NCBI GenBank assembly: GCA_041753395.1 | Contig: JBGSUQ010000001.1 | Location: forward strand, 221,948 to 285,947 | Length of the DNA: 64,000 nucleotides | Direction: 5' to 3' | Source of the DNA: Spirochaetota bacterium | GTDB taxonomy: Bacteria; Spirochaetota; UBA4802; UBA5550 | Shown: piece after piece, positions 1-64,000 of the stretch | Position numbering within the stretch: position 1 is the first letter of the stretch | Layout of the letters: each line of letters opens with the position of its first letter | Notes under the pieces: generated by a model | The model's input: the letters and a program-made list of their open reading frames with translations, nothing else | Database searches by the model: none | What the model was told of the DNA's origin: nothing | Made by a program: the position numbers and the translations under genes

Positions 1-555
1 ATGGGGACCGCCCGGAGTGGTATGGAATCAACCGATGTCCAGAGAAGGGCCATGGGCACCAGGGATATCGCGCAGAGGGGCGCATAGATGGCAACATTGA
101 CCCAGTTGGGCGATATCAGGTGCCTGAGTTTGAGAGCAATGCCCAGCAGCGCGAAGAGCCACACGGCGCCCAGGACCGCCCATCGTATCCCGCCCGGCGC
201 GTATATATAGAGGGGGCCCACGTAGGAGCCGGCTATCATGACAAAAATGGCGCAGTGGTCCAGCTTGAGCCAGAGGCTTTGTTCATCTTCATCGATTTTA
301 TTCGCATGGTATAGAGAACTTGAGGCGAAGAGGAACAGATAGGAAAGGGCTGTGAAGCATACCGCCAGGGCAAGGCTTCCGTCAAAGTCGATGGCAATGA
401 TATAGAACACAATTGCCAGGATAACGCTGGCGACAGCGCCGGCGCAATGGGTCAGGGAATTGAACAGCTCATTTTTTTGTATGGCCATGACCGGCATGAT
501 CCCGTTGACAGCATAGGAATGACCGGAAGAGAGTTTCCGGTAGAACTGGCACATT
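1..555 (-). CDS. Partial hemolysin III (HlyIII/PAQR) family membrane protein. The 5' end is in the window and the 3' end runs off the window edge at position 1.
   Basis: Manual translation of the minus strand from ATG 555 gives MCQFYRKLSSGH...LTHCAGAV...SSSLYHANKIDEDEQ... with several hydrophobic helices. The LTH and SxxYH motifs are typical of the HlyIII family. There is no stop codon before position 1, so the CDS is truncated by the window. It is absent from the ORF track, presumably for that reason. Confidence 0.55.
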
Positions 556-611
556 AGTTTTACAAGTGTTAAATTTTGTCAATTATTTTATCAGCAGCCT
601 GAAACGACTTA

Positions 612-1709
612 TCAGACGTGAAACAAACCGGTTTTATAGCAGAATGCAAGGGCAGAACATATCAGTAGTATGATCAATACCACAAATATGATGACCATGA
701 AGTCCCTTCTCAGCACCAGGATGGTTGAATAATTTGAAACAATCCGGGAAGGCCGCACCGTGCCGGTTATATATACCTGCTCCATGAGCCGATTTATTTC
801 CCCGGCCATGGCCGCTTTCCATGCCCTGCCGATCCCGGCCTTTGCCACGCTGGGGTCACCACTGTAGGTATAGCGCTCTTTCTTCTGGTCGTACATCCTA
901 TCCGCTGTCGCGAGTATCCTGAAACCCTCCACCAGGGGAAGCCCGAGGACCTTCATGACACTGCTCAGGACCGGGAGCTTCCGGGCAAAGGGCTCCAGTA
1001 TCCGCGCCCATTTTTTTGAATTTTCGCTCATGGTGATCATGGATGACTTGTAATTACGGTAATCGCCCGAAACCAGGGACGGGCTTTCCGCCAGGACGAT
1101 CGATGTTTCCCATCCGCCGGCATGCTCAAGGTCGGTAAGTCCCTCCCTTTCCCGGTCTGTCAGTTTCCTGCCCAGTTCCCGCTCCACGAGGGGGAACTTC
1201 TTCCCGAAGATGAAGTCCTGGAAAACGCGGACCCCCGGTGAAATCATCCTCATCTTATACTTCCGGTTGCATGTTCTGCACGCGTCATCAAGTGCCAGGT
1301 TGTGCTTCAGGCCTCCATGGCCGTTGGTCAGGACAAGGTTCTTAAAGCCGTACCGCCACAGGGACCAGGCGTATTCCTTGAGGGCGCGGTACACGGTTTT
1401 TCGAGAAAACTCGATGCTGCCCGGCAGGGGCAGCTCGTCAGTGCCGATATTCAGGAGCGGCATCAGAACAACCTTCCAGTCCTTATGGTTCCGCGCGAAC
1501 ATGGCGCCGGTCTCCTCGGCAATCACCACTGACGAGGTCATATCGGTGTCATTGGGCAGATGGTAGCCGTGGACCTCAAGGGAGCTGACCGGAAGGATAA
1601 ATAGCGTCTTTTCACGGTCCAGCTTATCGAAATCCTCAAGCCTGCACCAGGCGGCCCGGATCAGGTTTTTCGGATTTTTATCAGCGGCTTTTCTTCTTTT
1701 ATTAACCAT
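612..1709 (-). CDS. Creatininase-family amidohydrolase with a C-terminal hydrophobic (TM) tail
   Basis: 365 aa. The N-terminal region reads LFILPVSSLEVHGYHLPNDTD...LVLTNGHGG, matching the creatininase / creatinine amidohydrolase fold signature. The C-terminus (VIIFVVLIILLICSALAF) looks like a membrane anchor. An AGGA-like SD precedes the ATG. Confidence 0.65.
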   Translation of the reverse strand: MVNKRRKAADKNPKNLIRAAWCRLEDFDKLDREKTLFILPVSSLEVHGYHLPNDTDMTSSVVIAEETGAMFARNHKDWKVVLMPLLNIGTDELPLPGSIEFSRKTVYRALKEYAWSLWRYGFKNLVLTNGHGGLKHNLALDDACRTCNRKYKMRMISPGVRVFQDFIFGKKFPLVERELGRKLTDREREGLTDLEHAGGWETSIVLAESPSLVSGDYRNYKSSMITMSENSKKWARILEPFARKLPVLSSVMKVLGLPLVEGFRILATADRMYDQKKERYTYSGDPSVAKAGIGRAWKAAMAGEINRLMEQVYITGTVRPSRIVSNYSTILVLRRDFMVIIFVVLIILLICSALAFCYKTGLFHV

Positions 1710-2055
1710 TGTTCCTGCCTGGCAGTGAAATCTTTATAAATCAATCTCGAAATTATGAAAGGAGATTGCTGTAAAATGATATAATATGTCAAGTAATGTT
1801 GGGATAAACGATGGAGTATCCCACTGTTGGCATTTTCGGCAGGGAGTTACCCCTACAAAGCCGCTCACATGCCTCCTGCCCTACTCGGCACTCCTGCCGT
1901 TTAGGCAGCTTCAGTGACATGGATACAAGGCTGAGAAAGCATCAGAAAAACGAGCCGTGGTTCGACAGGCTCACCAACCGAACAGTCTTAAACGGTTACC
2001 GAGTGAAGTCGAGGCATCCACAGGCCATGAGGCTTTTTTCTGATGCGTCTACGAA

Positions 2056-3675
2056 TCATCCAACGCTGATACCGTTGTCGCCCTTGACGAGACTGCAGTT
2101 CTGGGAGACAACCTTCCCTCCCAGGAAAACCAGCTTGATGTCCCTGAAAGCTTTTATATCAGCGAGGGGATTGTCCTTCATCACGATGATATCAGCCAGC
2201 TTGCCCGTGTCAATCGAGCCGATCTCCTGCTCCATGCCCATGATCTTCGCATTGTTCAGGGTTGCGCACCGCACGATCTCGGCGTTGGTAAAGCCGAGCC
2301 TGGAGTACATCTCCATCTCCCTCCAAAGGGTGCCATGGTAGTTCCACGGCACGCCGGAATCGGTACCGCAGCCGATCAGTATCCCCGCGCTCCTCATCTT
2401 CTGAACATTTTTTACACCGTAAATCATGTAATTAAAGAAGGGATAGGGATCGACGGCAAGTTTATTGATCCGAAACATGTGTTCATAATCATAATTATAT
2501 TTCTTGAACCAGGCCTGCGCCTCAACATTGGTCTCATGGATACTCGGGACAACGTCTCTGGCGGTGATGGAATTCCAGTAGGCCTCCCGTATCTTTATTT
2601 CATTCATTATAAAGTCGGTCTTGTACTGCTGGGGGAACACGCCGAATGACGAAGTACAGGCATACAGGTTGCCTAGCACCACCGTGGGAATGATGGCCAT
2701 ATTTTTCTTTCCCATAGTGTTGATATCGGCATCGCTGATATATCCGTCGCACACAACATGCTCCAGGGAACGGAACGGATACTGCAGCGCCCTCTTGAAA
2801 GCCTGCAGCGTCATGTTATGCAGCGCCACCGGCAGGTTGTTCTTCTGGGCATAATCGAAGATATATTTCAGTTCTTCATCGCTGAAGACCGGCAGTTCAA
2901 TTTTTTTCCCTGCGACAAGGGGCTTCATGTCCATGCTCGATACTTTTATCAATCCGGCATTCTTGATGTTCGCCCGGATTTTTTCCCGTAGATCGTTCAT
3001 GCCGGTGACTTTAGTGGAAAGCTTTCCCGCTCCAAGAATCGAAGTGAAGAGCCCTCCGAGAGGGTGCAGGTCCTTCTCATCGATTTCGATGTACCCCCCC
3101 TTTACCGACAGGAATGCATTGCTGTACATGACCCTCGGCCCCGGAAAATTCCCCCGTTCGCTCTGGCCTATATAGTCCTTCAGAAGCCCGGGATATCCAC
3201 CCATATCGCGCACGGTCGTTATTCCATGCTCGATGTTGAGGGAAAAATTCCGCTTCATCTGCGTCAGCAGATCCATGGCCCTGCTGATGCTTTTCAGAAA
3301 ACTGCCGGCAGGTATGGTGAGATGACAATGCCCGTTGATAAGTCCCGGCATCACATACTGGTTCTTCAAATCAAAGACTTCCGCGTTTCTGTTTTCTGTC
3401 ATGGCCGCGGAGCTCACTGCGGTGATTCTCCCGGTATTAATACGAATAGTTCCGTTGTTGATTGTCCTTCCGGTTTTAACATCAACTATCCGGCAATTGA
3501 CGAGCCTGATCTCTTTCTTGTAATCAACCTTCGGCATGTCTTTGACAAGGGTAGTCGATGAGCAACCGGTAAGGCTGGTTATGACATAGGGACCAACAGC
3601 CGCTGCGGCCACAGCAGAGGCCGTTGTTCTGGCCGTCATCTTTAAGAAGTCTTTGCGAGATAAATCTTTCATCAC
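2056..3675 (-). CDS. Secreted metal-dependent amidohydrolase (amidohydrolase_1 superfamily) with a Tat-like signal peptide and lipobox
   Basis: 539 aa. The N-terminus (SRKDFLKMTARTTASAVAAAA...LTGCSS) has a twin-arginine-like RK motif and a lipobox Cys. PGLINGHCHL gives the HxH metal-binding motif of amidohydrolases. The likely true start is ATG 3672, with a GGGGGA SD 8 nt upstream. Confidence 0.75.
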   Translation of the reverse strand: MMKDLSRKDFLKMTARTTASAVAAAAVGPYVITSLTGCSSTTLVKDMPKVDYKKEIRLVNCRIVDVKTGRTINNGTIRINTGRITAVSSAAMTENRNAEVFDLKNQYVMPGLINGHCHLTIPAGSFLKSISRAMDLLTQMKRNFSLNIEHGITTVRDMGGYPGLLKDYIGQSERGNFPGPRVMYSNAFLSVKGGYIEIDEKDLHPLGGLFTSILGAGKLSTKVTGMNDLREKIRANIKNAGLIKVSSMDMKPLVAGKKIELPVFSDEELKYIFDYAQKNNLPVALHNMTLQAFKRALQYPFRSLEHVVCDGYISDADINTMGKKNMAIIPTVVLGNLYACTSSFGVFPQQYKTDFIMNEIKIREAYWNSITARDVVPSIHETNVEAQAWFKKYNYDYEHMFRINKLAVDPYPFFNYMIYGVKNVQKMRSAGILIGCGTDSGVPWNYHGTLWREMEMYSRLGFTNAEIVRCATLNNAKIMGMEQEIGSIDTGKLADIIVMKDNPLADIKAFRDIKLVFLGGKVVSQNCSLVKGDNGISVG

Positions 3676-3772
3676 TTAATCCCCCAATCCTAACAATTCT
3701 TATTTTTTATGATTCTGTTATGGAATATACCATCCAGACGGTTTGTATATACACCATTTGCTTATTCTTTGT

Positions 3773-3990
3773 CTGGCCAAGTTTAGATTCCATCTAATTT
3801 TGGCGTTAAAACTTACCGGATGTACAAAAAAATTTAACTGCTGAAATAAAACAACCGGGGGGGCAGAGTAAATTATCTAGAGTAAAAGGGAGGAGACAGA
3901 GCACCAAAGCTCATAACAAATTCCATTTAACCATTGGGAACACGGGTTCCTGGCCAAGTTCAGATATCATCCATTTTTGGCGTAACAACT
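3773..3990. repeat. Two copies of a ~42 bp direct repeat (ctggccaagtt[tc]agat..tttttggcgtta[a]aac), at 3773-3814 and 3949-3990, in the divergent intergenic region
   Basis: The copies are about 85% identical and lie 177 bp apart, between the amidohydrolase start (3675) and the lipocalin-like gene (4210). The 61-aa antisense ORF overlapping copy 2 is judged spurious. Confidence 0.5.
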
Positions 3991-4209
3991 AACAAATTGC
4001 GTAAACAATTTTTATCTTTCCAAGCAAAATGATTGGGGGCCAGAGCAACTGCTTCAGGTGGTACTATTGTATTATTATTCTCACTGAATGTCAAACATAC
4101 AAACAATGATTTTGAAATGTATTGACAAAAACCCATCATTCGCAAATATTTTTAAATTCAGGGTATCCTCATAAGGAAAATAGCCGCATACTGCAGAAAC
4201 GGAGGGTCT

Positions 4210-4545
4210 ATGAAAAATATTTCTGTATTAACCATAATAATTTCCAGCCTGCTCATGATAGGATCTGCCTATGGCCAGACGGATTACAGCACGATTATCA
4301 TCGGCAGCTGGAAATTTGACATGGGTGCCGGGATCATGGCTACGATAGAATATAAGAAAGATGGTTCCTTTCAGCAAAAGGTTGATGAGATGATAATTGG
4401 AGGCACCTACAGGATAAAAGGAACAAAACTGAAAACCGTCTCCCGGGGCCACACTACGTTGTTCACCATTGTTTCCCTCGTCGATAAGGAATTAACAATA
4501 AAAAGAGACAAAGACGGACGCACAATAGTCTACATCAGGCAGTGA
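4210..4545 (+). CDS. Small secreted lipocalin-like / beta-barrel protein (paralog 1 of 2)
   Basis: 111 aa with a signal peptide (LLMIGSAYG). A GGAGGG SD precedes it. It is about 45-50% identical to the ORF at 5451..5786, sharing IIGSWKFD / IIGTWSFD, TIEYKKDGS / TVEYKSDGS and KRDKDG.TVVY. Confidence 0.6.
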   Translation: MKNISVLTIIISSLLMIGSAYGQTDYSTIIIGSWKFDMGAGIMATIEYKKDGSFQQKVDEMIIGGTYRIKGTKLKTVSRGHTTLFTIVSLVDKELTIKRDKDGRTIVYIRQ

Positions 4546-4564
4546 TTGAAAACGCATCATAACA

Positions 4565-5335
4565 ATGCTTGACCAGATTATAATAAATATCATCAACACC
4601 GGAGAAGAAAATGAAGAGGAAGGCCAAATCCGGTATCATTCTCCTTCACTGGATTACATGCGGCAGCTATTCTCAATCGAGGAGTTGTCACCAGCCCTTC
4701 CGGTAATGCCCTTCTTCATCGATGATTCCCCTGAACTAAGCCCAATCGAAATTATCGAGAAAAATCCGCTGCACCCCAATGGCGCAAATGACCCATACCC
4801 CCTGACGGTTACCATAGATCCGGGCTACTCTTTTGGAGATGGCCGCCATGCCACCACATGGCTCTGTGTAAAATACCTTGTGGAATTTCTTGCAGAAATA
4901 CCCGGAGTAACGCGTTCCAGGTTATCGCTGCTGGATGCCGGTACCGGAACCGGCGTTCTTTCAATTACCGCGGCCAGGCTCGGGATCCGCGACATCGACG
5001 CCATTGACATATACCACCACGCAGTACAGTGCGCGAGCAACAACTGCGCCATTAATGATTGCGGATGGATCAGGCTGCACGAGTCGGACATCTCTGCCTT
5101 CAATCGGCTACGGACCTATGATATCATCATGGCCAACCTTGTTTCTGATGTTATCATAGAAAACCTGAAAGCGCTGATACAACTTACCACACCGGGAGGA
5201 GTGATCATTGCAAGCGGTGTAAGCGGCGGAAAATATGAAATCATACTGAATCATTTCAGAACGGCAGGACTGGATCTTATTGATTACACCCACCGGGATG
5301 GCTGGTATGGTTTTCTCCTGAGGCGGCGCCCCTGA
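4565..5335 (+). CDS. PrmA-like SAM-dependent methyltransferase (ribosomal protein L11 methyltransferase family)
   Basis: 256 aa. IDPGYSFGDGRHATTWLCVKYL matches the PrmA box. LDAGTGTGVLSITAARLG is the SAM-binding motif I. DIIMANL is the post-motif typical of PrmA. Confidence 0.6.
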   Translation: MLDQIIINIINTGEENEEEGQIRYHSPSLDYMRQLFSIEELSPALPVMPFFIDDSPELSPIEIIEKNPLHPNGANDPYPLTVTIDPGYSFGDGRHATTWLCVKYLVEFLAEIPGVTRSRLSLLDAGTGTGVLSITAARLGIRDIDAIDIYHHAVQCASNNCAINDCGWIRLHESDISAFNRLRTYDIIMANLVSDVIIENLKALIQLTTPGGVIIASGVSGGKYEIILNHFRTAGLDLIDYTHRDGWYGFLLRRRP

Positions 5336-5450
5336 TAGCCCGGACATGGCAATAAAAATATTGACACATCGTGATATGTTACATACATTTCCGGTTGATA
5401 TCCGGTTTCATTATCCGGCATTTCATACAACCATCTGAGAAGGAGATACC

Positions 5451-5786
5451 ATGAAAAAAACAGGCGTTCTTTTCGCATTAGCGGCCGGTATGCTGCTAGT
5501 CACCATTGCCTTTGCCAAGACCGATTTCAGTAAAACAATCATCGGGACATGGAGCTTCGACCTGGGCGGCGGCTTCATGTCAACCGTGGAATATAAAAGC
5601 GACGGGTCCCTGATCCAGAAAATGGGTGACCTCACCATGTCCGGGACGTACAAGGTGGAGGGGAACAAGATGACCACAACCGTTAACGGACAGATCACCG
5701 TGTTCACCATCATATCAGGGGACGAATCCGCTTTAACCGTGAAACGGGATAAAGACGGAAAAACTGTCGTTTACAAGAAACAATAG
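5451..5786 (+). CDS. Small secreted lipocalin-like protein (paralog 2 of 2)
   Basis: 111 aa with a signal peptide and an AGGAGA SD. Paralogous to 4210..4545. Confidence 0.6.
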   Translation: MKKTGVLFALAAGMLLVTIAFAKTDFSKTIIGTWSFDLGGGFMSTVEYKSDGSLIQKMGDLTMSGTYKVEGNKMTTTVNGQITVFTIISGDESALTVKRDKDGKTVVYKKQ

Positions 5787-5908
5787 TTATTTATAACAAA
5801 TCCTCCAAGGGTCAGAGTTAACTGCTCTTCCCCCGTTTTAATGCCGGAACGCAGGCTGCCGATGCCTTACATAATGGCTTGCGTCAAAGCGCGAGATGAT
5901 GTCGTATA

Positions 5909-6886
5909 ATGATACTTAAAAAAATCATGGAAAAACGATATAAACTATTATTAATAGCCGCAGGGTCGATAACAGCGGTCATTATCATCATTTTCCTGCT
6001 TACGAATAATCAGCTTCCTGATTCAGCCGGTATCATAGATAAAAAATACCGGATCACGCAGCAGCACTACTGGAGCTCGTTAACTACCGGATACAGATTC
6101 GACAACAGAGCCGTAGAAACCTACTTTAAAAATGATATCGCAAACAATCATACCCTTGACTTTTTCAGCTATTGCCAGAGCAGATTCAAGGATATGGAGT
6201 ACAGCGAACACATGCAGGCCGTCCGTAAGTATCTGCATGATACTATCCAGCCTCCCGAAAAGGCCGAACAGATATATGAACTGTACGGAAAATACAACGA
6301 GTACCAGAAAGAGCTTTACCTCGACCAGAAACGCTGGGCTGGAAGCGGAACCCCCGAGGAAATGCTGGAGAACCTGCGCAAAATCCAGGATTTCAGGCGT
6401 CAGCACTTCGGAGAGAATACCGCTGACTCTATCTTCGGCGTTGAAGTAAAAAGCAATGAATACGCCCTGAGGAAGCAGATAATTATCGGCGACACCGGTA
6501 TGACCGGAAGAGAGAAAGAAGAACGGCTCGCCTCGCTGCGCTGCAACATGTGGGGGGACCAGGCAGAAACCGTAGATGACCGCCAGGCTCTCCTGGACCG
6601 TTACAATGAAAAACTGAAAATCCACGAAGCGGACCTTGCCGGCATGAGTAAAGAAGACCGGGAACGTAAAATCAGTGAATTCCGACGCCGGATATTCACG
6701 CCTGAAGAAGCCGAGCGCATGGATAATGCCGATCGCCAGCTCAAATACATCCGGGAGAGGGACATCGAATACTCCAGGCTCAGCAGGGCCATTCTTGACA
6801 ATAATGATCTTTCAGAACAGGAAAAAAACCGGAAAATCATGGAGCTCCACAACAAGCTATACGGTGGATCGGGAAAAACACCGTGA
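5909..6886 (+). CDS. Membrane-anchored Glu/Lys/Arg-rich helical protein, possible lipase-specific foldase (Lif-like)
   Basis: 325 aa. It has an N-terminal TM anchor followed by a long, highly charged helical region with a LDFFSYCQSRF motif resembling the Lif RxxFDY(F/C)L(S/T)A box. It is convergent with a family I-type lipase gene 110 bp away. A TATAAT hexamer sits at 5896-5901 just upstream. Confidence 0.45.
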   Translation: MILKKIMEKRYKLLLIAAGSITAVIIIIFLLTNNQLPDSAGIIDKKYRITQQHYWSSLTTGYRFDNRAVETYFKNDIANNHTLDFFSYCQSRFKDMEYSEHMQAVRKYLHDTIQPPEKAEQIYELYGKYNEYQKELYLDQKRWAGSGTPEEMLENLRKIQDFRRQHFGENTADSIFGVEVKSNEYALRKQIIIGDTGMTGREKEERLASLRCNMWGDQAETVDDRQALLDRYNEKLKIHEADLAGMSKEDRERKISEFRRRIFTPEEAERMDNADRQLKYIRERDIEYSRLSRAILDNNDLSEQEKNRKIMELHNKLYGGSGKTP

Positions 6887-6937
6887 AAAACCGACTGACA
6901 GGCACAAACAGCCCTCCCCACATTGCCGTTGACGAAA

Positions 6938-6966
6938 TAAAAAAGGCGCTTGCGGAACATGCGCCT
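6938..6966 (-). terminator. Rho-independent terminator for the lipase gene (GGCGC..GCGCC stem plus T-run on the minus strand)
   Basis: The minus-strand read is gttacaGGCGCatgttccgcaaGCGCCttttttatttc, downstream of the lipase stop (6996), in a convergent junction. Confidence 0.55.
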
Positions 6967-6995
6967 GTAACTATCAGAAGTTGATAATCGGAAAT

Positions 6996-8222
6996 TTACA
7001 TGCCTTCATTCTCGAGGAGTCTTACTATATCCTTGTAAAATTTCTTGGTGTCAAATCCGGGATGAAAACCCATGAGCTGGTTAACCAGCGTCCAATGATC
7101 GACGCCGACAGTCCCTATGATCGGGATGTATCCCTGGAGGTGCTCCATAAAGCGCCATGATCCATATTGTTCGCCACTTCCCGGGACCCACTCGGCGCTC
7201 TGCCTCGGCACAACTCCGTCATTGGGGTTCTTTCCATTGTATTTCGGGTCACTGTTGACGATGGCCCACAACGGCAGTATGATCAGGGCATTCAGGTTGG
7301 GCGCCGCTCCGGGGACAGTAGCCGAATAAGTGTAGACCTTGATATGAGGCGTCTTGCGGCCGATTTTATCGATGAGGGGATTGAAGGTATCGCGCATATA
7401 TGGCTCGCTGCAATCATTCGTGGCAGCGGTGAAATCATTGCCTACCTGGCCGGCAAGGAGTCCCGCCCAGATATTTTCAAACACCCATTTCGCAATCGCG
7501 TCAATCGGTTTTGTTTCAATGGCCCACTGGGCAATGTAGGTGCCGTTATTCGGCGTGCTTATCATTACTATGGATGCGACAAAACGGGAAGCGGGAATGA
7601 GGGGCGCCGTGCAGGCATCGTCATACCGCGGGTCCGCAATGCTGAGGACTTTCACCATATAGCGGGCATTGATGCCGCCCTGGGAATGGCACAGGAGGTT
7701 GAACTTCAGGTCTGACATATCCACATCCCGTGGAGCTATCCCCTTTGCCGTCGCTATTTCCCGGACCTTTTTGTACAGCAGCGTGTACAGCTCGTCCCTG
7801 AGTTCTGCCGCTCGGACATGGTGTGTTGTAAAACAATTAAGGTCGGCTACGTAGGTTTCCCGGCCGGCATCGGTCAGGGCGCTCTTGAGCTGCCAGAAGT
7901 AATCAATGACATTTATGAATTTTTCAGTGCCGGCCCAGCCGGGGACAAGGATTACCGGATAACGCATATCCTTAACCACGATATTCTCTGTTTCAGGAAT
8001 AACAATAGCTCCGTCAAGAGGACTAACCGGCCAGTCGGTATTATCATTATCGCCAGAAGACCCATCGATAGATGGACCACCGGTATTTCCGGTATCAACT
8101 GTTTCAGCTGATCCGGCGGCAAACATATTCATAAGTGATGATTTTTCGTCATTAGAATCACAAGCGAGAAAAAAACAGAGGCAAATACAGTAAATTGAAA
8201 GGATAACCAGTTTGCGCATCAT
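6996..8222 (-). CDS. Secreted triacylglycerol lipase (alpha/beta hydrolase, lipase family I-like) lipoprotein
   Basis: 408 aa. The N-terminus has a signal peptide plus lipobox (FFLAC). VILVPGWAG is the oxyanion region. LLCHSQGGINARYM gives the GHSQG nucleophile elbow typical of Pseudomonas/Burkholderia-type lipases. An AGGAGAAAT SD precedes it. Confidence 0.75.
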   Translation of the reverse strand: MMRKLVILSIYCICLCFFLACDSNDEKSSLMNMFAAGSAETVDTGNTGGPSIDGSSGDNDNTDWPVSPLDGAIVIPETENIVVKDMRYPVILVPGWAGTEKFINVIDYFWQLKSALTDAGRETYVADLNCFTTHHVRAAELRDELYTLLYKKVREIATAKGIAPRDVDMSDLKFNLLCHSQGGINARYMVKVLSIADPRYDDACTAPLIPASRFVASIVMISTPNNGTYIAQWAIETKPIDAIAKWVFENIWAGLLAGQVGNDFTAATNDCSEPYMRDTFNPLIDKIGRKTPHIKVYTYSATVPGAAPNLNALIILPLWAIVNSDPKYNGKNPNDGVVPRQSAEWVPGSGEQYGSWRFMEHLQGYIPIIGTVGVDHWTLVNQLMGFHPGFDTKKFYKDIVRLLENEGM

Positions 8223-8386
8223 TGGATTTCTCCTACATCTAAGTATGATAATGGTAAAACCAACCAGACGGCTTTATTGTTTATAGGCTGAATATACACA
8301 AATTCAAGAATGATTGTCTCGCCATAATTAGATTAATACTGAAAATGGCTTTTACCGATTGGGGGAAAGAACTTCAGAACTACCAT

Positions 8387-8429
8387 GCTTATCTGCCAAA
8401 AACAGATCGATCTTATTTTGGCAGATAAG
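8387..8429. promoter_or_regulatory. 15-bp perfect inverted repeat (gcttatctgccaaaa / ttttggcagataagc) with a 13-nt palindromic loop
   Basis: Read directly from the sequence. It lies between the ferritin-like gene stop (8483) and the lipase start (8222). No T-run follows on either strand, so it is not a canonical terminator. Confidence 0.4.
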
Positions 8430-8482
8430 CACGGGGAATGAATTTCCTGTCGGCAATATCGAGGGAGAAGAGCGGGAGAAAT

Positions 8483-8959
8483 CTATTTTTGCAAGGAAAC
8501 AAACTCCTTACTAAGCATTATTATATGCTTCTTTTCCTGATTGATGATGGTATCGATTTTATCTTTACCGAGTTTTTCCGGCACCAGGTCTTTCATGCCA
8601 ATATAGAAAACGATTGAATCCTTTTCAGCCGTTATCGCCGATGTCAATATTCCTTCAATCGAGGACGTATCAATTCCTTTCTGATAGAAAACGCGCAGGT
8701 CCGCTAAAGACTTGAGATAAAGAACCGATTCCTCGTTCGGGTCAAAAACAGTCGGTTTCTTTTCTTTATCGGAAAGCGCCGCCCGCATATCTGCAAAGGT
8801 CTTTTTATGGAAGACTTCCATTGTGGACAGGTCCAGCAGGAATTTCTTATAATATGAATCGGTAATCATCTCAGCAGACTTCCGGTAAAATTCCGCTCCG
8901 TTTTCCTCGATCTGCTCCGCTATTTTGTATATATCATCAGCATTAAAATCAAACACCAT
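8483..8959 (-). CDS. Ferritin-like / rubrerythrin-like domain protein
   Basis: 158 aa. DIYKIAEQIEENGAEFYRKSAE and AITAEKDSIVFYIGM resemble the two halves of the rubrerythrin / ferritin-like four-helix-bundle diiron motif. Confidence 0.45.
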   Translation of the reverse strand: MVFDFNADDIYKIAEQIEENGAEFYRKSAEMITDSYYKKFLLDLSTMEVFHKKTFADMRAALSDKEKKPTVFDPNEESVLYLKSLADLRVFYQKGIDTSSIEGILTSAITAEKDSIVFYIGMKDLVPEKLGKDKIDTIINQEKKHIIMLSKEFVSLQK

Positions 8960-9021
8960 GGCGACTGCCTCCTCGTCATTATGTAGTGTTTTCCAGCTTC
9001 ATCAGGGCAACCCGGATCCTG

Positions 9022-10035
9022 TCATGGCGCACCCAGTTGTTTAAATGGTAAATACCTGAATTCATCCGTCAATAAAAAATTGATGGGATGGCAGCCGCAG
9101 GTCTGCTTTGCCTGGCGCGTGGTAATTGAGCATGATACAAAGGACACATCGGGATCTTTAAAGGCGTAATTCATGCAAGCGTTCATCTGGCCGTAAAAAA
9201 TTCCTGACCGTATATACTCATCTGCGATTATATGCTGGCACATCACCAGCGTATTGCCCCTTTTCAGGTAGGTGGCAATCGCCACCGCCCTTCCCTCTTT
9301 TGAATACACATGCATGCGTACGGGGAGAAACAGAATTATAAAGTAATCCCTCATTACCAGATAGTGTCCGAAGATAAAGGCGAATCCGCGGTTTTTCCTG
9401 AAATTAGATTTACAGATAAGAATTAAGTATTTAAACGAAAAGAGCGTTTTGAAAAAAACCTTGTGGTCCGGTATTACCTCTTCAGTGATGCCGCACGAGC
9501 GATAGGTCTTCAGCTTTTTCTTGAACCTCCACCGGACCCTCGAATCGCGGTAGGAGGAGAGGAAATCAGCATGGTCCCTGTATTTCGTGGTGTCCAATCC
9601 ATACCAGTGATCATCATAAGTATTGAAGCAGGACAGCCATAAACCTATATAGATGTAATACAGTTTATAGATGACGTAATGCGCCGGTGATACCGCACTG
9701 TTTTTCAGGTCCCAGATCCGCCCGACAACAGAGGCATTTGATAGTGACAGCAGCAGCATCATATATAATGGGGTATACAGTAGTAATTTTAATACCAGCA
9801 AAAGGAAGAACCCAATGTATCCGGCGGGTATGATGAAAAAAACAGTCGCCAGACCCATCATGAAATGCAATGGCTTTTTGGCGTGGGGATAGAGCTGCAT
9901 CATGGTCAGGTCAGTTTCTACAGTGACATTCATGGCTTTACTCACATGTATCTCATTCAACTGCCTGCAGTCATTAACATCATCACGGCATGTATCATCG
10001 GCGGCAACCAGGGTATTGTTATATCTAGAAGTCAA
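9022..10035 (-). CDS. Hypothetical membrane protein (uncertain gene)
   Basis: A 337-aa ORF with hydrophobic helices (LATVFFIIPAGYIGFFLLLVLKLLLY) and unusual Tyr/Phe/Cys-rich composition. No competing ORF exists, and it overlaps the upstream gene stop by 11 nt. The call is weak. Confidence 0.3.
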   Translation of the reverse strand: MTSRYNNTLVAADDTCRDDVNDCRQLNEIHVSKAMNVTVETDLTMMQLYPHAKKPLHFMMGLATVFFIIPAGYIGFFLLLVLKLLLYTPLYMMLLLSLSNASVVGRIWDLKNSAVSPAHYVIYKLYYIYIGLWLSCFNTYDDHWYGLDTTKYRDHADFLSSYRDSRVRWRFKKKLKTYRSCGITEEVIPDHKVFFKTLFSFKYLILICKSNFRKNRGFAFIFGHYLVMRDYFIILFLPVRMHVYSKEGRAVAIATYLKRGNTLVMCQHIIADEYIRSGIFYGQMNACMNYAFKDPDVSFVSCSITTRQAKQTCGCHPINFLLTDEFRYLPFKQLGAP

Positions 10036-10597
10036 GTTCCTTCTTCACCGGTTTCCGGTTCATCTCTTTATCGTACAGTTCCTTTTGCTTCTGCAGAAGA
10101 GTGTCGGTATACTGCACGTCAAACTTGTCCCATGATGAGATGTTATGAAAAAATATTTCATAACGGCCGTTGTCCGGATACCAGTGGGCTATAAGGTCCA
10201 GGGTGTTGGTTATCTTCCGTTTGGCCGGTGCGCCATATTTTTCCTCAATGACCTTCACCACCTCGTCAGGGGCCGGGTTCCCCGGTATCTTCCGTATTTT
10301 GACATTGATTTTATAAAGGATTGATTTATGGTCAAAAATCAATTCTATGAGAAGCACCGCTTTATCGACTGCCGTTTTTTTCAGGACCAGGGCATTGTCT
10401 CCCTCATTGATGACCTTGTATTCGCCCTCGAAATTGCTTTTAATAATCTCCCTGATCTTGTCGCGGCTGTCCCCCAGCATCAGCTTGCGGTAACCGACCT
10501 CGCTTATTCCGGCAGATCCCGCCAGCGGAAAACATATGCTTCCGGCCATGAAAAGACCGATAAAAATGTAAAGAAATGACGCTGTATGCTTTTTCAT
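10025..10597 (-). CDS. Secreted hypothetical protein
   Basis: 190 aa with a signal peptide (FIGLFMAGSICFPLAGSAG). A GAGGGGG SD lies 6 nt upstream. Confidence 0.55.
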   Translation of the reverse strand: MKKHTASFLYIFIGLFMAGSICFPLAGSAGISEVGYRKLMLGDSRDKIREIIKSNFEGEYKVINEGDNALVLKKTAVDKAVLLIELIFDHKSILYKINVKIRKIPGNPAPDEVVKVIEEKYGAPAKRKITNTLDLIAHWYPDNGRYEIFFHNISSWDKFDVQYTDTLLQKQKELYDKEMNRKPVKKELDF

Positions 10598-10858
10598 AAT
10601 ACCCCCTCACACATTTTCTTTTTTCTGTATAATCAAAAATTTGATTACATTGTAAAAAATGCAATCATTTTTAATGGGCAGATGGCATATCACACGCTAT
10701 TAAGGGTCTATCCCCGTAGACTTGACATGCGTCAGAAAAAAGAGCTGAGATGCCGAGTATGTCTTAACATTCAAAAAATTAAACTCAGTTACGCAGGCAT
10801 CGAATCTTTTTTCTGACGCATCATAATATGACTGCAGTATTCTGTCTTTCAATAACAG

Positions 10859-11632
10859 CTATGCAAATCCTTTACAAAATGAATCAACATTTTTCCCGAT
10901 AACTTCGTGATTGTAGCCCCCCTCAAGGAGGGCGTACCTCCGGCCTCCGCAGAGCTTCTCCGAGTAATCCTTCATGAGGCTGCCCAGCTCGGTATAGTCT
11001 TCCGGGTAAAGGAGATTTCCCCAGTCGTCAATTCCCTGGTCGAAGCCCGCCGCTGCCACGAAGATATCGATGTTCTTGAGATCATCCATGTACGCTTTCA
11101 CTTCTTGCAAGTATTCGCCCCGCTCATGGGCCATCGGGTTGAGGATCGAAACTTTGAAGCCGTCCCTTCTGTTTTCTAAAATATTTATATTGCCGTCGCC
11201 GGTGTGAAGATCGAAATCGAGCACGAAAGCTGACTTGATCTTCCCCTCGGCCCACAGGTGCAGCAGGCTGACGCTGATATTATTGAAATAGCAGAAGCCC
11301 CAGCAGGAATCGGCAGAAGCATGGTGTCCCGGCGGCCGTATCACCGCGAAGGACGGGTGTCCGGCATAAGCCCGCTCAGCGGCCAATATCGCCCCGCCAG
11401 CGGCCAGGGTGGCCAGTTCGTACAGCAGGTGATTGCTTTTAATACTCTGGAAGTGGGAACCTCCATGGGCCCGCAGGATATCCTCTGCGGCGGCCGGTTC
11501 CGGCCTTATGATCTCATACCGGTCTCTGTTGCCGGAAATGATTTCCATTATGCCGTCAAGGCGGCCCTGCGCAGCCGCGGGATCGCCGGCGTAATCGGAA
11601 TTATAATACTTTTCATGGAAGATGATTTTCAT
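10859..11632 (-). CDS. Histone deacetylase (HDAC)-fold amidohydrolase, compact form
   Basis: VIRPPGHHA, GFCYFNN and DFDLHTGDGN are canonical HDAC/AcuC-family motifs. The start is set at MKIIF (ATG 11632) with a GAGAGGTGA SD. The ORF-track start at 11665 is probably too far upstream. Confidence 0.75.
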   Translation of the reverse strand: MKIIFHEKYYNSDYAGDPAAAQGRLDGIMEIISGNRDRYEIIRPEPAAAEDILRAHGGSHFQSIKSNHLLYELATLAAGGAILAAERAYAGHPSFAVIRPPGHHASADSCWGFCYFNNISVSLLHLWAEGKIKSAFVLDFDLHTGDGNINILENRRDGFKVSILNPMAHERGEYLQEVKAYMDDLKNIDIFVAAAGFDQGIDDWGNLLYPEDYTELGSLMKDYSEKLCGGRRYALLEGGYNHEVIGKNVDSFCKGFA

Positions 11633-11661
11633 GGCTTCACCTCTCATCAGGCAAACGTGCC

Positions 11662-13069
11662 TCAATTTTTCGGGATCTGCGACTCTTCCGCCTCGTTACA
11701 TTCCTTTTCTTCGACATCATCATCAAGGTCATCCTCGAATTCTATCATATCCGCAGCGTCAGCAGCGGGGAGTTCTTCGACTTTCTTCAGTTTTTTCTCT
11801 ATGGTGCGGGACTTCTTCGAAGCATCGCCGATGGTATTGCCGGCCTCATCTATTTTTTTCTTTGCCTTTTCAAGCAGCACGCCGAACCTGCCGAATTCCG
11901 TCTTGATGGCGCCCAGGAGCTTCCACACCTCGCTGGACCGCTTTTCAATCGCCAGGGTGCGAAAGCCCATCTGGAGGCTGTTCAGCAGGGCCGCCAGCGT
12001 TGTCGGGCCGGCAACCACGACGCGGCATTCCCTCTGTAAATATTCGCAGAGGCCGGCCCTACGGATGATCTCCGCGTAGAGCCCTTCCGTGGGCAGGTAC
12101 ATGATGGCGAAATCGGTCGTATCCGGAGGGTCGATATACTTTTCCCGTATGGTCTTCGCTTCATTCTTTATCACAGCTTCCAGCCGCTTCGTCGCATCTT
12201 CCGCAAGGGCTGGGTTGGCCTTTTCCTGCGCCTCGACCAGGCGCTGGTAGTCCTCCTGGGGAAATTTAGCATCGATGGGGAGCCATATCGTATCGTCCCG
12301 GTCCCCGGTCCTTCCCGGCAGCCTTATGGCGAACTCGACCCTGTCGGCGCTCCGCTTCTTAGTAGCCACGTTTTCAGCGTACTGCTCCGGCGCCAGGACC
12401 TGTTCCAGCAGGATGCCCAGCTGGACCTCGCCCCAGATCCCCCGCGGCTTGACCCTCGTGAGGACGTTTTTCAGATCTCCCACGCTTGCCGCAAGGGTCT
12501 GCATCTCACCCAGGCCCTTGTGGACCATCTCGAGACGCTCGCTCACGAGCTTGAAGGATTCACCGAGTCTCTTTTCCAGCGTGGACTGGAGCTTTTCGTC
12601 AACGGTAACCCGTATCTGGTCGAGTTTCTTCGAGTTCTCATCTTGAAGATGCTTGATGCGCTCCTCGATTGTCCGCCGCATCCCTTCCATTTTCTTGTCA
12701 TTCGTTTCGGTAAGATTGACCAGCTGCTTTGAGAAGGAATCAAGCATATCCCGGTTGTTCCCAAAGGCATCGGCCATCCGCTTGACGAGGGTATCGCTGA
12801 ACGTTCTAAATGAGTTCATCAGCTCCTCCCTGGCTTCCTTCGAGCTTTTTCCCGATTCAAGCCTGTTCTGGGAAACCTCGTTCTTGATGGATGTCTCGGT
12901 CCCCTTGATTATCTTCTCGAAATATTCCAGGGCGGACTGGAACTGGCCCAGCAGGTTCTCGTTGCTCGCCTTTGAAGCCTTGTACGACAGATAAGTATTG
13001 ATCAGGAGCAGGAAAAGAACCGCCGCTGTCAGGATTAGTAGAATCGTCACGACATTCATTAAGGATCCT
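11662..13069 (-). CDS. rmuC: DNA recombination protein RmuC
   Basis: An N-terminal TM helix, a long coiled coil, and a C-terminal RmuC domain (FAIMYLPTEGLYAEIIRR...VVVAGPTTL). The start is MNVVT at 13069 with a GGAGGA SD 7 nt upstream. Confidence 0.85.
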
Positions 13070-13374
13070 CCAGGATGGTATAAATGTATACGAATATCTG
13101 TATGATAATAATTCAATAAAAATATGATATGCTGATAAAATTTACCTGTTCGCCTAAACAAAAAAAGCACTATTGTGCACTATAGCACAGGTCCCATGAC
13201 AAATAGCGTCATAGTCAGAATTTAATGATAAACTGCCCTGAAAAAATTCATGTGTAGTTTTACTCTGAAATATCTATAAGAAAATAATACTTGATTTTTA
13301 TAATAATTCCAGCAGATACCAACACATTCAAGGATCTCTTTATCAAAGAACCATCTTTAAAAAAGGAGGCCACC

Positions 13375-14070
13375 ATGCCAGCATATTTCGAGTTATATAA
13401 GGATAATAAGGGTGAATACCGGTTCCGACTGAAAGCCACGAACGGAGAAGTCATAGCCGTAAGCGAAGGATACTCGTCTAAGCAGAACTGCCTTAACGGT
13501 ATAGATTCGGTAAAGTTTCACGCCTCGACCGCGACAATCGTTGAATTTAATCCGGACAAGGATCTCCTGAAAGCCTGCGACGACGGCAATCTTGAAGGGG
13601 CGAAAAAGGCCCTTGCCCAGGGAGCCAATCCCAACGCTGTTGATTCCGAGGGAGAGCCGGCACTGGTGGAGGCCGCGGAATCGGGCAACCTGGACCTGGT
13701 CAAACTGATGATAAAGAACAAGGCCAATGTCAATCTGGCCGATCTACATGGCGAGACACCCCTCCACGAAGCCAGCGAGGAAGGGCATGACGCTGTCGTT
13801 CATCTGCTTATTAAGGCCGGAGCCAAACTGGATGCGAAGGACAACAATGGGAATACCCCCCTGCTCAAGGCGCTGCTGCACAACAAGATAAAGGCGGCCC
13901 TTGTCCTTGTCAGGGCCGGGGCTAAACTGAACCTGATAAATAATGATGGCATAAACCCGCAGCTGCTGGCCAGGGATAAAGGGATTGATCTGGCGGTGAA
14001 AAGCGCTCCCGCAAAAAAAGCGGTAAAAAATATTGCAAAGAAAGCGGTAAAGAAAAAAAAGAAAAAATGA
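13375..14070 (+). CDS. YegP/DUF1508 domain - ankyrin repeat fusion protein with a poly-lysine C-terminal tail
   Basis: The start is at MPAYFELYKDNKGEYRFRLKATNGEVIAVSEGY (DUF1508 / UPF0339 signature), with an AGGAGG SD. About four ankyrin repeats follow (GETPLHEASEEGHDAVVHLLIKAGAKLDAKDNNGNTPLLKA). The tail is AKKAVKNIAKKAVKKKKKK. Confidence 0.75.
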   Translation: MPAYFELYKDNKGEYRFRLKATNGEVIAVSEGYSSKQNCLNGIDSVKFHASTATIVEFNPDKDLLKACDDGNLEGAKKALAQGANPNAVDSEGEPALVEAAESGNLDLVKLMIKNKANVNLADLHGETPLHEASEEGHDAVVHLLIKAGAKLDAKDNNGNTPLLKALLHNKIKAALVLVRAGAKLNLINNDGINPQLLARDKGIDLAVKSAPAKKAVKNIAKKAVKKKKKK

Positions 14071-14651
14071 GCAGCCCCTTTGCGGTCAATCCGGGAAGAA
14101 TCATTAAAATTTTAATCGGTGAAATTGAAGCAGTCTTTTCAGAACTGGAGACCTGGTTCTCGAAAAAAGGACTGGTGCGTACGTGTCGTCTCCCCACAGA
14201 AGAGTGGACCATAGACCAGGCACTGGAGCACATATCCCTGGTCAATCATTACCTCCTTATTCTCATCGACAAGGGGGCCCGAAAAGCCCTCAAGAAGTCT
14301 GACCCTGTGAAGATTATTCAAGAGCTGGAACATTACGAATTGACCACTCCCCTCCTGGAAGATATCGGCATCAACAATTCCTTTGAGTGGAAAAGTCCCC
14401 GCCACATGGTGCCCACCGGGACGCCCTCCCCCGACCAGATACACGATGATCTGTTAAAACAGAAATCCAGGCTGATGAACTGTCTTTTGATGCTGAAAAA
14501 CGGCGAAGGCGTGTTATATAAAACCACCATGTCGGTCCACTCCCTGGGAAAGCTTGATGTTTACCAGTACATCTATTTCTTGTTGAAGCACATGAGGCGG
14601 CATATACAGCAGATGGAAGGGATAGAGAAAGAATATAATGAACGCCAATAG
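14067..14651 (+). CDS. Hypothetical protein, DinB/YfiT-like four-helix bundle candidate
   Basis: 194 aa. An ATGA overlap with the upstream gene suggests translational coupling. WTIDQALEHISLVNHYLL resembles the DinB_2 signature. The assignment is tentative. Confidence 0.45.
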   Translation: MSSPFAVNPGRIIKILIGEIEAVFSELETWFSKKGLVRTCRLPTEEWTIDQALEHISLVNHYLLILIDKGARKALKKSDPVKIIQELEHYELTTPLLEDIGINNSFEWKSPRHMVPTGTPSPDQIHDDLLKQKSRLMNCLLMLKNGEGVLYKTTMSVHSLGKLDVYQYIYFLLKHMRRHIQQMEGIEKEYNERQ

Positions 14652-14658
14652 TGGATAT

Positions 14659-14799
14659 TCTCGCAGAGACGCAGAGGCGCAGAGAAAAAAAAGAGAATTA
14701 AATCATTACGTTTTAAAACGATTTCCCCAATATATATAAAATTTTATATTATCATGAGCAAACCAATAAAAAACTCTGCGGCTCAGCGACTCTGCGAGA
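14659..14799. repeat. MITE-like element, family A copy 1: imperfect ~26 bp terminal inverted repeats (tctcgcagagacgcagaggcgcagag ... ctctgcggctcagcgactctgcgaga) around an AT-rich core
   Basis: Read directly from the sequence, at a convergent gene junction. A second copy lies at 32035..32158. Confidence 0.6.
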
Positions 14800-14804
14800 A
14801 ATCT

Positions 14805-16166
14805 TCATTGCATATGCCTGGCGACATATGTTCGGATTCCCTTATAATAGGCCGCCGCAACTGTTTTAACCCGTTCCGGCACTATACCTTCACTTATCAC
14901 TACCAGCTCGCGCGCTTCGCGTAAATTATTCTGCTGGAGGGGCTCCCCCAGGCAGAGGGTGCCGCGCACCAGCCGGGTCATACGAAAATTGCGGGCATAG
15001 ACACCCTTCCGGCAGAAGCTGACTTTCTTACCGCCGGGCAGCGGCATATCAGCCGGCGGCAGATCAAGCATCTTCCTGAAGTTCTCAATAACATAAAACG
15101 AATACCTGATTGAGTTCTTCAGATCCGGCGAAATAACGAGGCGCAGAAACTCGACGCGAGACTCCATGTTGTCAAGCTCGCCGCGGACAAAGCAGCCCGG
15201 CACGAAAACCGTGGAGAAGTCCCGGTCAGTTTCCGCGATGGACTGCATGACCTCCCGGTAATCCGTCATCATGGCCCCGCGGGAGCCATAGTTTTTTGTT
15301 AGTATTTCCAGGACCCGTCCGTACTTCTCGCGGTATCCGCCGTACGCACCGCTCGCATCGTAGTGTACAAGCACCGTTATGTCAGGATGGAAGGCATTTA
15401 TGAGCTTCGCCCGGTACGGCATGTCATATTCGCTGTTGAAAAATTTGTGGCGCCGCTTATCGCCGGCATACGAAAGGAGCATGGCCGCCTCGCTGTCGGT
15501 GATGAATTTCTCGCGCCGTTTTTCCAGCACCGAGCGCCGGAAATTTCGCGGCGCCCAGTTGTCGAAGGGGACCGGATACACCTGCCGATTGGCATTTCTG
15601 GTGAGCATAACCATGGCGCCGTCTTTTTCAAGCAGGTCCTTCAGGGTCATGGCCGTGGCCAGGTTGAGCCGCGATTCATGGAACTTGAGGCGCCGTCCGT
15701 CCTTGTCGAAAATCCACATGTACTTGCTCTCGCGGATAGCCTCATCCATGGACCCAGCGCTATGGCCAGGGTCAATGGCGACGCGCAGGCCCTCAAGAGG
15801 CAGTGGGGTTCCCGGTTTATAGCGGAACCTGTTTTCCTCCATGGCCCTGATGCTGTCGGCAAATTCAGCGGTAAATGGCGCCGCCCCCTTGGACCGGTAT
15901 GCTTCCCGTATCTCGGCATCATCAAGGACCCGGAATATTTTGATAAAAACATCATATTCGTTTTTATAGACCCTGCATTCTATCTTACCTGACTGCTTGT
16001 CTTCCGGCGACGCGTACATGGTCACCGAATCAGATTCGATAGAATAATAGCCCTTAAGGGAATCATCACCGACGAGAAGGTTAACACGGTTCTTCATCGT
16101 ATCGCAACCGCTTGCGAAGAACAGCGTCAATGTGAATAATAGCAACCTATGGTTTTTTATGTGCAT
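14805..16166 (-). CDS. Lipoprotein, N-acetylmuramoyl-L-alanine amidase (Amidase_3)-like
   Basis: 453 aa. Lipobox FFASGC. VAIDPGHSAGSMDEAIRESKY...LNLATAMTLKDLLEKDGAMVMLTR resembles the Amidase_3 catalytic segment. A GGGGTG SD precedes it. Confidence 0.5.
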   Translation of the reverse strand: MHIKNHRLLLFTLTLFFASGCDTMKNRVNLLVGDDSLKGYYSIESDSVTMYASPEDKQSGKIECRVYKNEYDVFIKIFRVLDDAEIREAYRSKGAAPFTAEFADSIRAMEENRFRYKPGTPLPLEGLRVAIDPGHSAGSMDEAIRESKYMWIFDKDGRRLKFHESRLNLATAMTLKDLLEKDGAMVMLTRNANRQVYPVPFDNWAPRNFRRSVLEKRREKFITDSEAAMLLSYAGDKRRHKFFNSEYDMPYRAKLINAFHPDITVLVHYDASGAYGGYREKYGRVLEILTKNYGSRGAMMTDYREVMQSIAETDRDFSTVFVPGCFVRGELDNMESRVEFLRLVISPDLKNSIRYSFYVIENFRKMLDLPPADMPLPGGKKVSFCRKGVYARNFRMTRLVRGTLCLGEPLQQNNLREARELVVISEGIVPERVKTVAAAYYKGIRTYVARHMQ

Positions 16167-16219
16167 TATAGCACCCCATTTCCATTCATATTATAATACT
16201 ACTGTTGCATAACTAATAG

Positions 16220-16325
16220 ACTTGTTGCGAAACTGCGTCTCGCGCTCGCAGGGAAGCCCCTGCGGGGGGCTTTTAAGGGGCTTAGCCTCTTAACCCCGAC
16301 AAAAAGAAATAGATACGCAACAAGT
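16220..16325. repeat. Small structured repeat, family C copy 1: core ttttaaggggcttagcctcttaacccc flanked by a 10-bp inverted repeat (acttgttgcg / cgcaacaagt)
   Basis: The core is nearly identical to 62832-62858 (ttttaaggggcttcgccccttaacccc). A GC hairpin (gcccctgcggggggc) is adjacent. It lies in a divergent intergenic region. Confidence 0.55.
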
Positions 16326-16535
16326 TTAATGATAATTTCATATGATCCCGCCGCTTTCGGCTACGGTGGTGCATATCATTTATTATTGAGTAATGTATTA
16401 ATGCTTACCACTTTTTTTAAATTACTTTTTTGCAATACTGACAAAATCTTCTTGATTTAATTATAAAACATGATCATATTTTAATAACGGTCTGCCTGTT
16501 GAGGCTGTAATCATCCATAATTGGAGAACTCTATA

Positions 16536-16754
16536 ATGGAAAAAATATGGAATGTTATTTTACCGAATTTAATAGGCTTTTGCCTGATGATTGCTGGCTG
16601 GTATCTCAGCATCGTCGATGTCGGTGTGAGGACCCGCATTACAACGTACAAGGAAATCGAATATATTACTTTCCTGACCATCATAGGACTGGCAATGATC
16701 CTGATAGGGGCCTATCTCCCCCGCCTATGGCGCAAAATCCGCGGGAATAAATAG
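16536..16754 (+). CDS. Small two-TM membrane protein
   Basis: 72 aa from ATG 16536 (MEKIWNVILPNLIGFCLMIAGWYL...), with a GGAGAA SD 8 nt upstream. The ORF track starts at TTG 16521. Confidence 0.4.
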   Translation: MEKIWNVILPNLIGFCLMIAGWYLSIVDVGVRTRITTYKEIEYITFLTIIGLAMILIGAYLPRLWRKIRGNK

Positions 16755-17070
16755 CTGCTCACTATTTCTCATTATCTACTATATTAAAATCCGCACTCAT
16801 GCAGGTTCTTACCGGAATGATCAAGGGTTTGCCCAGGGAAGATATTCGTTTGATTATGCAATAACATTATTAATGGGAAAATTATTCCATGTGAATATGT
16901 TTTTTGTACACAATCGACAAATATTCGTAGATTGAAACAAATCATAGATAAATAATCACACCGATAGCAATCAGTAATAAATTTTACTCTGACCCCTCAC
17001 AATTTAATCTTTATGATTATTCTATAAATCTATACAAAATCATGATTTACTGCATCTTTCAACTGGCCAG

Positions 17071-17115
17071 AAACAGATTAATCTGTTTTTGACCTGTCAA
17101 AAAACTGACTGGTCA
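17071..17115. promoter_or_regulatory. Operator-like palindromes in the AT-rich leader of the island: an 18-bp perfect palindrome (AAACAGATTAATCTGTTT) followed by two TGACnnGTCA palindromes (TGACCTGTCA-N6-TGACTGGTCA)
   Basis: Read directly from the sequence. They sit inside a 620 bp, roughly 30% GC, ORF-free region (16755-17379) upstream of the PaaK-like gene. A TTGATA-N17-TATTAC candidate promoter lies at 17273-17301. Confidence 0.45.
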
Positions 17116-17379
17116 GTATCCAACTTTATAGCATTTTTTTAAAATTTGGACAATTTTTGATATATCAGACTATGGCGAGACAATAAGAAATTATTAAGAT
17201 ATATATTCATTTAAAGAATCCAAACCACTTTATTCAAAGATAATTAACAATTACATAATGTTTTTCAAGAACTTGATAATGTTTATTTGTAAAAATATTA
17301 CTACCGACCGGACGGTTTACTGTTTTAATTTATTAATAATTAAAACACATAAGAATCTTCATGGCTATGGATACAAAAT

Positions 17380-18699
17380 ATGATCAGATTTTTATTATAT
17401 CTGTCAATTGCGGTCATACAAGTTCACCTGAATAATCTCATGTCAGGGGCAGCGCTACGCAAGCGCACTGAACAGAGAATTATCCGCATGATCCGGAAAG
17501 CGTACAAGAATGTGCCCTACTACAAGCAGCTGTATGATGATTGGGGGGTTAAGATAGACGAAATAAGGACACTAGATGATTTAAAAAAACTGCCCTTTAT
17601 AACCAAGGACGAAATCCGCGAGCATTTCCCCGCGGACATTGTATCATCAAAATACAACGTTGAGGATTGCCATTATTCAGCCACGACCGGATCCACCGGC
17701 AGGTCGCTCCCCTTTGTTTTCAACAATTCCGCCTATGCTTTTTATATAGCAACCGGTATGCGCATGTATACCATGATCGGTTACCGGCCATGGCACAAGA
17801 TGGTATACATCAAGTACACAGCTATCAGTTATCCGCGTATCGGTCCATTTTTCAGAACCGAGCACATACCATCCACCATCCCTGCCGCTGAACAGATAGC
17901 CAAGCTGCGGAGTATGAAACCCGATCTGCTCCTCGGTTACGCGTCCATTATTTTCGAAATCGCACAGAAAGCGACCTCTGACGACCTGAAGCATATCAGG
18001 CCGAAATTCATCGGCATCAACTCTGAGCTCTCAACAAAGGACCAGCGCGAATTCATATCATCGGTTTTCGGGTGCCCGGTATATGACGAATACTCAACCG
18101 AGGAAACCTGGATGATAGCTTCCCAGTGCAAGCACGGGAACTACCATCTGTTCATCGACAACGTTTGGGTCGAATTTCTCGATAAGAGCGGGAACAGCGT
18201 GAAGCCTGGTCAAGAAGGAGAAATCGTTCTAACAACATCGCGGAGTGATGCAATGCCCTTTATCCGTTACCGTATCGGCGATATCGGACGCTATAGCAAC
18301 ACAACGTGCGCCTGCGGTCTCGGCTATCCACTGCTCGAGGCCTTTGACGGAAGGGCCGATGATTCCTTCATACTGCCCAGCGGCAAATACATTTCATCCC
18401 TGAAAATTTTAAACACCTTCACCAGGTATATTAAGAAATACCTCCATCTGATGGAAGAATTCAAAATTATCCAGAAAGACAGAGGATATGTCGTCATCGA
18501 GCTCGTCAAGGGTAGGGAATACAGCGACCGCCATTTCAAGGAGCTGACAGATAGCCTGCACGAGATATTCGGCGAACCCGTGACCATCAGCGTGGTACCC
18601 GTAGATCATATATCCTTGAACAACAGCATAAAACGCAAAGCCATTGAGTCCCGGGTGACCGTTAAAGACAAAGAACCGGCCCTTACATCAGCCATGTAA
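17380..18699 (+). CDS. Adenylate-forming enzyme, PaaK / CapK / coenzyme F390 synthetase family (ANL superfamily)
   Basis: 439 aa. The N-terminus (LRKRTEQRIIRMIRKAYKNVPYYKQLYDDWGV...LKKLPFITKDEIREHFP) matches the PaaK/F390-synthetase N-terminal domain. SATTGSTGRSLPF is the P-loop, YDEYSTEE resembles the A5 motif, and RYRIGD is the A8-like motif. An alternative start is at 17440. Confidence 0.7.
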   Translation: MIRFLLYLSIAVIQVHLNNLMSGAALRKRTEQRIIRMIRKAYKNVPYYKQLYDDWGVKIDEIRTLDDLKKLPFITKDEIREHFPADIVSSKYNVEDCHYSATTGSTGRSLPFVFNNSAYAFYIATGMRMYTMIGYRPWHKMVYIKYTAISYPRIGPFFRTEHIPSTIPAAEQIAKLRSMKPDLLLGYASIIFEIAQKATSDDLKHIRPKFIGINSELSTKDQREFISSVFGCPVYDEYSTEETWMIASQCKHGNYHLFIDNVWVEFLDKSGNSVKPGQEGEIVLTTSRSDAMPFIRYRIGDIGRYSNTTCACGLGYPLLEAFDGRADDSFILPSGKYISSLKILNTFTRYIKKYLHLMEEFKIIQKDRGYVVIELVKGREYSDRHFKELTDSLHEIFGEPVTISVVPVDHISLNNSIKRKAIESRVTVKDKEPALTSAM

Positions 18700-18743
18700 A
18701 GGCATATATCATTGATCCAAGTTAAACGGAGGACAGAAAAATA

Positions 18744-20219
18744 ATGTTTAAGTCAAGAGTGGTTTCATTAGCATTAGTGGCAATCATAATAGGTCTCGTT
18801 TATACCGATGGGTATCCCTGCGATGTAGCGGTCGTCTCGGCCCGCGTTTCCACGACGGGAAGGCCCTTTATATGGAAAAACAGGGACTGCTCTGCCAGCT
18901 GGCACCAGGAGATTAAATACTTCAATGCGGTCACCGAAAAGGCAGGCGCCTATATCATGGTTATCGGCTTTGACGATGTGGCTGAATTGAACAACGGCAC
19001 CCCGGTCAATCCGTCAGGCGGAGTTAACGAGGCTGGCTTTGCCATATCGTGTACATCGGTTTATGAAGAGTTTAATCCGCTCCATGAGTTGTTCAACATC
19101 AATACCGACCTGATACGGCACGCTCTTCAAGAGTGCGCCACCCTTGAGGATTTCGATGCACTGCTCAAGCGCTTTAAATACGAGCATTTCGGCAAGATCA
19201 TCAGCGGCAACTTCGTCGCCATTGACGCCAGGGGGGGAGCGGCTCTCTATGAATGCTTTACCGGAAACCTTTTCGGTATCCTCCGTCCGGTCATGTTCCG
19301 GAAATACAACGCAAACAACGGCAGGGTCACGGAATATAACGGTATTTACACCTACACCAGGAATCAGGGCAATGGAGACAAGTTCATAGGCTTTGTCAAC
19401 CGGGCCAATGCGAACACATACATTCCATGGAATTACGGCGAAGAGCGCCGCTGGAGAGCCCAGGATATATTGACCCAGCTGGCATCCTCGGGAAGGCTTA
19501 ATTACCGGAACTGCATGACGGAAGTGGCCAAGGACATCTACGGCAAGCAGGTTGACGGATACGGGAACGAGGTCGACCAGGCCAGCCGACAGGAGAACTA
19601 CAGCTCAACCTACTGCATCAGCCGTGCAGCGACCCGGCTTGGCATGGTGGTTGACGGTGTTGCCCCCGGTGAAGATCCCCGCCTGAGCACCTTCTGGTGT
19701 GTCCTGGGTGAACCATCCACCGGCGTTTTCATCCCCTACTATGCGTACGCGGGAGAGGTCTCATGGCTCGCCTGGATCGACGGCATTGATATCGACGGAA
19801 CCCAGTACGACATGACAGACGCATCAATGCTTGCACGGGCGGCCAACCGGCGCGAGATCTACGAGAACCTCATATACGATTCAAACAACGGCGACGCCCT
19901 GTGGGGAATGGAAGACAAAACCATGAACAAGACCGAGCTCATGAAGGTGCAGAATTGGACTGGTCCGATCGAGGATTTCATCTTCCAGAAAAACGAGGAA
20001 CTGCTCGCCGACATGGCCATCAACCCTTCTTATCTAACACCGCAGAATTTGAGGGATTTTTCCCACTACTGTGCCGCATACGTGTACAGCAATTATAACG
20101 AGGAATCGGCTGAAAAATATGCCTGGACCTTTACCAAGCCATGGAACCCGGCCTGGGTCGGCTACACCAGGGGCGGATTCCAGAATGACGGGCTGACCTC
20201 CGTAGCTCCCGGATTGTAG
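18744..20219 (+). CDS. Secreted protein, putative N-terminal-nucleophile (Ntn)-type hydrolase (Cys directly after the signal peptide; choloylglycine hydrolase- or peptidase C45-like)
   Basis: 491 aa with a signal peptide MFKSRVVSLALVAIIIGLVYTDGYP|CDVAVV. The Cys is followed by a beta-strand-like segment and GRPFIWKNRD, resembling the Cys...R..D arrangement of linear-amide C-N hydrolases. A GGAGGA SD precedes it. The family assignment is tentative. Confidence 0.45.
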   Translation: MFKSRVVSLALVAIIIGLVYTDGYPCDVAVVSARVSTTGRPFIWKNRDCSASWHQEIKYFNAVTEKAGAYIMVIGFDDVAELNNGTPVNPSGGVNEAGFAISCTSVYEEFNPLHELFNINTDLIRHALQECATLEDFDALLKRFKYEHFGKIISGNFVAIDARGGAALYECFTGNLFGILRPVMFRKYNANNGRVTEYNGIYTYTRNQGNGDKFIGFVNRANANTYIPWNYGEERRWRAQDILTQLASSGRLNYRNCMTEVAKDIYGKQVDGYGNEVDQASRQENYSSTYCISRAATRLGMVVDGVAPGEDPRLSTFWCVLGEPSTGVFIPYYAYAGEVSWLAWIDGIDIDGTQYDMTDASMLARAANRREIYENLIYDSNNGDALWGMEDKTMNKTELMKVQNWTGPIEDFIFQKNEELLADMAINPSYLTPQNLRDFSHYCAAYVYSNYNEESAEKYAWTFTKPWNPAWVGYTRGGFQNDGLTSVAPGL

Positions 20220-20302
20220 GTGGGCAGCGGCCAGAATTTAAGCCTTGCAAGCGGCATTGTCAAATTCTTCGGCAGGTAAGAACGATTAATAGACAGGTAC
20301 AG

Positions 20303-21367
20303 ATGATTCCAGCATTAAAATTCAACCATGATGACCGTCCTGAAAACAGCGTGGCCGGCACAGTGAACCGGCAGGCGCCCGAATCGGGGACCATGCCATC
20401 GGGCGGCCCGGTGAAGCAGTTTGCGAAGAGGATGATCCCGTGGCTCGTCGGCGGCGCCATTCTGGCGTACCTGGTATGGCGGATAGAGGTCACGCCCCTG
20501 CTTGAGGCGCTTACCCACGCGGACGTGCCCCTGTACATGCCGGTTCTCACCGCCTTCATCCTGGTGAATTTTTTCGCCGATACGCAGAACCTGAACGCCC
20601 TCCTGAAATATGCAAGGAGCCCCATTCCTTTCCGCGACAGCATGATCATACGTGGCGCTTCATACCTGCTGATGATCATAGACTACACGCTGGGAATGGG
20701 CAGTATCGTCTATTACCTTAAGAAATACATGAATGTGCCAATTGCTCGCGGGACTGGATCAATGCTCTTCCTGAACTATATCACCCACGTGTCCCTTCTG
20801 ATACTGGCGATCGCAGGATGCCTGATGGCTGCCGCTTCAGGAGCGCTTTCAATGCTGCTGGCAAACATCGCTCTTACCTTCACTGTGCTGCTGGCCCTTG
20901 CCATTATCGCCATACTACTCATGAAAATGCTCCCGGACTGGTCTTTCCTGAAGAAAATCAAGCATAGCGAGCTGATGCAAATCTTCATCGAAAGCCCGTT
21001 GAGCGTCTATCTCATGAACACGCTCTATCGGTGCGGCTTCTATTTCACCTTCATCCTGTTCTTTTATATCGCGGTCAAGGCCTTCAACATGGACATACCA
21101 TTTTTCGAAATGACCGCCTATGTCCCGGTCATACTGCTGGTGATCAGCATTCCCATATCGGCCTTCGGCCTGGGAACGTCACAGGCGGCAATGCTTATCC
21201 TGTTTAAAGATTATGGTTCACCGGCCCAGATACTGGCCTTCAGCCTTACCTACTCGGCTTCCATAATCATTTTCAGGGGCATAATCGGCGCCTGTTATTA
21301 TGGCATTATCACAAAACGAGTTACATATAAATACAAAGCAAATTTGTTGAGAGGAGAAGTCTCATGA
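20303..21367 (+). CDS. Polytopic membrane protein, PF03706-like (lysylphosphatidylglycerol-synthase TM / UPF0104 flippase-like family)
   Basis: 354 aa with about 8 predicted TM helices. The YYLKKY motif is shared with the PF03706-like protein at 53113..54141. The start is uncertain, with alternative ATGs at 20393 and later. Confidence 0.5.
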   Translation: MIPALKFNHDDRPENSVAGTVNRQAPESGTMPSGGPVKQFAKRMIPWLVGGAILAYLVWRIEVTPLLEALTHADVPLYMPVLTAFILVNFFADTQNLNALLKYARSPIPFRDSMIIRGASYLLMIIDYTLGMGSIVYYLKKYMNVPIARGTGSMLFLNYITHVSLLILAIAGCLMAAASGALSMLLANIALTFTVLLALAIIAILLMKMLPDWSFLKKIKHSELMQIFIESPLSVYLMNTLYRCGFYFTFILFFYIAVKAFNMDIPFFEMTAYVPVILLVISIPISAFGLGTSQAAMLILFKDYGSPAQILAFSLTYSASIIIFRGIIGACYYGIITKRVTYKYKANLLRGEVS

Positions 21368-22455
21368 AAAAAATCTGGTTAATGTCGATTGTCGCATGTA
21401 TCCTTTCTCTCCTGGCTTTCGGATGCAACAAGGCCGAAACGGAAGATATAATCACGGAAATAGCAAAGAAAAATTCAAAAGCGCCGACCAACAACGGCGC
21501 CAACAATGAAGGTTACGGCACCATTATCCCCGGTGAAGAGAACGGTAACGGAAACGGCACTGGAACCGAACCTCCCGCTGCTGACAGCATACGGCTGGTA
21601 TTTGCCGGCGACACCATACTGTCCGGCAAAGTCAAAGATGTCGTGATCAGCAACGGAAACGGTAACTACCAGTACCTATTCCAATATGCCGGTGATTATC
21701 TGCGGAACGCGGACCTTGCCTTTATAAACCTTGAAAGCATCATTACCAGCGAAGGAACCTCAGAGAACAACTCCGCCTTAAGGGCCGATCCGGCCGCGGT
21801 CAACGGATTGACATACGCCGGAATCGATGTTGTATCAGTCGCCAATGACCATGCCTTTGATTACGGCAGGACTGGTTTTGACAGCAGCCTGCAAAACATG
21901 AAAAATGCCGGGATTTCATGCATCGGCGGCGGGACCTTTGAGGAGTCCTATACCGCTAAAATAATCGATGTCAAGGGGACCAGGGTGGCCTTCCTCGCCT
22001 TTACCAACCTGGGGAATGAATATAGCGTCAGGGCCCAGCAGAATGACCCGTCCCAGGGTTTGAGCGCGAGAACGGGCGTTGCGTGGTACTACATGAAATA
22101 TGTCGGCCCTGCCATCATCAGCGCTAAAAAACAGGCTGATATCGTTATCGTGTCTCTTCATATGGGCAAAGCGGGAGAGAAGCTTCCGAATCTGTCCCAG
22201 GATAAGCGTGCCCACTACTGCGTGGACCAAGGTGCAAGCCTTGTGATCGGCCATCATCCCCAGGTCATCCAGCCGGTAATGGTCTACATCAAGGGGCATA
22301 TCGCGTATTCGCTAGGGAACTTCATCACCGACCAGGAGGGATTTGATGCGAAAAAGGGGATCATTCTGGAAGTCGTGGTCAGCAACAAACAGATCGCGAA
22401 AATCAACCGGAAATACGTTTATATCAACAGCAACTATCAGCCGGTGGTACAGTAG
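21364..22455 (+). CDS. CapA-family protein (metallophosphatase-fold protein of the poly-gamma-glutamate-capsule CapA/PgsA family), lipoprotein
   Basis: 363 aa. Lipobox LLAFGC. LVFAGDTILSG, VVSVANDHAFDYG and SLVIGHHPQVIQP match the CapA / PGA_cap motifs. The ATGA overlap and a GGAGAAG SD indicate coupling with the upstream gene. Confidence 0.7.
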   Translation: MKKIWLMSIVACILSLLAFGCNKAETEDIITEIAKKNSKAPTNNGANNEGYGTIIPGEENGNGNGTGTEPPAADSIRLVFAGDTILSGKVKDVVISNGNGNYQYLFQYAGDYLRNADLAFINLESIITSEGTSENNSALRADPAAVNGLTYAGIDVVSVANDHAFDYGRTGFDSSLQNMKNAGISCIGGGTFEESYTAKIIDVKGTRVAFLAFTNLGNEYSVRAQQNDPSQGLSARTGVAWYYMKYVGPAIISAKKQADIVIVSLHMGKAGEKLPNLSQDKRAHYCVDQGASLVIGHHPQVIQPVMVYIKGHIAYSLGNFITDQEGFDAKKGIILEVVVSNKQIAKINRKYVYINSNYQPVVQ

Positions 22456-22460
22456 TAATC

Positions 22461-23627
22461 ATGACAGGGTCCGGGATCAATAAGAGAATGAAAGAGAAAA
22501 CAGCAGCGGGAAAACTCCAGGACAAGCTGGCTGATCTGATACCGCTCCGGCACTTTATTGTAACCGGATATACCCGAAACGGACTCTTTCTTCTAATCAA
22601 GGCCATGGGTTGGGAACGCAGCGCCGAGATCATCGTCCCGGCCTTTACCTGCCCGGTAATCAGGCACACCATCGCCGAAGCCGGGCCTGTCCCGGTCCCG
22701 GTTGATGCCGAAGACAACGGAATAAATATCGACCCTGACAAAATAAACCCTTCGATCACCGGCAACACAAAAGCCATATATGTGGTACACACCTATGGAA
22801 TGATCGCACAAATTGAAAAGATATGCGCGATAGCGAAAAAGCATAACCTGATGGTCATCGAGGACCTTGCGCATGCCCCCTTCTCGCTCTACAGGGACAG
22901 ACAGCTCGGGACTTATGGAGATATCGCGCTGTTAAGTTTTACGAAAAAATTGGTCAATTTCGAAGGCGGCGCCATCGGGACCAATGATGCGGCATTATAC
23001 GCAAAAATGGTGATGCTGCAAAAGGAGTATGAACGCAAGCGTTCATACTCGCTCAATTCTTTCATCGAAATATTTGTCCGTCTGGTCGGTTCATGGTGGG
23101 AGAGCAGCTTTTCCTTTATAGCGCTGTTAATAATGAAACTGAATGATGCCATAAACACGCTTGTGTACAAAGGATCCTACGGCATGTCAATTGACAGCGC
23201 GGCTTTTACCGCAAGCGAGAAAGGATGCCGCATAACATTGCGCCAGATCGACCGTCTCTTCAATACATACCGCGGGTATAACGGCCATTACCTGGAACAT
23301 GCCGCCGCGGCATCGGACATCCTTATCTGCAAGCCGTACCAGAACAGTAATGACACCCTGCCTTTCTATATCACGGGCATTCCGGCCGGCAGGAACAGGC
23401 TGTACCGGCTACTGTCATTTAGAACATGGCACAACAGCAACAAGCCGGGTTCGTACCCCCGCGCGGATTACCTGTATGAACATTACAGAATATTCTCAAG
23501 AGCAGTACGGCGGTTTCTTCCGGAGCGGAAGGGCGGCATAATCCGTTTAATACAGAAGCATGATTCCGTATCACAAAAAAAGAATATGAAACAACCAACC
23601 TTATCAAGCAAAAGAGGGATCATATGA
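22461..23627 (+). CDS. DegT/DnrJ/EryC1/StrS (ArnB-like) PLP-dependent aminotransferase
   Basis: 388 aa. IIVPAFTCPVI...TKAIYVVHTYGMIAQIEKICAIAKKHNLMVIEDLAHA...YGDIALLSFTKKLVNFEGGAIGTND aligns motif for motif with the DegT family, including the PLP-lysine region. Confidence 0.8.
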   Translation: MTGSGINKRMKEKTAAGKLQDKLADLIPLRHFIVTGYTRNGLFLLIKAMGWERSAEIIVPAFTCPVIRHTIAEAGPVPVPVDAEDNGINIDPDKINPSITGNTKAIYVVHTYGMIAQIEKICAIAKKHNLMVIEDLAHAPFSLYRDRQLGTYGDIALLSFTKKLVNFEGGAIGTNDAALYAKMVMLQKEYERKRSYSLNSFIEIFVRLVGSWWESSFSFIALLIMKLNDAINTLVYKGSYGMSIDSAAFTASEKGCRITLRQIDRLFNTYRGYNGHYLEHAAAASDILICKPYQNSNDTLPFYITGIPAGRNRLYRLLSFRTWHNSNKPGSYPRADYLYEHYRIFSRAVRRFLPERKGGIIRLIQKHDSVSQKKNMKQPTLSSKRGII

Positions 23628-24667
23628 AACTCGTACAAGAAGCTATTGCCAGAACAGTTGAAAGAGATGAAAATATCCAGGTGGCCATTACCTGCCGGGA
23701 TAATTTCCTCGTTGAGCACCAAGGATTCAATTATTATCTGATTGACCTCAAGAACTCCGATTACTCGATTCTCGACGAGATCATCAGCGGGTGCGAGGCC
23801 GTTGAGAACGACACATGGAAAGCGCAAGAAGATTTTTTTGATTACATCAAGAAGAGCGATATCCTGGTCTATGCCGAAAAGAATGGGCGGATTGTCGGAT
23901 TCAACCTTGTCTCCCTGCTCCTCATCAACGAATACTGCTTCTACACGGTGGATGAAGCAATGGTCCTCAGGGCGTTTCAGGGCAACAACATCGCCCGCAA
24001 TATCGTTTCAGCCACGCTATGGTGGTTCCTGAAAATAATCGACCTGGACAAAGCGGTTAAAAAATGCGTCTTTGTATCAATTTCCAGCAATCCCAGGGTC
24101 GTAAATAATTATTTCAAGAATAAATATATCACGCGGACCATGGACAACTCCTTTTATCCATCCGAGAACCTGATAGCCGTGCACCGCGCCTATCTTGCCA
24201 AAAACAATTTTGAGCTTGTTGACACCAGTTACCCCTTCTGCGTGAAAAACCTCTTCCCCGGATCTCAGCAGCTTGACTGGACCAATAAGAAATATCAATT
24301 CCTTGATGAAGTGAAAAAACTGATGCCAGGTGAATTTGAGCATACAAAGCGCGGGGACGCCTGGGCATTCATGGTCGTTCCCAGCAAGCGTCTGTCTTAT
24401 TTCGCGATACGGGCCACCGTGCTTGCCTTTTTCGGAACGAAGTCCCTGCTGCATAAAAAAATCGGCCTCCTCAGGAACAAGAAGAACCTGGAGACAAGGC
24501 CCGAGCTGACGAGAATCAGGCTCATTGACGGCAAGTTTTTTGACGTTCACAATAATGAAAGGCGGAGGACCGAACGCAGGGTTCTTAATAGCGGATGTGA
24601 CGTGACGGGGATAGACCGGCGGATTACCGATAGGAGATTATCCCTTCAGGCAGATTGCGGGAAATGA
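23624..24667 (+). CDS. Hypothetical protein with an N-terminal GNAT-like acyltransferase fold and an Arg-rich C-terminus
   Basis: 347 aa, overlapping the upstream gene by ATGA. ILVYAEKNGRIVGFNLVSLL...RAFQGNNIARNIVSA resembles GNAT motif A. The C-terminal ~50 aa (RRRTERRVLNSGCDVTGIDRRITDRR) are highly basic. Confidence 0.4.
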   Translation: MKLVQEAIARTVERDENIQVAITCRDNFLVEHQGFNYYLIDLKNSDYSILDEIISGCEAVENDTWKAQEDFFDYIKKSDILVYAEKNGRIVGFNLVSLLLINEYCFYTVDEAMVLRAFQGNNIARNIVSATLWWFLKIIDLDKAVKKCVFVSISSNPRVVNNYFKNKYITRTMDNSFYPSENLIAVHRAYLAKNNFELVDTSYPFCVKNLFPGSQQLDWTNKKYQFLDEVKKLMPGEFEHTKRGDAWAFMVVPSKRLSYFAIRATVLAFFGTKSLLHKKIGLLRNKKNLETRPELTRIRLIDGKFFDVHNNERRRTERRVLNSGCDVTGIDRRITDRRLSLQADCGK

Positions 24668-24734
24668 CGGTTGCCGTGTCAATCTTCACACGCGTATATT
24701 GCGCAGTAACTTTATCGATCACTGATTCCAGAGG

Positions 24735-25973
24735 TTGACTTTGACCGCCAGATTGCAGAACATTTGGGACAAACCCTATTCCCGGGTTCTTTCAGTAAAT
24801 GAACGTCTGTGGCTTGCGGCCGATACTATGAACCCTCCTTTCGCGATACAGATGATTTGCGAGGGCTGCGGAACTATCGATACCCGGGAATGGCGGAAAG
24901 CCGTTGAACTGGCCAGCGCAGCAAATCCGGGAAGCCGCTTGAGGCTGAAGGGCCTGCTCACTTCATGCCGATGGGTTGATTCCGAAACAGCGCCACCGGT
25001 ACTGGAAGTCGACGGTAGTGCATGGTCCGGTTACAGCCCCGAAGGCGCCCCCTTCCTGGAAAAACCATTTAATGTCGTCGACGGCCCCACCTGTGAAGTG
25101 CTCATCATCCACGGAAATCCCATCCGTATCGCCTTCCGGGCTCATCACGCCGTCATGGACAATCACGGCATCATATTCTGGGCCGAAGAGATATTCCGGG
25201 CCCTCCAGGGCAAGCCGCTGCGCGGGTCCTATTCCCGAGCGACGGACTGGGACGTGGCAAGATCGTTCCAGTCCGGATACCGCAAGCCCTTTCCGCACGA
25301 TAACCTCTCCATCACCGGGAAGGCTGAAGGCATTGAGTCGGGAACCGTGTGGGGACGCAGGAGCGTCCCCGGGCATTTCCAGAAGCTGCTTGCCCAGGTG
25401 GCGTACCATACGGCACAGGAGGCCCGCCGCCATGGAGAGGGAAATGTGCGCTTTGCCATCCCCATCGACCTCAGGTCACGCATCCAGGGGCTGCAGTCAA
25501 CGGGGAACCTCTCCATCGGCATCTATATTGATGTGAGGCCCGATACCACAATAGATGAAATCGGCTGGGACATCGCCTGGCAGCTCAGGGAAAAACGAGA
25601 CTGTATGATCGACCGGTGGGATTTCCTTTACCGGTATATCCCGATCAGCATCCTCGGACAGGAAGGCACAAGAAGAATTATTGATCACCATAGCAAAGGC
25701 CTTTACAGCATGTCAGGCCTAATAAGCAACGCCGGCAGGCTCAATACAAAGCATTTCTCCGGCGGCGGCTTTGAATGCGGTTCCATATTCGCAATCCCGC
25801 CGTATTTCTCATATCTCCCGCTGCTGCTATGGCTTTACGGAACCGGTGATTCCGTTGAGCTGGTCTATGCCGCGCCGCGGGTCCTGGCGACACAGGGCAG
25901 GCTCGACGCCGCCATTGACCGAATTGTCTCGGCATTAATGCCCGCCAGCTACATGCCGGTCTATCGTGCCTGA
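24735..25973 (+). CDS. Stand-alone condensation-domain-like acyltransferase (HHxxxDG superfamily: NRPS C-domain / WS-DGAT / PapA-like), paralog 1 of 4
   Basis: 412 aa; TTG start (alternative TTG at 24741 after GAGG). PPFAIQMICEGCGTIDTREWRKAVELASAANPGSRLRLKG...NPIRIAFRAHHAVMDNHG. The HHxxxD motif sits near residue 137, as in condensation-type acyltransferases. It is about 45-55% identical to the next three ORFs. Confidence 0.7.
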   Translation: MTLTARLQNIWDKPYSRVLSVNERLWLAADTMNPPFAIQMICEGCGTIDTREWRKAVELASAANPGSRLRLKGLLTSCRWVDSETAPPVLEVDGSAWSGYSPEGAPFLEKPFNVVDGPTCEVLIIHGNPIRIAFRAHHAVMDNHGIIFWAEEIFRALQGKPLRGSYSRATDWDVARSFQSGYRKPFPHDNLSITGKAEGIESGTVWGRRSVPGHFQKLLAQVAYHTAQEARRHGEGNVRFAIPIDLRSRIQGLQSTGNLSIGIYIDVRPDTTIDEIGWDIAWQLREKRDCMIDRWDFLYRYIPISILGQEGTRRIIDHHSKGLYSMSGLISNAGRLNTKHFSGGGFECGSIFAIPPYFSYLPLLLWLYGTGDSVELVYAAPRVLATQGRLDAAIDRIVSALMPASYMPVYRA

Positions 25974-25985
25974 AAAGGAATAATC

Positions 25986-27200
25986 ATGCGCAGGCATAGC
26001 CCAGATGATCCCTCCCCGGTCAGGCCCCTCTCAATAGCTTCACGGTTATGGGTCGCCGCCAATACGATCACACCGCCCTTCGCGAACCAGGTCATAGTGG
26101 AAGGCACCGGGTACTTCAACGCCGATGAATGGCGTACGGCCGTCCGCATAGCGTCGGAAGCAAACCCGGGCGCCAGACTTGTCCTGAAGGGGTGTCTCGG
26201 ATCAAGCCGATGGATCGATACAGGGACCACGCCGCCAATCAGGGAAGTTGACGGCTCCTCATGGGACGGGCTGGGATCGGATGGTGCGCCCTTCCTCAAG
26301 CAGGATTTCAATCCACGAAAAGGACCCAACAGCGAGGTACTGCTGATGCACGGAAACCCGGCCCGGGCCGCCTTCCGGAGCCACCACGCAGTCATGGATG
26401 GCAGGGGAACCATGACCTGGACGGAAGACATTTTCCGGGTCCTCCGCGGCGAGAAACCGCTCGGCTCTGAATACGCCATGATTGAAAACAACCTCCTGAA
26501 TCTGAGCCGGGGGAAAAGGAGCAAGCCGCTGCCTCACCAGTATATCGGCCCGACAGGGAAAGCCGACGGAACCGAAATAGACCTTGCTTGGAAGAGGGTA
26601 ACGCTCATCGGCAAATATCCCCGTCTTCTCGCGCGGGTGCTGTTCCTCACGGCCCGGGAGGCGTGGCGCCATGGCGACGGCAAGGTCAGGATCGGCATTC
26701 CCGTCGATCTCCGTTCCCGCCGCGAAGGCCTCCGTTCCACCAGCAATCTCACAAACGCTATTTATATAGACATTGACCGGAAAGCGACTGTTGACGGGAT
26801 AGCAGATGATATCGCACGGCGTCTTTCAATTCGTGCGGACGGCGAAATCACCTGGGAGGACCTCATCATCAGCTATGTGCCGGTCAATATCCTTGCCAGG
26901 GCCATCAGGAACGAAGGGAGAGGCAACCAGAGATCGGGCCGTTTTCGCTTCTCCGGTTTCGTCTCAAACCTGGGCCGCCTGGACAGTGCCGCCTATTCAT
27001 GCGGTAGCTTCTCCGCGAGCGCGTATTTCGGGGTCCCCGTGTGCGCTCCCATCCTTCCCTTCAGCATGACCCTGTCCGGCCTTGGCGGCAGGATAGAGAT
27101 GCTCCTCATGATGCCCCGCAACATGGCAACCGGCGGCAGGCTTGATGCCGCCCTCGGCAGGATCGCGGACGGTCTCTCACAGACCGACATACGCCAATAA
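25986..27200 (+). CDS. Stand-alone condensation-domain-like acyltransferase, paralog 2 of 4
   Basis: 404 aa with an AAAGGAA SD. PPFANQVIVEGTGYFNADEWRTAVRIASEANPGARLVLKG...AAFRSHHAVMDGRG. Confidence 0.7.
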   Translation: MRRHSPDDPSPVRPLSIASRLWVAANTITPPFANQVIVEGTGYFNADEWRTAVRIASEANPGARLVLKGCLGSSRWIDTGTTPPIREVDGSSWDGLGSDGAPFLKQDFNPRKGPNSEVLLMHGNPARAAFRSHHAVMDGRGTMTWTEDIFRVLRGEKPLGSEYAMIENNLLNLSRGKRSKPLPHQYIGPTGKADGTEIDLAWKRVTLIGKYPRLLARVLFLTAREAWRHGDGKVRIGIPVDLRSRREGLRSTSNLTNAIYIDIDRKATVDGIADDIARRLSIRADGEITWEDLIISYVPVNILARAIRNEGRGNQRSGRFRFSGFVSNLGRLDSAAYSCGSFSASAYFGVPVCAPILPFSMTLSGLGGRIEMLLMMPRNMATGGRLDAALGRIADGLSQTDIRQ

Positions 27201-27204
27201 AAGC

Positions 27205-27233
27205 TTGACAATAGGTTTTTTGAATAATTATAT
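27205..27233 (+). promoter_or_regulatory. Near-consensus sigma-70 promoter (TTGACA-N17-TTATAT) in a short AT-rich island between paralogs 2 and 3
   Basis: aagcTTGACAataggttttttgaataaTTATATatttag. The -35 box is a perfect TTGACA with a 17-bp spacer, 20 nt upstream of ATG 27254. The surrounding DNA is about 60% GC. Confidence 0.5.
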
Positions 27234-27253
27234 ATTTAGATATCAGACTCAAC

Positions 27254-28432
27254 ATGCAAAAACCATACACCAGAAAACTTTCATTCAATGAGCGTATTTT
27301 CGTCGTTGCGGACCGGCTCTATCCGCCCCTGGCGAATCAGTTTATTTTTGAGGGAACCGGTGTCATTGATAGTGACAGCTGGCACGCTGCCGTTGAAGCC
27401 GCATCCGAGGCAAACCCGGGAAGCCGCGCAGTCCTTAAAGGAGCGCTGAACACCTGCCGCTGGGTGGATACGGGCATAACTCCCCCCATCATCGAGGTTA
27501 AGCAGGACAGGCAGGAATGGGACAAACCGGAGACCGTGCCCTATTTCACCAAACCCCTGTCCCCGGAAAAAGGCCCGACATGCGAAGTGGTTCTCGTCAG
27601 CGGCGACCCGCTGCGTGCCATCTTCCGGACCCACCACGCCCTCATGGACGGCATGGGCACCTTTGTCTGGGTGACGGACATTTTCCGTGCGCTGCGGGAC
27701 GAACCCTGCATCGGCTCTCAATCGACCATTACTGACACCGAACTGGCGTGGAGTTTTCAAAAGAAAATGAGGAAACCGTATCCCACCGAGCATATAGCGC
27801 CTACCGGCAAGGCCGAAGGGAGTGAAACCGGCATCATCACCCGCCGCATCCGCGTCAGTGGGCGGTTCCACAACCTCCTGGCACAGGTGGCTCTGCAGAT
27901 AGCGCGGGAAGCGTGGAGCCAGGCCGACGGCGTTGTCAGGCTCGGTATCCCTGTTGATATGCGGCCCCGCATGCCGGGCCTGGTATCAACGGCCAATCTT
28001 ACCTACGCCATCTATATAGAAATCAATAAGGACTCGACCGCGGATTCGATAGCCGGGGACGTGTCCCGCCAGCTCCAGGAAAAGCGGGAAGGTATGCTTT
28101 CCCGCGGCGATGACATGGCGCGGTACGTGCCGATGCGGGTCCTGGAAAAACTGGCCAGGAAAGTAATCGACAGGAGGCACGCGAACAGCATTTACAGCCT
28201 GTCCGGCATCATTTCCAACGTGGGAAGGATAAAACTCCAGCACTACCGTGGCGGCGGGTTCGAGCCGACTGCCTTCTGGGGCATACCGCCCGTCAACGAC
28301 TATGTTCCCTTTTTCATAGGCCTTGGCGGATATGATGACATTGTCGAGCTGGTGCTTTCCCTGCCCCGGCGGCTTGCGACCCGCAACCGTATCGACGGAT
28401 TGCTGGAACGAATAATCGCGTCGTTGAAATAG
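27254..28432 (+). CDS. Stand-alone condensation-domain-like acyltransferase, paralog 3 of 4
   Basis: 392 aa. PPLANQFIFEGTGVIDSDSWHAAVEAASEANPGSRAVLKG...AIFRTHHALMDGMG. Confidence 0.7.
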   Translation: MQKPYTRKLSFNERIFVVADRLYPPLANQFIFEGTGVIDSDSWHAAVEAASEANPGSRAVLKGALNTCRWVDTGITPPIIEVKQDRQEWDKPETVPYFTKPLSPEKGPTCEVVLVSGDPLRAIFRTHHALMDGMGTFVWVTDIFRALRDEPCIGSQSTITDTELAWSFQKKMRKPYPTEHIAPTGKAEGSETGIITRRIRVSGRFHNLLAQVALQIAREAWSQADGVVRLGIPVDMRPRMPGLVSTANLTYAIYIEINKDSTADSIAGDVSRQLQEKREGMLSRGDDMARYVPMRVLEKLARKVIDRRHANSIYSLSGIISNVGRIKLQHYRGGGFEPTAFWGIPPVNDYVPFFIGLGGYDDIVELVLSLPRRLATRNRIDGLLERIIASLK

Positions 28433-28466
28433 AACCTATCAGCCGCGGTATACATACAATTCCGAC

Positions 28467-29654
28467 ATGACACAACATTATATCCGCAAACTTTCATCCA
28501 CCGAACGGGCATATCTGATACTCGGCGATATGTATCCTCCCATGGCGAACCAGTATTTCTGGGAGGGAACCGGCGTTCTTGATCCGGGGCTCTGGCGTAC
28601 TGCGGTTAAGCAGGCGGCGGATTCGAATATCGGGTGCCGCCTGGCGCTGAAGGGCGTCCTCAACCGGGCCCGATGGGTCGATTCCGGCATACCGCCCCTG
28701 GTAAGAGAGATAGACGGAAGCCGCTGGTCCGGCATGAGCCCGGATAACGCCGATTTTCTGACTGCACCGCTCTCGCCCTGGACGGGACAGGGATGCGAGG
28801 TACTCCTTATCCACGGCAATCCGCTGCGGGTGGTTTTCCGCACCCATCATGCGATTATGGACGGTCGGGGAACCCAGACCCTGGCGGAGGACGTCTTCCG
28901 CGCCCTTCGGAGAGAACCGCTCATCGGATCGGAATGCAGGACGGTGGAACAGGAACTGGCGCGAAGCTTCCAGAAAACAAGCCGTTCCCCCTCCCCCCCT
29001 GTTCACATTGCCCCCACCGGAAAAGCGGACGGGTCCGGGAGGGACATGTACTGGAGGCGGTTCCAGGTCAGTGGCACCAACAAAAAAATAATTTCCCGGA
29101 TAGCGGTGTTACTGGCACAGGAGGCCCGCACCTATTCATCCGGACCGGTGCGCATCGGCATTCCCGTCGATCTCCGTCCCCGGAAAAGCGGGCTCCGGTC
29201 GACCAGCAACCTGACGAACTTCATATATGTGGACGTTAATCCCGAAGACACCCATACTGATATCGATAACGATATCAAGCAGCAGCTTTTCGAGTGCCGC
29301 GACGGAATGCTGTACCCCGGGGACGAACTGATCCGCTACATGCCGCTCGGATTGGTTCGCAGATTAGCAGATCGAAGGATACGGAAAAGCAACACCCTGG
29401 GATTATACAACACGACAGCGCTGATTTCCAATCTCGGAAAAAAGGAATTAAAGGATTTTACCGGGGGCGGGTTCCATGCGACGGCCTTCTGGGCGATCCC
29501 TCCCGGCTCGGAGCTCTATCCCTATTCCGTGGTACTGGCGGGGCATGGAGATGTCATAGAAATAATCATCTCCATACCTAAAGTCATGGCGACACAGGGC
29601 CGTTTTGACAGAAGCATCGATGTCCTTGCCAGGGGCCTGGAAAAGCCTGAATGA
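28467..29654 (+). CDS. Stand-alone condensation-domain-like acyltransferase, paralog 4 of 4
   Basis: 395 aa. PPMANQYFWEGTGVLDPGLWRTAVKQAADSNIGCRLALKG...VVFRTHHAIMDGRG. Confidence 0.7.
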   Translation: MTQHYIRKLSSTERAYLILGDMYPPMANQYFWEGTGVLDPGLWRTAVKQAADSNIGCRLALKGVLNRARWVDSGIPPLVREIDGSRWSGMSPDNADFLTAPLSPWTGQGCEVLLIHGNPLRVVFRTHHAIMDGRGTQTLAEDVFRALRREPLIGSECRTVEQELARSFQKTSRSPSPPVHIAPTGKADGSGRDMYWRRFQVSGTNKKIISRIAVLLAQEARTYSSGPVRIGIPVDLRPRKSGLRSTSNLTNFIYVDVNPEDTHTDIDNDIKQQLFECRDGMLYPGDELIRYMPLGLVRRLADRRIRKSNTLGLYNTTALISNLGKKELKDFTGGGFHATAFWAIPPGSELYPYSVVLAGHGDVIEIIISIPKVMATQGRFDRSIDVLARGLEKPE

Positions 29655-29675
29655 CGGCGGGGAACGCCGGGTCAG

Positions 29676-30701
29676 CTACCTGCCGGTTATCCTGCCTATC
29701 AACCCTATTATTGAGAGAAAAAACCGGGACCTGCCCGACGTGCAGAACTCATAGATGGCGCGCGCCACTTCAGGCGCCCGGAGGTATCCGTACAGCTTGT
29801 GGGGAGACCGTTCTCCGTTGATTTCATAATTATTATGTATGATGGTGTCCTTCGGCGCCACTCCATGTGAATTCGGCTGGTAATCATCGGCAAGGTTGTA
29901 ATTAATAGCCACCGGATCAGAAAGATCAGAGTAATTATTCCAGCCTTTTTTGATGTTTTCAGGGGTTACCGGCATCTGCTCCTTTTTGTAATCCCTCCCC
30001 TGTTCTATCAGAATCTTCTTCAGTATCAGGGGCATTGACAGGGGCGACCCGATGGTGATAAAGGTGTTTATAGCAACATCCGGCGTGGTTTGGGTCAGCA
30101 CATCATAAGAAATTATCGTGCCCATGGAATGGGCAATGAGGAGGATATCCCTCTCGTGATACTTGCGCAGCACCTCAGCCAGCCGCATGCGGATGGCATC
30201 CCGGGCCGATAGACCCCGGTACCTGGTCACAGGACAATCCTTGTAGTAATATATGTCGAGGTCCCTGAACAGGTTGCGCACCAGGAGATTGGCAATTTTT
30301 TCATAATTGATATATTTTCTATCCTCGAAGAACGCTGCATCGAGCTTCTTTTCAAGTTTATCCAGGATCTTCTGTTTGAATTTACTGTGCGTAAAGTTAT
30401 TATAGCAGTCCGGGTTGCCGGGAAGATACGGATCGCCGAAATAGGTGTCGCTCTTCTTATTGGTCTCTTTCGGGTCCTGGGGCGATTCATGCATCAGGTC
30501 CGCCCAATAAACCAGTTTAAACGTAAAGGGGGTCCCTGTCTTCTGGATTGTCTTGAATCCTTCGCGGATGGAAGCCTTACACCATCTTTCCAGAACGTCT
30601 TTAGGCGGTTTATTGGCCAGACCATGGATGCAGATAATGATCTTTTTTCTAAACAATTTGTCAAATATGCCCATGCGCAAAGGCCCCCAGTAATTATACA
30701 A
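29676..30701 (-). CDS. Alpha/beta-hydrolase (lipase/esterase-like, GHSMG nucleophile elbow)
   Basis: 341 aa. ILLIAHSMGTIISYD gives G-H-S-M-G, and an HG-type oxyanion motif (IICIHGLANKPP) is present. It is convergent with the last condensation-like gene, with a 21-bp gap. An alternative start is at MGIFDKL (30674). Confidence 0.6.
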   Translation of the reverse strand: MYNYWGPLRMGIFDKLFRKKIIICIHGLANKPPKDVLERWCKASIREGFKTIQKTGTPFTFKLVYWADLMHESPQDPKETNKKSDTYFGDPYLPGNPDCYNNFTHSKFKQKILDKLEKKLDAAFFEDRKYINYEKIANLLVRNLFRDLDIYYYKDCPVTRYRGLSARDAIRMRLAEVLRKYHERDILLIAHSMGTIISYDVLTQTTPDVAINTFITIGSPLSMPLILKKILIEQGRDYKKEQMPVTPENIKKGWNNYSDLSDPVAINYNLADDYQPNSHGVAPKDTIIHNNYEINGERSPHKLYGYLRAPEVARAIYEFCTSGRSRFFLSIIGLIGRITGR

Positions 30702-31018
30702 GATGATTATGACCGGATAATACTGCTATATCTATCACCCTTCACTTCCATCTGTCCAGAATTTTGTGATTGGAACATGTATTTTTTTCATTTGTTGTCC
30801 AGTAGTGTCAGAGTCCCGATTATCGCGGCCTCCTGCCGCAATCGGGATTTCGACCTCCATGTCTCAATCCGGCTTCCATGCCACAATCCATATCCAAACG
30901 CTGAGGCAGGAAGCCGAAGTCCCTCGGCACCATGGAGGCGCAATTACGCCGGGGATAACTATCGTGAAGCAGTAAATTAAAATCGTCCTTGTGTCAGAGT
31001 AAATGATGTAAATTACCC

Positions 31019-31047
31019 TTGACACTCCTCCCGGAACCGGCCATTAT
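31019..31047 (+). promoter_or_regulatory. Candidate sigma-70 promoter (TTGACA-N17-CATTAT) for the gene at 31081
   Basis: cccTTGACActcctcccggaaccggcCATTATataag, about 35 nt upstream of a GAGGGAAA SD and ATG 31081. Confidence 0.3.
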
Positions 31048-31080
31048 ATAAGAAAGAAGTATATTAATAGAGGGAAATCC

Positions 31081-31515
31081 ATGAAACATACACACCTTGT
31101 TCTGTCCCTTATACTTTTCACATTCATTATTTTCCCTGCAGCCCTCCGCCCGGAGGTTTCTTTCCCTGCCAAGGCAAAGATCAAGGTTTTCTGGCGTTAC
31201 ATCCCGGCTTATATGAATCCGCTGGACATCAGAGAAACCTTCAAGAACAGCGGCTCACTATCCGCGTCCAAATCACCCTTTGGTGGTGGAGGGATAACGG
31301 GAAAACAGATAGTTTCGCTCATTAAAAAGAAATCCACGAATAAAACGATTATTCGCTACCGGGCCCTTTCGCTGAAAAATGGCGAAGACCCGGCAAACAG
31401 GCCGACTCTGGCATCGATAGTTGTACGGGATGACAACAGCCTCTATGATAATTATGTGATAAAGACAATAAACGGCGACCTTGCGCTGTATGTTGACGTA
31501 CTTCTGTCAAAATAA
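31081..31515 (+). CDS. Secreted hypothetical protein
   Basis: 144 aa with a signal peptide (LVLSLILFTFIIFPAALRP) and a GAGGGAAA SD. Confidence 0.5.
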   Translation: MKHTHLVLSLILFTFIIFPAALRPEVSFPAKAKIKVFWRYIPAYMNPLDIRETFKNSGSLSASKSPFGGGGITGKQIVSLIKKKSTNKTIIRYRALSLKNGEDPANRPTLASIVVRDDNSLYDNYVIKTINGDLALYVDVLLSK

Positions 31516-31554
31516 TATATCTACAATACTATAATTCAGTCGGGTTCATTAAAA

Positions 31555-31950
31555 ATGAAAAAGTTCATCATCAATCTCTTACTCTGTCACCTGGGACTTT
31601 TCCTGCTCCTGGCTGTGCCTGCCCTGTCACTGGACCAGGTCATCAAACTGTACATCTGCCAGACGGAGCACAACCTGGAAGAAATTACCTCCTGTGAATA
31701 TTCAGACCCTGAAAAATATCGTCAGGCAACGAAAAACGGGAAACTTACGCCCCTGGACGCAGCGCGTGAAGCGGCTGACACCTTCGTTGCCATGGACAGG
31801 ATACAATGTGATTCCGATAACAAAGTGGTTATTGAAAAATACCGGGTTGAAGGCAATTCCAAAAAATCGTACCTGCACCCGCTGGAAGGCTCCGAGCTTG
31901 AACAGTACTGCCCGAGAACGATAAAAAAACACGGCCATCCCTGCCGGTAG
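31555..31950 (+). CDS. Secreted hypothetical protein (Cys-containing)
   Basis: 131 aa with a signal peptide (LLLCHLGLFLLLAVPALSL). Confidence 0.45.
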   Translation: MKKFIINLLLCHLGLFLLLAVPALSLDQVIKLYICQTEHNLEEITSCEYSDPEKYRQATKNGKLTPLDAAREAADTFVAMDRIQCDSDNKVVIEKYRVEGNSKKSYLHPLEGSELEQYCPRTIKKHGHPCR

Positions 31951-32034
31951 AGCAAAAAGAGGATGTTTCAAAAGACATGATGTTTCTTGTATAAAATCAA
32001 ATAGAAGCTAAATATAAAAATGTTTCTTGCAGAG

Positions 32035-32158
32035 ACGCAGAGGCGCAGAGAATAATAGAGAATCAATACACATTAAAAAAATATTTTCTAATATTTTTAC
32101 TTATACATAATCATGAATTAATTATTACAACTCTGCGACTCAGCGCCTCTGCGAGAGA
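32035..32158. repeat. MITE-like element, family A copy 2 (terminal inverted repeats tcttgcagagacgcagaggcgcagag ... ctctgcgactcagcgcctctgcgaga)
   Basis: Its terminal inverted repeats are nearly identical to the copy at 14659..14799. The AT-rich core has diverged. It lies at a convergent junction. Confidence 0.6.
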
Positions 32159-32166
32159 TAATCCTT

Positions 32167-32592
32167 TTATATCTTTTGCTTCAGCTCATTGTAAAGCATC
32201 TTCGCCATGCCCAGGTTGGAATTGCGGGAGAGGCTCAGGGCATACTCATCATACAGCATGTCCTCGAAGATCTCCTCGGCAGAACCGCCGTTTATCCAGC
32301 CGCTTTTCTGCACGGTCTTGCGCATCTCCTTGAGCATCCTCCCCACCAGCAGCGATTCCATCTCGATACAGGCATCCCAGAGACGCTTCTCCTGCTTTAC
32401 CTGTTTCGACTTGTCTGCCGCGGGGCCGGTGCCGCCGTCTTTGATCGCATTTGAGAGCGCATCCGCAAATGAGGCGCCTCCGGTTTCGCCGGATGTTGAT
32501 GCCGCCTTCGCGGGGACCCTCACCAGTTTTGAGGCTATATCTTCGTCTTTGATCCGCAGACCCGCGAGGGGAGTTGTTCCCAGAGCCATCAT
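32167..32592 (-). CDS. flgJ: Flagellar rod-binding protein (FlgJ N-terminal-domain-like), without a muramidase domain
   Basis: 141 aa. ...KQVKQEKRLWDACIEMESLLVGRMLKEMRKT...EEIFEDMLYDEYALSLSRN matches the Rod-binding (FlgJ N-terminal) motif. It lies immediately downstream of flgI. Confidence 0.65.
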   Translation of the reverse strand: MMALGTTPLAGLRIKDEDIASKLVRVPAKAASTSGETGGASFADALSNAIKDGGTGPAADKSKQVKQEKRLWDACIEMESLLVGRMLKEMRKTVQKSGWINGGSAEEIFEDMLYDEYALSLSRNSNLGMAKMLYNELKQKI

Positions 32593-32595
32593 TGA

Positions 32596-33618
32596 TCACC
32601 TCACAATCAATTCAGCATGGAGAGCGCCGGAAGATTCCAGCGCTTTCAGTATGGATATGATATCAACCGTGGTGGCGCCGGTCGCGTTAAGCGAATCGAC
32701 AAGCTCCTTCACGGTTGCTGAGTCCTTCATTTCCGCAGCGGAAACCTTCTTGCCGGTTTCCTTTATCTCAACCGTGAGACCTTCTCTGCTCACCATGGCG
32801 GCCGATATCTTAACCTCGCCGCCGGTAACGATGGTGCCGTCGCGCTCGTTGACCACGACCTTTGCCCGGTACGCCGGGGCGACCTCGATATTTTCTATGG
32901 TCGATATGAATTCAGGAATGCTGATATTTTTCAGCAGGGTGACCTGGATCTTGCCTCCGGGGGCCATCACCGGTTTCGATTCCGGATACTTGTTCGCCAC
33001 AGCCTTGATGATGCTGTTCCCCACGGTATAATCCCATTCCTTGAGGACGATGAAAATCTTGTACACGTCTTCCTTGTCATCCTTGTCGCGGAACACGATC
33101 TCGGGATATATCTCCCGTTCCACCACGGCGCCGCCGTCGATCTGGGCGACGGTGCGGACGGTCCTGCGCTCATTTTTTATCCGCGGCACCGAGAGCGTTC
33201 CCTGGGCCACCGCGTATATAGCGCCGTCGCCGCCCTTCAGGGGCGACTGGATCAGGATGCCCCCCTCAAGTGACTTGGCGTCGCCGATGGAGGACACCGT
33301 CACATCGATCCGGTCCCCGATGCGCACAAAGGCCGGGAGCCTGCCCGTGACGAGTACCGCGGCCGTATTTGCCGAGGTTATATCGTCTCCCTCCATGCCG
33401 AGGTTTTTAAGGAGGTTTTTCAGGGACGATTTGGTAAGCGGCGACTTCCGGGTGTCGCCGGTGCCCGGGAGCCCCACGACCAGGCCATAGCCGAAGATCT
33501 GGTTCTCCTTGAGCCCGTCTATGTATGATATGTCCTTGACTTTGACCGACACTTCGGTATAGCCGGATATGGCGGCAAGGAAAATTAATACACTGATGAA
33601 AATGGCCCTCTGTATCAT
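32596..33618 (-). CDS. flgI: Flagellar P-ring protein FlgI
   Basis: 340 aa with a signal peptide. IKDISYIDGLKENQIFGYGLVVGLPGTGD is the FlgI hallmark. Confidence 0.9.
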   Translation of the reverse strand: MIQRAIFISVLIFLAAISGYTEVSVKVKDISYIDGLKENQIFGYGLVVGLPGTGDTRKSPLTKSSLKNLLKNLGMEGDDITSANTAAVLVTGRLPAFVRIGDRIDVTVSSIGDAKSLEGGILIQSPLKGGDGAIYAVAQGTLSVPRIKNERRTVRTVAQIDGGAVVEREIYPEIVFRDKDDKEDVYKIFIVLKEWDYTVGNSIIKAVANKYPESKPVMAPGGKIQVTLLKNISIPEFISTIENIEVAPAYRAKVVVNERDGTIVTGGEVKISAAMVSREGLTVEIKETGKKVSAAEMKDSATVKELVDSLNATGATTVDIISILKALESSGALHAELIVR

Positions 33619-33622
33619 GGCG

Positions 33623-34249
33623 TTACCGCGTAAGCTCCCCTAGCATTTTCCTTAAATAATCTACAATTATAGTCTGTTTTTCCTGTTCAGTAAGGTTGCT
33701 GCTGGCCGCCTCATCCTTTTTGAGCGGAGGCCGCTGAATATTGATGCCCTGCTTTATGCCCCGTATCTCCAGGGTGAAATCAGCGACGCTACTGGAATCG
33801 ACCGCCCGTCCCTTCATCATCACCGGGTCCACGAGGCCGGTTACGGTTATGATATTGGTGACTCCGTTCAGGGTGTAAGTGCGGCTCCCCGCCACGCTGA
33901 TCATGGGCCCTACTTTGTTCAGGACCCGGGTGGCAATGGAAAAGGCGAGTTTACCCTTGGCCGCAAACTGGGTGCTGTCGTCATTGCTGATTTTCTTCTG
34001 CATCGCCACTTTCGGAAGGAAACCCGTGATGCTCATGTCCGGGTTTGACGATACGATGGAATTGCTCTTGTCATTCATGGAAAGGGTGAACTTCATGTCG
34101 GATACGTCGTACACGTTGACAACCACCACGGTGCCGACCCTGACGTCCCCTTCCGACGTGTAGGGATTCCGGTCTTTCCAGATGGTCCTGGCATTCAGGA
34201 TGCAACCGAAGAGTATGATAACGATATACGCAATTAATGCCTTTTTCAT
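33623..34249 (-). CDS. flgH: Flagellar L-ring lipoprotein FlgH
   Basis: 208 aa with an N-terminal lipoprotein signal. RTIWKDRNPYTSEGDVRVGTVVVVNV is FlgH-like. Its position between flgA and flgI is canonical. Confidence 0.75.
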   Translation of the reverse strand: MKKALIAYIVIILFGCILNARTIWKDRNPYTSEGDVRVGTVVVVNVYDVSDMKFTLSMNDKSNSIVSSNPDMSITGFLPKVAMQKKISNDDSTQFAAKGKLAFSIATRVLNKVGPMISVAGSRTYTLNGVTNIITVTGLVDPVMMKGRAVDSSSVADFTLEIRGIKQGINIQRPPLKKDEAASSNLTEQEKQTIIVDYLRKMLGELTR

Positions 34250-34749
34250 AACGCCAGCTCAACCACCCGTTCATTTAATATCCTGCCGCGGGAAACGGCG
34301 GAGCCCTTGAGCTTCACCGGGATCTCCTCGCCGACAGCGCCGTCTTGTAGGGCGGTGCCGGTCTGCTCCACGTGGATGCGTGAATTAACGACCTGGAACC
34401 GCACGGAGTTTCCCTTGCGCACCACGATCCGGGGCTCTTCCCGGACACTATCTTTCTCAACCACATTCACTTTAACGCCGCTCCCGTAGATGTTGACGCG
34501 CCCCTCTACATTGGCCCTGACGAGATCTATCAGTTCCCTGCGGTCTACATATCCATCAGCAAAAAGTGCATCGTTAACGGGGATTGAAGCGGCGCCGGCC
34601 GCTTCAGTGTCGCCGTCTATCTTGCCCATGTCGGACAGTGTGAGGGGGTTCCTGCCGCGGTCAACCCGCGGAAACAGGTAGATATTCACCTCCGCGTTCA
34701 AGGCCGCGGCGGTGAGAAGCAGAAACAGGGTGAAGCAGAAGGTCTTCAT
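34246..34749 (-). CDS. flgA: Flagellar basal-body P-ring formation protein FlgA
   Basis: 167 aa with a signal peptide. The C-terminal SAF/FlgA domain reads VRKGNSVRFQVVNSRIHVEQTGTALQDGAVGEEIPVK. Confidence 0.75.
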   Translation of the reverse strand: MKTFCFTLFLLLTAAALNAEVNIYLFPRVDRGRNPLTLSDMGKIDGDTEAAGAASIPVNDALFADGYVDRRELIDLVRANVEGRVNIYGSGVKVNVVEKDSVREEPRIVVRKGNSVRFQVVNSRIHVEQTGTALQDGAVGEEIPVKLKGSAVSRGRILNERVVELAL

Positions 34750-35543
34750 TACCTCTTCAACCCTATCGCGGTTCCGAGCATCGAATCAGAGGTCTGGATA
34801 GCCTTGGAGTTCACCTCATAGGCCCGCTGGGCCACGATCATGTTCACCATCTCCTCGACGATCTTAACGTTGGACATTTCCAGAAATCCCTGGTGGGTCT
34901 TGGCCATGCCGTCTATGCCCGGCATGCCGGCTATCTCCTCGCCCGAGGCCGGCGTGGTCTTGAACAGGTTCCCGCCTATGCTCTGGAGGCCGGCGGGATT
35001 GATGAAGCGGTAAATCTCCATCTGCCCCACTTCAACCGGGTCCTCTTCGCCGATCACCTTCACCGTCACCTTGCCGGTCTGGCTGATGGCCAGGCTCTCG
35101 GCGATGAAGTTCTCCGGGAGCACCAGCGGGGGCTCGAGGAGGTAACCGTTCGCCGTTACTACCTGGCGGTTTGAATCTATCTTGAAAGAACCGTCGCGCG
35201 TGTAGGCAAAGGTCCCGTCATAGAGCTGAATCTTGAAAAAGCCCTCTCCCTCGAGGGCGATATCGAGCTTGTTTTCCGTGGACTGGAGACTTCCCTGGGA
35301 GAACATCTTCTGTGTTGCAGACACTTTCACACCGTGTCCTACCTGGATCCCCGTCGGCACTTCTGTTACTTCCGTTGCCGGCGTGCCCGCCATGAGCAGG
35401 GTCTGGTAAATGAGGTCCTCAAACTCGGCCCTCATCTTTTTAAAGCCGGTGGTATTCACGTTGGCAAGGTTGTTCGATATAGTGTCGATATGGAACTGCT
35501 GTCCCACCATGCCTGATGCCGCGGTCCACAATGATCTCATCAT
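34749..35543 (-). CDS. flgG: Flagellar basal-body rod protein FlgG
   Basis: 264 aa. MMRSLWTAASGMVGQQFHIDTISNNLANVNTTGFKK is the rod-protein N-terminal signature. AQRAYEVNSKAIQTSDSMLG is the C-terminal motif. A GGGGTG SD precedes it. Confidence 0.9.
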   Translation of the reverse strand: MMRSLWTAASGMVGQQFHIDTISNNLANVNTTGFKKMRAEFEDLIYQTLLMAGTPATEVTEVPTGIQVGHGVKVSATQKMFSQGSLQSTENKLDIALEGEGFFKIQLYDGTFAYTRDGSFKIDSNRQVVTANGYLLEPPLVLPENFIAESLAISQTGKVTVKVIGEEDPVEVGQMEIYRFINPAGLQSIGGNLFKTTPASGEEIAGMPGIDGMAKTHQGFLEMSNVKIVEEMVNMIVAQRAYEVNSKAIQTSDSMLGTAIGLKR

Positions 35544-35560
35544 AGTTGTTCACCCCTGTG

Positions 35561-35577
35561 CGCAATTAGTATGCCGT
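35561..35577 (-). promoter_or_regulatory. Candidate sigma-54 (-24/-12) promoter for the flgG operon
   Basis: The minus-strand read is cGGCATactaaTTGCg, which fits GG-N10-GC / TGGCAC-N5-TTGC. It lies about 20-35 nt upstream of the flgG ATG. Confidence 0.45.
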
Positions 35578-35887
35578 TTCAGACCGGCCGATTGTCAAAA
35601 AAACATTTGACTTATAATTAATTCTTACAAACGATAGTCCATTCTAACTCTCTATTTATTTTCGGATAAAAAACTCCCGGAAAATACGATTTTTTGATTA
35701 AAAATCACTATTTTCGATGATGGCGGTTGCACTTGATTTGTGGTATAACTACTCATAATTATGTATATTTCCCCCTCCGCCAAAGGCAGCGGAGGAAATA
35801 TCATTGATTATTAATGTTTTATTACGAATCTTGCTTTTTTTCCGGAATGATACAAATTATTAAAAAACAATCAGGAGACATGACATT

Positions 35888-36589
35888 ATGTTAAACAAGG
35901 TAATCAGCGCATTATCATGCTGTATCGCTCTTATGATCGGATGCGCGGGGGCGAATCAACACCTGAAGCGCGAAACCATCGATCTGGCGAAAAGCATTAC
36001 CATAACCGGCCCTGCCGGGAAAACATATAAGGCGTTCTGGCCCGACAAATCATTGATGGCGGAAGGACCGGTTGCGGGAAATAAAAAAAACGGACTCTGG
36101 AAAATCTATTTCAAGGGCACTGACGGCAAATCCGTAAAGGCGGAGATAAATTTCAACGACGACGTAATCGACGGTAAAATGAAGGAATTTTTCCCTTCCG
36201 GGAAACTGATGGTTGAGTCGGAATACAAAATAGGGATCCTTAACGGCAGATACATGTCGTATCACGAAACGGGGATCGGTAATATCGAGGCATACTTCAG
36301 GGACGGTAAAAAGAATGGAAAGTCCTTCGAGTATTACGATAACGGCAATACAAAGGAGAACGCCTATTACCAGAACGACATGCGCAACGGCATGTCAACG
36401 ATCTTCTATTCCAACGGCAAGCGTGAGGCCATGGGCCGCTACATCGCCGGAAAGAAAAACGGACTCTGGGATCATTTTGACCAGGATGGAATGCTTGAGT
36501 CCCGGGGGATGTACACCAACGATACAAAGACCGGCAAGTGGACTTTTTACGACAAGACCGGCAAAGTGACCGAGAAAAAATTCGACTAG
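35888..36589 (+). CDS. MORN-repeat (MORN_2 variant) lipoprotein
   Basis: 233 aa. Lipobox ALMIGCAG. It carries repeated G.W..Y..NGK...E..Y.NG units (NGLWKIYFKG, NGRYMSYHETG, NGKSFEYYDNG, NGMSTIFYSNG, NGLWDHFDQDG). An AGGAGA SD precedes it. Confidence 0.7.
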   Translation: MLNKVISALSCCIALMIGCAGANQHLKRETIDLAKSITITGPAGKTYKAFWPDKSLMAEGPVAGNKKNGLWKIYFKGTDGKSVKAEINFNDDVIDGKMKEFFPSGKLMVESEYKIGILNGRYMSYHETGIGNIEAYFRDGKKNGKSFEYYDNGNTKENAYYQNDMRNGMSTIFYSNGKREAMGRYIAGKKNGLWDHFDQDGMLESRGMYTNDTKTGKWTFYDKTGKVTEKKFD

Positions 36590-36595
36590 TCCCCC

Positions 36596-37219
36596 ATGAA
36601 ACTGGTGCTCATAGGACCGCCCGGTTCCGGCAAGGGAACCCAGGCGCTGAAGTTAAAGAAAAAATACGGAATACCTCACCTCTCTTCCGGGGATGTTCTG
36701 CGCGCCCAGGTGGCTGCGGGAACTGAATTCGGTAAAAAGATAAAGGTTTACATGGACCGGGGCGAAATCGGTCCGGCGGAACTGATCACCGAGGTGATCC
36801 TCTACCATCTGGAAGCCGAATGCCCCGGCGGCTTCATCCTTGACGGATTCCCCCGGACCGTGTACCAGGCGGAAAAGCTATCCGGACGGCACCGTATCGA
36901 CGTGGCCCTGTTCATCGATGTGTCAGAGCGGGAAATCACGTCGCGAATTACCGGCCGCCGTATCTGCCGGAACTGCGGCGTCATCTATCACATCGCGACC
37001 AACCCGTCGAAAGCAGCAGACCAGTGTGACTCCTGCAGCGGTCCCCTCTACCACCGGCCAGACGACAACGAGGAAACAATCCTGAACCGGATACACGTTT
37101 ACAACACTGAAACGCGGCCGGTCCTGGATTTCTACCATTACGCCGGCCTGCTTAATGCCATAAACGGCGAGCAGGATCCTGAGGTCATTTACAGGGAGAT
37201 CATCGGGATTCTAGAGTAA
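36596..37219 (+). CDS. adk: Adenylate kinase (with Zn-binding lid CxxC...CxxC)
   Basis: MKLVLIGPPGSGKGTQA is the P-loop. LDGFPRT, ...CRNCG...CDSC is the lid. The full length is 207 aa. Confidence 0.95.
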   Translation: MKLVLIGPPGSGKGTQALKLKKKYGIPHLSSGDVLRAQVAAGTEFGKKIKVYMDRGEIGPAELITEVILYHLEAECPGGFILDGFPRTVYQAEKLSGRHRIDVALFIDVSEREITSRITGRRICRNCGVIYHIATNPSKAADQCDSCSGPLYHRPDDNEETILNRIHVYNTETRPVLDFYHYAGLLNAINGEQDPEVIYREIIGILE

Positions 37220-37239
37220 GGTAATCCACCTCTATTTCC

Positions 37240-37380
37240 GTCTCACCCCCGGCCTCCCTGTTTGACCTCACCCGCGCTCCGCGCACCCTCTCCTTTAAAA
37301 GGAGAGGGCTTTAGTATTAATACTCTTTTTTTTCCTTCTCCCCTTCTCCATTTAATGGAGAAGGGGCCGGGGGATGAGGT
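37240..37380. repeat. Palindromic / MITE-like element, family B copy 1 (ends gtctcacccccggcc / ggccgggggatgagg; internal hairpins ccctctcc-tttaaaa-ggagaggg and ccttctcc-atttaat-ggagaagg)
   Basis: It shares the cctcacccgcgctc[ct]gcgc box and the ctctcc/ggagag hairpins with 54231..54421. It lies at the convergent junction adk / DAHP synthase. Confidence 0.55.
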
Positions 37381-37405
37381 AAAAAGACGTTTTGGGGTCT
37401 ATGAC

Positions 37406-38434
37406 CTACAGAATATCAGCAAGCTCCAGGATGAACCGTTCCGAATCCTCCCACCCGAGACAGGGGTCGGTGATCGACTTTCCGAACTCGTCACCTGCCG
37501 GGTCCTGGGACCCTTCAAGGAGATAACTCTCCACCATAAAGCCTTTCACCATTTTCCTTAAGATTTCGGAATATTTCACGCTCCGCATCACCTCCATGAT
37601 GATGCGCGGCTGCTCCCGGTACTTCTTGCCCGAATTCGAATGGTTGGCATCGATGATTATCGACGGGTTTTCCAGCGACCGGTCCAGGTACATTTCGGTC
37701 AGGACAACCAGGTCCTCAAAATGATAATTGGGGAAATGGTTCCCGTACCGGTCCACGGATCCGCGTACCACGCCATGGGCAAGGGGGTTGCCGCTGGTGG
37801 CCACTTCCCAGCCGTTGTAGACAAAGGTATGGGGCTGCTGCGCCGCGTAGATTGAATCAATCATGACGCGCAAATCCCCCGACGTGGGGTTCTTCAGACC
37901 CACCGGGACGTCCAGGCCGCTAACGGTGAGGCGGTGCTCCTGGTTCTCAACGGAACGGGCCCCCACCGCCACATAGGAAAGGATATCGGCCAGATACGGA
38001 TAGTTGCCCGGGTAGAGCATCTCGTCAGCGGCCGGCAAGTGTGAAATTGACAGGGCCTTGATGTGCATCTCCCGGATCGCCAGGAGCCCTTTGGTCATAT
38101 CGGGCTTTTCCCGGTGGTCCGGCTGGTGCAGCATTCCCTTGTAGCCCTTTCCGGTTGTGCGGGGCTTGTTGGTGTAGATCCGGGGCATCAGCACCAGCTT
38201 CTCCTTCACGCGGTCCTGGAGCTTCGACAGCCTCGATACGTATTCATACACCGCCTCCGCATGGTGGGCCGAGCAGGGTCCGATGAGGACCAGCATGCGG
38301 CTGTCGTTGCCGGTAAAGACGTTTCGTATTATTTCGTCCCGCTTTTTCTTGACGTCCTGAAGCTGGACCGGGAGCGGGTTGCTTTCCAGAATTTCCCCCG
38401 GAGACGGATACTTTCGAATGTAATTCAGACTCAT
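37406..38434 (-). CDS. 3-deoxy-D-arabino-heptulosonate-7-phosphate (DAHP) synthase, class I
   Basis: LVLIGPCSAHHAEAVYEYVSRL, with a KPRT...GYKG-type core. The start is reset to MSLNYIRK (ATG 38434) with an AGGAGGGAA SD. The ORF-track start at 38524 is too long. Confidence 0.85.
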   Translation of the reverse strand: MSLNYIRKYPSPGEILESNPLPVQLQDVKKKRDEIIRNVFTGNDSRMLVLIGPCSAHHAEAVYEYVSRLSKLQDRVKEKLVLMPRIYTNKPRTTGKGYKGMLHQPDHREKPDMTKGLLAIREMHIKALSISHLPAADEMLYPGNYPYLADILSYVAVGARSVENQEHRLTVSGLDVPVGLKNPTSGDLRVMIDSIYAAQQPHTFVYNGWEVATSGNPLAHGVVRGSVDRYGNHFPNYHFEDLVVLTEMYLDRSLENPSIIIDANHSNSGKKYREQPRIIMEVMRSVKYSEILRKMVKGFMVESYLLEGSQDPAGDEFGKSITDPCLGWEDSERFILELADIL

Positions 38435-38570
38435 AATGTTCCCTCCTGATAATAAAGAACGGGGCCACCCTGAGCCTGTCAAAGGTGACCCCTGCCACGG
38501 GCCATGCTTCGACATGCTCAGCATGACCGCGTATGGTATTTCTTCTCACATGCCGAGCTTAACGGTTAAC

Positions 38571-39380
38571 CTAACTAAAATATTCCACCGCGTTTTTAAA
38601 TATGACAAAACCGTCAGTCTCCTCAGGCATATCCCTTCCCTCCCGTACGAGCTGTTCCCGTATATTTGTCCAGTCGTCGCGCTGTGTGAAAAACATCCCC
38701 CGCTCAGGATGCGGCATCATTCCCATGATCCTGCCGGTCTTATCGCATATTGACGCGATATCGTTCATTGATCCATTCGGGTTATAGGGGAATTCTCCCT
38801 CCGCAAGCACTCCCTCCGGCTTAATGTACCGCATGGTGACCAGGCCGCTTTTCTCGATGCGCTGCAGCATGTCAGCCCCGGCGAAGAAGTTGCCTTCACC
38901 GTGGGACACCGGGATATGGAGCCGCTGGATACCGCGCGTGAAAACCGACGGTGAAGCGGCTTCAACCGCCAGATCAACCCACCGGCACTGATACCGGAAG
39001 GTATTATTGTGTTCGAGGGCCGCCTCAGCTTCGCCGGTGAAGCCATCCAGGGCCGGGATGATCCCGATATTGATCATAACCTGGAACCCGTTGCATATGC
39101 CAAGGATCAATGTATCCCGGCTGGTAAAACGCCGCACTTCATCCATAAGGTTGTTTTTGATCCGGTTGGCCAGGGCTTTGCCGCTCCCCGTGTCATCACC
39201 ATAGGCGAAACCGCCGGGAAAAGTAAATATCTGGTACCGGTCAAGGAGCGCCCGGTTTTCGATCAGGTCATTGATGTGGACGATGTCCGTGTCCGCGCCG
39301 GCCCTGCTGAAGGCGAAGGCGGTTTCGTCATCACTATTAATGCCGTATCCGGTCAGTACTATTGCTCTGGGTCGTGTCAT
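38571..39380 (-). CDS. purQ: Phosphoribosylformylglycinamidine synthase glutaminase subunit PurQ
   Basis: 269 aa, a class I glutamine amidotransferase (ILGICNGFQV...). It lies directly downstream of purL. Confidence 0.85.
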   Translation of the reverse strand: MTRPRAIVLTGYGINSDDETAFAFSRAGADTDIVHINDLIENRALLDRYQIFTFPGGFAYGDDTGSGKALANRIKNNLMDEVRRFTSRDTLILGICNGFQVMINIGIIPALDGFTGEAEAALEHNNTFRYQCRWVDLAVEAASPSVFTRGIQRLHIPVSHGEGNFFAGADMLQRIEKSGLVTMRYIKPEGVLAEGEFPYNPNGSMNDIASICDKTGRIMGMMPHPERGMFFTQRDDWTNIREQLVREGRDMPEETDGFVIFKNAVEYFS

Positions 39381-39554
39381 AAGTTTTATGTTGCTTTCAT
39401 GTCATCGCGAGTGAAATGAAGCGATCTTGTTTTTAATTATTGTATGGCTACTGGTTTCAATATTATTTTCTAAATCAAGATTGATTCTTCGCTTCGCTCC
39501 TCGCAATGAGATTCTGTATTAATTCTTGAGTTACTTTTTCACACAATTCATCTA

Positions 39555-39616
39555 TACCCCCCTGCCCCCCTGTGGGGGGCATCTTATCACGCTCCCCCTC
39601 GGGGGGACGGGGGGGT
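39555..39616. repeat. G/C-homopolymer hairpin cluster, family D copy 1 (C6-TGT-G6 and C5-TC-G6 hairpins followed by G7)
   Basis: cccccctgcccccctgtggggggc...ccccctcggggggacgggggggtt, in the purL-purQ intergenic spacer abutting the purL stop. It is similar to 47576..47668. Confidence 0.5.
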
Positions 39617-42604
39617 TCAAAAATCTTTAAATAATCCCTTATATACCTTCATGAGTTCATCAATGCTTGTGCGGACAATTGTTTTTCCTTTTAATCCAAT
39701 AATTTCAATGATGGATGATTCGGTAACTGCCCCGATGAGGCCTACCGGCACCCCGGCGAAGACCTTCTCGAATTCCTTCTTCTTTGAGGGATTGACGGAA
39801 ACCAGGACCCTTCCCTGTGACTCCGAATAGAGGATCGAGTCGTTCCTGTCCGTTTCCGACTGCACTGCCGCGAGGTTAGCCGAAAGACCAAGCATCCCGG
39901 CCATGGCCGATTTTGCCAGGGCCACGCCGAGACCGCCGCGCTCCACGCTGAGACATGACGCCACGAGTCCCCGGTCAATGACCGTTTCCAGGGCCCGGTA
40001 TGCAGCCACGAACCCTTCCGCCGGAACAGAGGGCGCCGCGTCGCCGATATAGCGCCGGCCAGAAATTGTTTCGCCCCGGTAGGCAAGGTATTCGCTGCCG
40101 CCCATCTCTTCCCTGGTCACACCGATTACATATACCAGGTCGCCGGGGAACTTGAAGTCGATGGTCTGGCATTTGCGGATGTCGTCAACCACACCGATGG
40201 AGGAAACCAGGAGCGTGGGCGGTATGGATATCATCTCCTCGCGGAAGTTCTCATCGTACCCGCGGAAATCGTTGAACATGCTGTCCTTGCCGGAGATGAA
40301 GGGCGTGCGGTAAGCGATCGCGTAATCCCGGCACGCCCGCGCCGCCTCGCGGAGCTGTCCGAGGCGCTCGGGATTGCTGGAATCGCACCAGCAGAAATTG
40401 TCAAGGATGGCCAACTTATCCAGGCGGCCGCCGGCGGAAATAGCGTTCCGCACAGCTGTGTCGATGGAGCAGGCCGCCATCCGGTAAGTGTCTATATCAC
40501 TGTAGGAGGGATAAAGGCCCTGGGAAAGCACCACCCCACGGTATGAATCGAGGACAGGCCGAATCACCGTGGCATTGCCATTCACGCCGCCCTTTCCCTG
40601 CAGGGGCTTAATCACGGAATTACCCTGCACCAGGTGGTCATACTGGGTGGATATGAATTCGAAACTGGCGGTGTTAAGCCTCCCGGCCATGTCGCGGAAT
40701 ATATCCGACATCTCTTCCGGATCGAGAAAGACCGGATAGGGATGCTTCTCTTTCGTATAGCTGGTTTTGAGCTTTTTACGGGGAAGCCCATCATGGAGGA
40801 AACCCATGTCCAGGTCGAAAATGACTTTCCCGCCAAAGCGTACGATGCCCCTTTTACCGTCCCTGAATTTCCCGATCACCGTGGCCTCAACACCGCGTCG
40901 CTCCATGAGGCTGATGAACTCCTCCAGCCGGTCATCGGGGACGGCCGCGGTCATCCGTTCCTGGGACTCGCTGACCCATATCTGCCAGGGGGCCAGGCCC
41001 GGGTACTTCAGGGGGACCCGGTCGAGGTCCACTTCGAAGCCGCCGCACTCCCTGGCCATCTCGGCCACGGAGCAGGAGAGGCCGCCGGCGCCGTTGTCGG
41101 TTATGGAATGGTACAGGCCGCGGTCGCGGGCCTCCTTCACGATGGCGTCGGAGAGCTTCTTCTGGGTGATGGGATCGCCAATCTGCACCGCCGTGGCTGG
41201 GCTTCCTGAAGATAGGGCCTCGGATGAAAACGTGGCACCGTGTATGCCGTCGCGGCCCACACGGCCGCCGATCATGATGATATTGTCGCCGCTCATGGCC
41301 CGCTTCTCGCAGGACGGCTTCCCATTTACAAATTTCGGGATAAGACCCACGGTGCCGACGAAGACCAGGGGCTTCCCCTTATACCGTTCGTCGAAATAGA
41401 CGAAGCCCTGGGGCGTCGGTATGCCCGAGGTGTTGCCGCCGGCATTCACGCCGTGCACCACCCCTTCAAGGATTCGTCGCGGGGACAGCATCCTGCTTGA
41501 CGGGTCCTTGCTCTTGTATAACGGCCTGGTATCGAAGGGATCGGCGAAGCAAAAGCCGTAGCGGTTTGCCACGGGCCGTGACCCCATGCCGAAGCCAATG
41601 GTGTCCCGGTTGACCCCCACGATGCCGGTTATGGCCCCGCCGAAGGGGTCCAGGGCGCTCGGGCTGTTGTGCGTCTCAACTTTATCTGATATGATGTAGT
41701 TCTCATCGAACTCGATGCCGCCCGAATTGTCCTCGAACACGGACACGCAGAAGTCTTTATCGCCCAGCTCGCGGCGTATCCTGATGGTGGCTTCCCTTAT
41801 GTAGCTGCGGAATATCCCTTCCGGGACGTCATCGTCGATCTGCGCGGCAAATATAGTATGTTTGCAGTGTTCACTCCAGGTCTGGGCAATAGACTCCAGT
41901 TCCACATCGGTGGGATTCCTTTTTTCGGACTCGGCGAAGTAATGTCGTATCGCGTGCATGGAAGCCATATCAAGGGCCAGGGGTCCCCGCCGGGGCCCTC
42001 CCCGCTCCTGGATGCCGTCCCTGGCTATCTTCATGAGTTCATCGTCGGGAACACCGAGATCAACCTCGTCAGCATCGGGCCGCTCATGGATACTCACCAC
42101 GGGCAGTTCTATGCCCATGCCCGCCTTCCGCACATATTCACTGGAAGAGAGTATCTTACTCCGCTGTATCAGCGGGTTGTACAGCTCCGCGCTTATCTGT
42201 TCGACCTGGCTCTTCGAGAGTCCGCCGCTGAAAAAATATGTTATCGTGGTAAAGACCGATTTCTCGATATCGAGATGTATCTTCAACAAATCCTCTATAG
42301 ATTCGCGCACCGTGTGAGCGATATTGTCGGTAACGCCGGGAAGAAACCCGATTTCAACGGCGTGATCGAATCCTTCCGGGGTGTAGGGCCGGTTTATGAG
42401 ACAATCCTGGATAACCGGCTGTATTAGCAGGCGCGATACCGCTAGGGCCCTGTTATCATCGATATCGGCATTAATTAGATAGTTATCGGAGATATGGACA
42501 GCGCGGACGGGAAATCCAAGGCCCGCCAGTTTTTTCCGCACCACCTCGCAGCGGGGGTCGCTGGTCCTGTGAAACACTTCGATGCGGTATGTTGCGCTTA
42601 TCAT
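39617..42604 (-). CDS. purL: Phosphoribosylformylglycinamidine synthase PurL with an N-terminal PurS-like domain (995 aa)
   Basis: It carries the PurL / AIR-synthase-related repeats (GVNRDTIGFGMG..., IGDPITQKKL..., GVVLSQGLYPSY...). Roughly 250 aa at the N-terminus are extra relative to small PurL. A GAGGA SD precedes it. Confidence 0.9.
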   Translation of the reverse strand: MISATYRIEVFHRTSDPRCEVVRKKLAGLGFPVRAVHISDNYLINADIDDNRALAVSRLLIQPVIQDCLINRPYTPEGFDHAVEIGFLPGVTDNIAHTVRESIEDLLKIHLDIEKSVFTTITYFFSGGLSKSQVEQISAELYNPLIQRSKILSSSEYVRKAGMGIELPVVSIHERPDADEVDLGVPDDELMKIARDGIQERGGPRRGPLALDMASMHAIRHYFAESEKRNPTDVELESIAQTWSEHCKHTIFAAQIDDDVPEGIFRSYIREATIRIRRELGDKDFCVSVFEDNSGGIEFDENYIISDKVETHNSPSALDPFGGAITGIVGVNRDTIGFGMGSRPVANRYGFCFADPFDTRPLYKSKDPSSRMLSPRRILEGVVHGVNAGGNTSGIPTPQGFVYFDERYKGKPLVFVGTVGLIPKFVNGKPSCEKRAMSGDNIIMIGGRVGRDGIHGATFSSEALSSGSPATAVQIGDPITQKKLSDAIVKEARDRGLYHSITDNGAGGLSCSVAEMARECGGFEVDLDRVPLKYPGLAPWQIWVSESQERMTAAVPDDRLEEFISLMERRGVEATVIGKFRDGKRGIVRFGGKVIFDLDMGFLHDGLPRKKLKTSYTKEKHPYPVFLDPEEMSDIFRDMAGRLNTASFEFISTQYDHLVQGNSVIKPLQGKGGVNGNATVIRPVLDSYRGVVLSQGLYPSYSDIDTYRMAACSIDTAVRNAISAGGRLDKLAILDNFCWCDSSNPERLGQLREAARACRDYAIAYRTPFISGKDSMFNDFRGYDENFREEMISIPPTLLVSSIGVVDDIRKCQTIDFKFPGDLVYVIGVTREEMGGSEYLAYRGETISGRRYIGDAAPSVPAEGFVAAYRALETVIDRGLVASCLSVERGGLGVALAKSAMAGMLGLSANLAAVQSETDRNDSILYSESQGRVLVSVNPSKKKEFEKVFAGVPVGLIGAVTESSIIEIIGLKGKTIVRTSIDELMKVYKGLFKDF

Positions 42605-42668
42605 TCACAATCCTCGATTGTGGAACTGCTAAAGGATCCGCCCTGAATTGTCCAGAAATTTTTTTTTT

Positions 42669-42709
42669 GGCAGCTGTTCCGCCGCCTCCGGCGGCGGAAC
42701 AGCTGCCAA
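42669..42709. other. Perfect 18-bp-stem hairpin (ggcagctgttccgccgcc-tccg-ggcggcggaacagctgcc) in the purL leader
   Basis: Read directly from the sequence. It is flanked by T9 on the plus side and A-rich sequence on the other side, and lies about 65-105 nt upstream of the purL ATG. Confidence 0.5.
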
Positions 42710-42718
42710 AGATAAAAT

Positions 42719-42745
42719 AAAAAAGGGGCCCGAGGGCCCCTTTTT
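42719..42745 (-). terminator. Rho-independent terminator downstream of the acyl-CoA ligase gene (ggggcccgagggcccc stem flanked by A- and T-runs, potentially bidirectional)
   Basis: aaaaaaGGGGCCCgaGGGCCCCttttt. Confidence 0.6.
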
Positions 42746-42772
42746 CAAATATTGACAAAGTTTAACCAGCTT

Positions 42773-44587
42773 CTAGTCAGCGTCCGCAGGATACAGACTT
42801 TCTATCTCTTTCCCGTATTTTGATTCGATAATCCGCCGCTTGACCTTCTGGGTCGGGGTCAACTCGCCGGTCTCCTGGGTCCACTCAGCGTCGAGGAGCT
42901 GGAACTTCCTGATCTGCTCGACCCGGGCATACTGCTTGGTGTACTTCTCTATCTCGCCGGCGATAAGCTTCTTCACCTCGTCTCTCTTTATCAGGTCCTT
43001 GTGACCGGAAGCCTCGATACCGTTTTTCTTCGCCCATTTGGCGACCGCTTCAAAGGCCGGGATCACCAGCGCGGTAAGATATTTCCTCCGGTCGCCGATT
43101 ACCGCCACCTGCTCAATGAACTGGGAGGTTTTCAGGCTGTTTTCGATATTCTGCGGGGAAATATTTTTCCCGCCCGCGGTAACGATAATATCCTTGATCC
43201 GTCCCGTGATTTTCAGGAAGCCCTCATCATCGATGGCAGCGATGTCGCCTGTTCTGAAGAAGCCGTCCCTGGTGAAGACTTCCTTCGTGGCCGCGGGGTT
43301 CTTATAGTAACCCTTCATGACCTGGGGCCCCTTGATCTGCAGCTCGCCGTCATCGGCGATCCTGACCTTGGTCCCCGGGATGGCATGACCGACGGTACCG
43401 GGTTTGATCTTACCAGCTCTGTTAAAATGAGTTACCGGTGTCGTTTCCGTCAGGCCGAAGCCCTCCAGCACCTTGATCCCCATGCCGATGAAGAACTCCG
43501 CGTCGGAAACTGAAAGGGGTCCGCCGCCCGATATGGCAAACTGCAGCTTGTCAAGACCGATCGCCTTCTTGAGATTTGAGAATACAAGTTTATCCGCCAG
43601 GTTGAACCTCTTTGCAAAAAGGCCGGTACGCGGGATGTCCCTGCATACGTAAGGAAGGTTCTTCGATGCGGTTGCCATGGCCCATTTGAATATGGCTTTT
43701 TTCGCGCCAGATCCGTCGGCGACCTTGGCCAGGATGCCGGCATGGACTTTTTCGTAGATCCGCGGCACGCTGATAATGATTGTTGGACGCACATCCTGGA
43801 AATTCTCCATCAGCTTTGATATGTCTTCCGCGAAGGCGACTTTTGCGCCGATAAGAATCGGGATGTAATATCCGCAGGTCATCTCAAGGGAATGGGACAG
43901 GGGCAGGAATGACAGCATTACATCTTTATCTGTCATGTACTGCTTGACCTCGCTGTGCACAGTCATCGCATTGGAAACGAAATTGCTGTGCATCAGCATA
44001 ACGCCCTTGGGATTTCCCGTTGTCCCGGAGGTATAAATAAGCGTTGAAACATCATCGGGTTTAATTGATGCCAGTCGCTTGTCGAATTCTTTCTTGTTTT
44101 TATATCCCTGGCCTATCTTGAAGGCATCGTTGATGGTCACGACATCCTTTATCTTCTTGCTGATATCATCGAAGATGACAAGCTGCTTCAGCTTCTTGAG
44201 TTTCGGTTTGACTTTTAAAACCCTGTTCAGGTGATCTTCCGTACCGACGAAACAAACACGTGAATCGGAATTGTTTATAATGTACAGGCATTCTTCCGAC
44301 GAGTTCGTTGCGTATATGGGAACGCTGATCGCTCCGATAGAAAGCGACGCCTGGCTTGCTACCCACCATTCCCACCGATTCGGTGAAAAGAGCGCTACCT
44401 TGTCGTTCTTTTTAACGCCGATTGAAAGCAGGTAAAACGCCATATCATGAACCATGCGGTTCATATCGGTCCATGATATGTCTACGTACTTGCCGCCCTT
44501 CTTGTACGCGACACAGGCCTTGTCGCCCAATTTTTCAGCCTGGTTCTGAAAAATTGCCGGCATACAGGTTTCTTTAAACTTTGCCAT
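42773..44587 (-). CDS. Long-chain-fatty-acid--CoA ligase (FadD-like, AMP-binding)
   Basis: 604 aa. LIYTSGTTGNPKGVMLMHSN is the AMP-binding motif, with YGLTE and GDIA-type motifs also present. An AAGGGGG SD precedes it. Confidence 0.85.
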   Translation of the reverse strand: MAKFKETCMPAIFQNQAEKLGDKACVAYKKGGKYVDISWTDMNRMVHDMAFYLLSIGVKKNDKVALFSPNRWEWWVASQASLSIGAISVPIYATNSSEECLYIINNSDSRVCFVGTEDHLNRVLKVKPKLKKLKQLVIFDDISKKIKDVVTINDAFKIGQGYKNKKEFDKRLASIKPDDVSTLIYTSGTTGNPKGVMLMHSNFVSNAMTVHSEVKQYMTDKDVMLSFLPLSHSLEMTCGYYIPILIGAKVAFAEDISKLMENFQDVRPTIIISVPRIYEKVHAGILAKVADGSGAKKAIFKWAMATASKNLPYVCRDIPRTGLFAKRFNLADKLVFSNLKKAIGLDKLQFAISGGGPLSVSDAEFFIGMGIKVLEGFGLTETTPVTHFNRAGKIKPGTVGHAIPGTKVRIADDGELQIKGPQVMKGYYKNPAATKEVFTRDGFFRTGDIAAIDDEGFLKITGRIKDIIVTAGGKNISPQNIENSLKTSQFIEQVAVIGDRRKYLTALVIPAFEAVAKWAKKNGIEASGHKDLIKRDEVKKLIAGEIEKYTKQYARVEQIRKFQLLDAEWTQETGELTPTQKVKRRIIESKYGKEIESLYPADAD

Positions 44588-44836
44588 GAATACCCCCTTT
44601 TATTTCTTATGTTATTTATTGTATGTTATTCAGCATGCATCTAAATATGAACAGCAAAAAGAAACCGGTTCTTTCCGTCAGCGTTGCACTACGACTTTTT
44701 TCAATGTTTTCTGCAATGAAAAAGCAGTTACACAAAGCAGCTGCGATAATCTGTCCTGCAATTCCACCCCGCCGCAATGGGCACCGGCAAAATTATTTTA
44801 CAGTATATTATCCGATGTTCATATTTTGACATGCGA

Positions 44837-44867
44837 TTAAGAGTCATTGCTAAATAGTGACTCTTAA
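44837..44867. promoter_or_regulatory. Palindromic operator-like site TTAAGAGTCA-N11-TGACTCTTAA in the fadD-like / tatC divergent region
   Basis: Read directly from the sequence: a 10-bp inverted repeat with an 11-nt spacer, about 250 nt upstream of the acyl-CoA ligase start. Confidence 0.4.
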
Positions 44868-45179
44868 TTGATTTTTATGGCAATCCTATTTTAAAATGTC
44901 AACTTATTAATTATAAAATCTAAATTTTACTGACACAATGTACAGCCTGCAGGCAAACAGACTGTATAATGCCTGAAAATGCCTCCAGCCGATCTAATGA
45001 ATTCACGGCCCTGACGCACCCTCCTAAAGAATGCGGTCTGAAACCATAGTTTTATAACCGGGACCGTTTATAAAACCTGAATTGAACCGACCTGTCCTAA
45101 AATACTTGACAGTATATGTCTGACTAACCAACATACCTGAATTAACCATCATGAATGATTTCTTGCAGGAGCAAAACCC

Positions 45180-46268
45180 TTGGCCACATCCAAGAAACCC
45201 AAGCCGGTGAAGGCCGCTGGAAAAAAGAAAAAAACAGGCCCTAAAAAACCGGCTGTTAAAAAAAATTCCCCTAAAATTGCACCGGCACAACGTACGCCGG
45301 TCACTACTGATACCGCCAAGGCCCCTGAAACGCAACCAGGCCAGGTTGTCAATCCGCTGACGAAGATAAGCGAAGTAGTGAAAAACAATCCGATCATTAC
45401 TCCAGAAACAGCCGGCATGTCACGCTATGAGCGCATTATCCATTTTTTCGCCAAACATGACGATTCGGACAGGCGGGTTCAAAAAACGGATAAAAAGGAT
45501 GAACACGAAGAAACAGATCCCGAAGCCCTCGAACGCGGCGATGTACCCATGAGTTTCGTCGACCACCTGGGTGAATTCAGGTCCAGGATACTGATCAGCC
45601 TCATCACATTCTTCATCCTTACGGTGGCGGCTTTCGTTTTTTCCGATCAGCTTCTCTACGTTATCAACAAACCGTATACCGATACCGGATTAAAGCTCAA
45701 TGTTTTCAAACTTTCAGAAGGCTTCATGATGCGCCTCAAGGTTTCGGCCATCACGGCGTTCATAGTGGGGCTTCCCTTCATCATCTTCCAGGTGTGGCGT
45801 TTCATCCTTCCCGCCATAACAAAGAAAGACCGCATGTTCTCACGCATAGCCCTCTTTTCGTCGATCCTGCTATTCTATGCCGGCGTCTCTTTCGTCTATT
45901 TTCTCCTGATGCCCTTCACGGTTAAAATGCTCCTCAGCTTTGTCGCCAAGGACATATCAAGCGTAATCGGCGCCAGCGAGTACATCAACTTTGTCTTTCT
46001 TTTCTGCTTCCTCATGGGGGTCCTTTTCGAGTTTCCCATACTCGTGATGATCCTCACCAGGATTGGCCTGATAACGCCCTATCTTCTTTCAAACAACAGG
46101 AAATGGGCCATTGTCATCATCTTTGTCATATCCGCCGTGATCACACCGACCACGGACCTGTTAACACAAAGCCTTGTCTCCATCCCGTTATATGTCCTTT
46201 TTGAAAGTTCGATAATTGTTTCAAAAATGACCGCCATTCGTAAAAAGAAAAAGGAACTTGATGATTAA
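45180..46268 (+). CDS. tatC: Sec-independent protein translocase TatC, with a ~120-aa Lys/Pro/Ala-rich N-terminal extension
   Basis: The TatC core runs from MSFVDHLGEFRSRILISL through six TM helices. The in-frame upstream 123 codons (KKPKPVKAAGKKKKTGPKKPAVKKNSPK...) contain no stop. A TTG start at 45180 follows AGGAG. An alternative start at ATG 45549 would remove the extension. Confidence 0.8.
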   Translation: MATSKKPKPVKAAGKKKKTGPKKPAVKKNSPKIAPAQRTPVTTDTAKAPETQPGQVVNPLTKISEVVKNNPIITPETAGMSRYERIIHFFAKHDDSDRRVQKTDKKDEHEETDPEALERGDVPMSFVDHLGEFRSRILISLITFFILTVAAFVFSDQLLYVINKPYTDTGLKLNVFKLSEGFMMRLKVSAITAFIVGLPFIIFQVWRFILPAITKKDRMFSRIALFSSILLFYAGVSFVYFLLMPFTVKMLLSFVAKDISSVIGASEYINFVFLFCFLMGVLFEFPILVMILTRIGLITPYLLSNNRKWAIVIIFVISAVITPTTDLLTQSLVSIPLYVLFESSIIVSKMTAIRKKKKELDD

Positions 46269-46364
46269 ATTAATCTTGACCTGATCACCTGATGATTGAG
46301 AATTATAATGGGCCCGCGGCGGTACCCTGACCGCGTCCCAGAAAAAATGTTACGAGGTGCAGCA

Positions 46365-47549
46365 ATGACAATCAAGTATATCGACAAGTTGGATATCAAG
46401 GGAAAGCGCGTCATGGTCCGCGTGGACTACAACGTCCCCTACGACAAGAGCATGAATATCACCGATGACACCCGGATAACGGCGACCCTGCCGACCATCA
46501 ACTACTGCCTCAAGGAAGGATGCAAAATTATTCTCGTTTCCCACATGGGCAGGCCAAAGGGAAAACCGGTCCCTGAAATGAGTCTGAAGCCGGCAGCGGA
46601 GCGCCTGAGCAAACTCCTGGGAAAAAAAGTACTCTTCATAGACAAACCCCTCGGCGACGAGGTGAAAAAAATTACCGACGGTCTGAACAATGGCGACATC
46701 GCCCTTCTTGAAAACATACGGTTCTATCCCGGCGAGGAGAAGAACGATCCCGAGCTGGGAAAACAGCTCGCCGCTCTTTGCGATGTCTATATCGACGACG
46801 CCTTCGCGGCCGCACACCGGGGCCATTCCTCAAACGATGCCATAACGAAATACGTAAAAGAGTGCGCCGCCGGTTTCCTGCTTGCAAAGGAGATTGATTA
46901 TTACAAGAAGGCCATGGACAATCCGCAGCGCCCCCTGGGCGCCATTATCGGGGGCGCCAAGGTATCAACGAAGCTCGACGCGCTGAAAAACATACTCTCC
47001 AAAGTCAATTACATCATCATCGGCGGCGGCATGGCCTTTACATTCCTCAAGGCCAAGGGCTTCAATGTAGGCAAGTCCCTCCTTGAGGCCGACCTGGTGG
47101 GCTCGGCGAAAGAGATCATGGATGAAGCCGAAAAAAAAGGTGTGGAGATTCTCCTCCCGGTGGACATCATCGCCGCTCCCGAATTCGACAACAACTCGCC
47201 CAGCACCGTAGTGCCGGCGGATAAAATACCGGACAACATGATCGGCCTTGACGTCGGGCCGGAATCGGTCAGGCTATTCAATGAAAAGATCAAGACATCG
47301 AAGACGGTCATCTGGAACGGCCCCATGGGCGCCTTCGAGATGCCCAACTTCGCGGGCGGCACCAATGCCGTGGCTAAAGCCCTTGCAGATTCCGGGTGTC
47401 TGAGCATCGTCGGCGGCGGGGACAGTGTTTCGGCCGTCAACCAGTCCGGAGTGGCGGACAGAATATCGTACATATCCACCGGCGGCGGCGCCTGGCTGGA
47501 GCTCCTTGAGGGAAAAACGCTGCCGGGAATCGCAGCGCTGGATAAATAG
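46365..47549 (+). CDS. pgk: Phosphoglycerate kinase
   Basis: MTIKYIDKLDIKGKRVMVRVDYNVP...ILVSHMGRPKG. The start is ATG 46365 with a GAGGTG SD. The ORF-track start at 46296 is too long. Confidence 0.95.
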   Translation: MTIKYIDKLDIKGKRVMVRVDYNVPYDKSMNITDDTRITATLPTINYCLKEGCKIILVSHMGRPKGKPVPEMSLKPAAERLSKLLGKKVLFIDKPLGDEVKKITDGLNNGDIALLENIRFYPGEEKNDPELGKQLAALCDVYIDDAFAAAHRGHSSNDAITKYVKECAAGFLLAKEIDYYKKAMDNPQRPLGAIIGGAKVSTKLDALKNILSKVNYIIIGGGMAFTFLKAKGFNVGKSLLEADLVGSAKEIMDEAEKKGVEILLPVDIIAAPEFDNNSPSTVVPADKIPDNMIGLDVGPESVRLFNEKIKTSKTVIWNGPMGAFEMPNFAGGTNAVAKALADSGCLSIVGGGDSVSAVNQSGVADRISYISTGGGAWLELLEGKTLPGIAALDK

Positions 47550-47575
47550 AAATAGAAAAACGAGTTTGCCAGTAT

Positions 47576-47668
47576 GCCCCCTAAATCCCCCGGAGGGGGA
47601 CTTATGAAAGTGCGGCTTCGCAATCGTGCTCACTGAGGATAAGCCCCCCTCCAGGGGGTTGGGGGGGT
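47576..47668. repeat. G/C-homopolymer hairpin cluster, family D copy 2 (C5-GGA-G5 and C6-TCCA-G5 hairpins followed by G7)
   Basis: cccccggaggggg ... cccccctccagggggttgggggggt, between the pgk stop and the next ATG. It may also act as the pgk terminator. Confidence 0.5.
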
Positions 47669-47697
47669 GCTCAGGCACACCTATTATCGTATGCAAA

Positions 47698-49485
47698 ATG
47701 GAAACAAAAACAAAAATCTTCGGGATGCCGCTTTTCGCTGTTGGCGTTAATATACGCGCCTTTATCTCTATCGGGGTACACGCGCGGGGCTTTATCGCCA
47801 TAGGCTGGATAGGAAGAGGGGTTATCACCATCGCCCAGTTCGGCTACGGCATCATTGCCATAACCCAGTTCGGCTTCGGCATCATCTCACTGTCTCAGTT
47901 CGGTGTCGGCCTCGTATCCGTCGCACAGTTCGGCCTGGGCTTGGTCCTGGCCATCGGCCAGGGTGCCCTCGGCTTCATAGCCAACGGACTGGCCTCGAAG
48001 GGATACTATGCCATGTCCGGTCCCGGTGTCTGGAAGCGGCTACCGGAACTGCTGTTGAGCGTGGCAGCTGATCCGATACCCCTGGGCATCTGGATCACGG
48101 TGTGGGCCGCTGTCTTTGCCTTTCTCTGGAACCAGCGGGACAAGATTACCATCGGCATGTCGCTGCGCGACCTGTTCCGTTCGCGGCGTAGACACCAAGT
48201 AGACCGGATCAGGGCAAGGGCCGCATCCGGCGTAACCAACCAGAAGGAGCTCTTTGATATCGTCATGAACGACCCGTCGGATACGGTAAAAATGGCGGCT
48301 CTCAAGAATATCACTGATCCCGAATTGCTGGTGCTGATAGCGAAATCAACCATGAGCGAAGAGGTTGCCGGTTATGTTACCGGTACTATTAAAGACAGGG
48401 AAACGCTCTATGGCGTTGCGAGGTCCGCTGTGCTTCCGGCTGTAAAAATCGGCGCTGTCGCCAAGTTGGCCAAGTCAGATCCAGCGCGTCTCGTTGAGCT
48501 GGCCTGCGTTGAAGGAGACCACCAGGTTATCCAACAGATAATCAACGCCGTCAAAGACCAGACTTCACTGGAAAAGATTATCCGGGACGCAGCCGCTCCC
48601 CATGCGAAGATAGCGGCCATCTACACCCTTGAAAAACCGGACCAGGAGTTCCTTTTCGATATAATTAAAAAAGAAAAGGACAACACCGTGTGTGAAGCTG
48701 CAGTGTACCAGGTTACCGATACCCGGATCCTTGCCGGTATCGTGCGCGGTGACTACCATTCCGCGGTAAAAAAGGCGGCCGTGGACCAGATCAGCGATAA
48801 GAAGCTCCTCACGGAATTGGCTGCAGCTGACGTTCCGGAGATCATTTCAAAAGCCATAGCCAACCGCCTCAAGGATATACGGCCTCACTATTATTCACTT
48901 AAGATTGAATTCAGCTGCCCCTTCTGCAGCCAGCCGGTATTCGTCAACGGGCCCATCAAGAAAGCAAAATGCCAGTCATGCCTCCGCGAGTCGGCCATAA
49001 GCAACACACTGTGGGAAGGCATCGCCGGCGCAGGGTTAAACCTGACCAGGTTTACTTCCCCGCTAACCCTCATTTTGGAAAAAACCGGCAAATCCCCGGC
49101 GTGCAATTCATGTGGATCGCCCCTCGATGCGGACGATATACCGACCGGTGAGCGGTCCATGCGGCCCTGCCCTACATGCAAGTCTCCCCAGTCCACGTTC
49201 CCGCTTCCCAAATGGCTCAAATGGTCAGCCAACGCAGAACAGGTGTTCTGCGCGGAGGAGGAAGGGATCCGTTCGCCGGCCGAAATGGAGATCAAGCCCG
49301 TGGCAATATCATGCATCAAATGCGGAGCGCCGCTGGAAATAACAACGGAGACGCCACGCAATGCGACCTGCATCTATTGCAACACGGTGCAGTACCTGCC
49401 CGACCCCCTCTGGCTTTCACTGCACCCGGTGAAAATCAAGCAAGCCTGGTATATCCGCTCCAACTTTCATGAACGGGATAAATAA
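47698..49485 (+). CDS. Hypothetical multi-domain protein: N-terminal QFGxG glycine-zipper repeats (membrane), central HEAT / PBS-lyase-like repeats, C-terminal triple zinc-ribbon
   Basis: The start is METKTKIFG. It has five tandem 10-residue units (ITIAQFGYGI / IAITQFGFGI / ISLSQFGVGL / VSVAQFGLGL / VLAIGQGALG). HEAT-like repeats follow (VKMAALKNITDPELLVLIA...). The C-terminus has three CxxC...CxxC pairs. Confidence 0.55.
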   Translation: METKTKIFGMPLFAVGVNIRAFISIGVHARGFIAIGWIGRGVITIAQFGYGIIAITQFGFGIISLSQFGVGLVSVAQFGLGLVLAIGQGALGFIANGLASKGYYAMSGPGVWKRLPELLLSVAADPIPLGIWITVWAAVFAFLWNQRDKITIGMSLRDLFRSRRRHQVDRIRARAASGVTNQKELFDIVMNDPSDTVKMAALKNITDPELLVLIAKSTMSEEVAGYVTGTIKDRETLYGVARSAVLPAVKIGAVAKLAKSDPARLVELACVEGDHQVIQQIINAVKDQTSLEKIIRDAAAPHAKIAAIYTLEKPDQEFLFDIIKKEKDNTVCEAAVYQVTDTRILAGIVRGDYHSAVKKAAVDQISDKKLLTELAAADVPEIISKAIANRLKDIRPHYYSLKIEFSCPFCSQPVFVNGPIKKAKCQSCLRESAISNTLWEGIAGAGLNLTRFTSPLTLILEKTGKSPACNSCGSPLDADDIPTGERSMRPCPTCKSPQSTFPLPKWLKWSANAEQVFCAEEEGIRSPAEMEIKPVAISCIKCGAPLEITTETPRNATCIYCNTVQYLPDPLWLSLHPVKIKQAWYIRSNFHERDK

Positions 49486-49512
49486 AGCCTTTTCCTTTTT
49501 CTTATACGACTT

Positions 49513-50790
49513 TCAGATTACATCAAGAACCACAAGGGTAATGTCGTCATCAAAGATGTCTGAGTCGGCGAAACGCCGGAGTTCCTCCAGGAGAAGGCCG
49601 CAGAACTCGGCAGGCGGCTGGCCGGGATGATCCAGGATAAAGTCCTTGAAGCGTGCGAGGCCGAACATTTGCCCCCTGGCGCTGAAGCATTCGGTAATCC
49701 CATCGGTATAGAGAACCAGACGGTCGCCCGGCGATAATTGAACGTTTATTTCCTCGATCCCGGGGTTGGCCAGCCAGCCGAGGGGCTTGCCATGCGGTAT
49801 TATTTCCTCAATAACGCATGTACCGCGCCGGTAAAGGAGCGGCGGAAAATGACCAGCTCTGGCACAATGCATCAAGCGGTCATGGCAGTCTATCACGCAG
49901 TAAACGGCCGTGACAAAATTATTATTAACCGTCGACCGGAGTACCGCCTCGTTCAGCCTGGCTAGTATTTCGGCGGTAGTACCGCTTGACCGCTCATATT
50001 CAAAGGCCATTTTTGTGATGGTCGCAAGAAAGGCGCTCGACAGGCCGTGCCCGGTAACATCGGCTATGAAGAGGTCAACGGTGTCATCAGTTACGTGATA
50101 ATCGTAAAAATCGCCTCCCACTTTTTCCATGGGACGATACACGGCGTGCAGGGAATATCCCGGGATCTCCGGCACTATCCCGGGAAGCAGTCGAAGCTGG
50201 AGCCGGCGCGCAACTTCGAGCTCGTCCTCGACCCTGGTCCGCTCCCTCCGGAAGTTGTCTACAATGATTTTAATCATAATACCTGAGGCGAGAAGCCATG
50301 CGGTACAGTTGATCAGAAAATCTATCCATCGCTCCCCCTGTCCCCGATAGGTTTTCAGGGGGAAAATAGAGAGGCTCTCAACCCACGTCAGGGCCATGAT
50401 GACCGCCGGTACCAGCAGGAAAAAAACAATACGGCGGCGGCCCTCCAGGGACAGGAGCACAAACAGGGTGATGAACTGAAAGAAGAGATGTGCGTAACCA
50501 ACTGATCCATAACCGGTGAACCAGATAATACACAGGCTGATAATCCCTGCCATGATAAGGAAGAGCACGGCGGTGATGTTGTGGAAGCGCGATAGATAAT
50601 AGAGATAAAAACCCGTAACGGCGATGAATAGAATTGTGGCCACATGGAACAAGCGTATATCAAGAACGAAGGTAAGCGGCAGAACAATTATCGTCGTAAG
50701 GGAGGTAAAAAAAGTAAGGGCGTTATAAATCCTGTGTTCAAGTCTTGTCTTGTTTGGATCACCGATGATAGTCGCAAGAGAAAACTTCAT
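49513..50790 (-). CDS. PP2C-type Ser/Thr phosphatase (SpoIIE/RsbU-like) with an N-terminal multi-TM sensor region
   Basis: About 6-7 TM helices, then GGDFYDY...DVTGHGLSSAFL...GDRLVLYTDGITE, which are the PP2C / SpoIIE motifs. Confidence 0.8.
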   Translation of the reverse strand: MKFSLATIIGDPNKTRLEHRIYNALTFFTSLTTIIVLPLTFVLDIRLFHVATILFIAVTGFYLYYLSRFHNITAVLFLIMAGIISLCIIWFTGYGSVGYAHLFFQFITLFVLLSLEGRRRIVFFLLVPAVIMALTWVESLSIFPLKTYRGQGERWIDFLINCTAWLLASGIMIKIIVDNFRRERTRVEDELEVARRLQLRLLPGIVPEIPGYSLHAVYRPMEKVGGDFYDYHVTDDTVDLFIADVTGHGLSSAFLATITKMAFEYERSSGTTAEILARLNEAVLRSTVNNNFVTAVYCVIDCHDRLMHCARAGHFPPLLYRRGTCVIEEIIPHGKPLGWLANPGIEEINVQLSPGDRLVLYTDGITECFSARGQMFGLARFKDFILDHPGQPPAEFCGLLLEELRRFADSDIFDDDITLVVLDVI

Positions 50791-50889
50791 AGCATAAAGT
50801 ATATGAAATTATTTCATCCTGTCAACAGCAATTTCAGATTCTTTTATCTGATTCAACCTCCTGAAAGAACTACTATCATAAGCGGTGTA

Positions 50890-51750
50890 TCACCCGGAAT
50901 GGACGGTTGCACGCGTTTCGAAAAAGCTGAATATAGTAATTGATAAGAGAATAACAATACCACCGGCGATTGCCCACGCCCCCGGAAGCTCACCCATTGC
51001 GATGAAGACCCACAAGGGATTAAGGAGCGGCTCTATAACCGGGATGAGAATCGCGTCAAGAGCCGGCACATGCCTGATGGCGCGCGAGTAAAGCACGTAT
51101 GACAGGCCGAGCTGGAATACTCCGAGGAGAGCCAGGGACGCCATGCCGGTCATCGACGGCAGGGGCCCTGACATGTGCGGCAAGCAGATGAGCACCGTAA
51201 GGACATTACCTAGGAGGATAGACTCCGTGGGGGATCCGTGCTTCTGCATTCGCAGGAAGATCACCATGAAGGCCATAGTGACCCCGCTTATAAGGGCAAG
51301 AACATTTCCGATGAAACCGCCCGGGGTAAGCCTGTCGAAGAAAAAGAGGACGACTCCAGCGAGGGTTGTGAGCACCATGAGCCCCGTCCGCTGCGAGACC
51401 CCTTCTTTAAGAAGCAGGGCCCCCAGCAGGGCGACATAGACGGGACAGGCATACTGGAGAACAATGGCGTTAGCAGCCGTTGTCATCTTGTTCGCCAGCA
51501 CGAATAATATGACCGTGGCCGAGTAGGACACGGCGCCGCCGATCTGCGGCAGCGACCACACGAAGCGGGGACGGCGCAGAAATAACGCCACCACCAGGGC
51601 GGCGATGGCACTTCGGGTCCCGGCAATAGCAAAGGGATTCCAATCCACGGATTTGATCAGCAATCCGCCCATGCTCCAGAGGACCGCGGCGCCCGCCAGC
51701 ATCAGAACTGCCCTGCCGCGGGAGCTGTCCGCGGGCCTTTCCTTCAACAT
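50890..51750 (-). CDS. EamA/DMT-family 10-TM transporter
   Basis: 286 aa with two EamA-like halves, each with 5 TM helices. An AGGTGAAA SD precedes it. Confidence 0.7.
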   Translation of the reverse strand: MLKERPADSSRGRAVLMLAGAAVLWSMGGLLIKSVDWNPFAIAGTRSAIAALVVALFLRRPRFVWSLPQIGGAVSYSATVILFVLANKMTTAANAIVLQYACPVYVALLGALLLKEGVSQRTGLMVLTTLAGVVLFFFDRLTPGGFIGNVLALISGVTMAFMVIFLRMQKHGSPTESILLGNVLTVLICLPHMSGPLPSMTGMASLALLGVFQLGLSYVLYSRAIRHVPALDAILIPVIEPLLNPLWVFIAMGELPGAWAIAGGIVILLSITIFSFFETRATVHSG

Positions 51751-52151
51751 ATCATTTCACCTATACTGAAAACCTATCGTGTTCAATCCGGAGCGGCAAT
51801 AATGGGTAATGTCCCCTTCAAGGGCAAGGAATTTTTAAGATTATTATAGTATGACTTTTTTCATCTGAAGGGAGCTGTCCCAGCGAGCAGGCGACATGGA
51901 TGTCGCCGATTCCGCCGAGTTAATCCCGATTCCATATAAAGTAAAAAGGTATCGGGATTATACGAGGCGGACGACCGGGACATCTCCCTGCAGAAATATT
52001 TATTCCTTGATTATTTTCACCCATCAGACACAATGTGAAAAATCGTGTCCGGGTCCTCATTCATATTTACGCGAAATATCAATTTAAAGAAGCCTGCGCT
52101 GGTGAGGGCTTCAATACCCGGCAGATAATCACTTTGATCTGGAGAAAATCG

Positions 52152-53078
52152 ATGCCTCCCAAAAAATCAGCCACCAAGCTCATAGTAGTGGTTCCAGCCT
52201 ACAACGAAGCGGAGCGTATAAGCGACACGCTGAAGGCGCTGAGGGCCATACACGGGACATTAAAGAAACAGAATATTGATTTTTACGTCTATGTGGTTGA
52301 TGACGGGTCAAAGGATGATACACGCGCCGTCGCCCAGGCCGCAGGGGCCGACCGCGTACTGCGGCACAAGATCAACCAGGGCCTCGGCGCAGCCATCCGC
52401 ACCGGTCTTTCAGCGGCGGAAAAAGACGGCGCGGACATCGTGATTAAATTCGACGCCGACCTTCAGCATGACCCCAATGACATACTCGATCTGATCAAGC
52501 CAATCCTCGAGGATTCGGCGGACGTTGTCTACGGCAACCGCTTCAACCGCATCGAGTACCGGATGCCTTTTGTCCGCCACATCGGAAACAAGGTTTTTAC
52601 CGGCCTCATGCGCTTTCTTACCGGATGGCCTCTTAAGGACAGCCAGCCGGGCATATTCGCCATCAACCGCGATTACCTGAACGTTTTCAATCTGCCCGGC
52701 GACTACAATTACACCCAGCAGATACTCCTTGACTCATATCACAAAGGGATGCGCTTCGCCCACGTAGACGTCAGTTTCAGGAAACGCGTTACGGGAAAAT
52801 CATTTATTTCGCTCAAGTACCCTTTTAAAGTCGGGTTCCAGATCCTCATGGTGCTGGTAATTGTTGAGCCGATGAAGATTTTCGGCACCATTGGCCTGGT
52901 ATTCCTGTCGTCCGGGCTCATTTTATTTCTCGTGGAATTGCTTCTTTACATCCTGGGGTACAACCCGAAGCCCGTGGTGCATGTCAACGCGGTGCTGGGC
53001 TGTCTTTTCATGGGCCTGCAGACCTTCTTCTTCGGCCTGCTTGCCGAGATCATCAAAAAAATTGGCCGCAACCGGTGA
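52152..53078 (+). CDS. Family-2 glycosyltransferase, polyprenyl-phosphate sugar transferase type (ArnC/DPM/GtrB-like) with two C-terminal TM helices
   Basis: The start is MPPKKSATKLIVVVPAYNEAERI with a GGAGAAAATCG SD. VVDDGSKDDT, the DAD motif (KFDADLQHDP), and C-terminal TM helices are present. The ORF-track start at 52035 is too far upstream. Confidence 0.8.
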   Translation: MPPKKSATKLIVVVPAYNEAERISDTLKALRAIHGTLKKQNIDFYVYVVDDGSKDDTRAVAQAAGADRVLRHKINQGLGAAIRTGLSAAEKDGADIVIKFDADLQHDPNDILDLIKPILEDSADVVYGNRFNRIEYRMPFVRHIGNKVFTGLMRFLTGWPLKDSQPGIFAINRDYLNVFNLPGDYNYTQQILLDSYHKGMRFAHVDVSFRKRVTGKSFISLKYPFKVGFQILMVLVIVEPMKIFGTIGLVFLSSGLILFLVELLLYILGYNPKPVVHVNAVLGCLFMGLQTFFFGLLAEIIKKIGRNR

Positions 53079-53112
53079 CCGACAGCCCATCCGGAACAGG
53101 AACCGTAATATC

Positions 53113-54141
53113 ATGGCAGAAGATACACCAAGGCCGGTCCCGCCGGCAACATCCGACGAGATAATCAGTGAGCGCAAGCGCAGGATTTTCAGCATAAAAA
53201 CGCTGGTCTTCTTCGTCCTCTCTCTCTTTCTTATATGGTTTCTCCTGCAAAAAATCGATTATAAACGGACTTTTGACGCCTTTCTCCTCGCCAGGCTTGA
53301 TATGCTAGTATATTCGTGTCTCGCCTACACGGCCGCCAACATATTCAAGACCCTGCGGTATTCCCTGCTGCTGAAAAACCTGGACCTCGGCTTCTTCGAC
53401 CATTTTACCGTTTCAAGCTATCAGAATTTTTTCAACCAGATACTGCCCGCCCGTACCGGTGAGCTCACTTTCGTTTATTACCTGAAACAGTTCAGCAATG
53501 CACCTCTTTCCACGGGCCTCCATATCCTTCTCCTCACGCGAATCTTCGACTTCATCGTTGTTTCCGCATTCTTCGTCGGCTCCCTGCTTTTTTATTACGG
53601 CCGGCAGACGTCGGGCATGCTGCTTGCCGCCGGGGTGCTGTTTTTCATTGTTTCGGTGATTCTGTTATTCAATCTCAAGTGGCTGGTGTTTCTCGGGGCG
53701 AAGATATTTACCGTGACAGTGCGGGCGCTCCACCTCGGGTCCATCGGGTTCGTTAAAAAGATCGAATCAAAAATCGACCCCATCGTCAGCGAGTTTTCAC
53801 GGTTTGAGACAATGCGCCATTTACCCGGACTGGCAATGTCGAGCCTTCTTGTCTGGACGGCTTTGTATCTGTTTTCGTATCTTACCCTCCGGGCTTTCGG
53901 CGTCGATATCGGCCTCCTGCTCTCCATTGCCGGGTCCACCGGCGGCGTGCTCGCCAATGTACTTCCCATAAACAGCTTCGGGAGTTTCGGCACCCTTGAA
54001 GCGGGATGGACGGCAGGATTCGTTCTCGTCGGCGTATCTGTTCAGGACGCAATCACAACCGGTTTCGGTTATCATATCATCAACTTTTCCGTAAGCGCCA
54101 TTCTAGCCCTTTTCTGCTACATGGTCCAGAGATTCAAATAA
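53113..54141 (+). CDS. PF03706-like (lysyl-PG-synthase TM / UPF0104) polytopic membrane protein, putative flippase partner of the GT2 enzyme
   Basis: The start is MAEDTPRPV at 53113. The frame runs on from the previous gene. There are about 8 TM helices, with FNQILPARTGELTFVYYLKQ. Confidence 0.55.
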   Translation: MAEDTPRPVPPATSDEIISERKRRIFSIKTLVFFVLSLFLIWFLLQKIDYKRTFDAFLLARLDMLVYSCLAYTAANIFKTLRYSLLLKNLDLGFFDHFTVSSYQNFFNQILPARTGELTFVYYLKQFSNAPLSTGLHILLLTRIFDFIVVSAFFVGSLLFYYGRQTSGMLLAAGVLFFIVSVILLFNLKWLVFLGAKIFTVTVRALHLGSIGFVKKIESKIDPIVSEFSRFETMRHLPGLAMSSLLVWTALYLFSYLTLRAFGVDIGLLLSIAGSTGGVLANVLPINSFGSFGTLEAGWTAGFVLVGVSVQDAITTGFGYHIINFSVSAILALFCYMVQRFK

Positions 54142-54230
54142 CACCCCCCTGTCCCCCTGAAAAGGATGGTAAATTTCCATATTGAGCATACGGATATATG
54201 CCATCACCCATCCTGATTGAGCCGCGTTAG

Positions 54231-54421
54231 ACCTCACCCGCGCTCTGCGCGCCCTTATCTTTTAAACCTCACCCACTGACCCCCTCTCCATAATATGGAG
54301 AGGGGGGAATCATGATATGGATCTTAAATTCACTGGAGAGCATGAAACTGAATGTATTAAAATAATTATTACTTAAGCCCTCTCCCTTAGAAGGAGAGGG
54401 CGCGCAGAGCGCGGGTGAAAT
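54231..54421. repeat. MITE-like element, family B copy 2: 22-bp terminal inverted repeats (acctcacccgcgctctgcgcgccc / gggcgcgcagagcgcgggtgaaat) with internal ccctctcc...ggagaggg hairpins
   Basis: Read directly from the sequence. It lies at the convergent junction between the PF03706-like gene and ppdK. Confidence 0.6.
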
Positions 54422-54445
54422 TTTAATGGACAGGGTGTCTACAAT

Positions 54446-54474
54446 AAAAAAAGCCCCTGATTAATGCAGGGGCT
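54446..54474 (-). terminator. Rho-independent terminator of ppdK
   Basis: The minus strand reads cccaaaGCCCCTGcattaatCAGGGGCttttttt. Confidence 0.6.
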
Positions 54475-54499
54475 TTGGGATTCTCGTTTGATGTAGTAC

Positions 54500-57106
54500 T
54501 TATTCCGCCTTTTCCTGGGCCACTTTTATATTTATCTGGGCGATGCCCAGCTTCGCCAGTGGTATCGCGTAGGGCGAACAGGAAACATAGTTCAACCCCG
54601 CATCCATGCAAAACTGGATATTTTCCGGCGCTGCCCCATGCTCACCGCAGAGGCCCATCTTGATGTCCGGTCTTGACAGCCTTCCGCGAAGGGAGGCAAT
54701 CCCGATTAGCTCCTTCACTTCGTCGCCGAGATACTTGAAAAGGTTTGATTTCATCAGGTCAAACAGCGAATAACTCGGGAAGAAAGAGTTCGAATCATCC
54801 CGGGACAGACCGTACGTGGTCTGGGTCAGGTCGTTCGTGCCAAAGCTGAAAAATTCCGCATACTGGGCGATCTCGCCGGCACCCAGGGCTGCGGCTGGAA
54901 GCTCGATCATCGTTCCAACCTTGTAGTCGAGATCCTCAATGCCGTATTCCTCAACCACCTCGTTCTTGATGTCACGTATCCCCTTGACTTCTTTCCCTTC
55001 GATCTTCTTGCCGTTCTTGATAAACTTGATCTCTTCCTTGCTCATGACGATAGGGATCATGATCTCGGGCTCTATCTTGTGCCCCTCTTTCCGCAGCATG
55101 CACGCCGCCTCGAATATGGCGCGGCACTGCATCTCATATATTTCAGGAAATGTTACCGCCACCCGGCACCCGCGGTGTCCCAGCATCGGGTTCATCTCGC
55201 CCAGTTCTTCGCACCGGGCTATGATATCGGAGGCCCTATTGCTCCGGTCCCTGCCCTGCATGTACTGGACGAATATCTTCATGCTGTCTTCGGTCCTCGG
55301 CAAAAATTCGTGTAGCGGCGCATCAAGGAGGCGGATGGTAACCGGGTGACCTTCCATAATTTTAAAAAGGTCATAGAAATCGGACCGCTGCATCGGGAGA
55401 AGCGCCTTCAGCACCTTGCGGCGCTCCTCTTCGGAGTCGGCTATGATCATCTCGCGGAACTTCATGATCCGCTTTTCGTTAAAGAACATGTGCTCTGTCC
55501 GGCACAGCCCGATTCCCTTTGCCTTGAAGTCCTTGGCCACCAGGGCGTCACGGGGCTGGTCAGCATTGGCCCGCACGTTAAATGCACCTATTTGCTTTTC
55601 CACGATGTCCAGGAACTCAAAAAGTCCGTTACTCTTCCAGTCGGGCTCTATCAGTTCGACCTTGCCCATGAATATGGTTGGCGCCTCATAATAGGGAACG
55701 CTCATAGACACGTAATCGCCTTCATAGACGGTTTTACCGCCAAGGGTGAAGCTGTTGCCCCTTATTTTCATCTCGGGCTGGACCATGGCAACCTTGCCCA
55801 GACTCCGCGCAACAACCGGTGCGTGGGATGAAAAACCACCTTCGCAGGTAATGACGCCCTGGGCAACTTCGATCGCCTTTACATCTTCGGCAAATGAGGC
55901 CGGCATGACCAGTATGAATTTCGAGTCGCCGCCTTTCATGATGGCACGCTTATGCTCCTCGAGTAGCTTCGGTGTCGAGAAAAATACCCGGCCTATAGCT
56001 GCTCCGGTTGATCCGGCTATACCACCCTTGATGAACTTTACCCCCTTAGTCGTCCTGGGATCGATGACCGGGTGCAGGAGCTCATTGAGCTGATTCGGTT
56101 TTATCTTCTCGATCGTATAGGAATCGGAAACAATTTTCCGCTTCGTGAGGTCAAGAAGCGCCTTTATCTGGGACTGCGTTGACTTGTCATCGACCTCTTT
56201 CTGCTCAACGAGCCAGAAATCACCCTCTTCAATGGTGAACTTGATCTCGCGTATTTCCTTGAAGTTGTCCTCTATCTTGTGGGCAATTTCGGTAAAATGA
56301 GTGAAGTGCTTTTTTTCTATTTTGCTTATATCCTTTGCTTTTCCGGCCTGGATGTCGAATTCGCTCTGGCCGAACTCTCCCTGAATCTCCGGATCACCGG
56401 TCACGATGTTCCTGGTGTAGTAATTGCCCGCGTAGGAATTGTCTCCCCAGTTGCCATACACCATTACCTGCACCATGATTGACAGCGAATTGTCCACGTC
56501 GATGGTTGAGTCGCAGTAGCGTGACGATGCACCCTTGATTATAAGGCTGAGCTGGTCATATACGTCTTCACTGAATTTATCGGCGAAAAGTGCACGGTAG
56601 GATTCGATGGCCCTTTTGAGATCGTCAATTCCGGCCTTCTTTGCAATTTTTCCTTCTATCTGCTTCAGCTCTTTTTCGTCAACCTCGTAGATTTTTCTCG
56701 CCATGTTCCTGAGTAAAAACAGGTATTCGCCATAGGCAAATTCCATGCCGGTATATTTTCCGAAGGCCTCAACTGTCATGCTATTCATGCCTATGTTGTG
56801 TATGGACGGGAAGTGCGGTACATTCAGATCAGAACTTAAGACGACTTTTAACATGAGCGGTTTGTCGACATCGCCGTATTTCTTTTTTGTGTCCTTTTCC
56901 AGCTGGCTGATATAGGTGCTTAATATTTCTTTTAAATTGATCTGTGGGAGTTTCTGCGTGAGGACTGAATCGATGATAAAACCAGGTACAATGGGAAGGC
57001 CCATCATTGCAAGATCAACGGCCCTTCTGCCGCGTATTCCCAGACGCTGCCGGACTTTATCATCAACATCTTTCAGGTTTTTATTAAAGTATACAATATT
57101 TTCCAT
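54500..57106 (-). CDS. ppdK: Pyruvate, phosphate dikinase
   Basis: 868 aa with the PEP-utilizing enzyme signatures (GGRTSHAAI-like GGFSSHAPVVARSLG, and a ...NDLTQ region). An AGGAGA SD precedes it. Confidence 0.95.
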   Translation of the reverse strand: MENIVYFNKNLKDVDDKVRQRLGIRGRRAVDLAMMGLPIVPGFIIDSVLTQKLPQINLKEILSTYISQLEKDTKKKYGDVDKPLMLKVVLSSDLNVPHFPSIHNIGMNSMTVEAFGKYTGMEFAYGEYLFLLRNMARKIYEVDEKELKQIEGKIAKKAGIDDLKRAIESYRALFADKFSEDVYDQLSLIIKGASSRYCDSTIDVDNSLSIMVQVMVYGNWGDNSYAGNYYTRNIVTGDPEIQGEFGQSEFDIQAGKAKDISKIEKKHFTHFTEIAHKIEDNFKEIREIKFTIEEGDFWLVEQKEVDDKSTQSQIKALLDLTKRKIVSDSYTIEKIKPNQLNELLHPVIDPRTTKGVKFIKGGIAGSTGAAIGRVFFSTPKLLEEHKRAIMKGGDSKFILVMPASFAEDVKAIEVAQGVITCEGGFSSHAPVVARSLGKVAMVQPEMKIRGNSFTLGGKTVYEGDYVSMSVPYYEAPTIFMGKVELIEPDWKSNGLFEFLDIVEKQIGAFNVRANADQPRDALVAKDFKAKGIGLCRTEHMFFNEKRIMKFREMIIADSEEERRKVLKALLPMQRSDFYDLFKIMEGHPVTIRLLDAPLHEFLPRTEDSMKIFVQYMQGRDRSNRASDIIARCEELGEMNPMLGHRGCRVAVTFPEIYEMQCRAIFEAACMLRKEGHKIEPEIMIPIVMSKEEIKFIKNGKKIEGKEVKGIRDIKNEVVEEYGIEDLDYKVGTMIELPAAALGAGEIAQYAEFFSFGTNDLTQTTYGLSRDDSNSFFPSYSLFDLMKSNLFKYLGDEVKELIGIASLRGRLSRPDIKMGLCGEHGAAPENIQFCMDAGLNYVSCSPYAIPLAKLGIAQINIKVAQEKAE

Positions 57107-57145
57107 TTCAAATCTCCTGTTAATTCCTAAATGGTTTCATGATCG

Positions 57146-58054
57146 CTAGAAAAGCCTCAGCACCTGGCCTACTCCAATTTTCAAAAATTGTTCGAAACGC
57201 GTGCTGGCTCCCTCAAAAAGGTATTTCTGGAGTTTCGATACTCCCTTGATATTCTCACCGGCAACCTGGAAAAAAATTGAATCGCCATGCTTTACTTTGC
57301 CCCATTTAAACAGGGAGTTAATGTCATTGACCAACTCGCCGCCGTGAAATATATAAACTTTCAGATTCGGATATGTTGTGGTGTAGCTTTCGACTATCTT
57401 TTTCCACGCCTCGACATTGCCGTTGTGAAAAAGCTCATTGGAAACCTCAACTGCATACTTTGGCGTGATGTTGGCTATCCCCTTGCCTGGCTCTTCGACC
57501 TTTTTATCTTTCTTCACCGGTTTTCTCTGGACCACGGTCTGATCGATAAAGGCCTTGTTAATAAAAACATCCTTGCCCGACAGCATCTCTTCCAGGGTGC
57601 TGATCGCCGCCTTCTCGATCTTCTTATTGTCCTCTTTAAGGAATTTCATAAAAATCACCATCAACTGGTCAGTGTGAAGCTCCCTGACGCGTTCCCAGTG
57701 ATCGGGATTTTTTGGATTGATTAGAAATATTTTCCCCCCTGGATTGTAGTACACGCATACTATGTCAAGGGCGGTCCATTTCGATGTCTCTTCTGCAATT
57801 TTCTCAAACTCCGTAACCGGTTCAATTATATTGTACGAATCATAGCTGTAGCCGTATTTATCCCGAATGACAGAGCCAACGATCGGCAGTATCTGGTCTT
57901 CGGCGACTTCATTGGCATCAAGCTCGTCATTGATGACATCAGCCAGGTTTTTATTCATTTCAATTTCATCAACAACTTCAGTCACCTTGTAAAAGTGCCT
58001 GAGGGCCTTATTGAAATTTGATTTGGATGCCAATGCGAAATAAGTGCTCTCCAT
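57146..58054 (-). CDS. Hypothetical protein (no recognisable domain)
   Basis: 303 aa from MESTYFALASK (ATG 58054, GGGAGT SD 6 nt upstream). About 43% GC. Confidence 0.5.
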   Translation of the reverse strand: MESTYFALASKSNFNKALRHFYKVTEVVDEIEMNKNLADVINDELDANEVAEDQILPIVGSVIRDKYGYSYDSYNIIEPVTEFEKIAEETSKWTALDIVCVYYNPGGKIFLINPKNPDHWERVRELHTDQLMVIFMKFLKEDNKKIEKAAISTLEEMLSGKDVFINKAFIDQTVVQRKPVKKDKKVEEPGKGIANITPKYAVEVSNELFHNGNVEAWKKIVESYTTTYPNLKVYIFHGGELVNDINSLFKWGKVKHGDSIFFQVAGENIKGVSKLQKYLFEGASTRFEQFLKIGVGQVLRLF

Positions 58055-58298
58055 GGTTGTACTCCCTTTTAACGAGTTTTGGCAGGGGAAATAAAAGCTG
58101 ATTTTGATGCAACGATCATACTCCATGGACACCCTTGCCGGATACAAAGGTCACGGTGTTTCAGGATTATTATATCCCCGTATGGTTGATAATATAAAAG
58201 TTCCTCCATTAATTGCAAGCATTTTGTACAAGGAAATGCAATAAATGGATCTCGTTCGGTCCGTTATCATCGGCAGGCATTTTTTAAATTAAGTATGA

Positions 58299-58334
58299 AA
58301 ACAAAAGAGGCTGACTCATCAGAGCCAGCCTCCC
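58299..58334 (-). terminator. Rho-independent terminator downstream of the 648-aa gene
   Basis: The minus strand reads GAGGCTGgctctgatgagtCAGCCTCttttgtttt. Confidence 0.5.
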
Positions 58335-58372
58335 GGTTGTTTCAATACTGTTCAGGATTATGTATCTATATT

Positions 58373-60319
58373 CTATAGTTCTTTCAATCCTGATTTTTTC
58401 ATCGGCTGTTTTGATTTAGGCGACAGGCTTACCGTACCGCTGATCTCGCTGGGCTGCGCTGTCTTATATGCTTCTTCTATAATACTCGCGCTTGTATCTT
58501 CCGTGACAAATGACTGGTCGATATCTTCCCGTTGCGTCGATCTGCGCCTTGTGTACTGCGCGAAGGCGGCATCGGAGAATCCCTTCGATACGCCGTAGAG
58601 GAACTCGTTCAGCACGTTCGCCATACCTTTCAGCATGAACTGCTTTCTCTTGATAGTCGCAATATCGATATCGAGAATCAGTCCCGGCTGTATGTGGTGC
58701 GGATTCACACGATACGTAAACTCGTTGAATCTCTTGATCATAAAGTTGATCCTCTCGTCCAGGATAACGCGCTCCACCGGGTTCTGGTAGCCGTGCATCT
58801 TTTGCAGCATATCTTTCAGGTAATTCAGCTTGTTCTTCAGGTTGATTATCCTGTTTTCATAGGTCCTGTTATTCTTTTCCACGAAGGAATCTTCAGGATA
58901 CATTTCGCCGATTTCGTTCCAGAGAATGTTTTCAGGATCCTCTTCGCGCTCTTTCTTGGCCCGCTTCCATTCTTTAGACATGATCCTGGAGGCCAGGTCA
59001 TCGAAGTCTTTCAGTGAACGGAAACGTTTCTTGGACTCATAGTAGCCATGACAAACGTCCCAGCACATCTTGATCTCGGTAGAGAAAGAATCCATCTGCT
59101 TGTCGAACTCTTTCTTTTCCACCTTGAGCTGGTTCTGATCGTAGAAGGCCAGCCTCATGGCATACCGCTCATCCGGAAGAATCGAGGTGTCGGTTTCTTC
59201 ATATTCACGGATATGGCATATCCGGGCATTCTTCATGTTATTGCACACCTGGTAGCCCAGTTTGCTGGTGTCGAGGATCGAGGTGATGTTGTTAATGGCC
59301 GTGTTGTAGCCGCGGTTCCGGACGTTCTCCTCGTCGATGATGAATTTGATGTTTTCCCTGATATTGAGGGGATCGAAGTCTTCAACATCGATCTCGGCCC
59401 TGAGGCCCTCGATCTTATCAAGGAACTTTTTGGCAAGGATTGTGTACCGTTTCGATTTCTCGTCGTCTTTTTCATCGTCGGTGAAATTTTCAATCCGTTT
59501 AATCTTCTCGAACATCTTCTCGCTGCCGGTAAGCTCGCGTTTTCCCTGGTCGACCAGTTCGTCGTTGAAAGCCTGTACCTGGCGGTCAATCAGATCCTGA
59601 ACGTGCTTCTGGATAGCATCTTTAAGGAGGTTCTCCACCGTCACCTGATAGTGATACATCGGGCTGATGAGTTCACTCTCAAGTATATTGATCGAAAGCT
59701 TCACGTCATATACATACTTGGGCCGGTATTCATTGTCTTTGAAAACGCACTTTAATATAGCATATGCGTTCTGGCCACGGACGAAAGCACCGATGTCAGT
59801 TTTCTGGCGAAGTATCGAGTTGGTATCAGTTTCAAGGTCGTTAACGCCCCGCTGAATATGGCCCTGAAGGTGACCGTACATATTGATGATGGACTTCTCA
59901 ATTTCACCGGTATGGAACTTGTCCGGGCCGGCAATCTTGTCCATGAGCTCGATGATTTCCCTCGGTGTATACCGTGCAAGACCGCGGAGCTCTTCCTTGT
60001 CGACGAAGTCCCGAATCTTTTTCATGAACTCGTCTTCCATGGTTACTGTATAGCGGTTGAACATGTTGACATAGGTCTGGTTTATGTAATTATACAATTT
60101 CTCTTTTAAACCGCCCATGACCTCCATCTTAACCAGAACTTCCTCGGGCAATTTTGTAATAATTTGATTCACAACCCGGTCGGTGGTTTCGTTAATAATC
60201 AGTCGCTGTTCAGCAATTTTATCACGTCCTTCCTGCGCGTATGATTCGTGTGAACCCACGGCATTGGGGATGGTCGGGTGAAACTTGTTTGGACTTTTAG
60301 GAAATTGTGTAAAAGCCAT
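58373..60319 (-). CDS. Hypothetical large (648 aa) charged, predicted helical (coiled-coil-like) protein
   Basis: A strong AGGAGG SD lies 8 nt upstream. No recognisable catalytic motif. About 45% GC. Confidence 0.6.
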   Translation of the reverse strand: MAFTQFPKSPNKFHPTIPNAVGSHESYAQEGRDKIAEQRLIINETTDRVVNQIITKLPEEVLVKMEVMGGLKEKLYNYINQTYVNMFNRYTVTMEDEFMKKIRDFVDKEELRGLARYTPREIIELMDKIAGPDKFHTGEIEKSIINMYGHLQGHIQRGVNDLETDTNSILRQKTDIGAFVRGQNAYAILKCVFKDNEYRPKYVYDVKLSINILESELISPMYHYQVTVENLLKDAIQKHVQDLIDRQVQAFNDELVDQGKRELTGSEKMFEKIKRIENFTDDEKDDEKSKRYTILAKKFLDKIEGLRAEIDVEDFDPLNIRENIKFIIDEENVRNRGYNTAINNITSILDTSKLGYQVCNNMKNARICHIREYEETDTSILPDERYAMRLAFYDQNQLKVEKKEFDKQMDSFSTEIKMCWDVCHGYYESKKRFRSLKDFDDLASRIMSKEWKRAKKEREEDPENILWNEIGEMYPEDSFVEKNNRTYENRIINLKNKLNYLKDMLQKMHGYQNPVERVILDERINFMIKRFNEFTYRVNPHHIQPGLILDIDIATIKRKQFMLKGMANVLNEFLYGVSKGFSDAAFAQYTRRRSTQREDIDQSFVTEDTSASIIEEAYKTAQPSEISGTVSLSPKSKQPMKKSGLKEL

Positions 60320-60533
60320 GTATTATTCCTCCTTAATTTCGCTACGCTTTTAAATTCATGTCTATATGCATCTATTCAAATGGAATTATATATATTTTAT
60401 AAAATGTAGTATAATAGTAATGAAGAATATTCTGTCAAGATTATTTCTAAAAATTCTTCAATGTAACCGTCAAATAATATCGTCCTCTTCTATTATTCTT
60501 ATAAATATTCAACTATTCACCGTACCCTCGTTA

Positions 60534-61667
60534 TTAAGCAAAATATTTAAATGAATAATTACCAACTTTAAATATATCGCCATCCTGGAGGAGTCCGTCC
60601 GCCTGGCGGTTCACCATCTCAACCCTGGCGCTCTCATTATCCATCAGTTTCATCCTGATTGCCCCCTCATGCCTGATGGCCTTTATCATAATGGGCTTCT
60701 TAATGGTGATGTCCCGTACATTCACAACGCACCCGAGGCCCTTGCCGATCATGACTTCCCGGGCAGGTCTGCGGGCCAGGTCAAAATGCTGCATGTAAGG
60801 CTCGATAATCTCCGTGTTCCAGTACTCCAGCTTGCCGACTACCTTGAGGTCCGCGAGCCTCTTCACAAAGAAGAGTATGGCCAACACGAGAAGTATGCAG
60901 GCGCCTGCAATTATGATCGGGATGAGAATGCTTCTGCCTTCGGATTCCTTTCTTTTTTCGTCCTGGATCAGCTCCTGCTTGCCCTTTTCCGGATCGCCGG
61001 CCTGTATGACCTTGACATTATCAGAAATGAGGCCCAGCTCCTGCTCCATTTTTTTTGCTGCCTCGCTTTTCATTCCCGGGCTAAAGCTCAGCACATAAAC
61101 CCAAAGTTTTGATTTCTTTCCATACTTCTTCGCAAAATCCACAAAATCAAATTTTTTATCTCCCGGAGGGGGATCGTCAATGGCATCGGTCATGATGACG
61201 ATCTCGGTCTGCCGCCCATCTTTCTTGTCGAGGTTTTCCGCTGATTGCAGAACCTGCGTTATCATTTTATAAGTATAGGTCCAGAGGCCGGTCGCTTCGG
61301 TCATGGTTATGTATTTTTTTAGGATATCCCTGTCGTTATCATCGTCCACGATTACCGTCGGATATATTCTCACGTCCGTATCGAAGGTCACGAAGGTGAC
61401 GCGATCGCCATCCTCGACCTGGTCGATATAATCGCTGATGCTGCGCTTGACATCGTTCAGGATATCCTTCCCGCCGGCACGCCCGATCATGCTCATTGAA
61501 GTATCGAGGACCATTATGAGATCCTTGCTCTGCCTGGCCATACAATCCATTGACGCCAGGGTAAACTGAGCCACCATCAACAGCACGAATAGTGGCAGTA
61601 TAGCTTTACATAATTTCCTTCCCAAAATAGTTCTCCTCTTTTTATTTTTGGGTTCTTCCAGATTCAT
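60534..61667 (-). CDS. Two-TM protein with a periplasmic von Willebrand factor A (VWA) domain and a divergent C-terminal cytoplasmic FHA-like domain
   Basis: A signal anchor precedes the VWA MIDAS motif (LIMVLDTSMSM = DxSxS, ...TDAID). A TM helix (ILIPIIIAGACILLVLAILFFV) follows. The C-terminal ~100 aa (VMIGKGLGCVVNVRD...GDIFKVGNYSFKY) resemble an FHA fold but lack the canonical SxxH/NGT residues. A GGGGAG SD precedes it. Confidence 0.5.
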   Translation of the reverse strand: MNLEEPKNKKRRTILGRKLCKAILPLFVLLMVAQFTLASMDCMARQSKDLIMVLDTSMSMIGRAGGKDILNDVKRSISDYIDQVEDGDRVTFVTFDTDVRIYPTVIVDDDNDRDILKKYITMTEATGLWTYTYKMITQVLQSAENLDKKDGRQTEIVIMTDAIDDPPPGDKKFDFVDFAKKYGKKSKLWVYVLSFSPGMKSEAAKKMEQELGLISDNVKVIQAGDPEKGKQELIQDEKRKESEGRSILIPIIIAGACILLVLAILFFVKRLADLKVVGKLEYWNTEIIEPYMQHFDLARRPAREVMIGKGLGCVVNVRDITIKKPIMIKAIRHEGAIRMKLMDNESARVEMVNRQADGLLQDGDIFKVGNYSFKYFA

Positions 61668-61961
61668 CGACTCCCCGGATATCCCAAAGGAATAAAAAAA
61701 TTGGGTTACGATTACTAGTGCCTAGATATTTGATATTCCGGGTTAATGGACTGCCCCATCGAATTGATAAATAATAATATGAATATTTGAATATATGTCA
61801 AGAATATTAATCGAATTATACAAAATTATATTCCAATAATCGGTTGTTTTTATTCAATTTCTCCCGGCAGAAATTTAGGGTCTTTATCATTATCCAGTAC
61901 CTATATTCCCTGATTTACAGATTAGATATTGTTATTTTCACAAACAATAGTCCTATGAATC

Positions 61962-61985
61962 AAAAAAGCCCTCCCGCGAGGGCTC
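61962..61985 (-). terminator. Rho-independent terminator downstream of the gene at 62018..62734
   Basis: The minus strand reads AGCCCTCgcggGAGGGCttttttg. Confidence 0.55.
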
Positions 61986-62017
61986 AATTTGGGCGGCTGT
62001 ATAATGAGGCGGCTCAT

Positions 62018-62734
62018 CTAAAACTCATTATAGATAATTTCTTTTTTCACATAGTTCCTGAAATCGATGGCACGGTCCTTCTTCAGTTCCAAATATTCGT
62101 TCATAAGTATGAAAAACCACATAAAGGTGTCATCATTGGTTTCCAGGGCGATGAAGCTTCTTTTTTCCCGCCAGTTTTTTACTACTATTCCTTTGTGCAT
62201 AACCATGAGAATATCCAGCTCATACTGGTACTCTATATTCTTGGAAAGATAGAAATTGACGATATCGTTCTTCAGCTCCTGGAACTCATATTTCGTTGAC
62301 GACACCACCACGAAGGAAGGTATATGCACCCGTTCCTCCTCTTCGGCAGGGGCGGCATACATGTTCAATTTTTTCGCAGTGGCTATTTTGCTCAGTACCT
62401 CTATCAGCGAATCCTTGTTCAGTGTCGGGACCATGTGAATCAGTCCGTAGATAAGCTCATACGGAACATATCCGCCCATCAAATTGAGAATATCGCGGCA
62501 ATACTCGTCATATATCACGAGGTCCGCCCCGTCGGGCGAAAAACCGGACGAATCGATAGGTTTGACCGGAGCTATTTTCAGATTCGATTGGATTATGCCG
62601 GAAAGGTTGTCCCTGAACAGGTCCAGGTCGATGGCGCCCCGGGAAGCACCCTTCCCTTTCTTGGGTGCCGCCGCATTATCGGTCTTCTTTGTATAAAGCT
62701 TCTTATCATAATCCTTGAAAAATTTTGATATCAT
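62018..62734 (-). CDS. Hypothetical protein
   Basis: 238 aa with an AGGGGT SD. It has its own terminator. Confidence 0.5.
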   Translation of the reverse strand: MISKFFKDYDKKLYTKKTDNAAAPKKGKGASRGAIDLDLFRDNLSGIIQSNLKIAPVKPIDSSGFSPDGADLVIYDEYCRDILNLMGGYVPYELIYGLIHMVPTLNKDSLIEVLSKIATAKKLNMYAAPAEEEERVHIPSFVVVSSTKYEFQELKNDIVNFYLSKNIEYQYELDILMVMHKGIVVKNWREKRSFIALETNDDTFMWFFILMNEYLELKKDRAIDFRNYVKKEIIYNEF

Positions 62735-62814
62735 TGTCGATACCCCTGTTTATTTACTGTATTTATGGCAGAGCCGCCGGATACGGCCGAACAATGTGCA
62801 TGAAAAATAAACGC

Positions 62815-62865
62815 CACACCAAGGGGGATTTTTAAGGGGCTTCGCCCCTTAACCCCTAAAAATAA
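62815..62865. repeat. Small structured repeat, family C copy 2 (ttttaaggggcttcgccccttaacccc; 7-bp stem AAGGGGC/GCCCCTT)
   Basis: The core is nearly identical to 16271-16297. Confidence 0.55.
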
Positions 62866-63615
62866 TGCCTTTTTCACTACAACGTCAGTATTAATATCTT
62901 CCCCATGCCGTCTCGACGAAGGGAGATAGATCAATGAAAAAGTAAATATCCAATCAATATAATGATGTCAATGAATAATTTCGAGAAAAAATCAAATAGC
63001 TTCATGAAAAAATAACCGGCCTGTGGTTTTTTTCCGTGCCGTTTAACAAAAAATATCAGGAAAAACCGGTTTCCCTGTAATTATCATTGAAAAAGGCCGC
63101 CATAATAGGGCAACAGGAAGCATGGTTGTATGTTTTTTCTAAACTATAATAAAAAACTTGTTGATATATAAACCCTTGATTAACTTATAAGAAGCCGCCT
63201 GCGCTGTTGGTGATAGGAATTATATTTTTTTGAACCTAAAGCTTTTTAGGGATCCCAATATTTGGCTGCAATGGTCATGCCCCTCACGGGGAAGGCCTGA
63301 TCTGCCGTGCGGGAACCCACCTGGTATCAGGTTCAAAAAGCTTTCCTACACGGCAGCGCGGGTTTTTTTATTGTCCCCCGTTCTGAATTATTATTGCCAA
63401 TTGCCGCGCCCCTGTTCTATTGTCGTAATATGATAATCCAATCTGTGGCAGTGATGACCCATTGTTTTTTATGGACAGGATTAACAGGATAATCAGGTTT
63501 TGAAAGGAAGCAACAATAATCAAGTGACGGTATGTCGTAAAACCTGAACGGAACAATCCCGTTAATCCTCAAAATCCTGTCTTGAGATTTTATAATGCAC
63601 AAGCTCCTCATTCCA

Positions 63616-64000
63616 TGATGTTGTATACGAAGACAGCGATCGCCATTATTTCCGCGGCACTGGCGGCCCTCTCCTGCTCGGGCCTGATGACCCGGCATGA
63701 CAGAAGCGTTTCAGACCTTGAATCGGAACTTGCCGTCTTAAAGAAGCGCATCACCATTATTGATAAAAAAAACGCCCTCCTCGAAGCTGAAAACAGCGAC
63801 CATAAAGACGACATCAGGCGGATTAAAAACGACTACGCCGTGCTTAAGAACCAGTCCGACGCCCGGATCAGGGATCTCGCCGATATGAATGCGCGGCTGA
63901 AGGCTGATTATCTTGACACTTCGTCCCGGCTGAACGCCATCATAGCCGGGCTTGAAAAAAAGATCGCCGAAAAGAGCGAGGAGCTGTCCAGGATGGACAC
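63616..64000 (+). CDS. Partial (5' end only) lipoprotein with a coiled-coil region; runs off the window
   Basis: Manual translation gives MMLYTKTAIAIISAALAALSCSGL (lipobox) followed by a heptad-like sequence (LESELAVLKKRITIIDKKNALLEAENSD...). There is no stop before the window end, and the upstream SD is weak. Confidence 0.4.

Follow-up and report, generated by a model that had tools for sequence, protein, structure and literature searches.

The region between positions 16755 and 17379 of the window (the whole 64-kb stretch of DNA analyzed here) lies directly ahead of a ten-gene operon that occupies positions 17380-29654. The first gene of the operon (17380..18699, positive strand) codes for an adenylate-forming ligase of the CapK_C / PaaK / F390-synthetase type. 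Besides this CapK-like ligase, the operon encodes a C45-like protein, a membrane protein with an LPG-synthase TM domain, a PGA_cap protein, an aminotransferase, and four condensation-like paralogues. Core genes of the operon are present in several phyla, and the homologues of the ligase gene found in other phyla are 60 to 70% identical, which suggests an ancient horizontal spread of the cluster. The operon is uncharacterized, and nothing useful was found in the literature on DVU_1553 and CapK_C.

The interval is the lowest-GC 625-nt stretch of the window, with 28.5% GC as opposed to 50.0% for the whole window and 52.8% for the downstream operon. The first-pass annotation, which was made from the same DNA, had described it as a region of about 30% GC within a window of about 52% GC; the AT-richness is real, but the figure for the window was too high. 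Other intergenic regions of the window are likewise AT-rich, and the AT-rich character of the leader is maintained across all syntenic orthologues. The interval had also been described as free of ORFs. This proved incorrect, since a positive-strand ORF of 41 codons that starts with ATG (17258-17383) is conserved and displays a coding type of substitution. A second ORF, of 53 codons on the negative strand (16784-16945), lies within unconserved sequence and is probably spurious.

A search of the E. coli genome with the region returned no match, which indicates that the organism is not enterobacterial, and no Rfam family matched positions 15500-18500 even at a permissive threshold of E <= 1. At the gathering threshold, the only Rfam match in the whole window was 6S RNA at 63193-63368. 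Consensus folds were weak (-11 kcal/mol for the leader and -5 kcal/mol for the blocks designated C to E below), and compensatory changes were found in 0/27 and 2/14 of their predicted pairs, with no convincing covariation. Several dyad-type elements of the leader resemble protein-binding sites.

The comparison set consisted of about 16 syntenic loci from uncultured Spirochaetota, with a close clade of nine loci; a scan of metagenomes added only one further orthologue. The flanking genes (DinB_2, Amidase_3, and a gene for a small membrane protein) are the same in the approximately 16 loci, and so is the architecture of the leader. Conservation within the leader is patchy, with islands of 76 to 93% identity separated by neutral spacers of 32 to 47% identity.

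One of the conserved islands is a promoter module, P1 (17144..17207, positive strand). It includes the box ATC-N6-TGGCGAGACA-N17-TATATA at 17164-17207, in which ATC (17164-17166) is followed after 6 nt by TGGCGAGACA (17173-17182). The -35-like hexamer GAGACA (17177-17182) is separated by a 17-nt spacer from the -10 hexamer TATATA (17200-17205). In the nine close loci, 46 of the 64 positions are invariant and the mean identity is 90%, and the box is found in all close and most distant orthologues. Four of the distant loci (L006-L008 and L024) keep only the ATCAGAC, GCCAGAC, and TATATA boxes, with fixed spacing and variable spacer sequence. A sigma-70-type arrangement, (G/C)AGACA-N16-18-TATAT(A/T), is present in these four loci and in all close ones. 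The AGACA of the -35 element gives a match to TTGACA at only four of six positions, which counts against P1. AT-rich DNA contains many -10-like hexamers by nature, and this too counts against the choice of P1. A sigma-54 reading (-24/-12, TGGCAC-N5-TTGCW) of TGGC(G/C)AGACA and of the dyad described below was rejected by eye because the conserved GC is missing at the required spacing.

The promoter originally proposed for the operon, TTGATA-N17-TATTAC at 17273-17301, is present as a sequence but is doubtful as a promoter, since it falls inside the 41-codon ORF and its -35 element is not conserved; relatives read TCATAC, TTATAA, TAACAA, and other hexamers at this site. P1, located about 100 nt upstream, is better conserved.

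Two copies of the module occur in the window in addition to P1, compared with 0.02 to 0.1 expected, and all three are found upstream of genes in the sense orientation. The second module (3729..3788, negative strand, together with a copy of the dyad) precedes an amidohydrolase gene (2056-3675, negative strand) and reads ATC-N6-TGGCCAGACA-N19-TATATA, followed after 3 nt by ACCGTCTGGATGGT at 3742-3729. This copy of the module is kept in 4/4 orthologous loci (L029-L031 and the window). The third (8259..8333, negative strand, also together with the dyad) precedes a lipoprotein lipase-like gene (6996-8222, negative strand) and reads ATC-N6-TGGCGAGACA-N16-TATATT, with the TATATT at 8296-8291, followed after 18 nt by GCCGTCTGGTTGGT at 8272-8259. 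A 13-mer of the lipase copy, ATGGCGAGACAAT, is identical in the CapK leader.

The -35 portion of P1 would lie within a 19-nt box, ATC-N6-TGGC(G/C)AGACA, that recurs within 14 kb at a minimum of two further promoters, the amidohydrolase-creatininase and lipase ones. Possession of a common box by three transcription units probably reflects one shared trans-acting factor, which could be an activator overlapping the -35 element or a dedicated sigma factor. A Pfam scan that included the rest of the window found no regulator gene. In the CapK leader, the sequence CAGAC-N6-GAGAC forms a direct repeat phased at 11 nt. Such a 5-N6-5 repeat in place of a canonical -35 element is reminiscent of the OmpR/PhoB-type sites that overlie the -35 region, for example that of HemR. 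The HemR hem-box of Leptospira, however, is TGACA-N6-TGACA (PMC11426443), which the repeat found here does not resemble in sequence, and the upstream repeat is lost at the amidohydrolase and lipase promoters. The hem-box itself occurs in the window only at chance level.

Three conserved blocks were found upstream of P1. Block A, TTGTACACAATCGAC (16904..16918, no strand assigned), represents one half of a palindromic site. In relatives the sequence at this position is ATTGTATACAAT, and L008 has a full 20-bp palindrome, GTCGATTGTATACAATCGAC. Its mean identity in the nine close loci is 79%, whereas that of the flanking spacers is 32%, and it is found in L006, L008, and L025 as well. Block B, ACCGATAGCAATCAGT (16960..16975, no strand assigned), is a degenerate form of ACCGATAACTATCGGT, a palindrome that L003 and L021 carry in perfect form, and its ACCGATAAC is kept in 9/9 close loci and in L006 and L008. 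Both blocks are palindromic in several relatives, and neither has a second copy anywhere in the window. A sigma-28 reading of block B (CCGATAA) was rejected by inspection, as TAAA is missing at the required spacing. Block C, TTTACTCTGACCCC (16983..16996, positive strand), is a box with a mean identity of 84% over the nine loci and is conserved in the close clade only.

A literature string search for the motifs gave no relevant match except for the core of an OhrR operator, which corresponds to block A: the ohrA operator of B. subtilis includes ATTGTATACAAT (PMC2651793). Block A of the relatives shares an identical 12-bp core, set in a longer palindrome, with this AT-rich operator of the MarR/OhrR type. 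This is a resemblance of strings alone, however; no MarR gene is found nearby, and the copy in the window, TTTGTACACAAT, is imperfect. The locus-specific upstream palindromes would probably serve as extra operators, with A and B deeply conserved and two further blocks, D and E, confined to the close clade.

Blocks D and E contain palindromes for which the region was flagged in the first place. The 18-bp perfect palindrome reported within 17071-17115 was confirmed as AAACAGATTAATCTGTTT at 17071-17088. It is the sole perfect palindrome of at least 18 bp in the window, while block shuffles contained 0.24 on average; by itself, such a palindrome is thus only mildly unusual. It is part of block D, CAGAAACAGATTAATCTGTTTTTG (17068..17091, no strand assigned), whose clade consensus is a 24-bp palindrome, CAAAAACAGATTAATCTGTTTTTG. 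In the close loci the left arm and core of block D are 93% identical and the right arm is 77% identical, being altered or shifted in five of the nine (L003, L005, L021, L022, and L023), and the block is not present in L006-L009 and L024-L026. Conservation of the palindrome is therefore partial and limited to the close clade.

The two TGAC-NN-GTCA copies reported next to it are also present, TGACCTGTCA at 17090-17099 and TGACTGGTCA at 17106-17115, but the spacer between them is 6 nt and not 7. The first copy is just 62% identical in the close loci and is window-specific, with no dyad in relatives. The second lies inside block E, AAAACTGACTGGTCAGTATCCAA (17101..17123, no strand assigned), which is near-invariant in seven close loci and in which the better-conserved dyad is TGG-N7-CCA. 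This copy is kept in the closest relatives but is split in L021 and L023 by a 12-nt insertion between TGAC and TGGTCA. Overall, the dyad symmetry of the 18-bp palindrome is partly kept in relatives and that of TGACnnGTCA is not. The sequence TGACNNGTCA occurs four times in the window compared with 0.55 expected; the two extra copies fall inside genes, and the flagged dyads have no copies at the amidohydrolase or lipase promoters. Judged from the alignments, blocks D and E are restricted to the close clade. The most striking palindromes were not the most conserved elements.

The GC-rich 14-bp dyad ACCGACCGGACGGT (17303..17316, positive strand; consensus ACCG-nCYRGA-CGGT) lies inside the 41-codon ORF, where it forms the codons T-D-R-T-V. 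It is symmetric at 12/14 positions, and in L025 and L026 it is a perfect palindrome, ACCGTCCGGACGGT. Each orthologous locus contains exactly one copy (n=16 distinct loci), always in the sense orientation and 45 to 84 nt before the ATG, and the synonymous positions of the dyad codons are invariant. At the amidohydrolase and lipase promoters, too, the box is followed by the dyad, 3 and 18 nt past the -10 element, respectively. Within the window, such recurrence at promoters is a property of the dyad and not of the flagged palindromes or of blocks A and B. In its presence at three promoters of the window and its conservation in orthologues, the dyad is similar to the shared operators of a regulon. 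It differs from them in the CapK leader, where it is found inside an ORF about 100 nt (97) downstream of P1, and more than 150 nt downstream in some orthologues. In all three units the distance from the dyad to the ATG is within 36 to 84 nt, as opposed to 3 to >200 nt for its distance to the promoter. A steady spacing to the start codon rather than to the promoter is as compatible with action in the mRNA, or with an additional proximal promoter, as it is with a roadblock operator.

Such an mRNA-level role could be played by a sense hairpin in the 5' leaders of the three units, with the stem ACCG/CGGU and the loop nCYRGA, that is recognized by an RNA-binding protein or by the translating ribosome and controls translation or mRNA stability. 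The constant sense orientation and the steady distance to the start codon are in accord with this possibility. Moreover, the stem differs at the other promoters by changes from A to G and from C to T only; the G.U pairs that replace A-U and G-C are possible in the sense RNA, whereas the antisense RNA would lose the pairing. An ORF of the same frame also runs across the dyad in all three leaders. However, the hairpin would have only 4 base pairs and a folding energy of -3.6 kcal/mol, no better than that of shuffled sequences (z = 0.2), compensatory double changes are absent, and there is no Rfam match; the dyad was rejected as an RNA hairpin on account of its energy and the missing compensatory changes. 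The presumed loop positions C14 and G17 never vary and mirror each other, as in a DNA palindrome, but are unable to pair in the RNA hairpin, which favors recognition at the DNA level, and the perfect 14-bp palindromes of L025 and L026 point the same way. We consider action of the dyad in mRNA possible but doubtful. Most likely, the dyad within the ORF would be an operator for a dimeric repressor that acts either where transcription starts or by forming a roadblock.

The ORF that contains the dyad (hereafter the uORF), MFFKNLIMFICKNITTDRTVYCFNLLIIKTHKNLHGYGYKI (17258..17383, positive strand, 41 codons), ends in a TGA at 17381-17383 that overlaps the ATG of the CapK-like gene at 17380-17382 in the sequence ATGA. 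The uORF is intact in 9/9 close loci, with its start and stop conserved and indels of 3 and 12 nt that preserve the frame. Its pN/pS is 0.40 in frame, or 0.29 without the dyad codons, compared with 1.1 to 1.2 for the other frames. The pS of the uORF, 0.53 to 0.71, is comparable to that of the neighboring CapK-like gene, 0.58; outside the dyad, pS is 0.71 (the neutral rate) and pN is 0.21. In this AT-rich DNA the uORF frame is open in 9/9 loci, while the other frames contain 1 to 4 stops. The ATGA layout is found in seven loci, and in L021 and L023 the stop is located 2 to 6 nt ahead of the ATG. In more distant orthologues the uORF is absent or different: L009, L007, and L026 have no start codon for an ORF over the dyad, and the ORF of L025 has only 7 codons. 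A profile search of 5.8 billion proteins returned three matches to the peptide family, all from the same clade, and the peptide is gene-called in three entries. These substitution patterns suggest that the uORF is translated.

The uORF itself has no Shine-Dalgarno sequence. In loci whose uORF stop overlaps the ATG or lies next to it, the Shine-Dalgarno sequence of the CapK-like gene is weak (UGGAU); it is strong (AAGGA, GAGG, or AGGG) only in orthologues that have no ORF reaching the ATG. Such a combination of an adjacent short ORF, a stop-start overlap, and a weak Shine-Dalgarno sequence that is strong in orthologues without the overlap is a feature of uORFs coupled by termination-reinitiation at ATGA. 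An attenuation leader of the trp or his type was rejected, as no terminator was found on the positive strand within 16100-17600; the overlap of the uORF with the gene start leaves no room for one, and the run of regulatory codons is missing as well. The uORF also differs from leader-peptide systems in the moderate conservation of its peptide and in the operator-like dyad that it contains, with no arrest motif established. Two hairpins were rejected because they form in some relatives only: one that would sequester the start codon by pairing AAGAAUCU with AGAUUUUU, and one between GAAGAUUC and GAAUCUUC that is absent from the window and from L004, L005, and L022.

Alternatively, the uORF might not be translated at all and would owe its conservation to the overlapping dyad, the GAAGAUUC/GAAUCUUC hairpin, and the ribosome-binding region. 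The missing Shine-Dalgarno sequence, the freezing of the dyad codons at the nucleotide level, and the loss of the ORF from distant orthologues are expected in this case, and a stretch of the conserved C-terminal coding region is capable of forming a hairpin in several relatives. This explanation is unlikely, though, given the neutral pS and low pN outside the dyad next to values of about 1.1 for the two other frames. In addition, all indels are multiples of 3, only the uORF frame is free of stops in every close locus, and the four loci that lack the hairpin retain the ORF.

The 41-residue product could also be more than a coupling device, namely a functional small protein or a peptide that serves the pathway as a substrate or scaffold. 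For example, its conserved C-terminus, LHGYGYKI, might be a target for modification, with the adenylate-forming ligase, the PGA_cap/MslH-like protein, and the condensation-like enzymes as candidates. Residues of the peptide, chiefly the C-terminal NLHGYGYKI, are under purifying selection; the PGA_cap protein is weakly similar to MslH, which epimerizes the C-terminal residue of a peptide; and the four downstream condensation-like paralogues contain HHAxMDG. Nevertheless, the match to MslH is 64 bits compared with a cutoff of 700, the peptide family is limited to one clade with its three database matches, and operons with the same enzymes have no peptide or have unrelated short ORFs (L006, L008, L009, L024-L026, and other phyla). 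A precursor peptide of the RiPP type was rejected for the same kind of reason, the enzymes being conserved without the peptide in L006-L009, L024-L027, and other phyla. We find a role of the peptide beyond coupling very unlikely.

The first-pass annotation had interpreted the region as the ORF-free leader of an acquired island, silenced by a nucleoid protein and controlled by operators at AAACAGATTAATCTGTTT and the two TGACnnGTCA sites, with the promoter at 17273-17301. The extreme AT-richness of the interval relative to the window, the conservation of the 18-bp palindrome and of the second TGACnnGTCA in the closest relatives, and the occurrence of 60 to 70% identical ligase homologues in other phyla are compatible with this model. 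It is nonetheless improbable, and the comparative data have largely refuted it already. The proposed promoter, with its unconserved -35 element, is covered by a conserved, coding-type uORF. Of the proposed operators, the first TGACnnGTCA is not conserved, the second is split in two loci, and the palindrome block is missing from distant syntenic orthologues that retain the P1 box and the GC dyad; none of them recurs at the co-regulated promoters.

Recent acquisition is contradicted by the synteny of the approximately 16 loci and by the GC content of the operon, which is close to the window mean. An H-NS-type silenced, recently acquired locus is not supported, as the locus, its neighbors, and the layout of its leader are conserved in these Spirochaetota. 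No gene for a silencer of the H-NS, MvaT, Lsr2, or Rok type was seen within the 64-kb window, and none is known from Spirochaetota. The long AT-rich untranslated stretch before a long operon with capsule-like annotations (CapK_C, PGA_cap, and DegT) does resemble the JUMPStart/ops leaders of surface-polysaccharide operons that act with RfaH and the H-NS-silenced AT-rich islands of enterobacteria. Here, however, the DNA comes from a spirochaete, synteny of the locus extends across the lineage, its GC content is not atypical, and the ops element GGCGGTAG is absent from the leader; its sole copy in the window, at 49972, is within chance.

The recurrence of the box and dyad at two nearby genes, together with a uORF that appears to be translated, indicates a real and fairly ordinary regulatory region rather than an ORF-free leader silenced by H-NS. 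The first-pass annotation was right to see a long AT-rich regulatory leader with several dyad sites, and this leader is conserved before a multigene operon. We propose that this conserved interval provides the promoter and leader for the ten genes of a biosynthetic operon in an uncultured Spirochaetota lineage related to Leptospirales. Transcription would proceed from P1 as the candidate promoter, and the mRNA would begin with about 50 nt of A/U-rich leader and continue with the uORF. Ribosomes ending at the UGA of AUGA would re-initiate on the ligase gene in spite of its weak Shine-Dalgarno sequence, and translation of the first enzyme would in this way be coupled to translation of the uORF. 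We assign this reading, with its whole mechanism, a probability of roughly 55%. The data show which parts of the leader are conserved, that box and dyad recur, that the uORF has a coding signature, and that stop-start overlap is linked to the strength of the Shine-Dalgarno sequence; where transcription starts, which proteins bind, and in which direction regulation works are parts that we infer. The type of feature is already known, and the box and dyad motifs are undescribed.

A more far-reaching possibility, to which we give very little credence, is that the box ATC-N6-TGGCSAGACA-N17-TATATW and the dyad ACCGnCYRGAYGGT define an undescribed regulon of an uncultured, Leptospirales-like lineage in which each leader has a short ORF that runs in a fixed frame across the dyad (T/A-x-R/W/Q-T/M/L-V) or, alternatively, that the ligase and the condensation-like enzymes use the 41-residue GYGYKI peptide as a scaffold. 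In the first case, leader translation would be mechanistically linked to occupation of the dyad, in DNA or RNA, and this would constitute a new type of leader-peptide control. For this uncultured spirochaete lineage, the analysis yields three testable elements: a promoter box common to three transcription units, a GC dyad as the best operator candidate for a regulon, and a small upstream ORF that is mostly missed by gene callers.

No other 625-nt stretch of the window is as AT-rich as the interval 16755-17379, which is bounded by a gene for a small membrane protein (16521-16754, +) and a 439-codon gene starting at 17380. Its GC content of 28.5% compares with a window value of 50.0% and a downstream-operon value of 52.8%. 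The AT-rich leader described in the first-pass annotation is thus borne out, but it is not ORF-free: an ATG ORF of 41 codons (uORF) lies at 17258-17383, with its TGA overlapping the ATG at 17380. The product of the gene at 17380 is an adenylate-forming ligase of the CapK_C/PaaK/F390-synthetase type. The genes that follow in the same direction, as far as 29654, encode a C45/AAT-like protein, a membrane protein with an LPG_synthase_TM domain, a PGA_cap protein (21364-22455, +), a DegT aminotransferase, a possible GNAT-like protein and four tandem paralogues (24735-29654, +) of 392-412 codons each. The paralogues are 42-47% identical to one another and match no Pfam or NCBIfam family, with Condensation and WS_DGAT_cat matches below threshold only. 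All four carry HHA(V/L/I)MD(G) near residue 130, which resembles the HHxxxDG motif of condensation and WS-DGAT/CAT-fold acyltransferases. The PGA_cap protein has a weak NCBIfam match (64 bits versus a cutoff of 700) to MslH, the enzyme that epimerises the C-terminal Trp of a lasso peptide.

The window derives from an uncultured spirochaete: the closest genome records were MAGs labelled Spirochaetota, Spirochaetes or Leptospirales, and a search of E. coli gave no match. About 16 distinct syntenic loci were obtained from genomes, metagenomes and assemblies, with ligases 71-86% identical to that of the window. Upstream of the ligase they carry the same genes as the window, namely DinB_2, a divergent Amidase_3 and one for a membrane protein of 68-77 residues, as well as an AT-rich gap of 500-700 bp. 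The locus was therefore not recently acquired, contrary to the horizontal origin proposed earlier. Ligase homologues with 59-72% identity exist in other phyla (Smithella, Bacillota, Ignavibacteriales, Solirubrobacterales and a Halobacteriota MAG), and the leader motifs are absent from those of their loci that were inspected (L010, L011, L027 and L028). This unusual cross-phylum conservation suggests that the cluster core (the ligase, the LPG_synthase_TM protein, DegT and a 347-residue protein) has spread horizontally. The operon occurs in two variants, one of which includes the C45-like and PGA_cap genes while the other lacks them. Upstream in the window, a DUF1508 domain and ankyrin repeats are combined in one protein (13291-14070, +), which is unusual for a bacterium; a DinB_2 protein comes after it. 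No regulator gene was found in the 64-kb window.

Block identities were computed on an alignment of nine close loci, with the synonymous pS of the ligase gene (0.58) as a scale for divergence. Short islands of 76-93% identity were separated by spacers of 32-47%. Block A (16904-16918) reads TTGTAyACAATCGAC and takes a palindromic form in relatives, block B (16960-16975) is a palindrome by consensus, ACCGATAACTATCGGT, and block C (16983-16996) is TTTACTCTGACCCC. Further downstream lie blocks D (17068-17091), E (17101-17123) and F (17144-17207), and the uORF, which holds a 14-bp GC dyad at 17303-17316. Distant syntenic loci (L006-L009 and L024-L026) are without blocks C, D and E; they keep A, B, the core of F and the GC dyad.

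Block D holds the previously noted 18-bp palindrome (17071-17088), the longest perfect palindrome of the window (shuffles average 0.24). Its left arm and core, CAnAAnnAGATTAATC, hardly vary within the close clade, but the right arm is altered or displaced in five of the nine loci. The two reported TGACnnGTCA sites were both found, TGACCTGTCA at 17090-17099 and TGACTGGTCA at 17106-17115, separated by 6 nt and not by 7 as reported. TGACNNGTCA occurs four times in the window versus 0.55 expected, the other two copies being intragenic. As a repeated operator, however, the pair does not hold up. The first copy is specific to the window (62% identity, no dyad in relatives). The second, in block E, is invariant in seven close loci; in L021 and L023, 12 inserted nt interrupt it, and the conserved dyad there is TTGGT-N5-ACCAA. 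Blocks D and E are accordingly plausible as clade-specific protein sites, but they make up neither the core of the region nor a repeated operator of the TGACnnGTCA type.

The proposed promoter TTGATA-N17-TATTAC is present as a string at 17273-17301, but it falls within the uORF, and its -35 reads TCATAC, TTATAA, TAACAA and the like in relatives. Block F reads ..TTGATAyATCAGAC-wATG-GCGAGACAAT-N..-TATATATATT, of which distant loci keep only ATCAGAC, GC(C/T)AGAC and TATATA, at fixed spacing and with variable spacer sequence. Fixed boxes over a variable spacer are a promoter signature, here with a putative -35-like (G/C)AGACA, 16-18 nt, a -10 TATAT(A/T) and a predicted adjacent factor site. The window has two matches to the pattern GC.AGAC-N15-20-TATATA versus 0.02 expected. 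Looser box patterns occur three times versus 0.04-0.1 expected, and a profile search recovered the same three: one in the CapK leader (+), one in the promoter of an amidohydrolase gene (3788-3746, -) and one in that of a lipoprotein lipase-like gene (8333-8291, -). Conservation of the amidohydrolase promoter was checked in three orthologous loci, all of which retain the module. The three copies share WATC-N6-TGGC(G/C)AGACA-N16-19-TATAT(A/T), and the 13-mer ATGGCGAGACAAT is identical between the CapK and lipase copies.

Several other promoter-related sequences were observed. A 6S (SsrS) RNA gene (63193-63368, +; 81.6 bits) is directly preceded by a promoter-like TTGATA-N17/18-TATAAG; ordinary sigma-70-type promoters are therefore in use by the organism. 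Within the 890-bp gap at 3676-4564, a stretch of about 45 nt is directly repeated (3943-3990 and 3772-3815; in minus-strand sense, GCCAAAA..GAT..ATCT.AACTTGGCCAG); the distal copy partly duplicates the promoter box (nhmmer E = 0.03) and lacks a -10. At the position of this gap, orthologous loci have a rubredoxin-like gene (RUBY_RBDX, 64-65 residues) that is absent from the window. In L006, L008 and L024, an extra 70-150 nt between promoter box and dyad, at about -190 to -150 from the ligase ATG, contains a conserved AAACAnATTGACA(A/G)G in which TTGACA is perfect, possibly a second promoter that the window's clade lacks.

Each of 16 distinct orthologous loci has a single copy of the GC dyad, ACCG-nCYRGA-CGGT, on the sense strand 45-84 nt upstream of the ligase ATG; in L025 and L026 its 14 bp are perfectly palindromic. 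Two further sense copies in the window each lie downstream of another promoter module: ACCGTCTGGATGGT, 3 nt past the amidohydrolase -10 and identical in four of four orthologues, and GCCGTCTGGTTGGT, 18 nt past the lipase -10. A near-copy with one mismatch, TACCGACTGGCCGGTT (8025-8040, -), about 180 nt past the start of the lipase-like CDS, may be due to chance. An element acting as RNA would account for the strictly sense orientation, for a distance to the ATG that is conserved while that to the promoter varies, and for the retention of G.U pairing by both stem substitutions. In favour of a DNA operator, the symmetry runs through the centre, where the invariant C14 and G17 would be unpairable loop bases of a hairpin; the predicted hairpin reaches just -3.6 kcal/mol (z = 0.2), and no compensatory double change occurs at any dyad pair. 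The evidence is mixed, with a DNA operator somewhat more likely than an RNA element.

The uORF is 37-42 codons long in the nine close loci, with a conserved ATG, indels of 3 and 12 nt, and 1-4 stops in its alternative frames. Its pN/pS is 0.40 (0.29 excluding the dyad codons), as opposed to 1.1-1.2 in the other two frames and 0.165 in the ligase gene, and its pS of 0.53-0.71 equals the ligase gene's 0.58. Variable columns at codon positions 1, 2 and 3 number 19, 18 and 25 of 36. The peptide is most conserved at its C-terminal NLHGYGYK(I/V), and its family comprises three database entries, all from this clade. The three synonymous positions of the dyad codons ACC, ACG and GTT never vary, and thus a nucleotide-level constraint is superimposed on the coding one. 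Beyond the close clade, the dyad sits in unrelated short ORFs (L006, L008 and L024), in a 7-codon ORF (L025) or in no ORF (L007, L009 and L026), with a 14-codon uORF version, MKILMGLHGKGYEI, in L007; since it persists without the same ORF, the dyad is older than the uORF. The uORF stop overlaps the ligase ATG as ATGA in seven close loci and otherwise lies 2-6 nt before it. The uORF itself has no Shine-Dalgarno sequence. That of the ligase is weak (UGGAU or UGGGU) where the uORF reaches the ATG, as opposed to AAGGA, GAGG or AGGG elsewhere, a pattern that supports coupling by termination-reinitiation.

A same-frame ORF spans the dyad in all three leaders, which may be a matter of chance. The lipase ORF, GTG-YIQPINNKAVWLVLPLSYLDVGEIQ*, has a stop overlapping the ATG, and the amidohydrolase ORFs begin (G/T)TG-YI(Q/K)TVWMV... 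Both have start codons within the presumed -10 and show no coding-type conservation past the dyad.

Every transcription start and binding protein assigned here is inferred. The region would be a composite control region, in which predicted locus-specific upstream operators precede a promoter whose -35-side box is common to at least two other transcription units, translation of the uORF would be coupled to that of the first enzyme gene, and a GC dyad of the regulon type would form a further component. Features of this kind are known; in this lineage neither the motifs nor the way they are combined has been described. The box and the following GC dyad recur together before the amidohydrolase-creatininase genes (3729-3788, -) and before the lipase-like gene (8259-8333, -), which is adjoined by a lipase-chaperone gene (5909-6886). 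This recurrence suggests that the amidohydrolase, the lipase and the CapK-like operon belong to one regulon.

Follow-up and report, generated by a model that had tools for sequence, protein, structure and literature searches.

The ppdK gene in the stretch of Spirochaetota DNA analysed here (the window, 64,000 nucleotides in all) is followed by an intergenic inverted repeat, and the question that it raises is whether the two arms are the ends of a MITE, as a sequence-only reading had proposed, or belong to a structure of another kind. The near-perfect inverted ends described in that reading are present. The left end acctcacccgcgctctgcgcgccc occupies 54231-54254 and the right end gggcgcgcagagcgcgggtgaaat 54398-54421, and the 22-mer CTCACCCGCGCTCTGCGCGCCC is found exactly at 54233-54254 (+) and with one mismatch at 54398-54419 (-), a match of 21/22 nt that is far above chance (0.00 matches expected from shuffles). 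A repeat search extends the inverted arms to 32 nt with 88% complementarity (54234-54265 and 54387-54418), and a third copy of the 22-mer with 2 mismatches lies at 37267-37288, within the related element that we call copy 1, the element beside ppdK being copy 2. The two hairpins that had been pointed out, of the form CCCTCTCC-N7-GGAGAGGG, are likewise there (54282-54304 and 54378-54400), with a third at 37286-37308 and a chance expectation of 0, and so is the AT-rich core at 54305-54377, in which an ATG at 54312 opens a 17-codon ORF. A stretch of 201 nt folds with z = -9.6 as DNA and z = -10.4 as RNA relative to shuffles. No meaningful Rfam match was obtained at gathering thresholds over the whole window or in E-value mode over 54100-54520, the top score (24.6 bits, with a threshold of 230) coming from a plant miRNA hairpin model. 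The core ORF, preceded by an SD-like G run, is not kept in the ortholog L205, and we discarded it as a gene.

The arms and hairpins are arranged in a way that does not agree with a single insertion of this length. Instead of being a unitary 190-bp MITE, the region 54231-54421 is assembled from three-block units (see the table). In each unit, a pyrimidine arm CCCTCTCC is separated by a loop from a purine arm GGAGAGGG, after which come a linker and a third block, GGGTGAGG, the mirror image of the purine arm; on the opposite strand, the unit reads CCTCACCC-linker-CCCTCTCC-loop-GGAGAGGG. Full three-block units are found in the window at 54267-54304 (-), 37266-37308 (-) and 37334-37379 (+), and the third block of unit A (54378-54419) carries one mismatch. 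Two complete inverted units around the AT-rich spacer form a gene-less dimer at 54267-54419 (-). The module at 54232-54266, which is the left "TIR" arm of the earlier reading, lies outside the canonical family element as delimited by both nhmmer and regular expressions, and it is the pairing of this orphan with unit A that produces the near-perfect 22-nt "TIR". Similarly, copy 2 aligns to the family in nhmmer only in the minus orientation and with the left arm excluded, the window positions 54423-54261 (-) matching positions 28-150 of the copy-1 model (E = 7e-14). The middle of the spacer (about 54311-54359) is unmatched in BLAST against the family copies. At the position of the orphan module, L205 carries an intact CCTCACCC-GCGCTCTGCGCG-CCCTCTCC, and unit B is about 90% conserved in the same ortholog. 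Of the proposed 190-bp unit with 22-bp TIRs, the inverted repeat is therefore real, but its ends are not the boundaries of the family, whose canonical element here is 54267-54419 on the minus strand.

Table. Features of copy 2, of copy 1 and of the adjoining DNA, in window coordinates.
Feature	Position	Strand	Composition or evidence
Orphan partial unit	54232-54266	+	Third block CCTCACCC (54232-54239), 12-nt mini-hairpin linker GCGCTCTGCGCG (54240-54251), degenerate pyrimidine arm CCCTTATC + TTTTAAA
Unit B (short linker; 3' unit of the dimer)	54267-54304	-	CCCTCTCC-ATATTAT-GGAGAGGG-GGTCAGT-GGGTGAGG; relaxed unit regex and canonical-element regex
AT-rich spacer (73 nt, longest of the family)	54305-54377	none	17-codon ORF 54312-54365 (MIWILNSLESMKLNVLK, then stop) right after a GGAGAGGGGGG run
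Unit A (long linker; 5' unit of the dimer)	54378-54419	-	TTCACCC-GCGCTCTGCGCG-CCCTCTCC-TTCTAAG-GGAGAGGG; right "TIR" arm of the sequence-only reading
Canonical gene-less dimer (about 152 nt)	54267-54419	-	Third block / mini-hairpin / hairpin 1 / spacer / hairpin 2 / linker / third block
ppdK intrinsic terminator (outside the element)	54450-54476	-	AAAGCCCCTG-CATTAAT-CAGGGGCTTT, then T run; position kept in L225
Pyruvate, phosphate dikinase gene (ppdK), flanking; stop at 54500	54500-57106	-	Pfam PEP-utilizers_C, E = 2.6e-69
LPG_synthase_TM-family gene, flanking, 3' end toward the element	53113-54141	+	
Copy 1, extra 5' partial unit	37242-37259	+	CTCACCCCCGGCCTCCCT; in the family consensus of the window/CAZZHU sublineage
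Copy 1, canonical gene-less dimer (112-114 nt)	37266-37379	+	CCTCACCC-GCGCTCCGCGCA-CCCTCTCC-TTTAAAA-GGAGAGGG / spacer / CCTTCTCC-loop-GGAGAAGG-GGCCGGG-GGATGAGG

The element lies 91 nt past the stop of the LPG_synthase_TM gene on the plus strand, and on its other side lies ppdK, whose orthologs reach up to 92% identity. It had been placed just upstream of the ppdK terminator; along the direction of ppdK transcription (minus strand), the terminator at 54476-54450 precedes the element, which therefore lies outside the ppdK transcript. Copy 1 lies between adk (36596-37219, +) and a DAHP synthase gene (37406-38434, -), and nhmmer matches in CAZZHU loci begin at positions 6-7 of the model built on it.

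The two copies are members of a family of dimers (97-152 nt) that is dispersed, intergenic, orientation-independent and insertion-polymorphic in a clade of uncultured Spirochaetota. A contig scan with the specific 22-mer pattern recovered at least 103 loci among the matches listed, mostly in three Spirochaetota MAGs and none of them from the source genome of the window, and nhmmer gave 102 matches corresponding to 74 non-overlapping elements, so the expectation of further copies was borne out. Thirty canonical copies defined by regular expression, 97-152 nt in length, share one layout and the ends (GA)CCTCACCC...GGGTGAGG(TC). The 22-mer matches in Enterobacter, in Leclercia and in most actinomycete loci turned out to be ordinary sequence and not units. 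Forty family sites comprise 29 in tandem, 9 in convergent and 2 in divergent gene contexts, and the orientation relative to the genes is the same in 11 cases and opposite in 18. A target duplication and an autonomous IS with the same inverted ends are both to be looked for if the element is a MITE, and neither was found: target duplications of 2-9 bp are not seen in the flanks of the 30 canonical copies and of the two copies in the window, and the related loci, about 0.8 Mb in all, contain no IS or transposase with matching ends. The 18 unit-flanked ORFs in these fetched loci are, according to Pfam, ordinary genes, unknowns or DUF559, with no Y1_Tnp (RAYT) among them, and the gene that the units do bracket is the DUF559 nuclease, which is no known transposase.

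Comparison with relatives shows insertion polymorphism at one of the two sites in the window. Two relatives that share the synteny around copy 1, L313 (6-nt intergenic distance) and L310 (43 nt), have an empty site there, and no target duplication was found at copy 1 against these empty sites, where the flanks are unalignable; in L171, an element is present where the window has none. At the copy 2 site, L001 does not differ from the window (the Logan run SRR28170473 also contains an identical contig), three different arrangements of units are found in the window, L205 and L225, further relatives are missing the element after ppdK, and synteny is lost in L226-L228. None of these genomes provides a clean empty site for copy 2, and the comparison that supports insertion at copy 1 yields unit-level rearrangement at copy 2 instead of a filled and an empty state. 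The copy 2 site behaves as an unstable hotspot for the gain, loss and rearrangement of units. Between the window and L205, conservation is about 90% over the left part of the element (54232-54312), whereas the adjoining intergenic DNA is unalignable, and this conservation could also reflect a constraint at the level of the host.

The units themselves are the "intrastrand triplex" motif known from E. coli as BoxC/PIT/TMECO, here in a form whose blocks have 8 nt and whose loops are longer. This motif was reportedly described by Bachellier et al. in the 1990s and by Hoyne and Maher in 2000 and 2002. The unit cores are identical to those listed in Table 1 of PMC4666352. The published E. coli motif is CCCTCTCCC-loop-GGGAGAGGG-(TTA|CCG)-GGGTGAGGG, always intergenic and including five inverted pairs of types A and B, and its reported numbers per strain extend from 29 in 55989 down to 1 in IHE3034. 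The strict TMECO pattern, CCCTCNCCC-N3-6-GGGNGAGGG-N3-GGGNGAGGG, has 0 matches on either strand of the window because the loops here are 7 nt and 6-13 nt long and the blocks 8 nt, and the element is therefore a variant of the motif, not a strict member. The TMECO pattern has been reported in 262 proteobacterial genomes and related G/C-rich motifs are abundant in cyanobacteria; the general three-block pattern also matches more than 120 IMG/VR contigs. In the work of Holder et al., a stable triplex was found neither in double-stranded DNA nor in vivo, and the motif showed no tie to mobile elements in E. coli (PMC4666352).

To describe the relationship between the third block and the hairpin, we counted the pairs of purine arm and third block in a fixed register over the pooled copies. 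The combination (GGAGAGGG, GGGTGAGG) occurs 355 times, (GGAGAGGG, GGATGAGG) 2 times, (GGAGAAGG, GGGTGAGG) 0 times and (GGAGAAGG, GGATGAGG) 24 times in 18 loci, counts that ignore relatedness and whose main signal comes from two major haplotypes and a few rare ones. A register-free mirror analysis of 8-mers gave no information, as the register is displaced by stems of 9-10 nt. The third block co-varies with the hairpin in mirror register, as a triplex predicts, and this pattern in the sequences lends indirect support to a triplex. The two termini of an element do not co-vary with each other, as CTCACCC is found with GGATGAG in 5/5 such copies; each terminus co-varies with its own hairpin. Such covariation is evolutionary evidence that the three-stranded fold, or whatever reads it, matters in vivo.

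A gene is associated with the same units elsewhere, two related MAGs included. The two most tightly unit-flanked ORFs in the Spirochaete loci both belong to PF04480 (E = 1e-31 and 2e-27), and the termini of these two DUF559 carriers (L122 and L123) are the same as those of the gene-less family. At L122, a gene-less copy aligns over 114/129 nt (88%) to both ends of the adjacent carrier. The bracketed ORF is roughly 110-140 codons long, encodes DUF559 (a Vsr-like PD-(D/E)XK nuclease) and retains the invariant D...E-x-D-G...H residues. This layout, with inverted units within about 150 nt on both sides of a DUF559 ORF, is seen in L122, L123, L054 and 33/62 metagenomic loci. The stop codon of the ORF in L123 lies inside GGGGTGAGG, and that of E. 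coli ycjD follows CCCTCTCCC, with a degenerate unit at the end of ycjD and TMECO #9 after it; strict TMECO matches abut a DUF559 ORF in other loci as well, for example in L233.

The metagenomic loci show this association on a larger scale. Eighty loci picked solely by DUF559 homology hold 80 TM-type hairpins within +-250 nt, as opposed to 8 in the remaining 218 kb, but, being the top matches to a query that came from a gene flanked by units, they may over-represent that subfamily. Among the 62 non-redundant loci, the ORF lies between inverted repeats of 16-63 nt in 33, compared with 0 in displaced control windows, and every TIR that we inspected is a three-block unit; 16 near-identical gut loci and about half of the other metagenomic loci are without bracketing repeats. 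Long flanking direct repeats were considered as a general trait of the DUF559 elements and discarded, being present in only 2-3 of 21. The 64-kb window contains no DUF559 gene, and 1.95 Mb of DNA selected for units contains only three (in addition to E. coli ycjD, which was fetched deliberately), so almost all units are distant from such a gene. The gene ycjD is present in 62% of E. coli genomes (3378 have it and 2048 do not), and strains without it have a different gene block beside fabI and thus do not provide an empty site. In another study, the annotation "DUF559 domain-containing protein" was enriched (OR 14) among predicted inversion targets (PMC9881135). The literature that we searched contains no report of a DUF559 or Vsr-like member bounded by BoxC-type inverted repeats or tied to a repeat family. 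We know of no demonstrated transposase or homing activity for DUF559.

Given that the ends of the gene-less dimer match those of gene-carrying elements and that the units bracket DUF559 genes, a MITE-like derivative of a DUF559 cassette is the best reading of the element. The gene-less dimers would be internal-deletion derivatives of a cassette of roughly 0.5 kb and would be copied in trans by the DUF559 nuclease, which may act on the folded hairpin or triplex ends in single-stranded DNA or may operate through break-induced copying (homing); either route would leave no target duplication. Copy 2 is most likely a passenger at the ppdK locus, and its effect would at most be to provide the 3' region of the LPG-synthase-like gene with stable hairpins. 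We consider this explanation probable when taken as a whole, that is, a composite of three-block units, a gene-less dimer derived from a DUF559 cassette, copying driven by DUF559, and a passenger at the ppdK site.

Several other explanations have to be weighed against it. The sequence-only reading took the element to be a MITE of the classic kind, 190 bp in length, which derives by deletion from a DDE-type IS and had been inserted in one piece between 22-bp TIRs with a short target duplication. This reading accounts for a near-perfect inverted repeat around an AT-rich core, for the further copies and for the empty sites of copy 1, but we regard it as scarcely tenable: the family boundaries are 54267-54419 and not 54231-54421, with an orphan module in the place of the left arm, there is no target duplication in 30 copies or at those of the window, about 0.8 Mb of related loci holds no transposase-like ORF between matching ends, the termini of a copy co-vary each with its own hairpin and not mutually, and the ortholog site shows rearrangement of units and not presence versus absence. 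What survives of the MITE interpretation is a non-coding, dispersed repeat with inverted ends, dozens of copies in relatives, insertion polymorphism and gene-carrying kin, and what does not are the boundaries, the target duplication, the transposase and a clean filled and empty ortholog site; "MITE-like" is a fair description because gene-carrying relatives with the same ends exist. The formal layout of two inverted palindromic units, intergenic, without target duplication and in tens of copies, also fits a REPIN whose units are REPs mobilised by a single-copy RAYT (Y1/HUH, TnpA_REP) elsewhere in the genome, and REP-RAYT systems are common among bacteria. This is nevertheless very unlikely here, as no tightly unit-flanked ORF among the 18 scanned in about 0.8 Mb of fetched loci is a Y1 transposase and the small ORFs that are tightly flanked are DUF559, which is also the gene bracketed across metagenomes, and as the units have a three-block BoxC structure instead of the GTAG/CGTC-type head of known REPs.

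The two remaining explanations concern the host and the nuclease. The element could be functional for its host, as a 3'-end stabiliser or terminator of the LPG-synthase-like gene, a protein-binding site, or a triplex or G-quadruplex that modulates replication or recombination, and could have spread by selection. Sites downstream of genes and the avoidance of divergent promoter regions (2/40), the very stable stems, the conservation of 54232-54312 in L205 next to unalignable intergenic DNA, and a three-way covariation that implies selection on the folded state are all in line with such a function. We find it unlikely, because the copies are randomly oriented with respect to genes (11 versus 18), the hairpins are followed by no U-tract and have no Rfam match, the arrangement varies in the three closest genomes and the element is missing after ppdK in further relatives, and the adjoining genes are functionally unrelated; in addition, PIT elements had neither promoter nor terminator activity in E. 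coli, according to the passage of Holder et al. (PMC4666352) that cites this work. The units could alternatively be targets, with dimers spreading by some other route, DUF559 being a free-standing homing endonuclease gene that enters existing dimers, and the element in the window being an unoccupied landing pad. The DUF559-unit association would arise equally if the gene homes into pre-existing pairs of units, and the gene-less and gene-carrying copies of L122, which share both arms and part of the spacer, fit insertion as well as deletion. Occurrence of ycjD in only 62% of E. coli genomes agrees with this, as does the inclusion of homing endonucleases among Vsr-like nucleases (PMC3424549; Dassa et al. 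2009), those of "fractured genes" (PMC2677866) among them. It leaves unexplained how dimers arrive at new intergenic sites, as indicated by the empty sites of copy 1, and the ORF overlaps a unit in several elements (L123, ycjD), which argues for a long co-evolution of the gene and its ends. This explanation seems unlikely to us, and we retain the DUF559-cassette derivative as the preferred reading.

Taken alone, the element beside ppdK is an ordinary intergenic repeat. The BoxC/PIT/TMECO motif, in contrast, is present in bacterial genomes by the hundreds, and questions about its origin, mode of spread and function go back to the 1990s. The bracketing of DUF559 genes provides a candidate enzyme for BoxC-type repeats and a candidate substrate for DUF559, including the uncharacterised E. 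coli K-12 gene ycjD. A broader, tentative generalisation, which we hold to be nearly as probable as its negation, is that BoxC/PIT/TMECO-type repeats, including BoxC of E. coli, are the TIRs (or obligate landing pads) of a minimal selfish cassette that measures about 0.5 kb and has a DUF559 Vsr-like nuclease as its sole gene, that gene-less units and dimers are its non-autonomous derivatives, and that the system is a REP-RAYT-like partnership with a PD-(D/E)XK nuclease and triplex-capable ends. If true, this would add a new class of enzyme to the few known to drive the proliferation of short repeats in bacteria, and it would explain why loci bearing BoxC are hotspots of rearrangement.

Among known systems, the closest is BoxC/PIT/TMECO itself, which shares with the units described here three identical 8-nt cores (CCCTCTCC / GGAGAGGG / GGGTGAGG) in the same block order, a strictly intergenic location in both orientations, inverted pairs of two different unit types, and local instability at occupied sites. 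The dimers here always combine a long-linker and a short-linker unit, which parallels the type A and type B pairs of E. coli. The blocks are 8 nt in length here and 9 in TMECO, loop 1 has 7 nt where the TMECO pattern allows 3-6, and loop 2 has 6-13 nt (in unit A, a co-varying mini-hairpin) where that pattern has 3. The third blocks point outwards in these dimers and inwards in the E. coli pairs, and the host is a member of the Spirochaetota, whereas the TMECO pattern was reported from proteobacterial genomes.

Similar to REP/REPIN-RAYT systems, these are short structured non-coding intergenic repeats that form dimers of two inverted units without target duplication, with gene-less copies far more numerous than the small associated gene that the same units bracket. 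They differ in that this gene encodes a DUF559 nuclease of the PD-(D/E)XK fold and not a Y1/HUH transposase, and in having three mirror-symmetric blocks instead of a simple palindrome with a GTAG head. Bacterial MITEs such as Correia, Nezha and Chunjie derive from IS elements with DDE transposases, and they resemble this family in having apparent TIRs but no coding capacity, in being dispersed in many copies with both filled and empty sites, and in the existence of a larger gene-carrying relative with the same ends; here, in contrast, neither a target-site duplication nor a DDE transposase is seen, and the "TIRs" consist of three-block motifs that fold on themselves. In the single-strand transposition of IS200/IS605, the ends of small elements are recognised as folded hairpins and no target duplication is made, and these elements have an HUH enzyme, asymmetric ends and a fixed target tetra- or pentanucleotide, features that we do not see here. 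The bracketed ORF finds its own counterpart in the DUF559/Vsr-like group, which comprises E. coli YcjD, PF04480 (the family that it matches with E = 1e-31) and the homing endonuclease I-Bth0305I (3r3p).

Copy 2, the element beside ppdK, has the near-perfect inverted ends and the two internal N7 hairpins described in the sequence-only reading. The ends pair with a single mismatch, an inverted-repeat search extends the arm pairing to 32 nt at 88%, and folding of the 201-nt stretch gives z-scores of -9.6 (DNA) and -10.4 (RNA). The 22-mer (at no more than 3 mismatches) and the hairpin pattern each have three matches in the window and none in 100 dinucleotide shuffles. Copy 1 and copy 2 have no core sequence in common, and what they share is a roughly 40-nt unit, CCTCACCC - linker - CCCTCTCC - loop - GGAGAGGG. 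The proposed placement upstream of the ppdK terminator has to be reversed: the terminator comes first and copy 2 lies beyond it, therefore outside the ppdK transcript and 91 nt past the stop of LPG_synthase_TM, a plus-strand gene. At this locus copy 2 is most likely a passenger with no role in ppdK expression.

Coordinates of the repeat units and associated features (window positions unless a locus or accession is given)
Feature	Position	Strand	Remarks
Left end of copy 2	54231-54254		sequence inspection
Right end of copy 2	54398-54421		complementary to left end, one mismatch
Hairpins CCCTCTCC-N7-GGAGAGGG in copy 2	54282-54304 and 54378-54400		pattern search
Third match of 22-mer and hairpin pattern	37266-37308		copy 1, between adk and DAHP synthase gene
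Copy 1, canonical element	37266-37379	+	nhmmer/regex
Copy 2, canonical element	54267-54419	- (family match on this strand only)	longest spacer of family
Left arm of copy 2	54232-54254		third block and mini-hairpin linker of an extra partial unit
ppdK terminator	54476-54450	-	separates ppdK from copy 2
Canonical dimer in MIBJ	L171 502-607		orthologous to window 39382-39640
DAHP synthase and adk, convergent	L313 3527-3543		stops 6 nt apart
ycjD locus	NC_000913.3 1349800-1352800 (L229)		further E. coli locus, L315
DUF559 element	L244 2381-2877		between direct repeats, 94 nt at 94%
DUF559 element	L249 2401-2878		between direct repeats, 52 nt at 90%
Second repeat family, TTCTYGCAGAGACGCAGAGGCGCAGAGAA	14658-14689 and 32024-32055		94% identical, both AT-rich intergenic
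Third repeat family, GGGGG..TTTTAAGGGGCTTxGCCxCTTAACCCC	16264-16303 and 62823-62862		85% identical
36-nt segment, four copies	25445-29182		~1240-nt spacing, 64-89% identity
63-nt direct repeat	3773-3835 / 3950-4012		177 nt apart, 73% identity, AT-rich stretch
6S RNA (RF00013)	63193-63368	+	81.6 bits; sole Rfam family above threshold in window

Further copies are numerous. A scan for CTCACCCGCGCTCNGCGCNCCC in one genome per species gave at least 103 loci, and among the matches listed the Spirochaetota MAGs CAZZHU01, MIBJ01 and VFJS01 have about 20 each and other Spirochaetota a few; single genuine units with the same linker are found in Acidobacteriota, Elusimicrobiota, Endomicrobia and Myxococcota. 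The matches in Enterobacter, Leclercia and most actinomycetes are ordinary sequence and not units. Copy 1 as an nhmmer query gave 102 matches, and a structural regular expression gave 30 canonical copies of 97-152 nt, each a dimer of two inverted units, with the 5' half (GA)C-CTCACCC - 12-13-nt mini-hairpin - CCCTCTCC - loop - GGAGAGGG, followed after a spacer of 25-73 nt by CCCTCTCC - loop - GGAGAGG - short linker - GGGTGAG-(GTC). Two forms of the mini-hairpin occur, GCGCTCYGCGCR and CGCCTYCGGCGYG, and the differences between them are compensatory. Because the left arm of copy 2 belongs to an extra partial unit outside this family element, the supposed 22-bp terminal repeat is one module present twice in opposite orientation, and not the two termini of a single transposed unit. 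The long-linker module CTCACCC-GCGCTCCGCGCA/G-CCCTCTC is also found, as an exact match, at single loci (L167, L169, L181, L187, L210, L214) in Thermoanaerobaculia, Acidobacteriota, Elusimicrobiota, Endomicrobia and Myxococcaceae MAGs, with complete dimers in L187 and L210; this distribution points to horizontal spread or to strong constraint on the linker. In two IMG/VR contigs (L049, IMGVR_UViG_3300020057_000061; L067, 3300020203_000232) three or four complete units stand in tandem with a 72-nt period, each preceded by GCCTCACCGACGACGAGCAAAGACG; no such head-to-tail arrays were seen in the Spirochaete family.

The flanking genes could be classified for 40 family members and are tandem in 29, convergent in 9 and divergent in 2; 11 members share the orientation of the genes versus 18 with the opposite one. 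The copy-1 site is empty in two relatives with the same gene order, where the intergenic region measures 6 nt (L313) and 43 nt (L310) against 186 nt in the window, and in the reverse polymorphism MIBJ has an element in an intergenic region unoccupied in the window. This implies that the family to which copy 2 belongs, now dispersed, has been mobile. The window counterpart of the MIBJ region, which lacks the canonical dimer, is dense in other palindromic motifs (TCATCGCGAGTGAAATGAAGCGATC, CTTCGCTTCGCTCCTCGCAATGAGA, CCCCCCTGCCCCCCTGTGGGGGGCA...CCCCCTCGGGGGGACGGGGGGG), and in L313 the adk stop codon falls within the word GGGTGAGG, or CCTCACCC on the opposite strand, which is probably a coincidence. 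For copy 2 the comparison gives no clean empty site. Here the three closest genomes all have units in three different arrangements (a further contig is identical to the window and adds no information): the dimer plus the orphan module, as the extra partial unit may be called, in the window; the short-linker unit B, the orphan module in intact form and additional degenerate units in L205, with the long-linker unit A not present up to the contig end; and degenerate units in a single orientation within a 161-nt intergenic region in L225. Conservation in L205 is about 90% across window positions 54232-54312, beside intergenic DNA that cannot be aligned, and more distant relatives have other neighbours and, after ppdK, a terminator only. 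The site shows unit-level instability of the kind Holder et al. described for TMECO loci (PMC4666352), and not a clean insertion.

The blocks of the unit covary three ways. Units in the Spirochaete loci have GGGTGAGG after the purine arm GGAGAGGG and GGATGAGG after a variant arm GGAGAAGG (paired with CCTTCTCC), the third block changing at the mirror position as a purine-motif triplex requires (A.A-T for G.G-C), and the same matching is observed in IMG/VR loci and in loci selected by DUF559. The pooled counts are 355 for GGAGAGGG with GGGTGAGG, 2 for GGAGAGGG with GGATGAGG, 0 for GGAGAAGG with GGGTGAGG and 24 for GGAGAAGG with GGATGAGG (Fisher p = 5e-36, counts not corrected for relatedness), and the variant type is found in 18 loci with differing loops and linkers. 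Rarer matched types are GGGGAGGG/GGGTGGGG, GGGGAAGG/GGATGGGG and GGGGAGGG/GGGAGGGG, and the two ends of the L272 element are of different variants, both internally consistent. The two termini of the dimer, in contrast, do not covary (CTCACCC stands opposite GGATGAG in 5/5 such copies), so that the inverted termini are a by-product of two inverted units. It is the three-block unit that is under selection.

A full-text search by block sequences identified the reverse complement of the unit as the TMECO motif, CCCTCTCCC-loop-GGGAGAGGG-(TTA|CCG)-GGGTGAGGG, earlier named BoxC and PIT (Holder et al. 2015, PMC4666352). E. coli K-12 has 23 copies, 23/23 intergenic, including five inverted pairs that each join a type A and a type B; the strand, when isolated, folds into an intrastrand triplex in vitro, neither promoter nor terminator activity was found, association with mobile elements was not known, and occupied loci show raised local variability (PMC4666352). 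The general form of the unit, scanned in IMG/VR, gave at least 120 contigs and at least 186 units among the matches listed, with several copies on many contigs.

ORFs with a left-type terminus on one side and a right-type terminus on the other were sought in the Spirochaete loci. Most are ordinary genes, and the two that are smallest and most tightly flanked, from two different MAGs, are PF04480 (E = 1e-31 and 2e-27), that is DUF559, a Vsr-like PD-(D/E)XK fold. In L123 the layout is GACCTCACCC-linker-hairpin - ~85 nt - ORF - hairpin-linker-GGGGTGAGGTC, with the same termini as in the gene-less family, and the DUF559 stop codon lies within GGGGTGAGG. In L122 a short-linker and a long-linker unit flank the ORF, and about 75 nt away lies a gene-less dimer that aligns with the two ends of the gene-carrying copy over 114/129 nt and lacks some 400 nt including the ORF, an explicit gene-carrying/gene-less pair. 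In 1.95 Mb of loci tblastn finds four DUF559 genes, three of them in unit-selected loci (the third, L054, has units on both sides) and the fourth being E. coli ycjD, included on purpose; the 64-kb window has none. In E. coli K-12 ycjD ends ...CCC TCT CCC TGA within a degenerate unit; next come a duplicated piece of the gene's own 3' end and, after that, TMECO #9 (Table 1, PMC4666352). The gene is present in 3378/5426 complete E. coli genomes (62%); strains without it, such as O157:H7, have a different gene block (TetR/RND efflux) beside fabI.

The association also appears when loci are chosen by DUF559 homology alone and not by units. The query was taken from a bracketed gene and has at least 399 relatives, of which the best 80, all metagenomic loci, were analysed. 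In these loci 80 TM-type hairpins lie no more than 250 nt from the match (63 kb) versus 8 in the other 218 kb, a density about 35-fold higher. At least one near hairpin is present in 42/80 loci, and 16 of the loci without any represent one near-identical gut gene. The typical arrangement is a hairpin 20-100 nt upstream and another 17-90 nt downstream, with loops that are mutual reverse complements. In a blind search, the ORF is bracketed in 33/62 non-redundant loci by inverted repeats, 16-63 nt long and in most cases 38-63 nt with 88-100% identity, versus none in control windows displaced by about 700 nt. Each of the terminal repeats inspected, including those missed by the hairpin pattern, consists of a three-block unit whose linker is short or a mini-hairpin. 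Strict TMECO matches adjoin the ORF in at least 11 loci. L233 shows the E. coli inverted A+B pair enclosing a gene: a 'B mm' unit of E. coli type stands upstream, and an A-like unit downstream, of a YcjD-like ORF. Bracketed elements measure 460-860 bp, and just 2-3/21 have long flanking direct repeats. In L244 and L249 these repeats are duplicates of the 3' terminus of the host gene upstream, as though the insertion had brought along a copy of its target's end, and ycjD with its duplicated fragment resembles them.

Several independent lines support the view that BoxC/PIT/TMECO-type repeats belong with DUF559 cassettes. The MITE reading is partly supported: it chose the right kind of entity, dispersed and once mobile, but erred in its boundaries, in the target duplication of 2-9 bp (none is visible at the 30 canonical copies) and in the expected partner. 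Gene-carrying copies with the same ends exist in L122 and L123, and their gene is DUF559. The gene-less dimer may be a deletion derivative of the DUF559 cassette or its landing pad, and DUF559 would be the enzyme that mobilises the units, either by recognising folded ends in single-stranded DNA or through break-induced copying. The presence of ycjD in only part of the E. coli genomes agrees with this view, as does the reported enrichment (OR 14) of the annotation 'DUF559 domain-containing protein' among predicted inversion targets (PMC9881135). The literature searched gave no link between DUF559, PF04480, COG2852 or ycjD and BoxC or any repeat.

Other repeats occur in the window. A motif related to the second family (CTCGCAAAGACGAC / GTCGCCTTTGCGAG) abuts several dimers in MIBJ loci (L166, L123, L176, L207), and the family core occurs 4 times in relatives' loci; the third family is a hairpin, AAGGGGC..GCCCCTT, with its core found 8 times there. 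The four 36-nt copies probably mark four tandem paralogous genes.

The three cores of the window units are identical to those of BoxC/TMECO. The dimensions differ, with blocks of 8 nt, a first loop of 7 nt and a second of 6-13 nt, and for this reason the strict published pattern has no match in the window. Copy 2 is a variant form of the BoxC/PIT/TMECO kind, distinguished from the known repeats by its Spirochaetota host, its long mini-hairpin linker and its third blocks that face outward.

What the first reader, a model, noticed from the sequence alone, without database searches (positions are those of the whole stretch)
57146..62734. Run of four low-GC genes of unknown function including a VWA-TM-FHA-like membrane protein
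Four co-directional ORFs of 303, 648, 377 and 238 aa have about 43-46% GC, against about 55% in flanking ppdK. None has a recognisable domain, except the 377-aa protein. That one combines a periplasmic VWA domain (MIDAS DxSxS), a TM helix, and a cytoplasmic FHA-like C-terminus lacking canonical phospho-Thr-binding residues. VWA-FHA modules normally partner with Ser/Thr kinases and PP2C phosphatases. A PP2C is present about 10 kb away (49513-50790), but no kinase is in the window. At least three of the four genes have their own rho-independent terminators (61962-61985 and 58299-58334 among them). They are therefore probably not a single operon. The block may be an acquired unit, either trans-envelope signalling or a defence/stress module.
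Basis: partly seen in the sequence, partly recalled or inferred. Interest (0 to 1): 0.55.

Follow-up and report, generated by a model that had tools for sequence, protein, structure and literature searches.

The report
Spirochaete cytoplasmic-filament (cfpA) gene neighbourhood
The four "unknown" genes are the conserved chromosomal neighbourhood of cfpA, the gene for the cytoplasmic filament of spirochaetes. This is mostly ordinary, but two uncharacterised neighbours are candidates for the filament's still-unidentified membrane anchor and partners.

Summary
The four minus-strand ORFs are real, but the block is neither anonymous nor acquired.

- **648-aa protein:** CfpA, the spirochaete cytoplasmic-filament protein (NCBIfam NF040882, 876 bits against a cutoff of 500).
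- **302-aa protein:** belongs to the TP_0747 family and lies 39 nt upstream of a PPDK-like gene. Its AlphaFold model contains an HPr-like fold.
- **238-aa protein:** a NucC-like (DUF6602) protein. The family lacks the nuclease E-x-K motif.
- **377-aa protein:** signal peptide, periplasmic VWA domain with MIDAS, TM helix, and a cytoplasmic FHA-like domain without phosphothreonine-binding residues.

Synteny: the order 238–VWA–cfpA–TP0747–ppdK recurs in 78 species-level genomes of uncultured Spirochaetota. VWA lies next to cfpA in 64/65 testable loci. The core ppdK–TP0747–cfpA–VWA order also exists in Treponema pallidum (TP0746–TP0750).

Composition: the GC deficit is small (44–48% against a gene mean of 51 ± 5%). 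It sits mainly at codon position 2, so it reflects amino-acid composition.

PP2C: this gene lies in an insertion shared only with the closest relatives.

Best reading: this is a vertically inherited cytoskeletal locus. The idea that the VWA–TM–FHA-like protein anchors the CfpA ribbon to the membrane is an inference, at about 0.3.

The parts
62018..62734 (-). 238-aa NucC-like (DUF6602, PD-(D/E)xK fold) protein with a Lys/Ala-rich N-terminal tail. It is predicted to be catalytically inactive.
   Evidence: PADLOC NucC effector, E=1.4e-9, over residues 51-230. A family profile hits solved NucC structures 7zgv (1.7e-6), 6uxf (3.2e-5) and 6p7o (4.4e-4). DUF6602 matches 18 of 22 members. NucC's E-V-K aligns to H/F-x-V/I in 63 of 63 members, while D71 is invariant.
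61966..61985 (-). Intrinsic terminator after the 238-aa gene.
   Evidence: Stem of 8 pairs with 5 GC pairs, followed by a T-run.
61774..61801 (-). Sigma-70-like promoter upstream of the VWA gene.
   Evidence: TTGACA-16-TATTAT, 11 of 12 matches. This is a consensus match only.
60534..61667 (-). 377-aa bitopic membrane protein: cleavable signal peptide (about residues 1-44), periplasmic VWA domain, TM helix, cytoplasmic FHA-like domain.
   Evidence: A homologue lies directly upstream of cfpA on the same strand in 64 of 65 testable loci.
61002..61526 (-). VWA domain (residues 48-222) with MIDAS residues D55-x-S57-x-S59, T130 and D161.
60855..60926 (-). Transmembrane helix (residues 248-271), followed by K/R residues on the cytoplasmic side.
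   Evidence: AF2 helix 248-271. The alignment shows a hydrophobic block followed by KR.
60540..60833 (-). Cytoplasmic FHA-like beta domain (residues 279-376) that lacks the Arg/Ser/His phosphothreonine-binding residues.
   Evidence: pLDDT 86-95 and all-beta. A profile hits the FHA domains of aprataxin (E=0.03), a GGDEF protein (0.077) and Ki-67 (about 1). Pfam Yop-YscD_cpl matches 3 of 29 members, FtsK_SpoIIIE_N 2 and FHA_2 1. Invariant residues are G278, W283, P290, G308, N353, G363, D364, N370 and F373.
60411..60438 (-). Sigma-70-like promoter of cfpA in the 214-nt AT-rich spacer. An AAGGAGG ribosome-binding site precedes the ATG.
   Evidence: TTGACA-16-TATTAT, 11 of 12 matches. Sequence read directly. 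No terminator lies between the VWA gene and cfpA.
58373..60319 (-). cfpA, the cytoplasmic filament protein A (648 aa).
   Evidence: NCBIfam NF040882, E=1.4e-263, 876 bits against a cutoff of 500, model positions 2-604 of 605. 46% identical to Treponema primitia CfpA. 755 bits to Leadbettera azotonutricia CfpA.
58305..58334 (-). Strong intrinsic terminator after cfpA.
   Evidence: Stem of 13 pairs with 7 GC pairs, followed by a T-run.
58169..58198 (-). Sigma-70-like promoter upstream of the 302-aa gene.
   Evidence: TTTATA-18-TATAAT, 10 of 12 matches. This is a consensus match only.
57146..58054 (-). 302-aa TP_0747-family protein with two alpha/beta domains. At least one has an HPr-like fold. 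The C-terminal domain is nearly invariant and carries H210.
54500..57106 (-). PPDK-like PEP-utilising enzyme (868 aa), 39 nt downstream of the TP_0747-family gene with no terminator between. It lies outside the finding but belongs to the same transcription unit.
   Evidence: Pfam PEP-utilizers_C, E=2.6e-69. TIGR01828 scores 678 bits, below its 843-bit cutoff. Junction sequence. Adjacent in 50 of 58 testable loci, median gap 34.5 nt.
54450..54476 (-). Intrinsic terminator after ppdK.
   Evidence: Stem of 10 pairs with 6 GC pairs, followed by a T-run.

Best explanation
The region is the vertically inherited cfpA locus of an uncultured environmental spirochaete.

**cfpA.** It encodes the subunit of the cytoplasmic filament ribbon that, in treponemes, runs under the inner membrane parallel to the periplasmic flagella.

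**Two conserved gene modules flank it.**
- Downstream lies the ancient TP0747-family + PPDK pair. It is transcribed separately from cfpA, behind a strong terminator. The same order occurs in T. pallidum, Leadbettera, Treponema sp. TIM-1 and a third deep lineage.
- Upstream, in this lineage, lie a NucC-like protein without the nuclease motif and a bitopic protein. The bitopic protein puts a MIDAS-containing VWA domain in the periplasm. It also places an FHA-like, non-phosphopeptide-binding domain within a few residues of the cytoplasmic face of the membrane.

**Shown:** the family identities, the protein architecture, the synteny, the absence of foreign-DNA signatures, and the transcription signals as consensus matches only.

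**Inferred (about 0.3):** the VWA–TM–FHA-like protein is a structural adaptor. It would tether or position the CfpA ribbon at the membrane and couple it to a periplasmic ligand.

**Inferred (about 0.3):** the TP0747-family protein works with PPDK through an HPr-like domain.

The low GC reflects Lys/Glu/Asn/Ile-rich proteins, not horizontal transfer.
For: - **CfpA identity:** (876 bits against a cutoff of 500).
- **Synteny within the lineage:** 78 loci. VWA–cfpA 64/65, 238-aa gene 61/64, TP0747 59/69, ppdK 50/58.
- **Upstream trio is robust:** the 238–VWA–cfpA trio persists in two sub-lineages where the downstream genes were replaced by different genes (L027, L054).
- **Deep conservation of the triad:** cfpA–TP0747–PEP-utiliser occurs in Leadbettera, Treponema sp. 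TIM-1 and a distant lineage, L082, with 2-6 nt gaps.
- **T. pallidum order:** ppdK-0747-cfpA-0749-VWA(0750) (PMC8525777 supplement).
- **Composition:** GC analysis. No tRNA in the window.
- **Wider synteny:** a conserved 6S RNA lies upstream and PGK downstream.
- **Architecture of the 377-aa protein:**
- **Literature:** filaments lie just under the cytoplasmic membrane (PMC13398306). Bridging and anchoring components were seen by tomography, but only the title of Izard et al. 2004 could be read.
Against: - Nothing physical links the VWA–TM–FHA-like protein to CfpA. The only evidence is adjacency.
- The wider neighbourhood (6S RNA, PGK) is also syntenic, so adjacency could be passive.
- No homologue of the 377-aa or 238-aa protein was found in the Treponema, L082, L083 or L084 cfpA loci. 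It therefore cannot be a universal anchor.
- The small Treponema VWA neighbour shows no specific similarity to it and is divergently oriented.
- Each gene has its own promoter-like site.
- HPr similarity is fold-level only.
Confidence: 0.7

Rival explanations
1. Passive synteny. cfpA is the only cytoskeletal gene here. The VWA–TM–FHA-like protein is an independent envelope protein (adhesion, quality control or Bat-like). The NucC-like protein is an unrelated degenerate nuclease relic or DNA-binding protein. The TP0747-family protein serves PPDK or central metabolism. The genes stay together only because this chromosomal region rarely rearranges.
For: - Synteny extends beyond the block to 6S RNA and PGK.
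- Separate promoter-like sites and two terminators are present.
- Homologues of the 377-aa and 238-aa proteins are absent from the Treponema and other cfpA loci.
- TP0747 and ppdK are 20-40 nt apart, whereas TP0747 is separated from cfpA by a terminator.
Against: - VWA–cfpA adjacency holds in 64/65 loci although VWA identity falls to 31%.
- It survives two independent replacements of the downstream flank.
- An insertion occurred between ppdK and PGK, but none between VWA and cfpA.
- A VWA gene also flanks cfpA in T. pallidum, Leadbettera and TIM-1.
- cfpA–TP0747–ppdK recurs in three deep lineages.
Confidence: 0.35
2. A Ser/Thr-kinase and PP2C-coupled VWA–FHA signalling module. The FHA-like domain reads a phosphothreonine mark written by a kinase and erased by the PP2C about 10 kb away.
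For: - VWA and FHA-like domains are combined in one protein.
- A SpoIIE-type PP2C lies at 49513-50790.
- CfpA carries an invariant RRRST motif that looks like a basophilic-kinase site.
- The solved ArnAB complex is among the VWA fold matches.
Against: - The FHA residues that bind phosphothreonine are not conserved. Arg is replaced by K/R/N/S and the Ser-x-x-His pair is absent. No Pfam FHA (PF00498) hit was found.
- The PP2C sits in an insertion found only in the window and L001-L003. In 32 other loci PGK directly follows ppdK.
- No kinase lies in the conserved block.
Confidence: 0.07
3. A horizontally acquired defence or stress island, with the NucC-like protein as effector.
For: - The 238-aa protein matches NucC effector models.
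- Gene GC is slightly below the window average.
Against: - The catalytic E-x-K is absent in 63/63 members.
- No defence-model hits above noise were found for the other three proteins.
- No cyclase or CRISPR partner lies in the block.
- The gene is present at the same position in 61/64 species.
- GC3 is normal.
- No tRNA was detected in the window; integrases and flanking repeats were not searched for.
Confidence: 0.03

Closest known systems
Treponema cfpA locus (T. pallidum TP0746 ppdK – TP0747 – TP0748 cfpA – TP0749 – TP0750 VWA – TP0751 pallilysin)
   Same: The window has the same core order, ppdK – TP0747-family – cfpA – VWA-domain gene. CfpA clears the equivalog cutoff. The C-terminal domain of the TP0747-family protein is nearly invariant between the two lineages.
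   Different: - Here the VWA gene is co-directional with cfpA and encodes an extra TM helix plus a cytoplasmic FHA-like domain.
- The Treponema neighbour is a short secreted VWA protein. It is divergently oriented in Leadbettera and TIM-1 and shows no specific similarity.
- No pallilysin or TP0752 gene is present here.
- This lineage has an added NucC-like gene.
YscD/EscD/PrgH-type and EssC-type membrane-anchored FHA-like domains of secretion systems; mycobacterial FhaB/FipA (from my own knowledge)
   Same: Each is a bitopic membrane protein whose cytoplasmic FHA-fold domain lacks, or does not need, phosphothreonine binding and acts as a structural docking module. The only Pfam models that recur among family members are Yop-YscD_cpl and FtsK_SpoIIIE_N.
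   Different: - Domain order and topology differ. Here the protein is N-out and C-in, with a periplasmic VWA domain instead of ring-building domains.
- No secretion-system genes lie nearby.
- The matches are weak (E of 0.003 or higher) and appear in a minority of members.
NucC, the cA3-activated endonuclease of CBASS and type III CRISPR systems
   Same: Homology spans nearly the full length to NucC models and solved structures. The first catalytic Asp is conserved.
   Different: - The E-x-K of the active site is replaced by H/F-x-V/I throughout the family.
- No cyclase or CRISPR partner is present.
- It is a fixed core-genome gene with a Lys/Ala-rich N-terminal tail.
HPr, the PTS phosphocarrier that partners Enzyme I, a PEP-utilising enzyme homologous to PPDK
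   Same: - Its gene abuts a PEP-utilising enzyme.
- An invariant His (H210) sits in the loop between the first strand and first helix of the C-terminal domain.
   Different: - No sequence or profile similarity to HPr was found.
- The protein is 300-360 aa with two such domains and an N-terminal helical region.
- Which domain matched HPr could not be determined.
- Phosphotransfer is untested.
Archaeal ArnA (FHA) / ArnB (VWA) and bacterial VWA–FHA–kinase–PP2C modules
   Same: A VWA domain is combined with an FHA-type domain. ArnAB appears among the VWA fold matches.
   Different: - Here both domains are in one membrane-spanning polypeptide, on opposite sides of the membrane.
- The phosphothreonine-binding residues are missing.
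- No conserved kinase or phosphatase partner was found.

Membership tests
CfpA (NCBIfam NF040882; Pfam CfpA_C PF27473) | Full-length match to the curated equivalog model above its cutoff | tested here: met
   E=1.4e-263, 876.2 bits against a cutoff of 500; residues 6-605 on model positions 2-604 of 605.
CfpA (NCBIfam NF040882; Pfam CfpA_C PF27473) | Homology to named Treponema CfpA proteins | tested here: met
   46% identity to T. primitia ZAS-2 CfpA. 755 and 748 bits to the Leadbettera azotonutricia and Treponema sp. TIM-1 proteins. T. pallidum, T. denticola and T. phagedenis proteins were not compared directly.
CfpA (NCBIfam NF040882; Pfam CfpA_C PF27473) | Same genomic context as treponemal cfpA (TP0747-family and ppdK next to it) | tested here: met
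CfpA (NCBIfam NF040882; Pfam CfpA_C PF27473) | Assembles into a cytoplasmic filament ribbon beneath the inner membrane | not testable with these tools
   This needs microscopy of an organism from this uncultured lineage.
VWA domain with MIDAS | Pfam VWA above the gathering score, and the VWA fold | tested here: met
   [not shown]
VWA domain with MIDAS | MIDAS residues DxSxS…T…D | tested here: met
   D55, S57, S59, T130 and D161 are invariant in 44 family members.
Canonical FHA domain (phosphothreonine reader) | Match to the Pfam FHA model PF00498 | tested here: not met
   No PF00498 hit for any of 29 members at E up to 10. Only Yop-YscD_cpl (3 members), FtsK_SpoIIIE_N (2) and FHA_2 (1) matched.
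Canonical FHA domain (phosphothreonine reader) | FHA beta-sandwich fold | tested here: inconclusive
   The model is all-beta at 279-376 with pLDDT 86-95. A profile hits the FHA domains of aprataxin (0.03), a GGDEF protein (0.077) and Ki-67 (about 1). A fold search on the isolated domain was not possible.
Canonical FHA domain (phosphothreonine reader) | Conserved Arg (beta3-beta4 loop), Ser-x-x-His (beta4-beta5 loop) and Asn that bind the phosphopeptide | tested here: not met
   After invariant G308 the residue is K, R, N or S. No conserved Ser or His lies in the following loop. Only N353 is invariant.
VWA–FHA–Ser/Thr kinase–PP2C signalling module | Conserved neighbouring kinase and PP2C genes | tested here: not met
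   The SpoIIE/PP2C occurs only in the window and L001-L003, inside an insertion. PGK follows ppdK in 32 other loci. No kinase lies in the conserved block.
NucC endonuclease (CBASS / type III CRISPR effector) | Sequence homology to NucC | tested here: met
   PADLOC PDLC00745, E=1.4e-9, and PDLC01051, E=4.6e-5. Solved NucC structures at E=1.7e-6 to 4.9e-3.
NucC endonuclease (CBASS / type III CRISPR effector) | Intact PD-(D/E)xK active site (Asp … Glu-x-Lys) | tested here: not met
   D71 is invariant. The positions aligned to NucC's E and K are H/F/N and V/I/C/T in 63 of 63 members.
NucC endonuclease (CBASS / type III CRISPR effector) | Adjacent cyclic-oligonucleotide synthase or type III CRISPR genes | tested here: not met
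   The conserved neighbours are 6S RNA and the VWA gene. The other three proteins give no meaningful defence-model hits.
TP_0747 family (Pfam PF27497) | Membership of the Pfam family named after T. pallidum TP_0747 | tested here: met
   All 120 listed homologues carry PF27497, including one 91% identical. A profile of the window family hits the Treponema and L082 proteins at E=1e-71 to 1e-83. The local Pfam copy lacks this model.
HPr (PTS phosphocarrier, PF00381) | HPr fold | tested here: met
   [not shown]
HPr (PTS phosphocarrier, PF00381) | Sequence-family membership and an active-site His15 in context | tested here: inconclusive
   No Pfam, PDB-profile or hhalign similarity to HPr. Invariant H210 lies in a topologically equivalent loop, but the residue-level structural alignment was not available.
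Horizontally acquired genomic island | Deviant composition, patchy distribution, and mobility genes or tRNA flanks | tested here: not met
   GC3 is within 1.5 sd of the window genes. The genes are present in 59-64 of about 65 species at the same position. No tRNA lies in the window.

The most novel reading that the evidence does not exclude
The cfpA neighbours may encode the long-unidentified accessory parts of the spirochaete cytoplasmic-filament system.
- The VWA–TM–FHA-like protein would be a trans-membrane anchor. It would dock the CfpA ribbon to the inner membrane through its degenerate FHA domain and fix it, through the periplasmic MIDAS site, to a periplasmic structure such as the flagellar bundle or the cell wall.
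- The short periplasmic VWA protein next to cfpA in Treponema (TP0750) would be the remnant or counterpart of this coupling.
- In the same reading, the TP0747-family protein is an HPr-like partner of PPDK or of the filament. This would link a PEP-utilising enzyme to the cytoskeleton.
Probability: 0.25. Interest if true: 0.7.

Novelty: new variant of a known kind. Interest (0 to 1): 0.42.

Why it matters
CfpA filaments matter for cell division, chromosome structure and virulence in Treponema denticola (PMC3398590). Tomography reported bridging and anchoring components, judging from the title of Izard et al. 2004. To my knowledge, none of these has a gene assigned.

This analysis contributes three things.
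- CfpA and its TP0747–PPDK neighbours are widespread in environmental Spirochaetota, not only in Treponema.
- It nominates concrete, testable partner genes: a VWA–TM–FHA-like membrane protein, a nuclease-dead NucC-like protein, and the TP0747 family.
- It gives the first structural hint (an HPr-like fold next to a PEP-utilising enzyme) for TP0747. This is a conserved "hypothetical" protein of the syphilis agent for which a full-text search found no paper.

For the genome scan itself, the result is mainly a correction. The block is a known, vertically inherited locus, not an acquired island.

Tried and rejected
- **Exact look-up of the window CfpA** in the contig collection: not on record.
- **Local Pfam and NCBIfam on the 302-aa protein:** nothing. 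The family name came only from precomputed labels.
- **Sequence-level tests of the HPr idea:** all negative. The one PDB hit, an RxLR effector, is a short motif coincidence.
- **Orthology between the 377-aa protein and the Treponema TP0750-like neighbours:** no phmmer or profile hit. Only weak, sub-threshold Pfam VWA hits for the latter.
- **Homologues of the 377-aa and 238-aa proteins in the cfpA loci of Treponema and three other lineages:** none.
- **T. primitia ZAS-2 cfpA copy P0242:** no synteny, probably a paralogue.
- **Fold search of the whole 377-aa model:** dominated by the VWA domain, so it says nothing about the C-terminal domain.
- **afdb50 library:** unavailable.
- **Papers not held:** the key CfpA papers (Izard 1999, 2001, 2004, 2008; You 1996; Liu 2010) could not be read, so only their titles are used.
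- **PilZ idea:** a PilZ-like reading of the C-terminal domain (RxxxR … NxSxx motif) was considered from the sequence. It was dropped because those residues are not conserved in the family.
- **Defence-system models for the other three proteins:** noise only.

Full report
**1. Observation**

The four ORFs exist as described, all on the minus strand:
- 62018-62734 (238 aa)
- 60534-61667 (377 aa)
- 58373-60319 (648 aa)
- 57146-58054 (302 aa from the ATG preceded by AAAAGGGAG; the mechanical ORF from an upstream TTG is 333 aa)

An 868-aa PPDK-like gene follows at 54500-57106, 39 nt after the 302-aa gene.

No terminator follows the 377-aa or the 302-aa gene. The next one is after ppdK, at 54476-54450 (sequences).

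Sigma-70-like hexamers with 10-11 of 12 matches lie upstream of the 377-aa gene, the 648-aa gene and the 302-aa gene. The likely units are therefore:
- the 238-aa gene alone
- the 377-aa gene, possibly reading into cfpA, which also has its own promoter
- the 302-aa gene together with ppdK

These are consensus matches, not measured transcripts.

**2. Composition**

The window is 50.0% GC. A set of 45 non-overlapping long ORFs averages 51.4% GC (sd 4.6).

| Gene | GC % |
|---|---|
| 302-aa | 43.7 |
| cfpA (648-aa) | 46.8 |
| 377-aa | 48.1 |
| 238-aa | 43.9 |
| ppdK | 50.1 (not 55) |

Ten other window genes are at or below 48.1% GC. Third-position GC of the four genes is 0.55-0.63, against 0.64 with sd 0.06. 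Second-position GC is 0.27-0.32, against typically about 0.38. The modest deficit therefore reflects Lys/Glu/Asp/Asn/Ile-rich proteins rather than foreign codon usage. No tRNA gene lies in the window.

**3. The 648-aa protein is CfpA**

It matches the NCBIfam equivalog for cytoplasmic filament protein CfpA end to end (E=1.4e-263, 876 bits, cutoff 500).

An exhaustive HMMER search of 1.84 billion cluster representatives found 216 relatives. The named ones include Treponema primitia CfpA at 46% identity. The Leadbettera azotonutricia and Treponema sp. TIM-1 proteins score about 750 bits against it.

In T. pallidum, cfpA is TPANIC_0748 (PMC8525777). Cytoplasmic filaments lie just beneath the cytoplasmic membrane and run parallel to the periplasmic flagella (PMC13398306). 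The T. denticola cfpA mutant shows filamentation, chromosome condensation and loss of virulence (PMC3398590).

**4. The 302-aa protein belongs to the TP_0747 family**

The protein has 3199 homologues, and all 120 listed carry Pfam PF27497. Other outputs name this family TP_0747_N. The local Pfam copy does not hold this model, which explains the empty result.

An AlphaFold2 model (pLDDT 77.6) shows an N-terminal helical region and two beta-alpha-beta-beta-alpha-beta-alpha domains, at about residues 70-158 and 197-290, joined by a disordered linker.
- Foldseek against PDB is likewise dominated by HPr and Crh (probability up to 0.98, TM 0.64 normalised to the target). No E-value falls below 0.04.
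- No sequence or profile similarity to HPr was found.
- I could not determine which of the two domains produced the match.

The C-terminal domain is almost invariant from this lineage to Treponema and to a third lineage. The conserved motifs are NELFHNGNVEAWK…INSLFKWGKV…GAS, with invariant H210.

The neighbouring enzyme is a PEP-utilising enzyme, and PTS Enzyme I belongs to the same superfamily. An HPr-like partner is therefore an attractive idea, but it is untested. The enzyme itself scores 678 bits on the PPDK equivalog, below the 843-bit cutoff, so I call it PPDK-like.

**5. The 238-aa protein is NucC-like but lacks the nuclease motif**

- The PADLOC NucC effector model matches residues 51-230 (E=1.4e-9).
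- A family profile hits solved NucC structures (7zgv 1.7e-6, 6uxf 3.2e-5, 6p7o 4.4e-4).
- DUF6602 matches 18 of 22 members.

In the printed alignment, NucC's E-A-V-Y-A-V-L-E-V-K-P-T-I-N-K aligns without gaps to E-L-I-Y-G-L-I-H-M-V-P-T-L-N-K. Across 63 family members, the positions of NucC's Glu and Lys are H/F/N and V/I/C/T. The upstream Asp (D71) is invariant.

The N-terminus is a Lys/Ala-rich tail of variable length. The simplest reading is a non-catalytic protein with a restriction-endonuclease fold, possibly DNA-binding.

**6. The 377-aa protein**

- **Signal peptide:** a positively charged N-terminus, a hydrophobic stretch and a nearly invariant Ala at position 44 suggest a cleavable signal peptide.
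- **Membrane span:** helix 248-271 is followed by K/R residues.
- **C-terminal domain:** residues 279-376 are a confident all-beta domain. A profile of this domain weakly but consistently finds FHA domains: aprataxin 0.03, the FHA domain of a GGDEF protein 0.077, Ki-67 about 1.
- **Pfam on the C-terminal domain:** the only recurrent models are the FHA-like cytoplasmic domains of YscD and EssC/FtsK.
- **Phosphothreonine-binding residues:** the Arg/Ser/His that contact phosphothreonine are not conserved.

The protein therefore places a metal-dependent adhesion domain in the periplasm. It places a degenerate FHA-type docking domain directly at the cytoplasmic membrane face.

**7. Conservation of the neighbourhood**

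A scan of one genome per species (185,579 species) returned 78 loci, all from uncultured Spirochaetota MAGs. Several were labelled Leptospirales by their depositors. CfpA identity in these loci is 67-97%.

| Gene | Present at expected position, same strand | Identity range | Median gap |
|---|---|---|---|
| 377-aa | 64/65 (the exception is a split alignment) | 31-93% | 227 nt to cfpA |
| 238-aa | 61/64 | 34-89% | 190 nt to the 377-aa gene |
| TP0747-family | 59/69 | 55-91% | 235 nt from cfpA |
| ppdK | 50/58 | 67-94% | 34.5 nt from TP0747 |

In two sub-lineages the downstream pair is replaced by different genes. One has a K+ channel and a cNMP-binding protein. The other has squalene and polyprenyl synthases. 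The 238–VWA–cfpA trio stays intact in both.

Outside this lineage:
- cfpA–TP0747–PEP-utiliser is found in Leadbettera azotonutricia and Treponema sp. TIM-1.
- It is also found in a distant lineage with 2-6 nt gaps and a second CfpA paralogue.
- In T. pallidum the order is ppdK, 0747, cfpA, 0749, then the VWA protein 0750.
- Three other CfpA-encoding loci show no such context: the second T. primitia copy, L083 and L084.
- The 377-aa and 238-aa families were not detected in any of these non-lineage loci.
- The short Treponema neighbours give only sub-threshold VWA hits.

Synteny extends further. A 6S RNA gene lies divergently upstream of the 238-aa gene in the window (63193-63368) and in 6 of 8 sampled loci. 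PGK lies convergently after ppdK in 32 loci.

In the window and its three closest relatives only, an insertion separates ppdK from PGK. It carries an LPG-synthase-like gene, EamA, the SpoIIE-type PP2C and a 619-aa protein with no family.

**8. Interpretation**

Three points are secure.
- This is the chromosomal cfpA locus of an environmental spirochaete.
- It is inherited vertically.
- It consists of an ancient module (cfpA, TP0747-family, ppdK, and perhaps a VWA neighbour) and a lineage-specific upstream module (NucC-like protein and VWA–TM–FHA-like protein).

Function is inferred from position and architecture only. I favour, at about 0.3, the idea that the 377-aa protein is a structural adaptor for the ribbon.
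- Its FHA-like domain sits where the filaments lie.
- It resembles the non-phospho-dependent docking domains of YscD and EssC.
- The adjacency has survived divergence to about 31% identity and two flank replacements.
- A VWA gene also abuts cfpA in Treponema.

Several points count against this.
- The family is absent from the Treponema loci.
- The whole region is syntenic.
- There is no interaction evidence.

The main rival (about 0.35) is that the neighbours are functionally independent. The kinase/PP2C signalling reading (about 0.07) and the acquired-defence reading (about 0.03) are disfavoured by the tests in the membership table.

**9. Novelty and score**

CfpA is a known family, and NCBI's pipeline already annotates it in such MAGs. 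The following appear undescribed in the literature I could search:
- the lineage-specific gene set around cfpA
- the nuclease-dead NucC-like protein
- the fold-level HPr resemblance of the TP0747 family

A full-text search for TP0747 found no paper. The key CfpA papers were not readable. I rate the finding a new variant of a known kind, of moderate interest.

Noticed in passing
window 63193-63368 (+): A 6S (SsrS) RNA gene (Rfam RF00013, 81.6 bits against a gathering score of 46.4) lies in the ORF-poor stretch upstream of, and divergent from, the 238-aa gene. The same arrangement occurs in 6 of 8 related loci sampled.
   Followed up: partly
window 58373-58560 (CfpA residues about 587-648); loci L001-L078, L080, L081: The CfpA C-terminal region carries an invariant RRRST motif that resembles a basophilic-kinase site. 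It is conserved from this lineage to Treponema and Leadbettera. The extreme C-terminus is invariant as SGLKEL here, and reads ALKEV, ALRQL or IREI in Treponema-group proteins. These may be modification or docking sites.
   Followed up: no
window 47626-54141: An insertion separates ppdK from the otherwise convergent PGK gene. It carries a 619-aa protein with no Pfam family, a SpoIIE-type PP2C, an EamA transporter and an LPG-synthase-TM protein. It is present only in the window and its closest relatives L001-L003.
   Followed up: partly
window 54500-57106 (-): The 'ppdK' scores 678 bits on the PPDK equivalog TIGR01828, below its 843-bit cutoff. The Pfam PPDK_N match is weak (25.7 bits, residues 258-313 only). 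It may be a divergent PPDK subfamily that always travels with the TP0747-family gene.
   Followed up: no
L082 7001-14550; L079: Some genomes carry two CfpA_C paralogues. In L082 they flank the TP0747–PEP-utiliser pair. T. primitia has a second copy in an unrelated context next to giant Big-domain proteins.
   Followed up: no
proteins P0418-P0522: Many Treponema CfpA homologues are named 'cytochrome c oxidase subunit II' in public records. This looks like a propagated mis-annotation.
   Followed up: no
P0248, P0391: Full-length CfpA homologues also appear in a freshwater-mussel (Potamilus streckersoni) assembly and in a MAG labelled Deltaproteobacteria. These are probably contamination or mis-binning, but could be real occurrences outside Spirochaetota. 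The latter locus sits near flagellar and chemotaxis genes (FlaG, CheZ).
   Followed up: no
L080 7266-7841, L081 7160-7720; T. pallidum TPANIC_0750: A short secreted VWA-like protein is encoded directly next to cfpA in the Treponema group. It is TP0750, the reported pallilysin partner. Its position mirrors that of the 377-aa VWA protein here, although no specific sequence similarity was detectable.
   Followed up: partly
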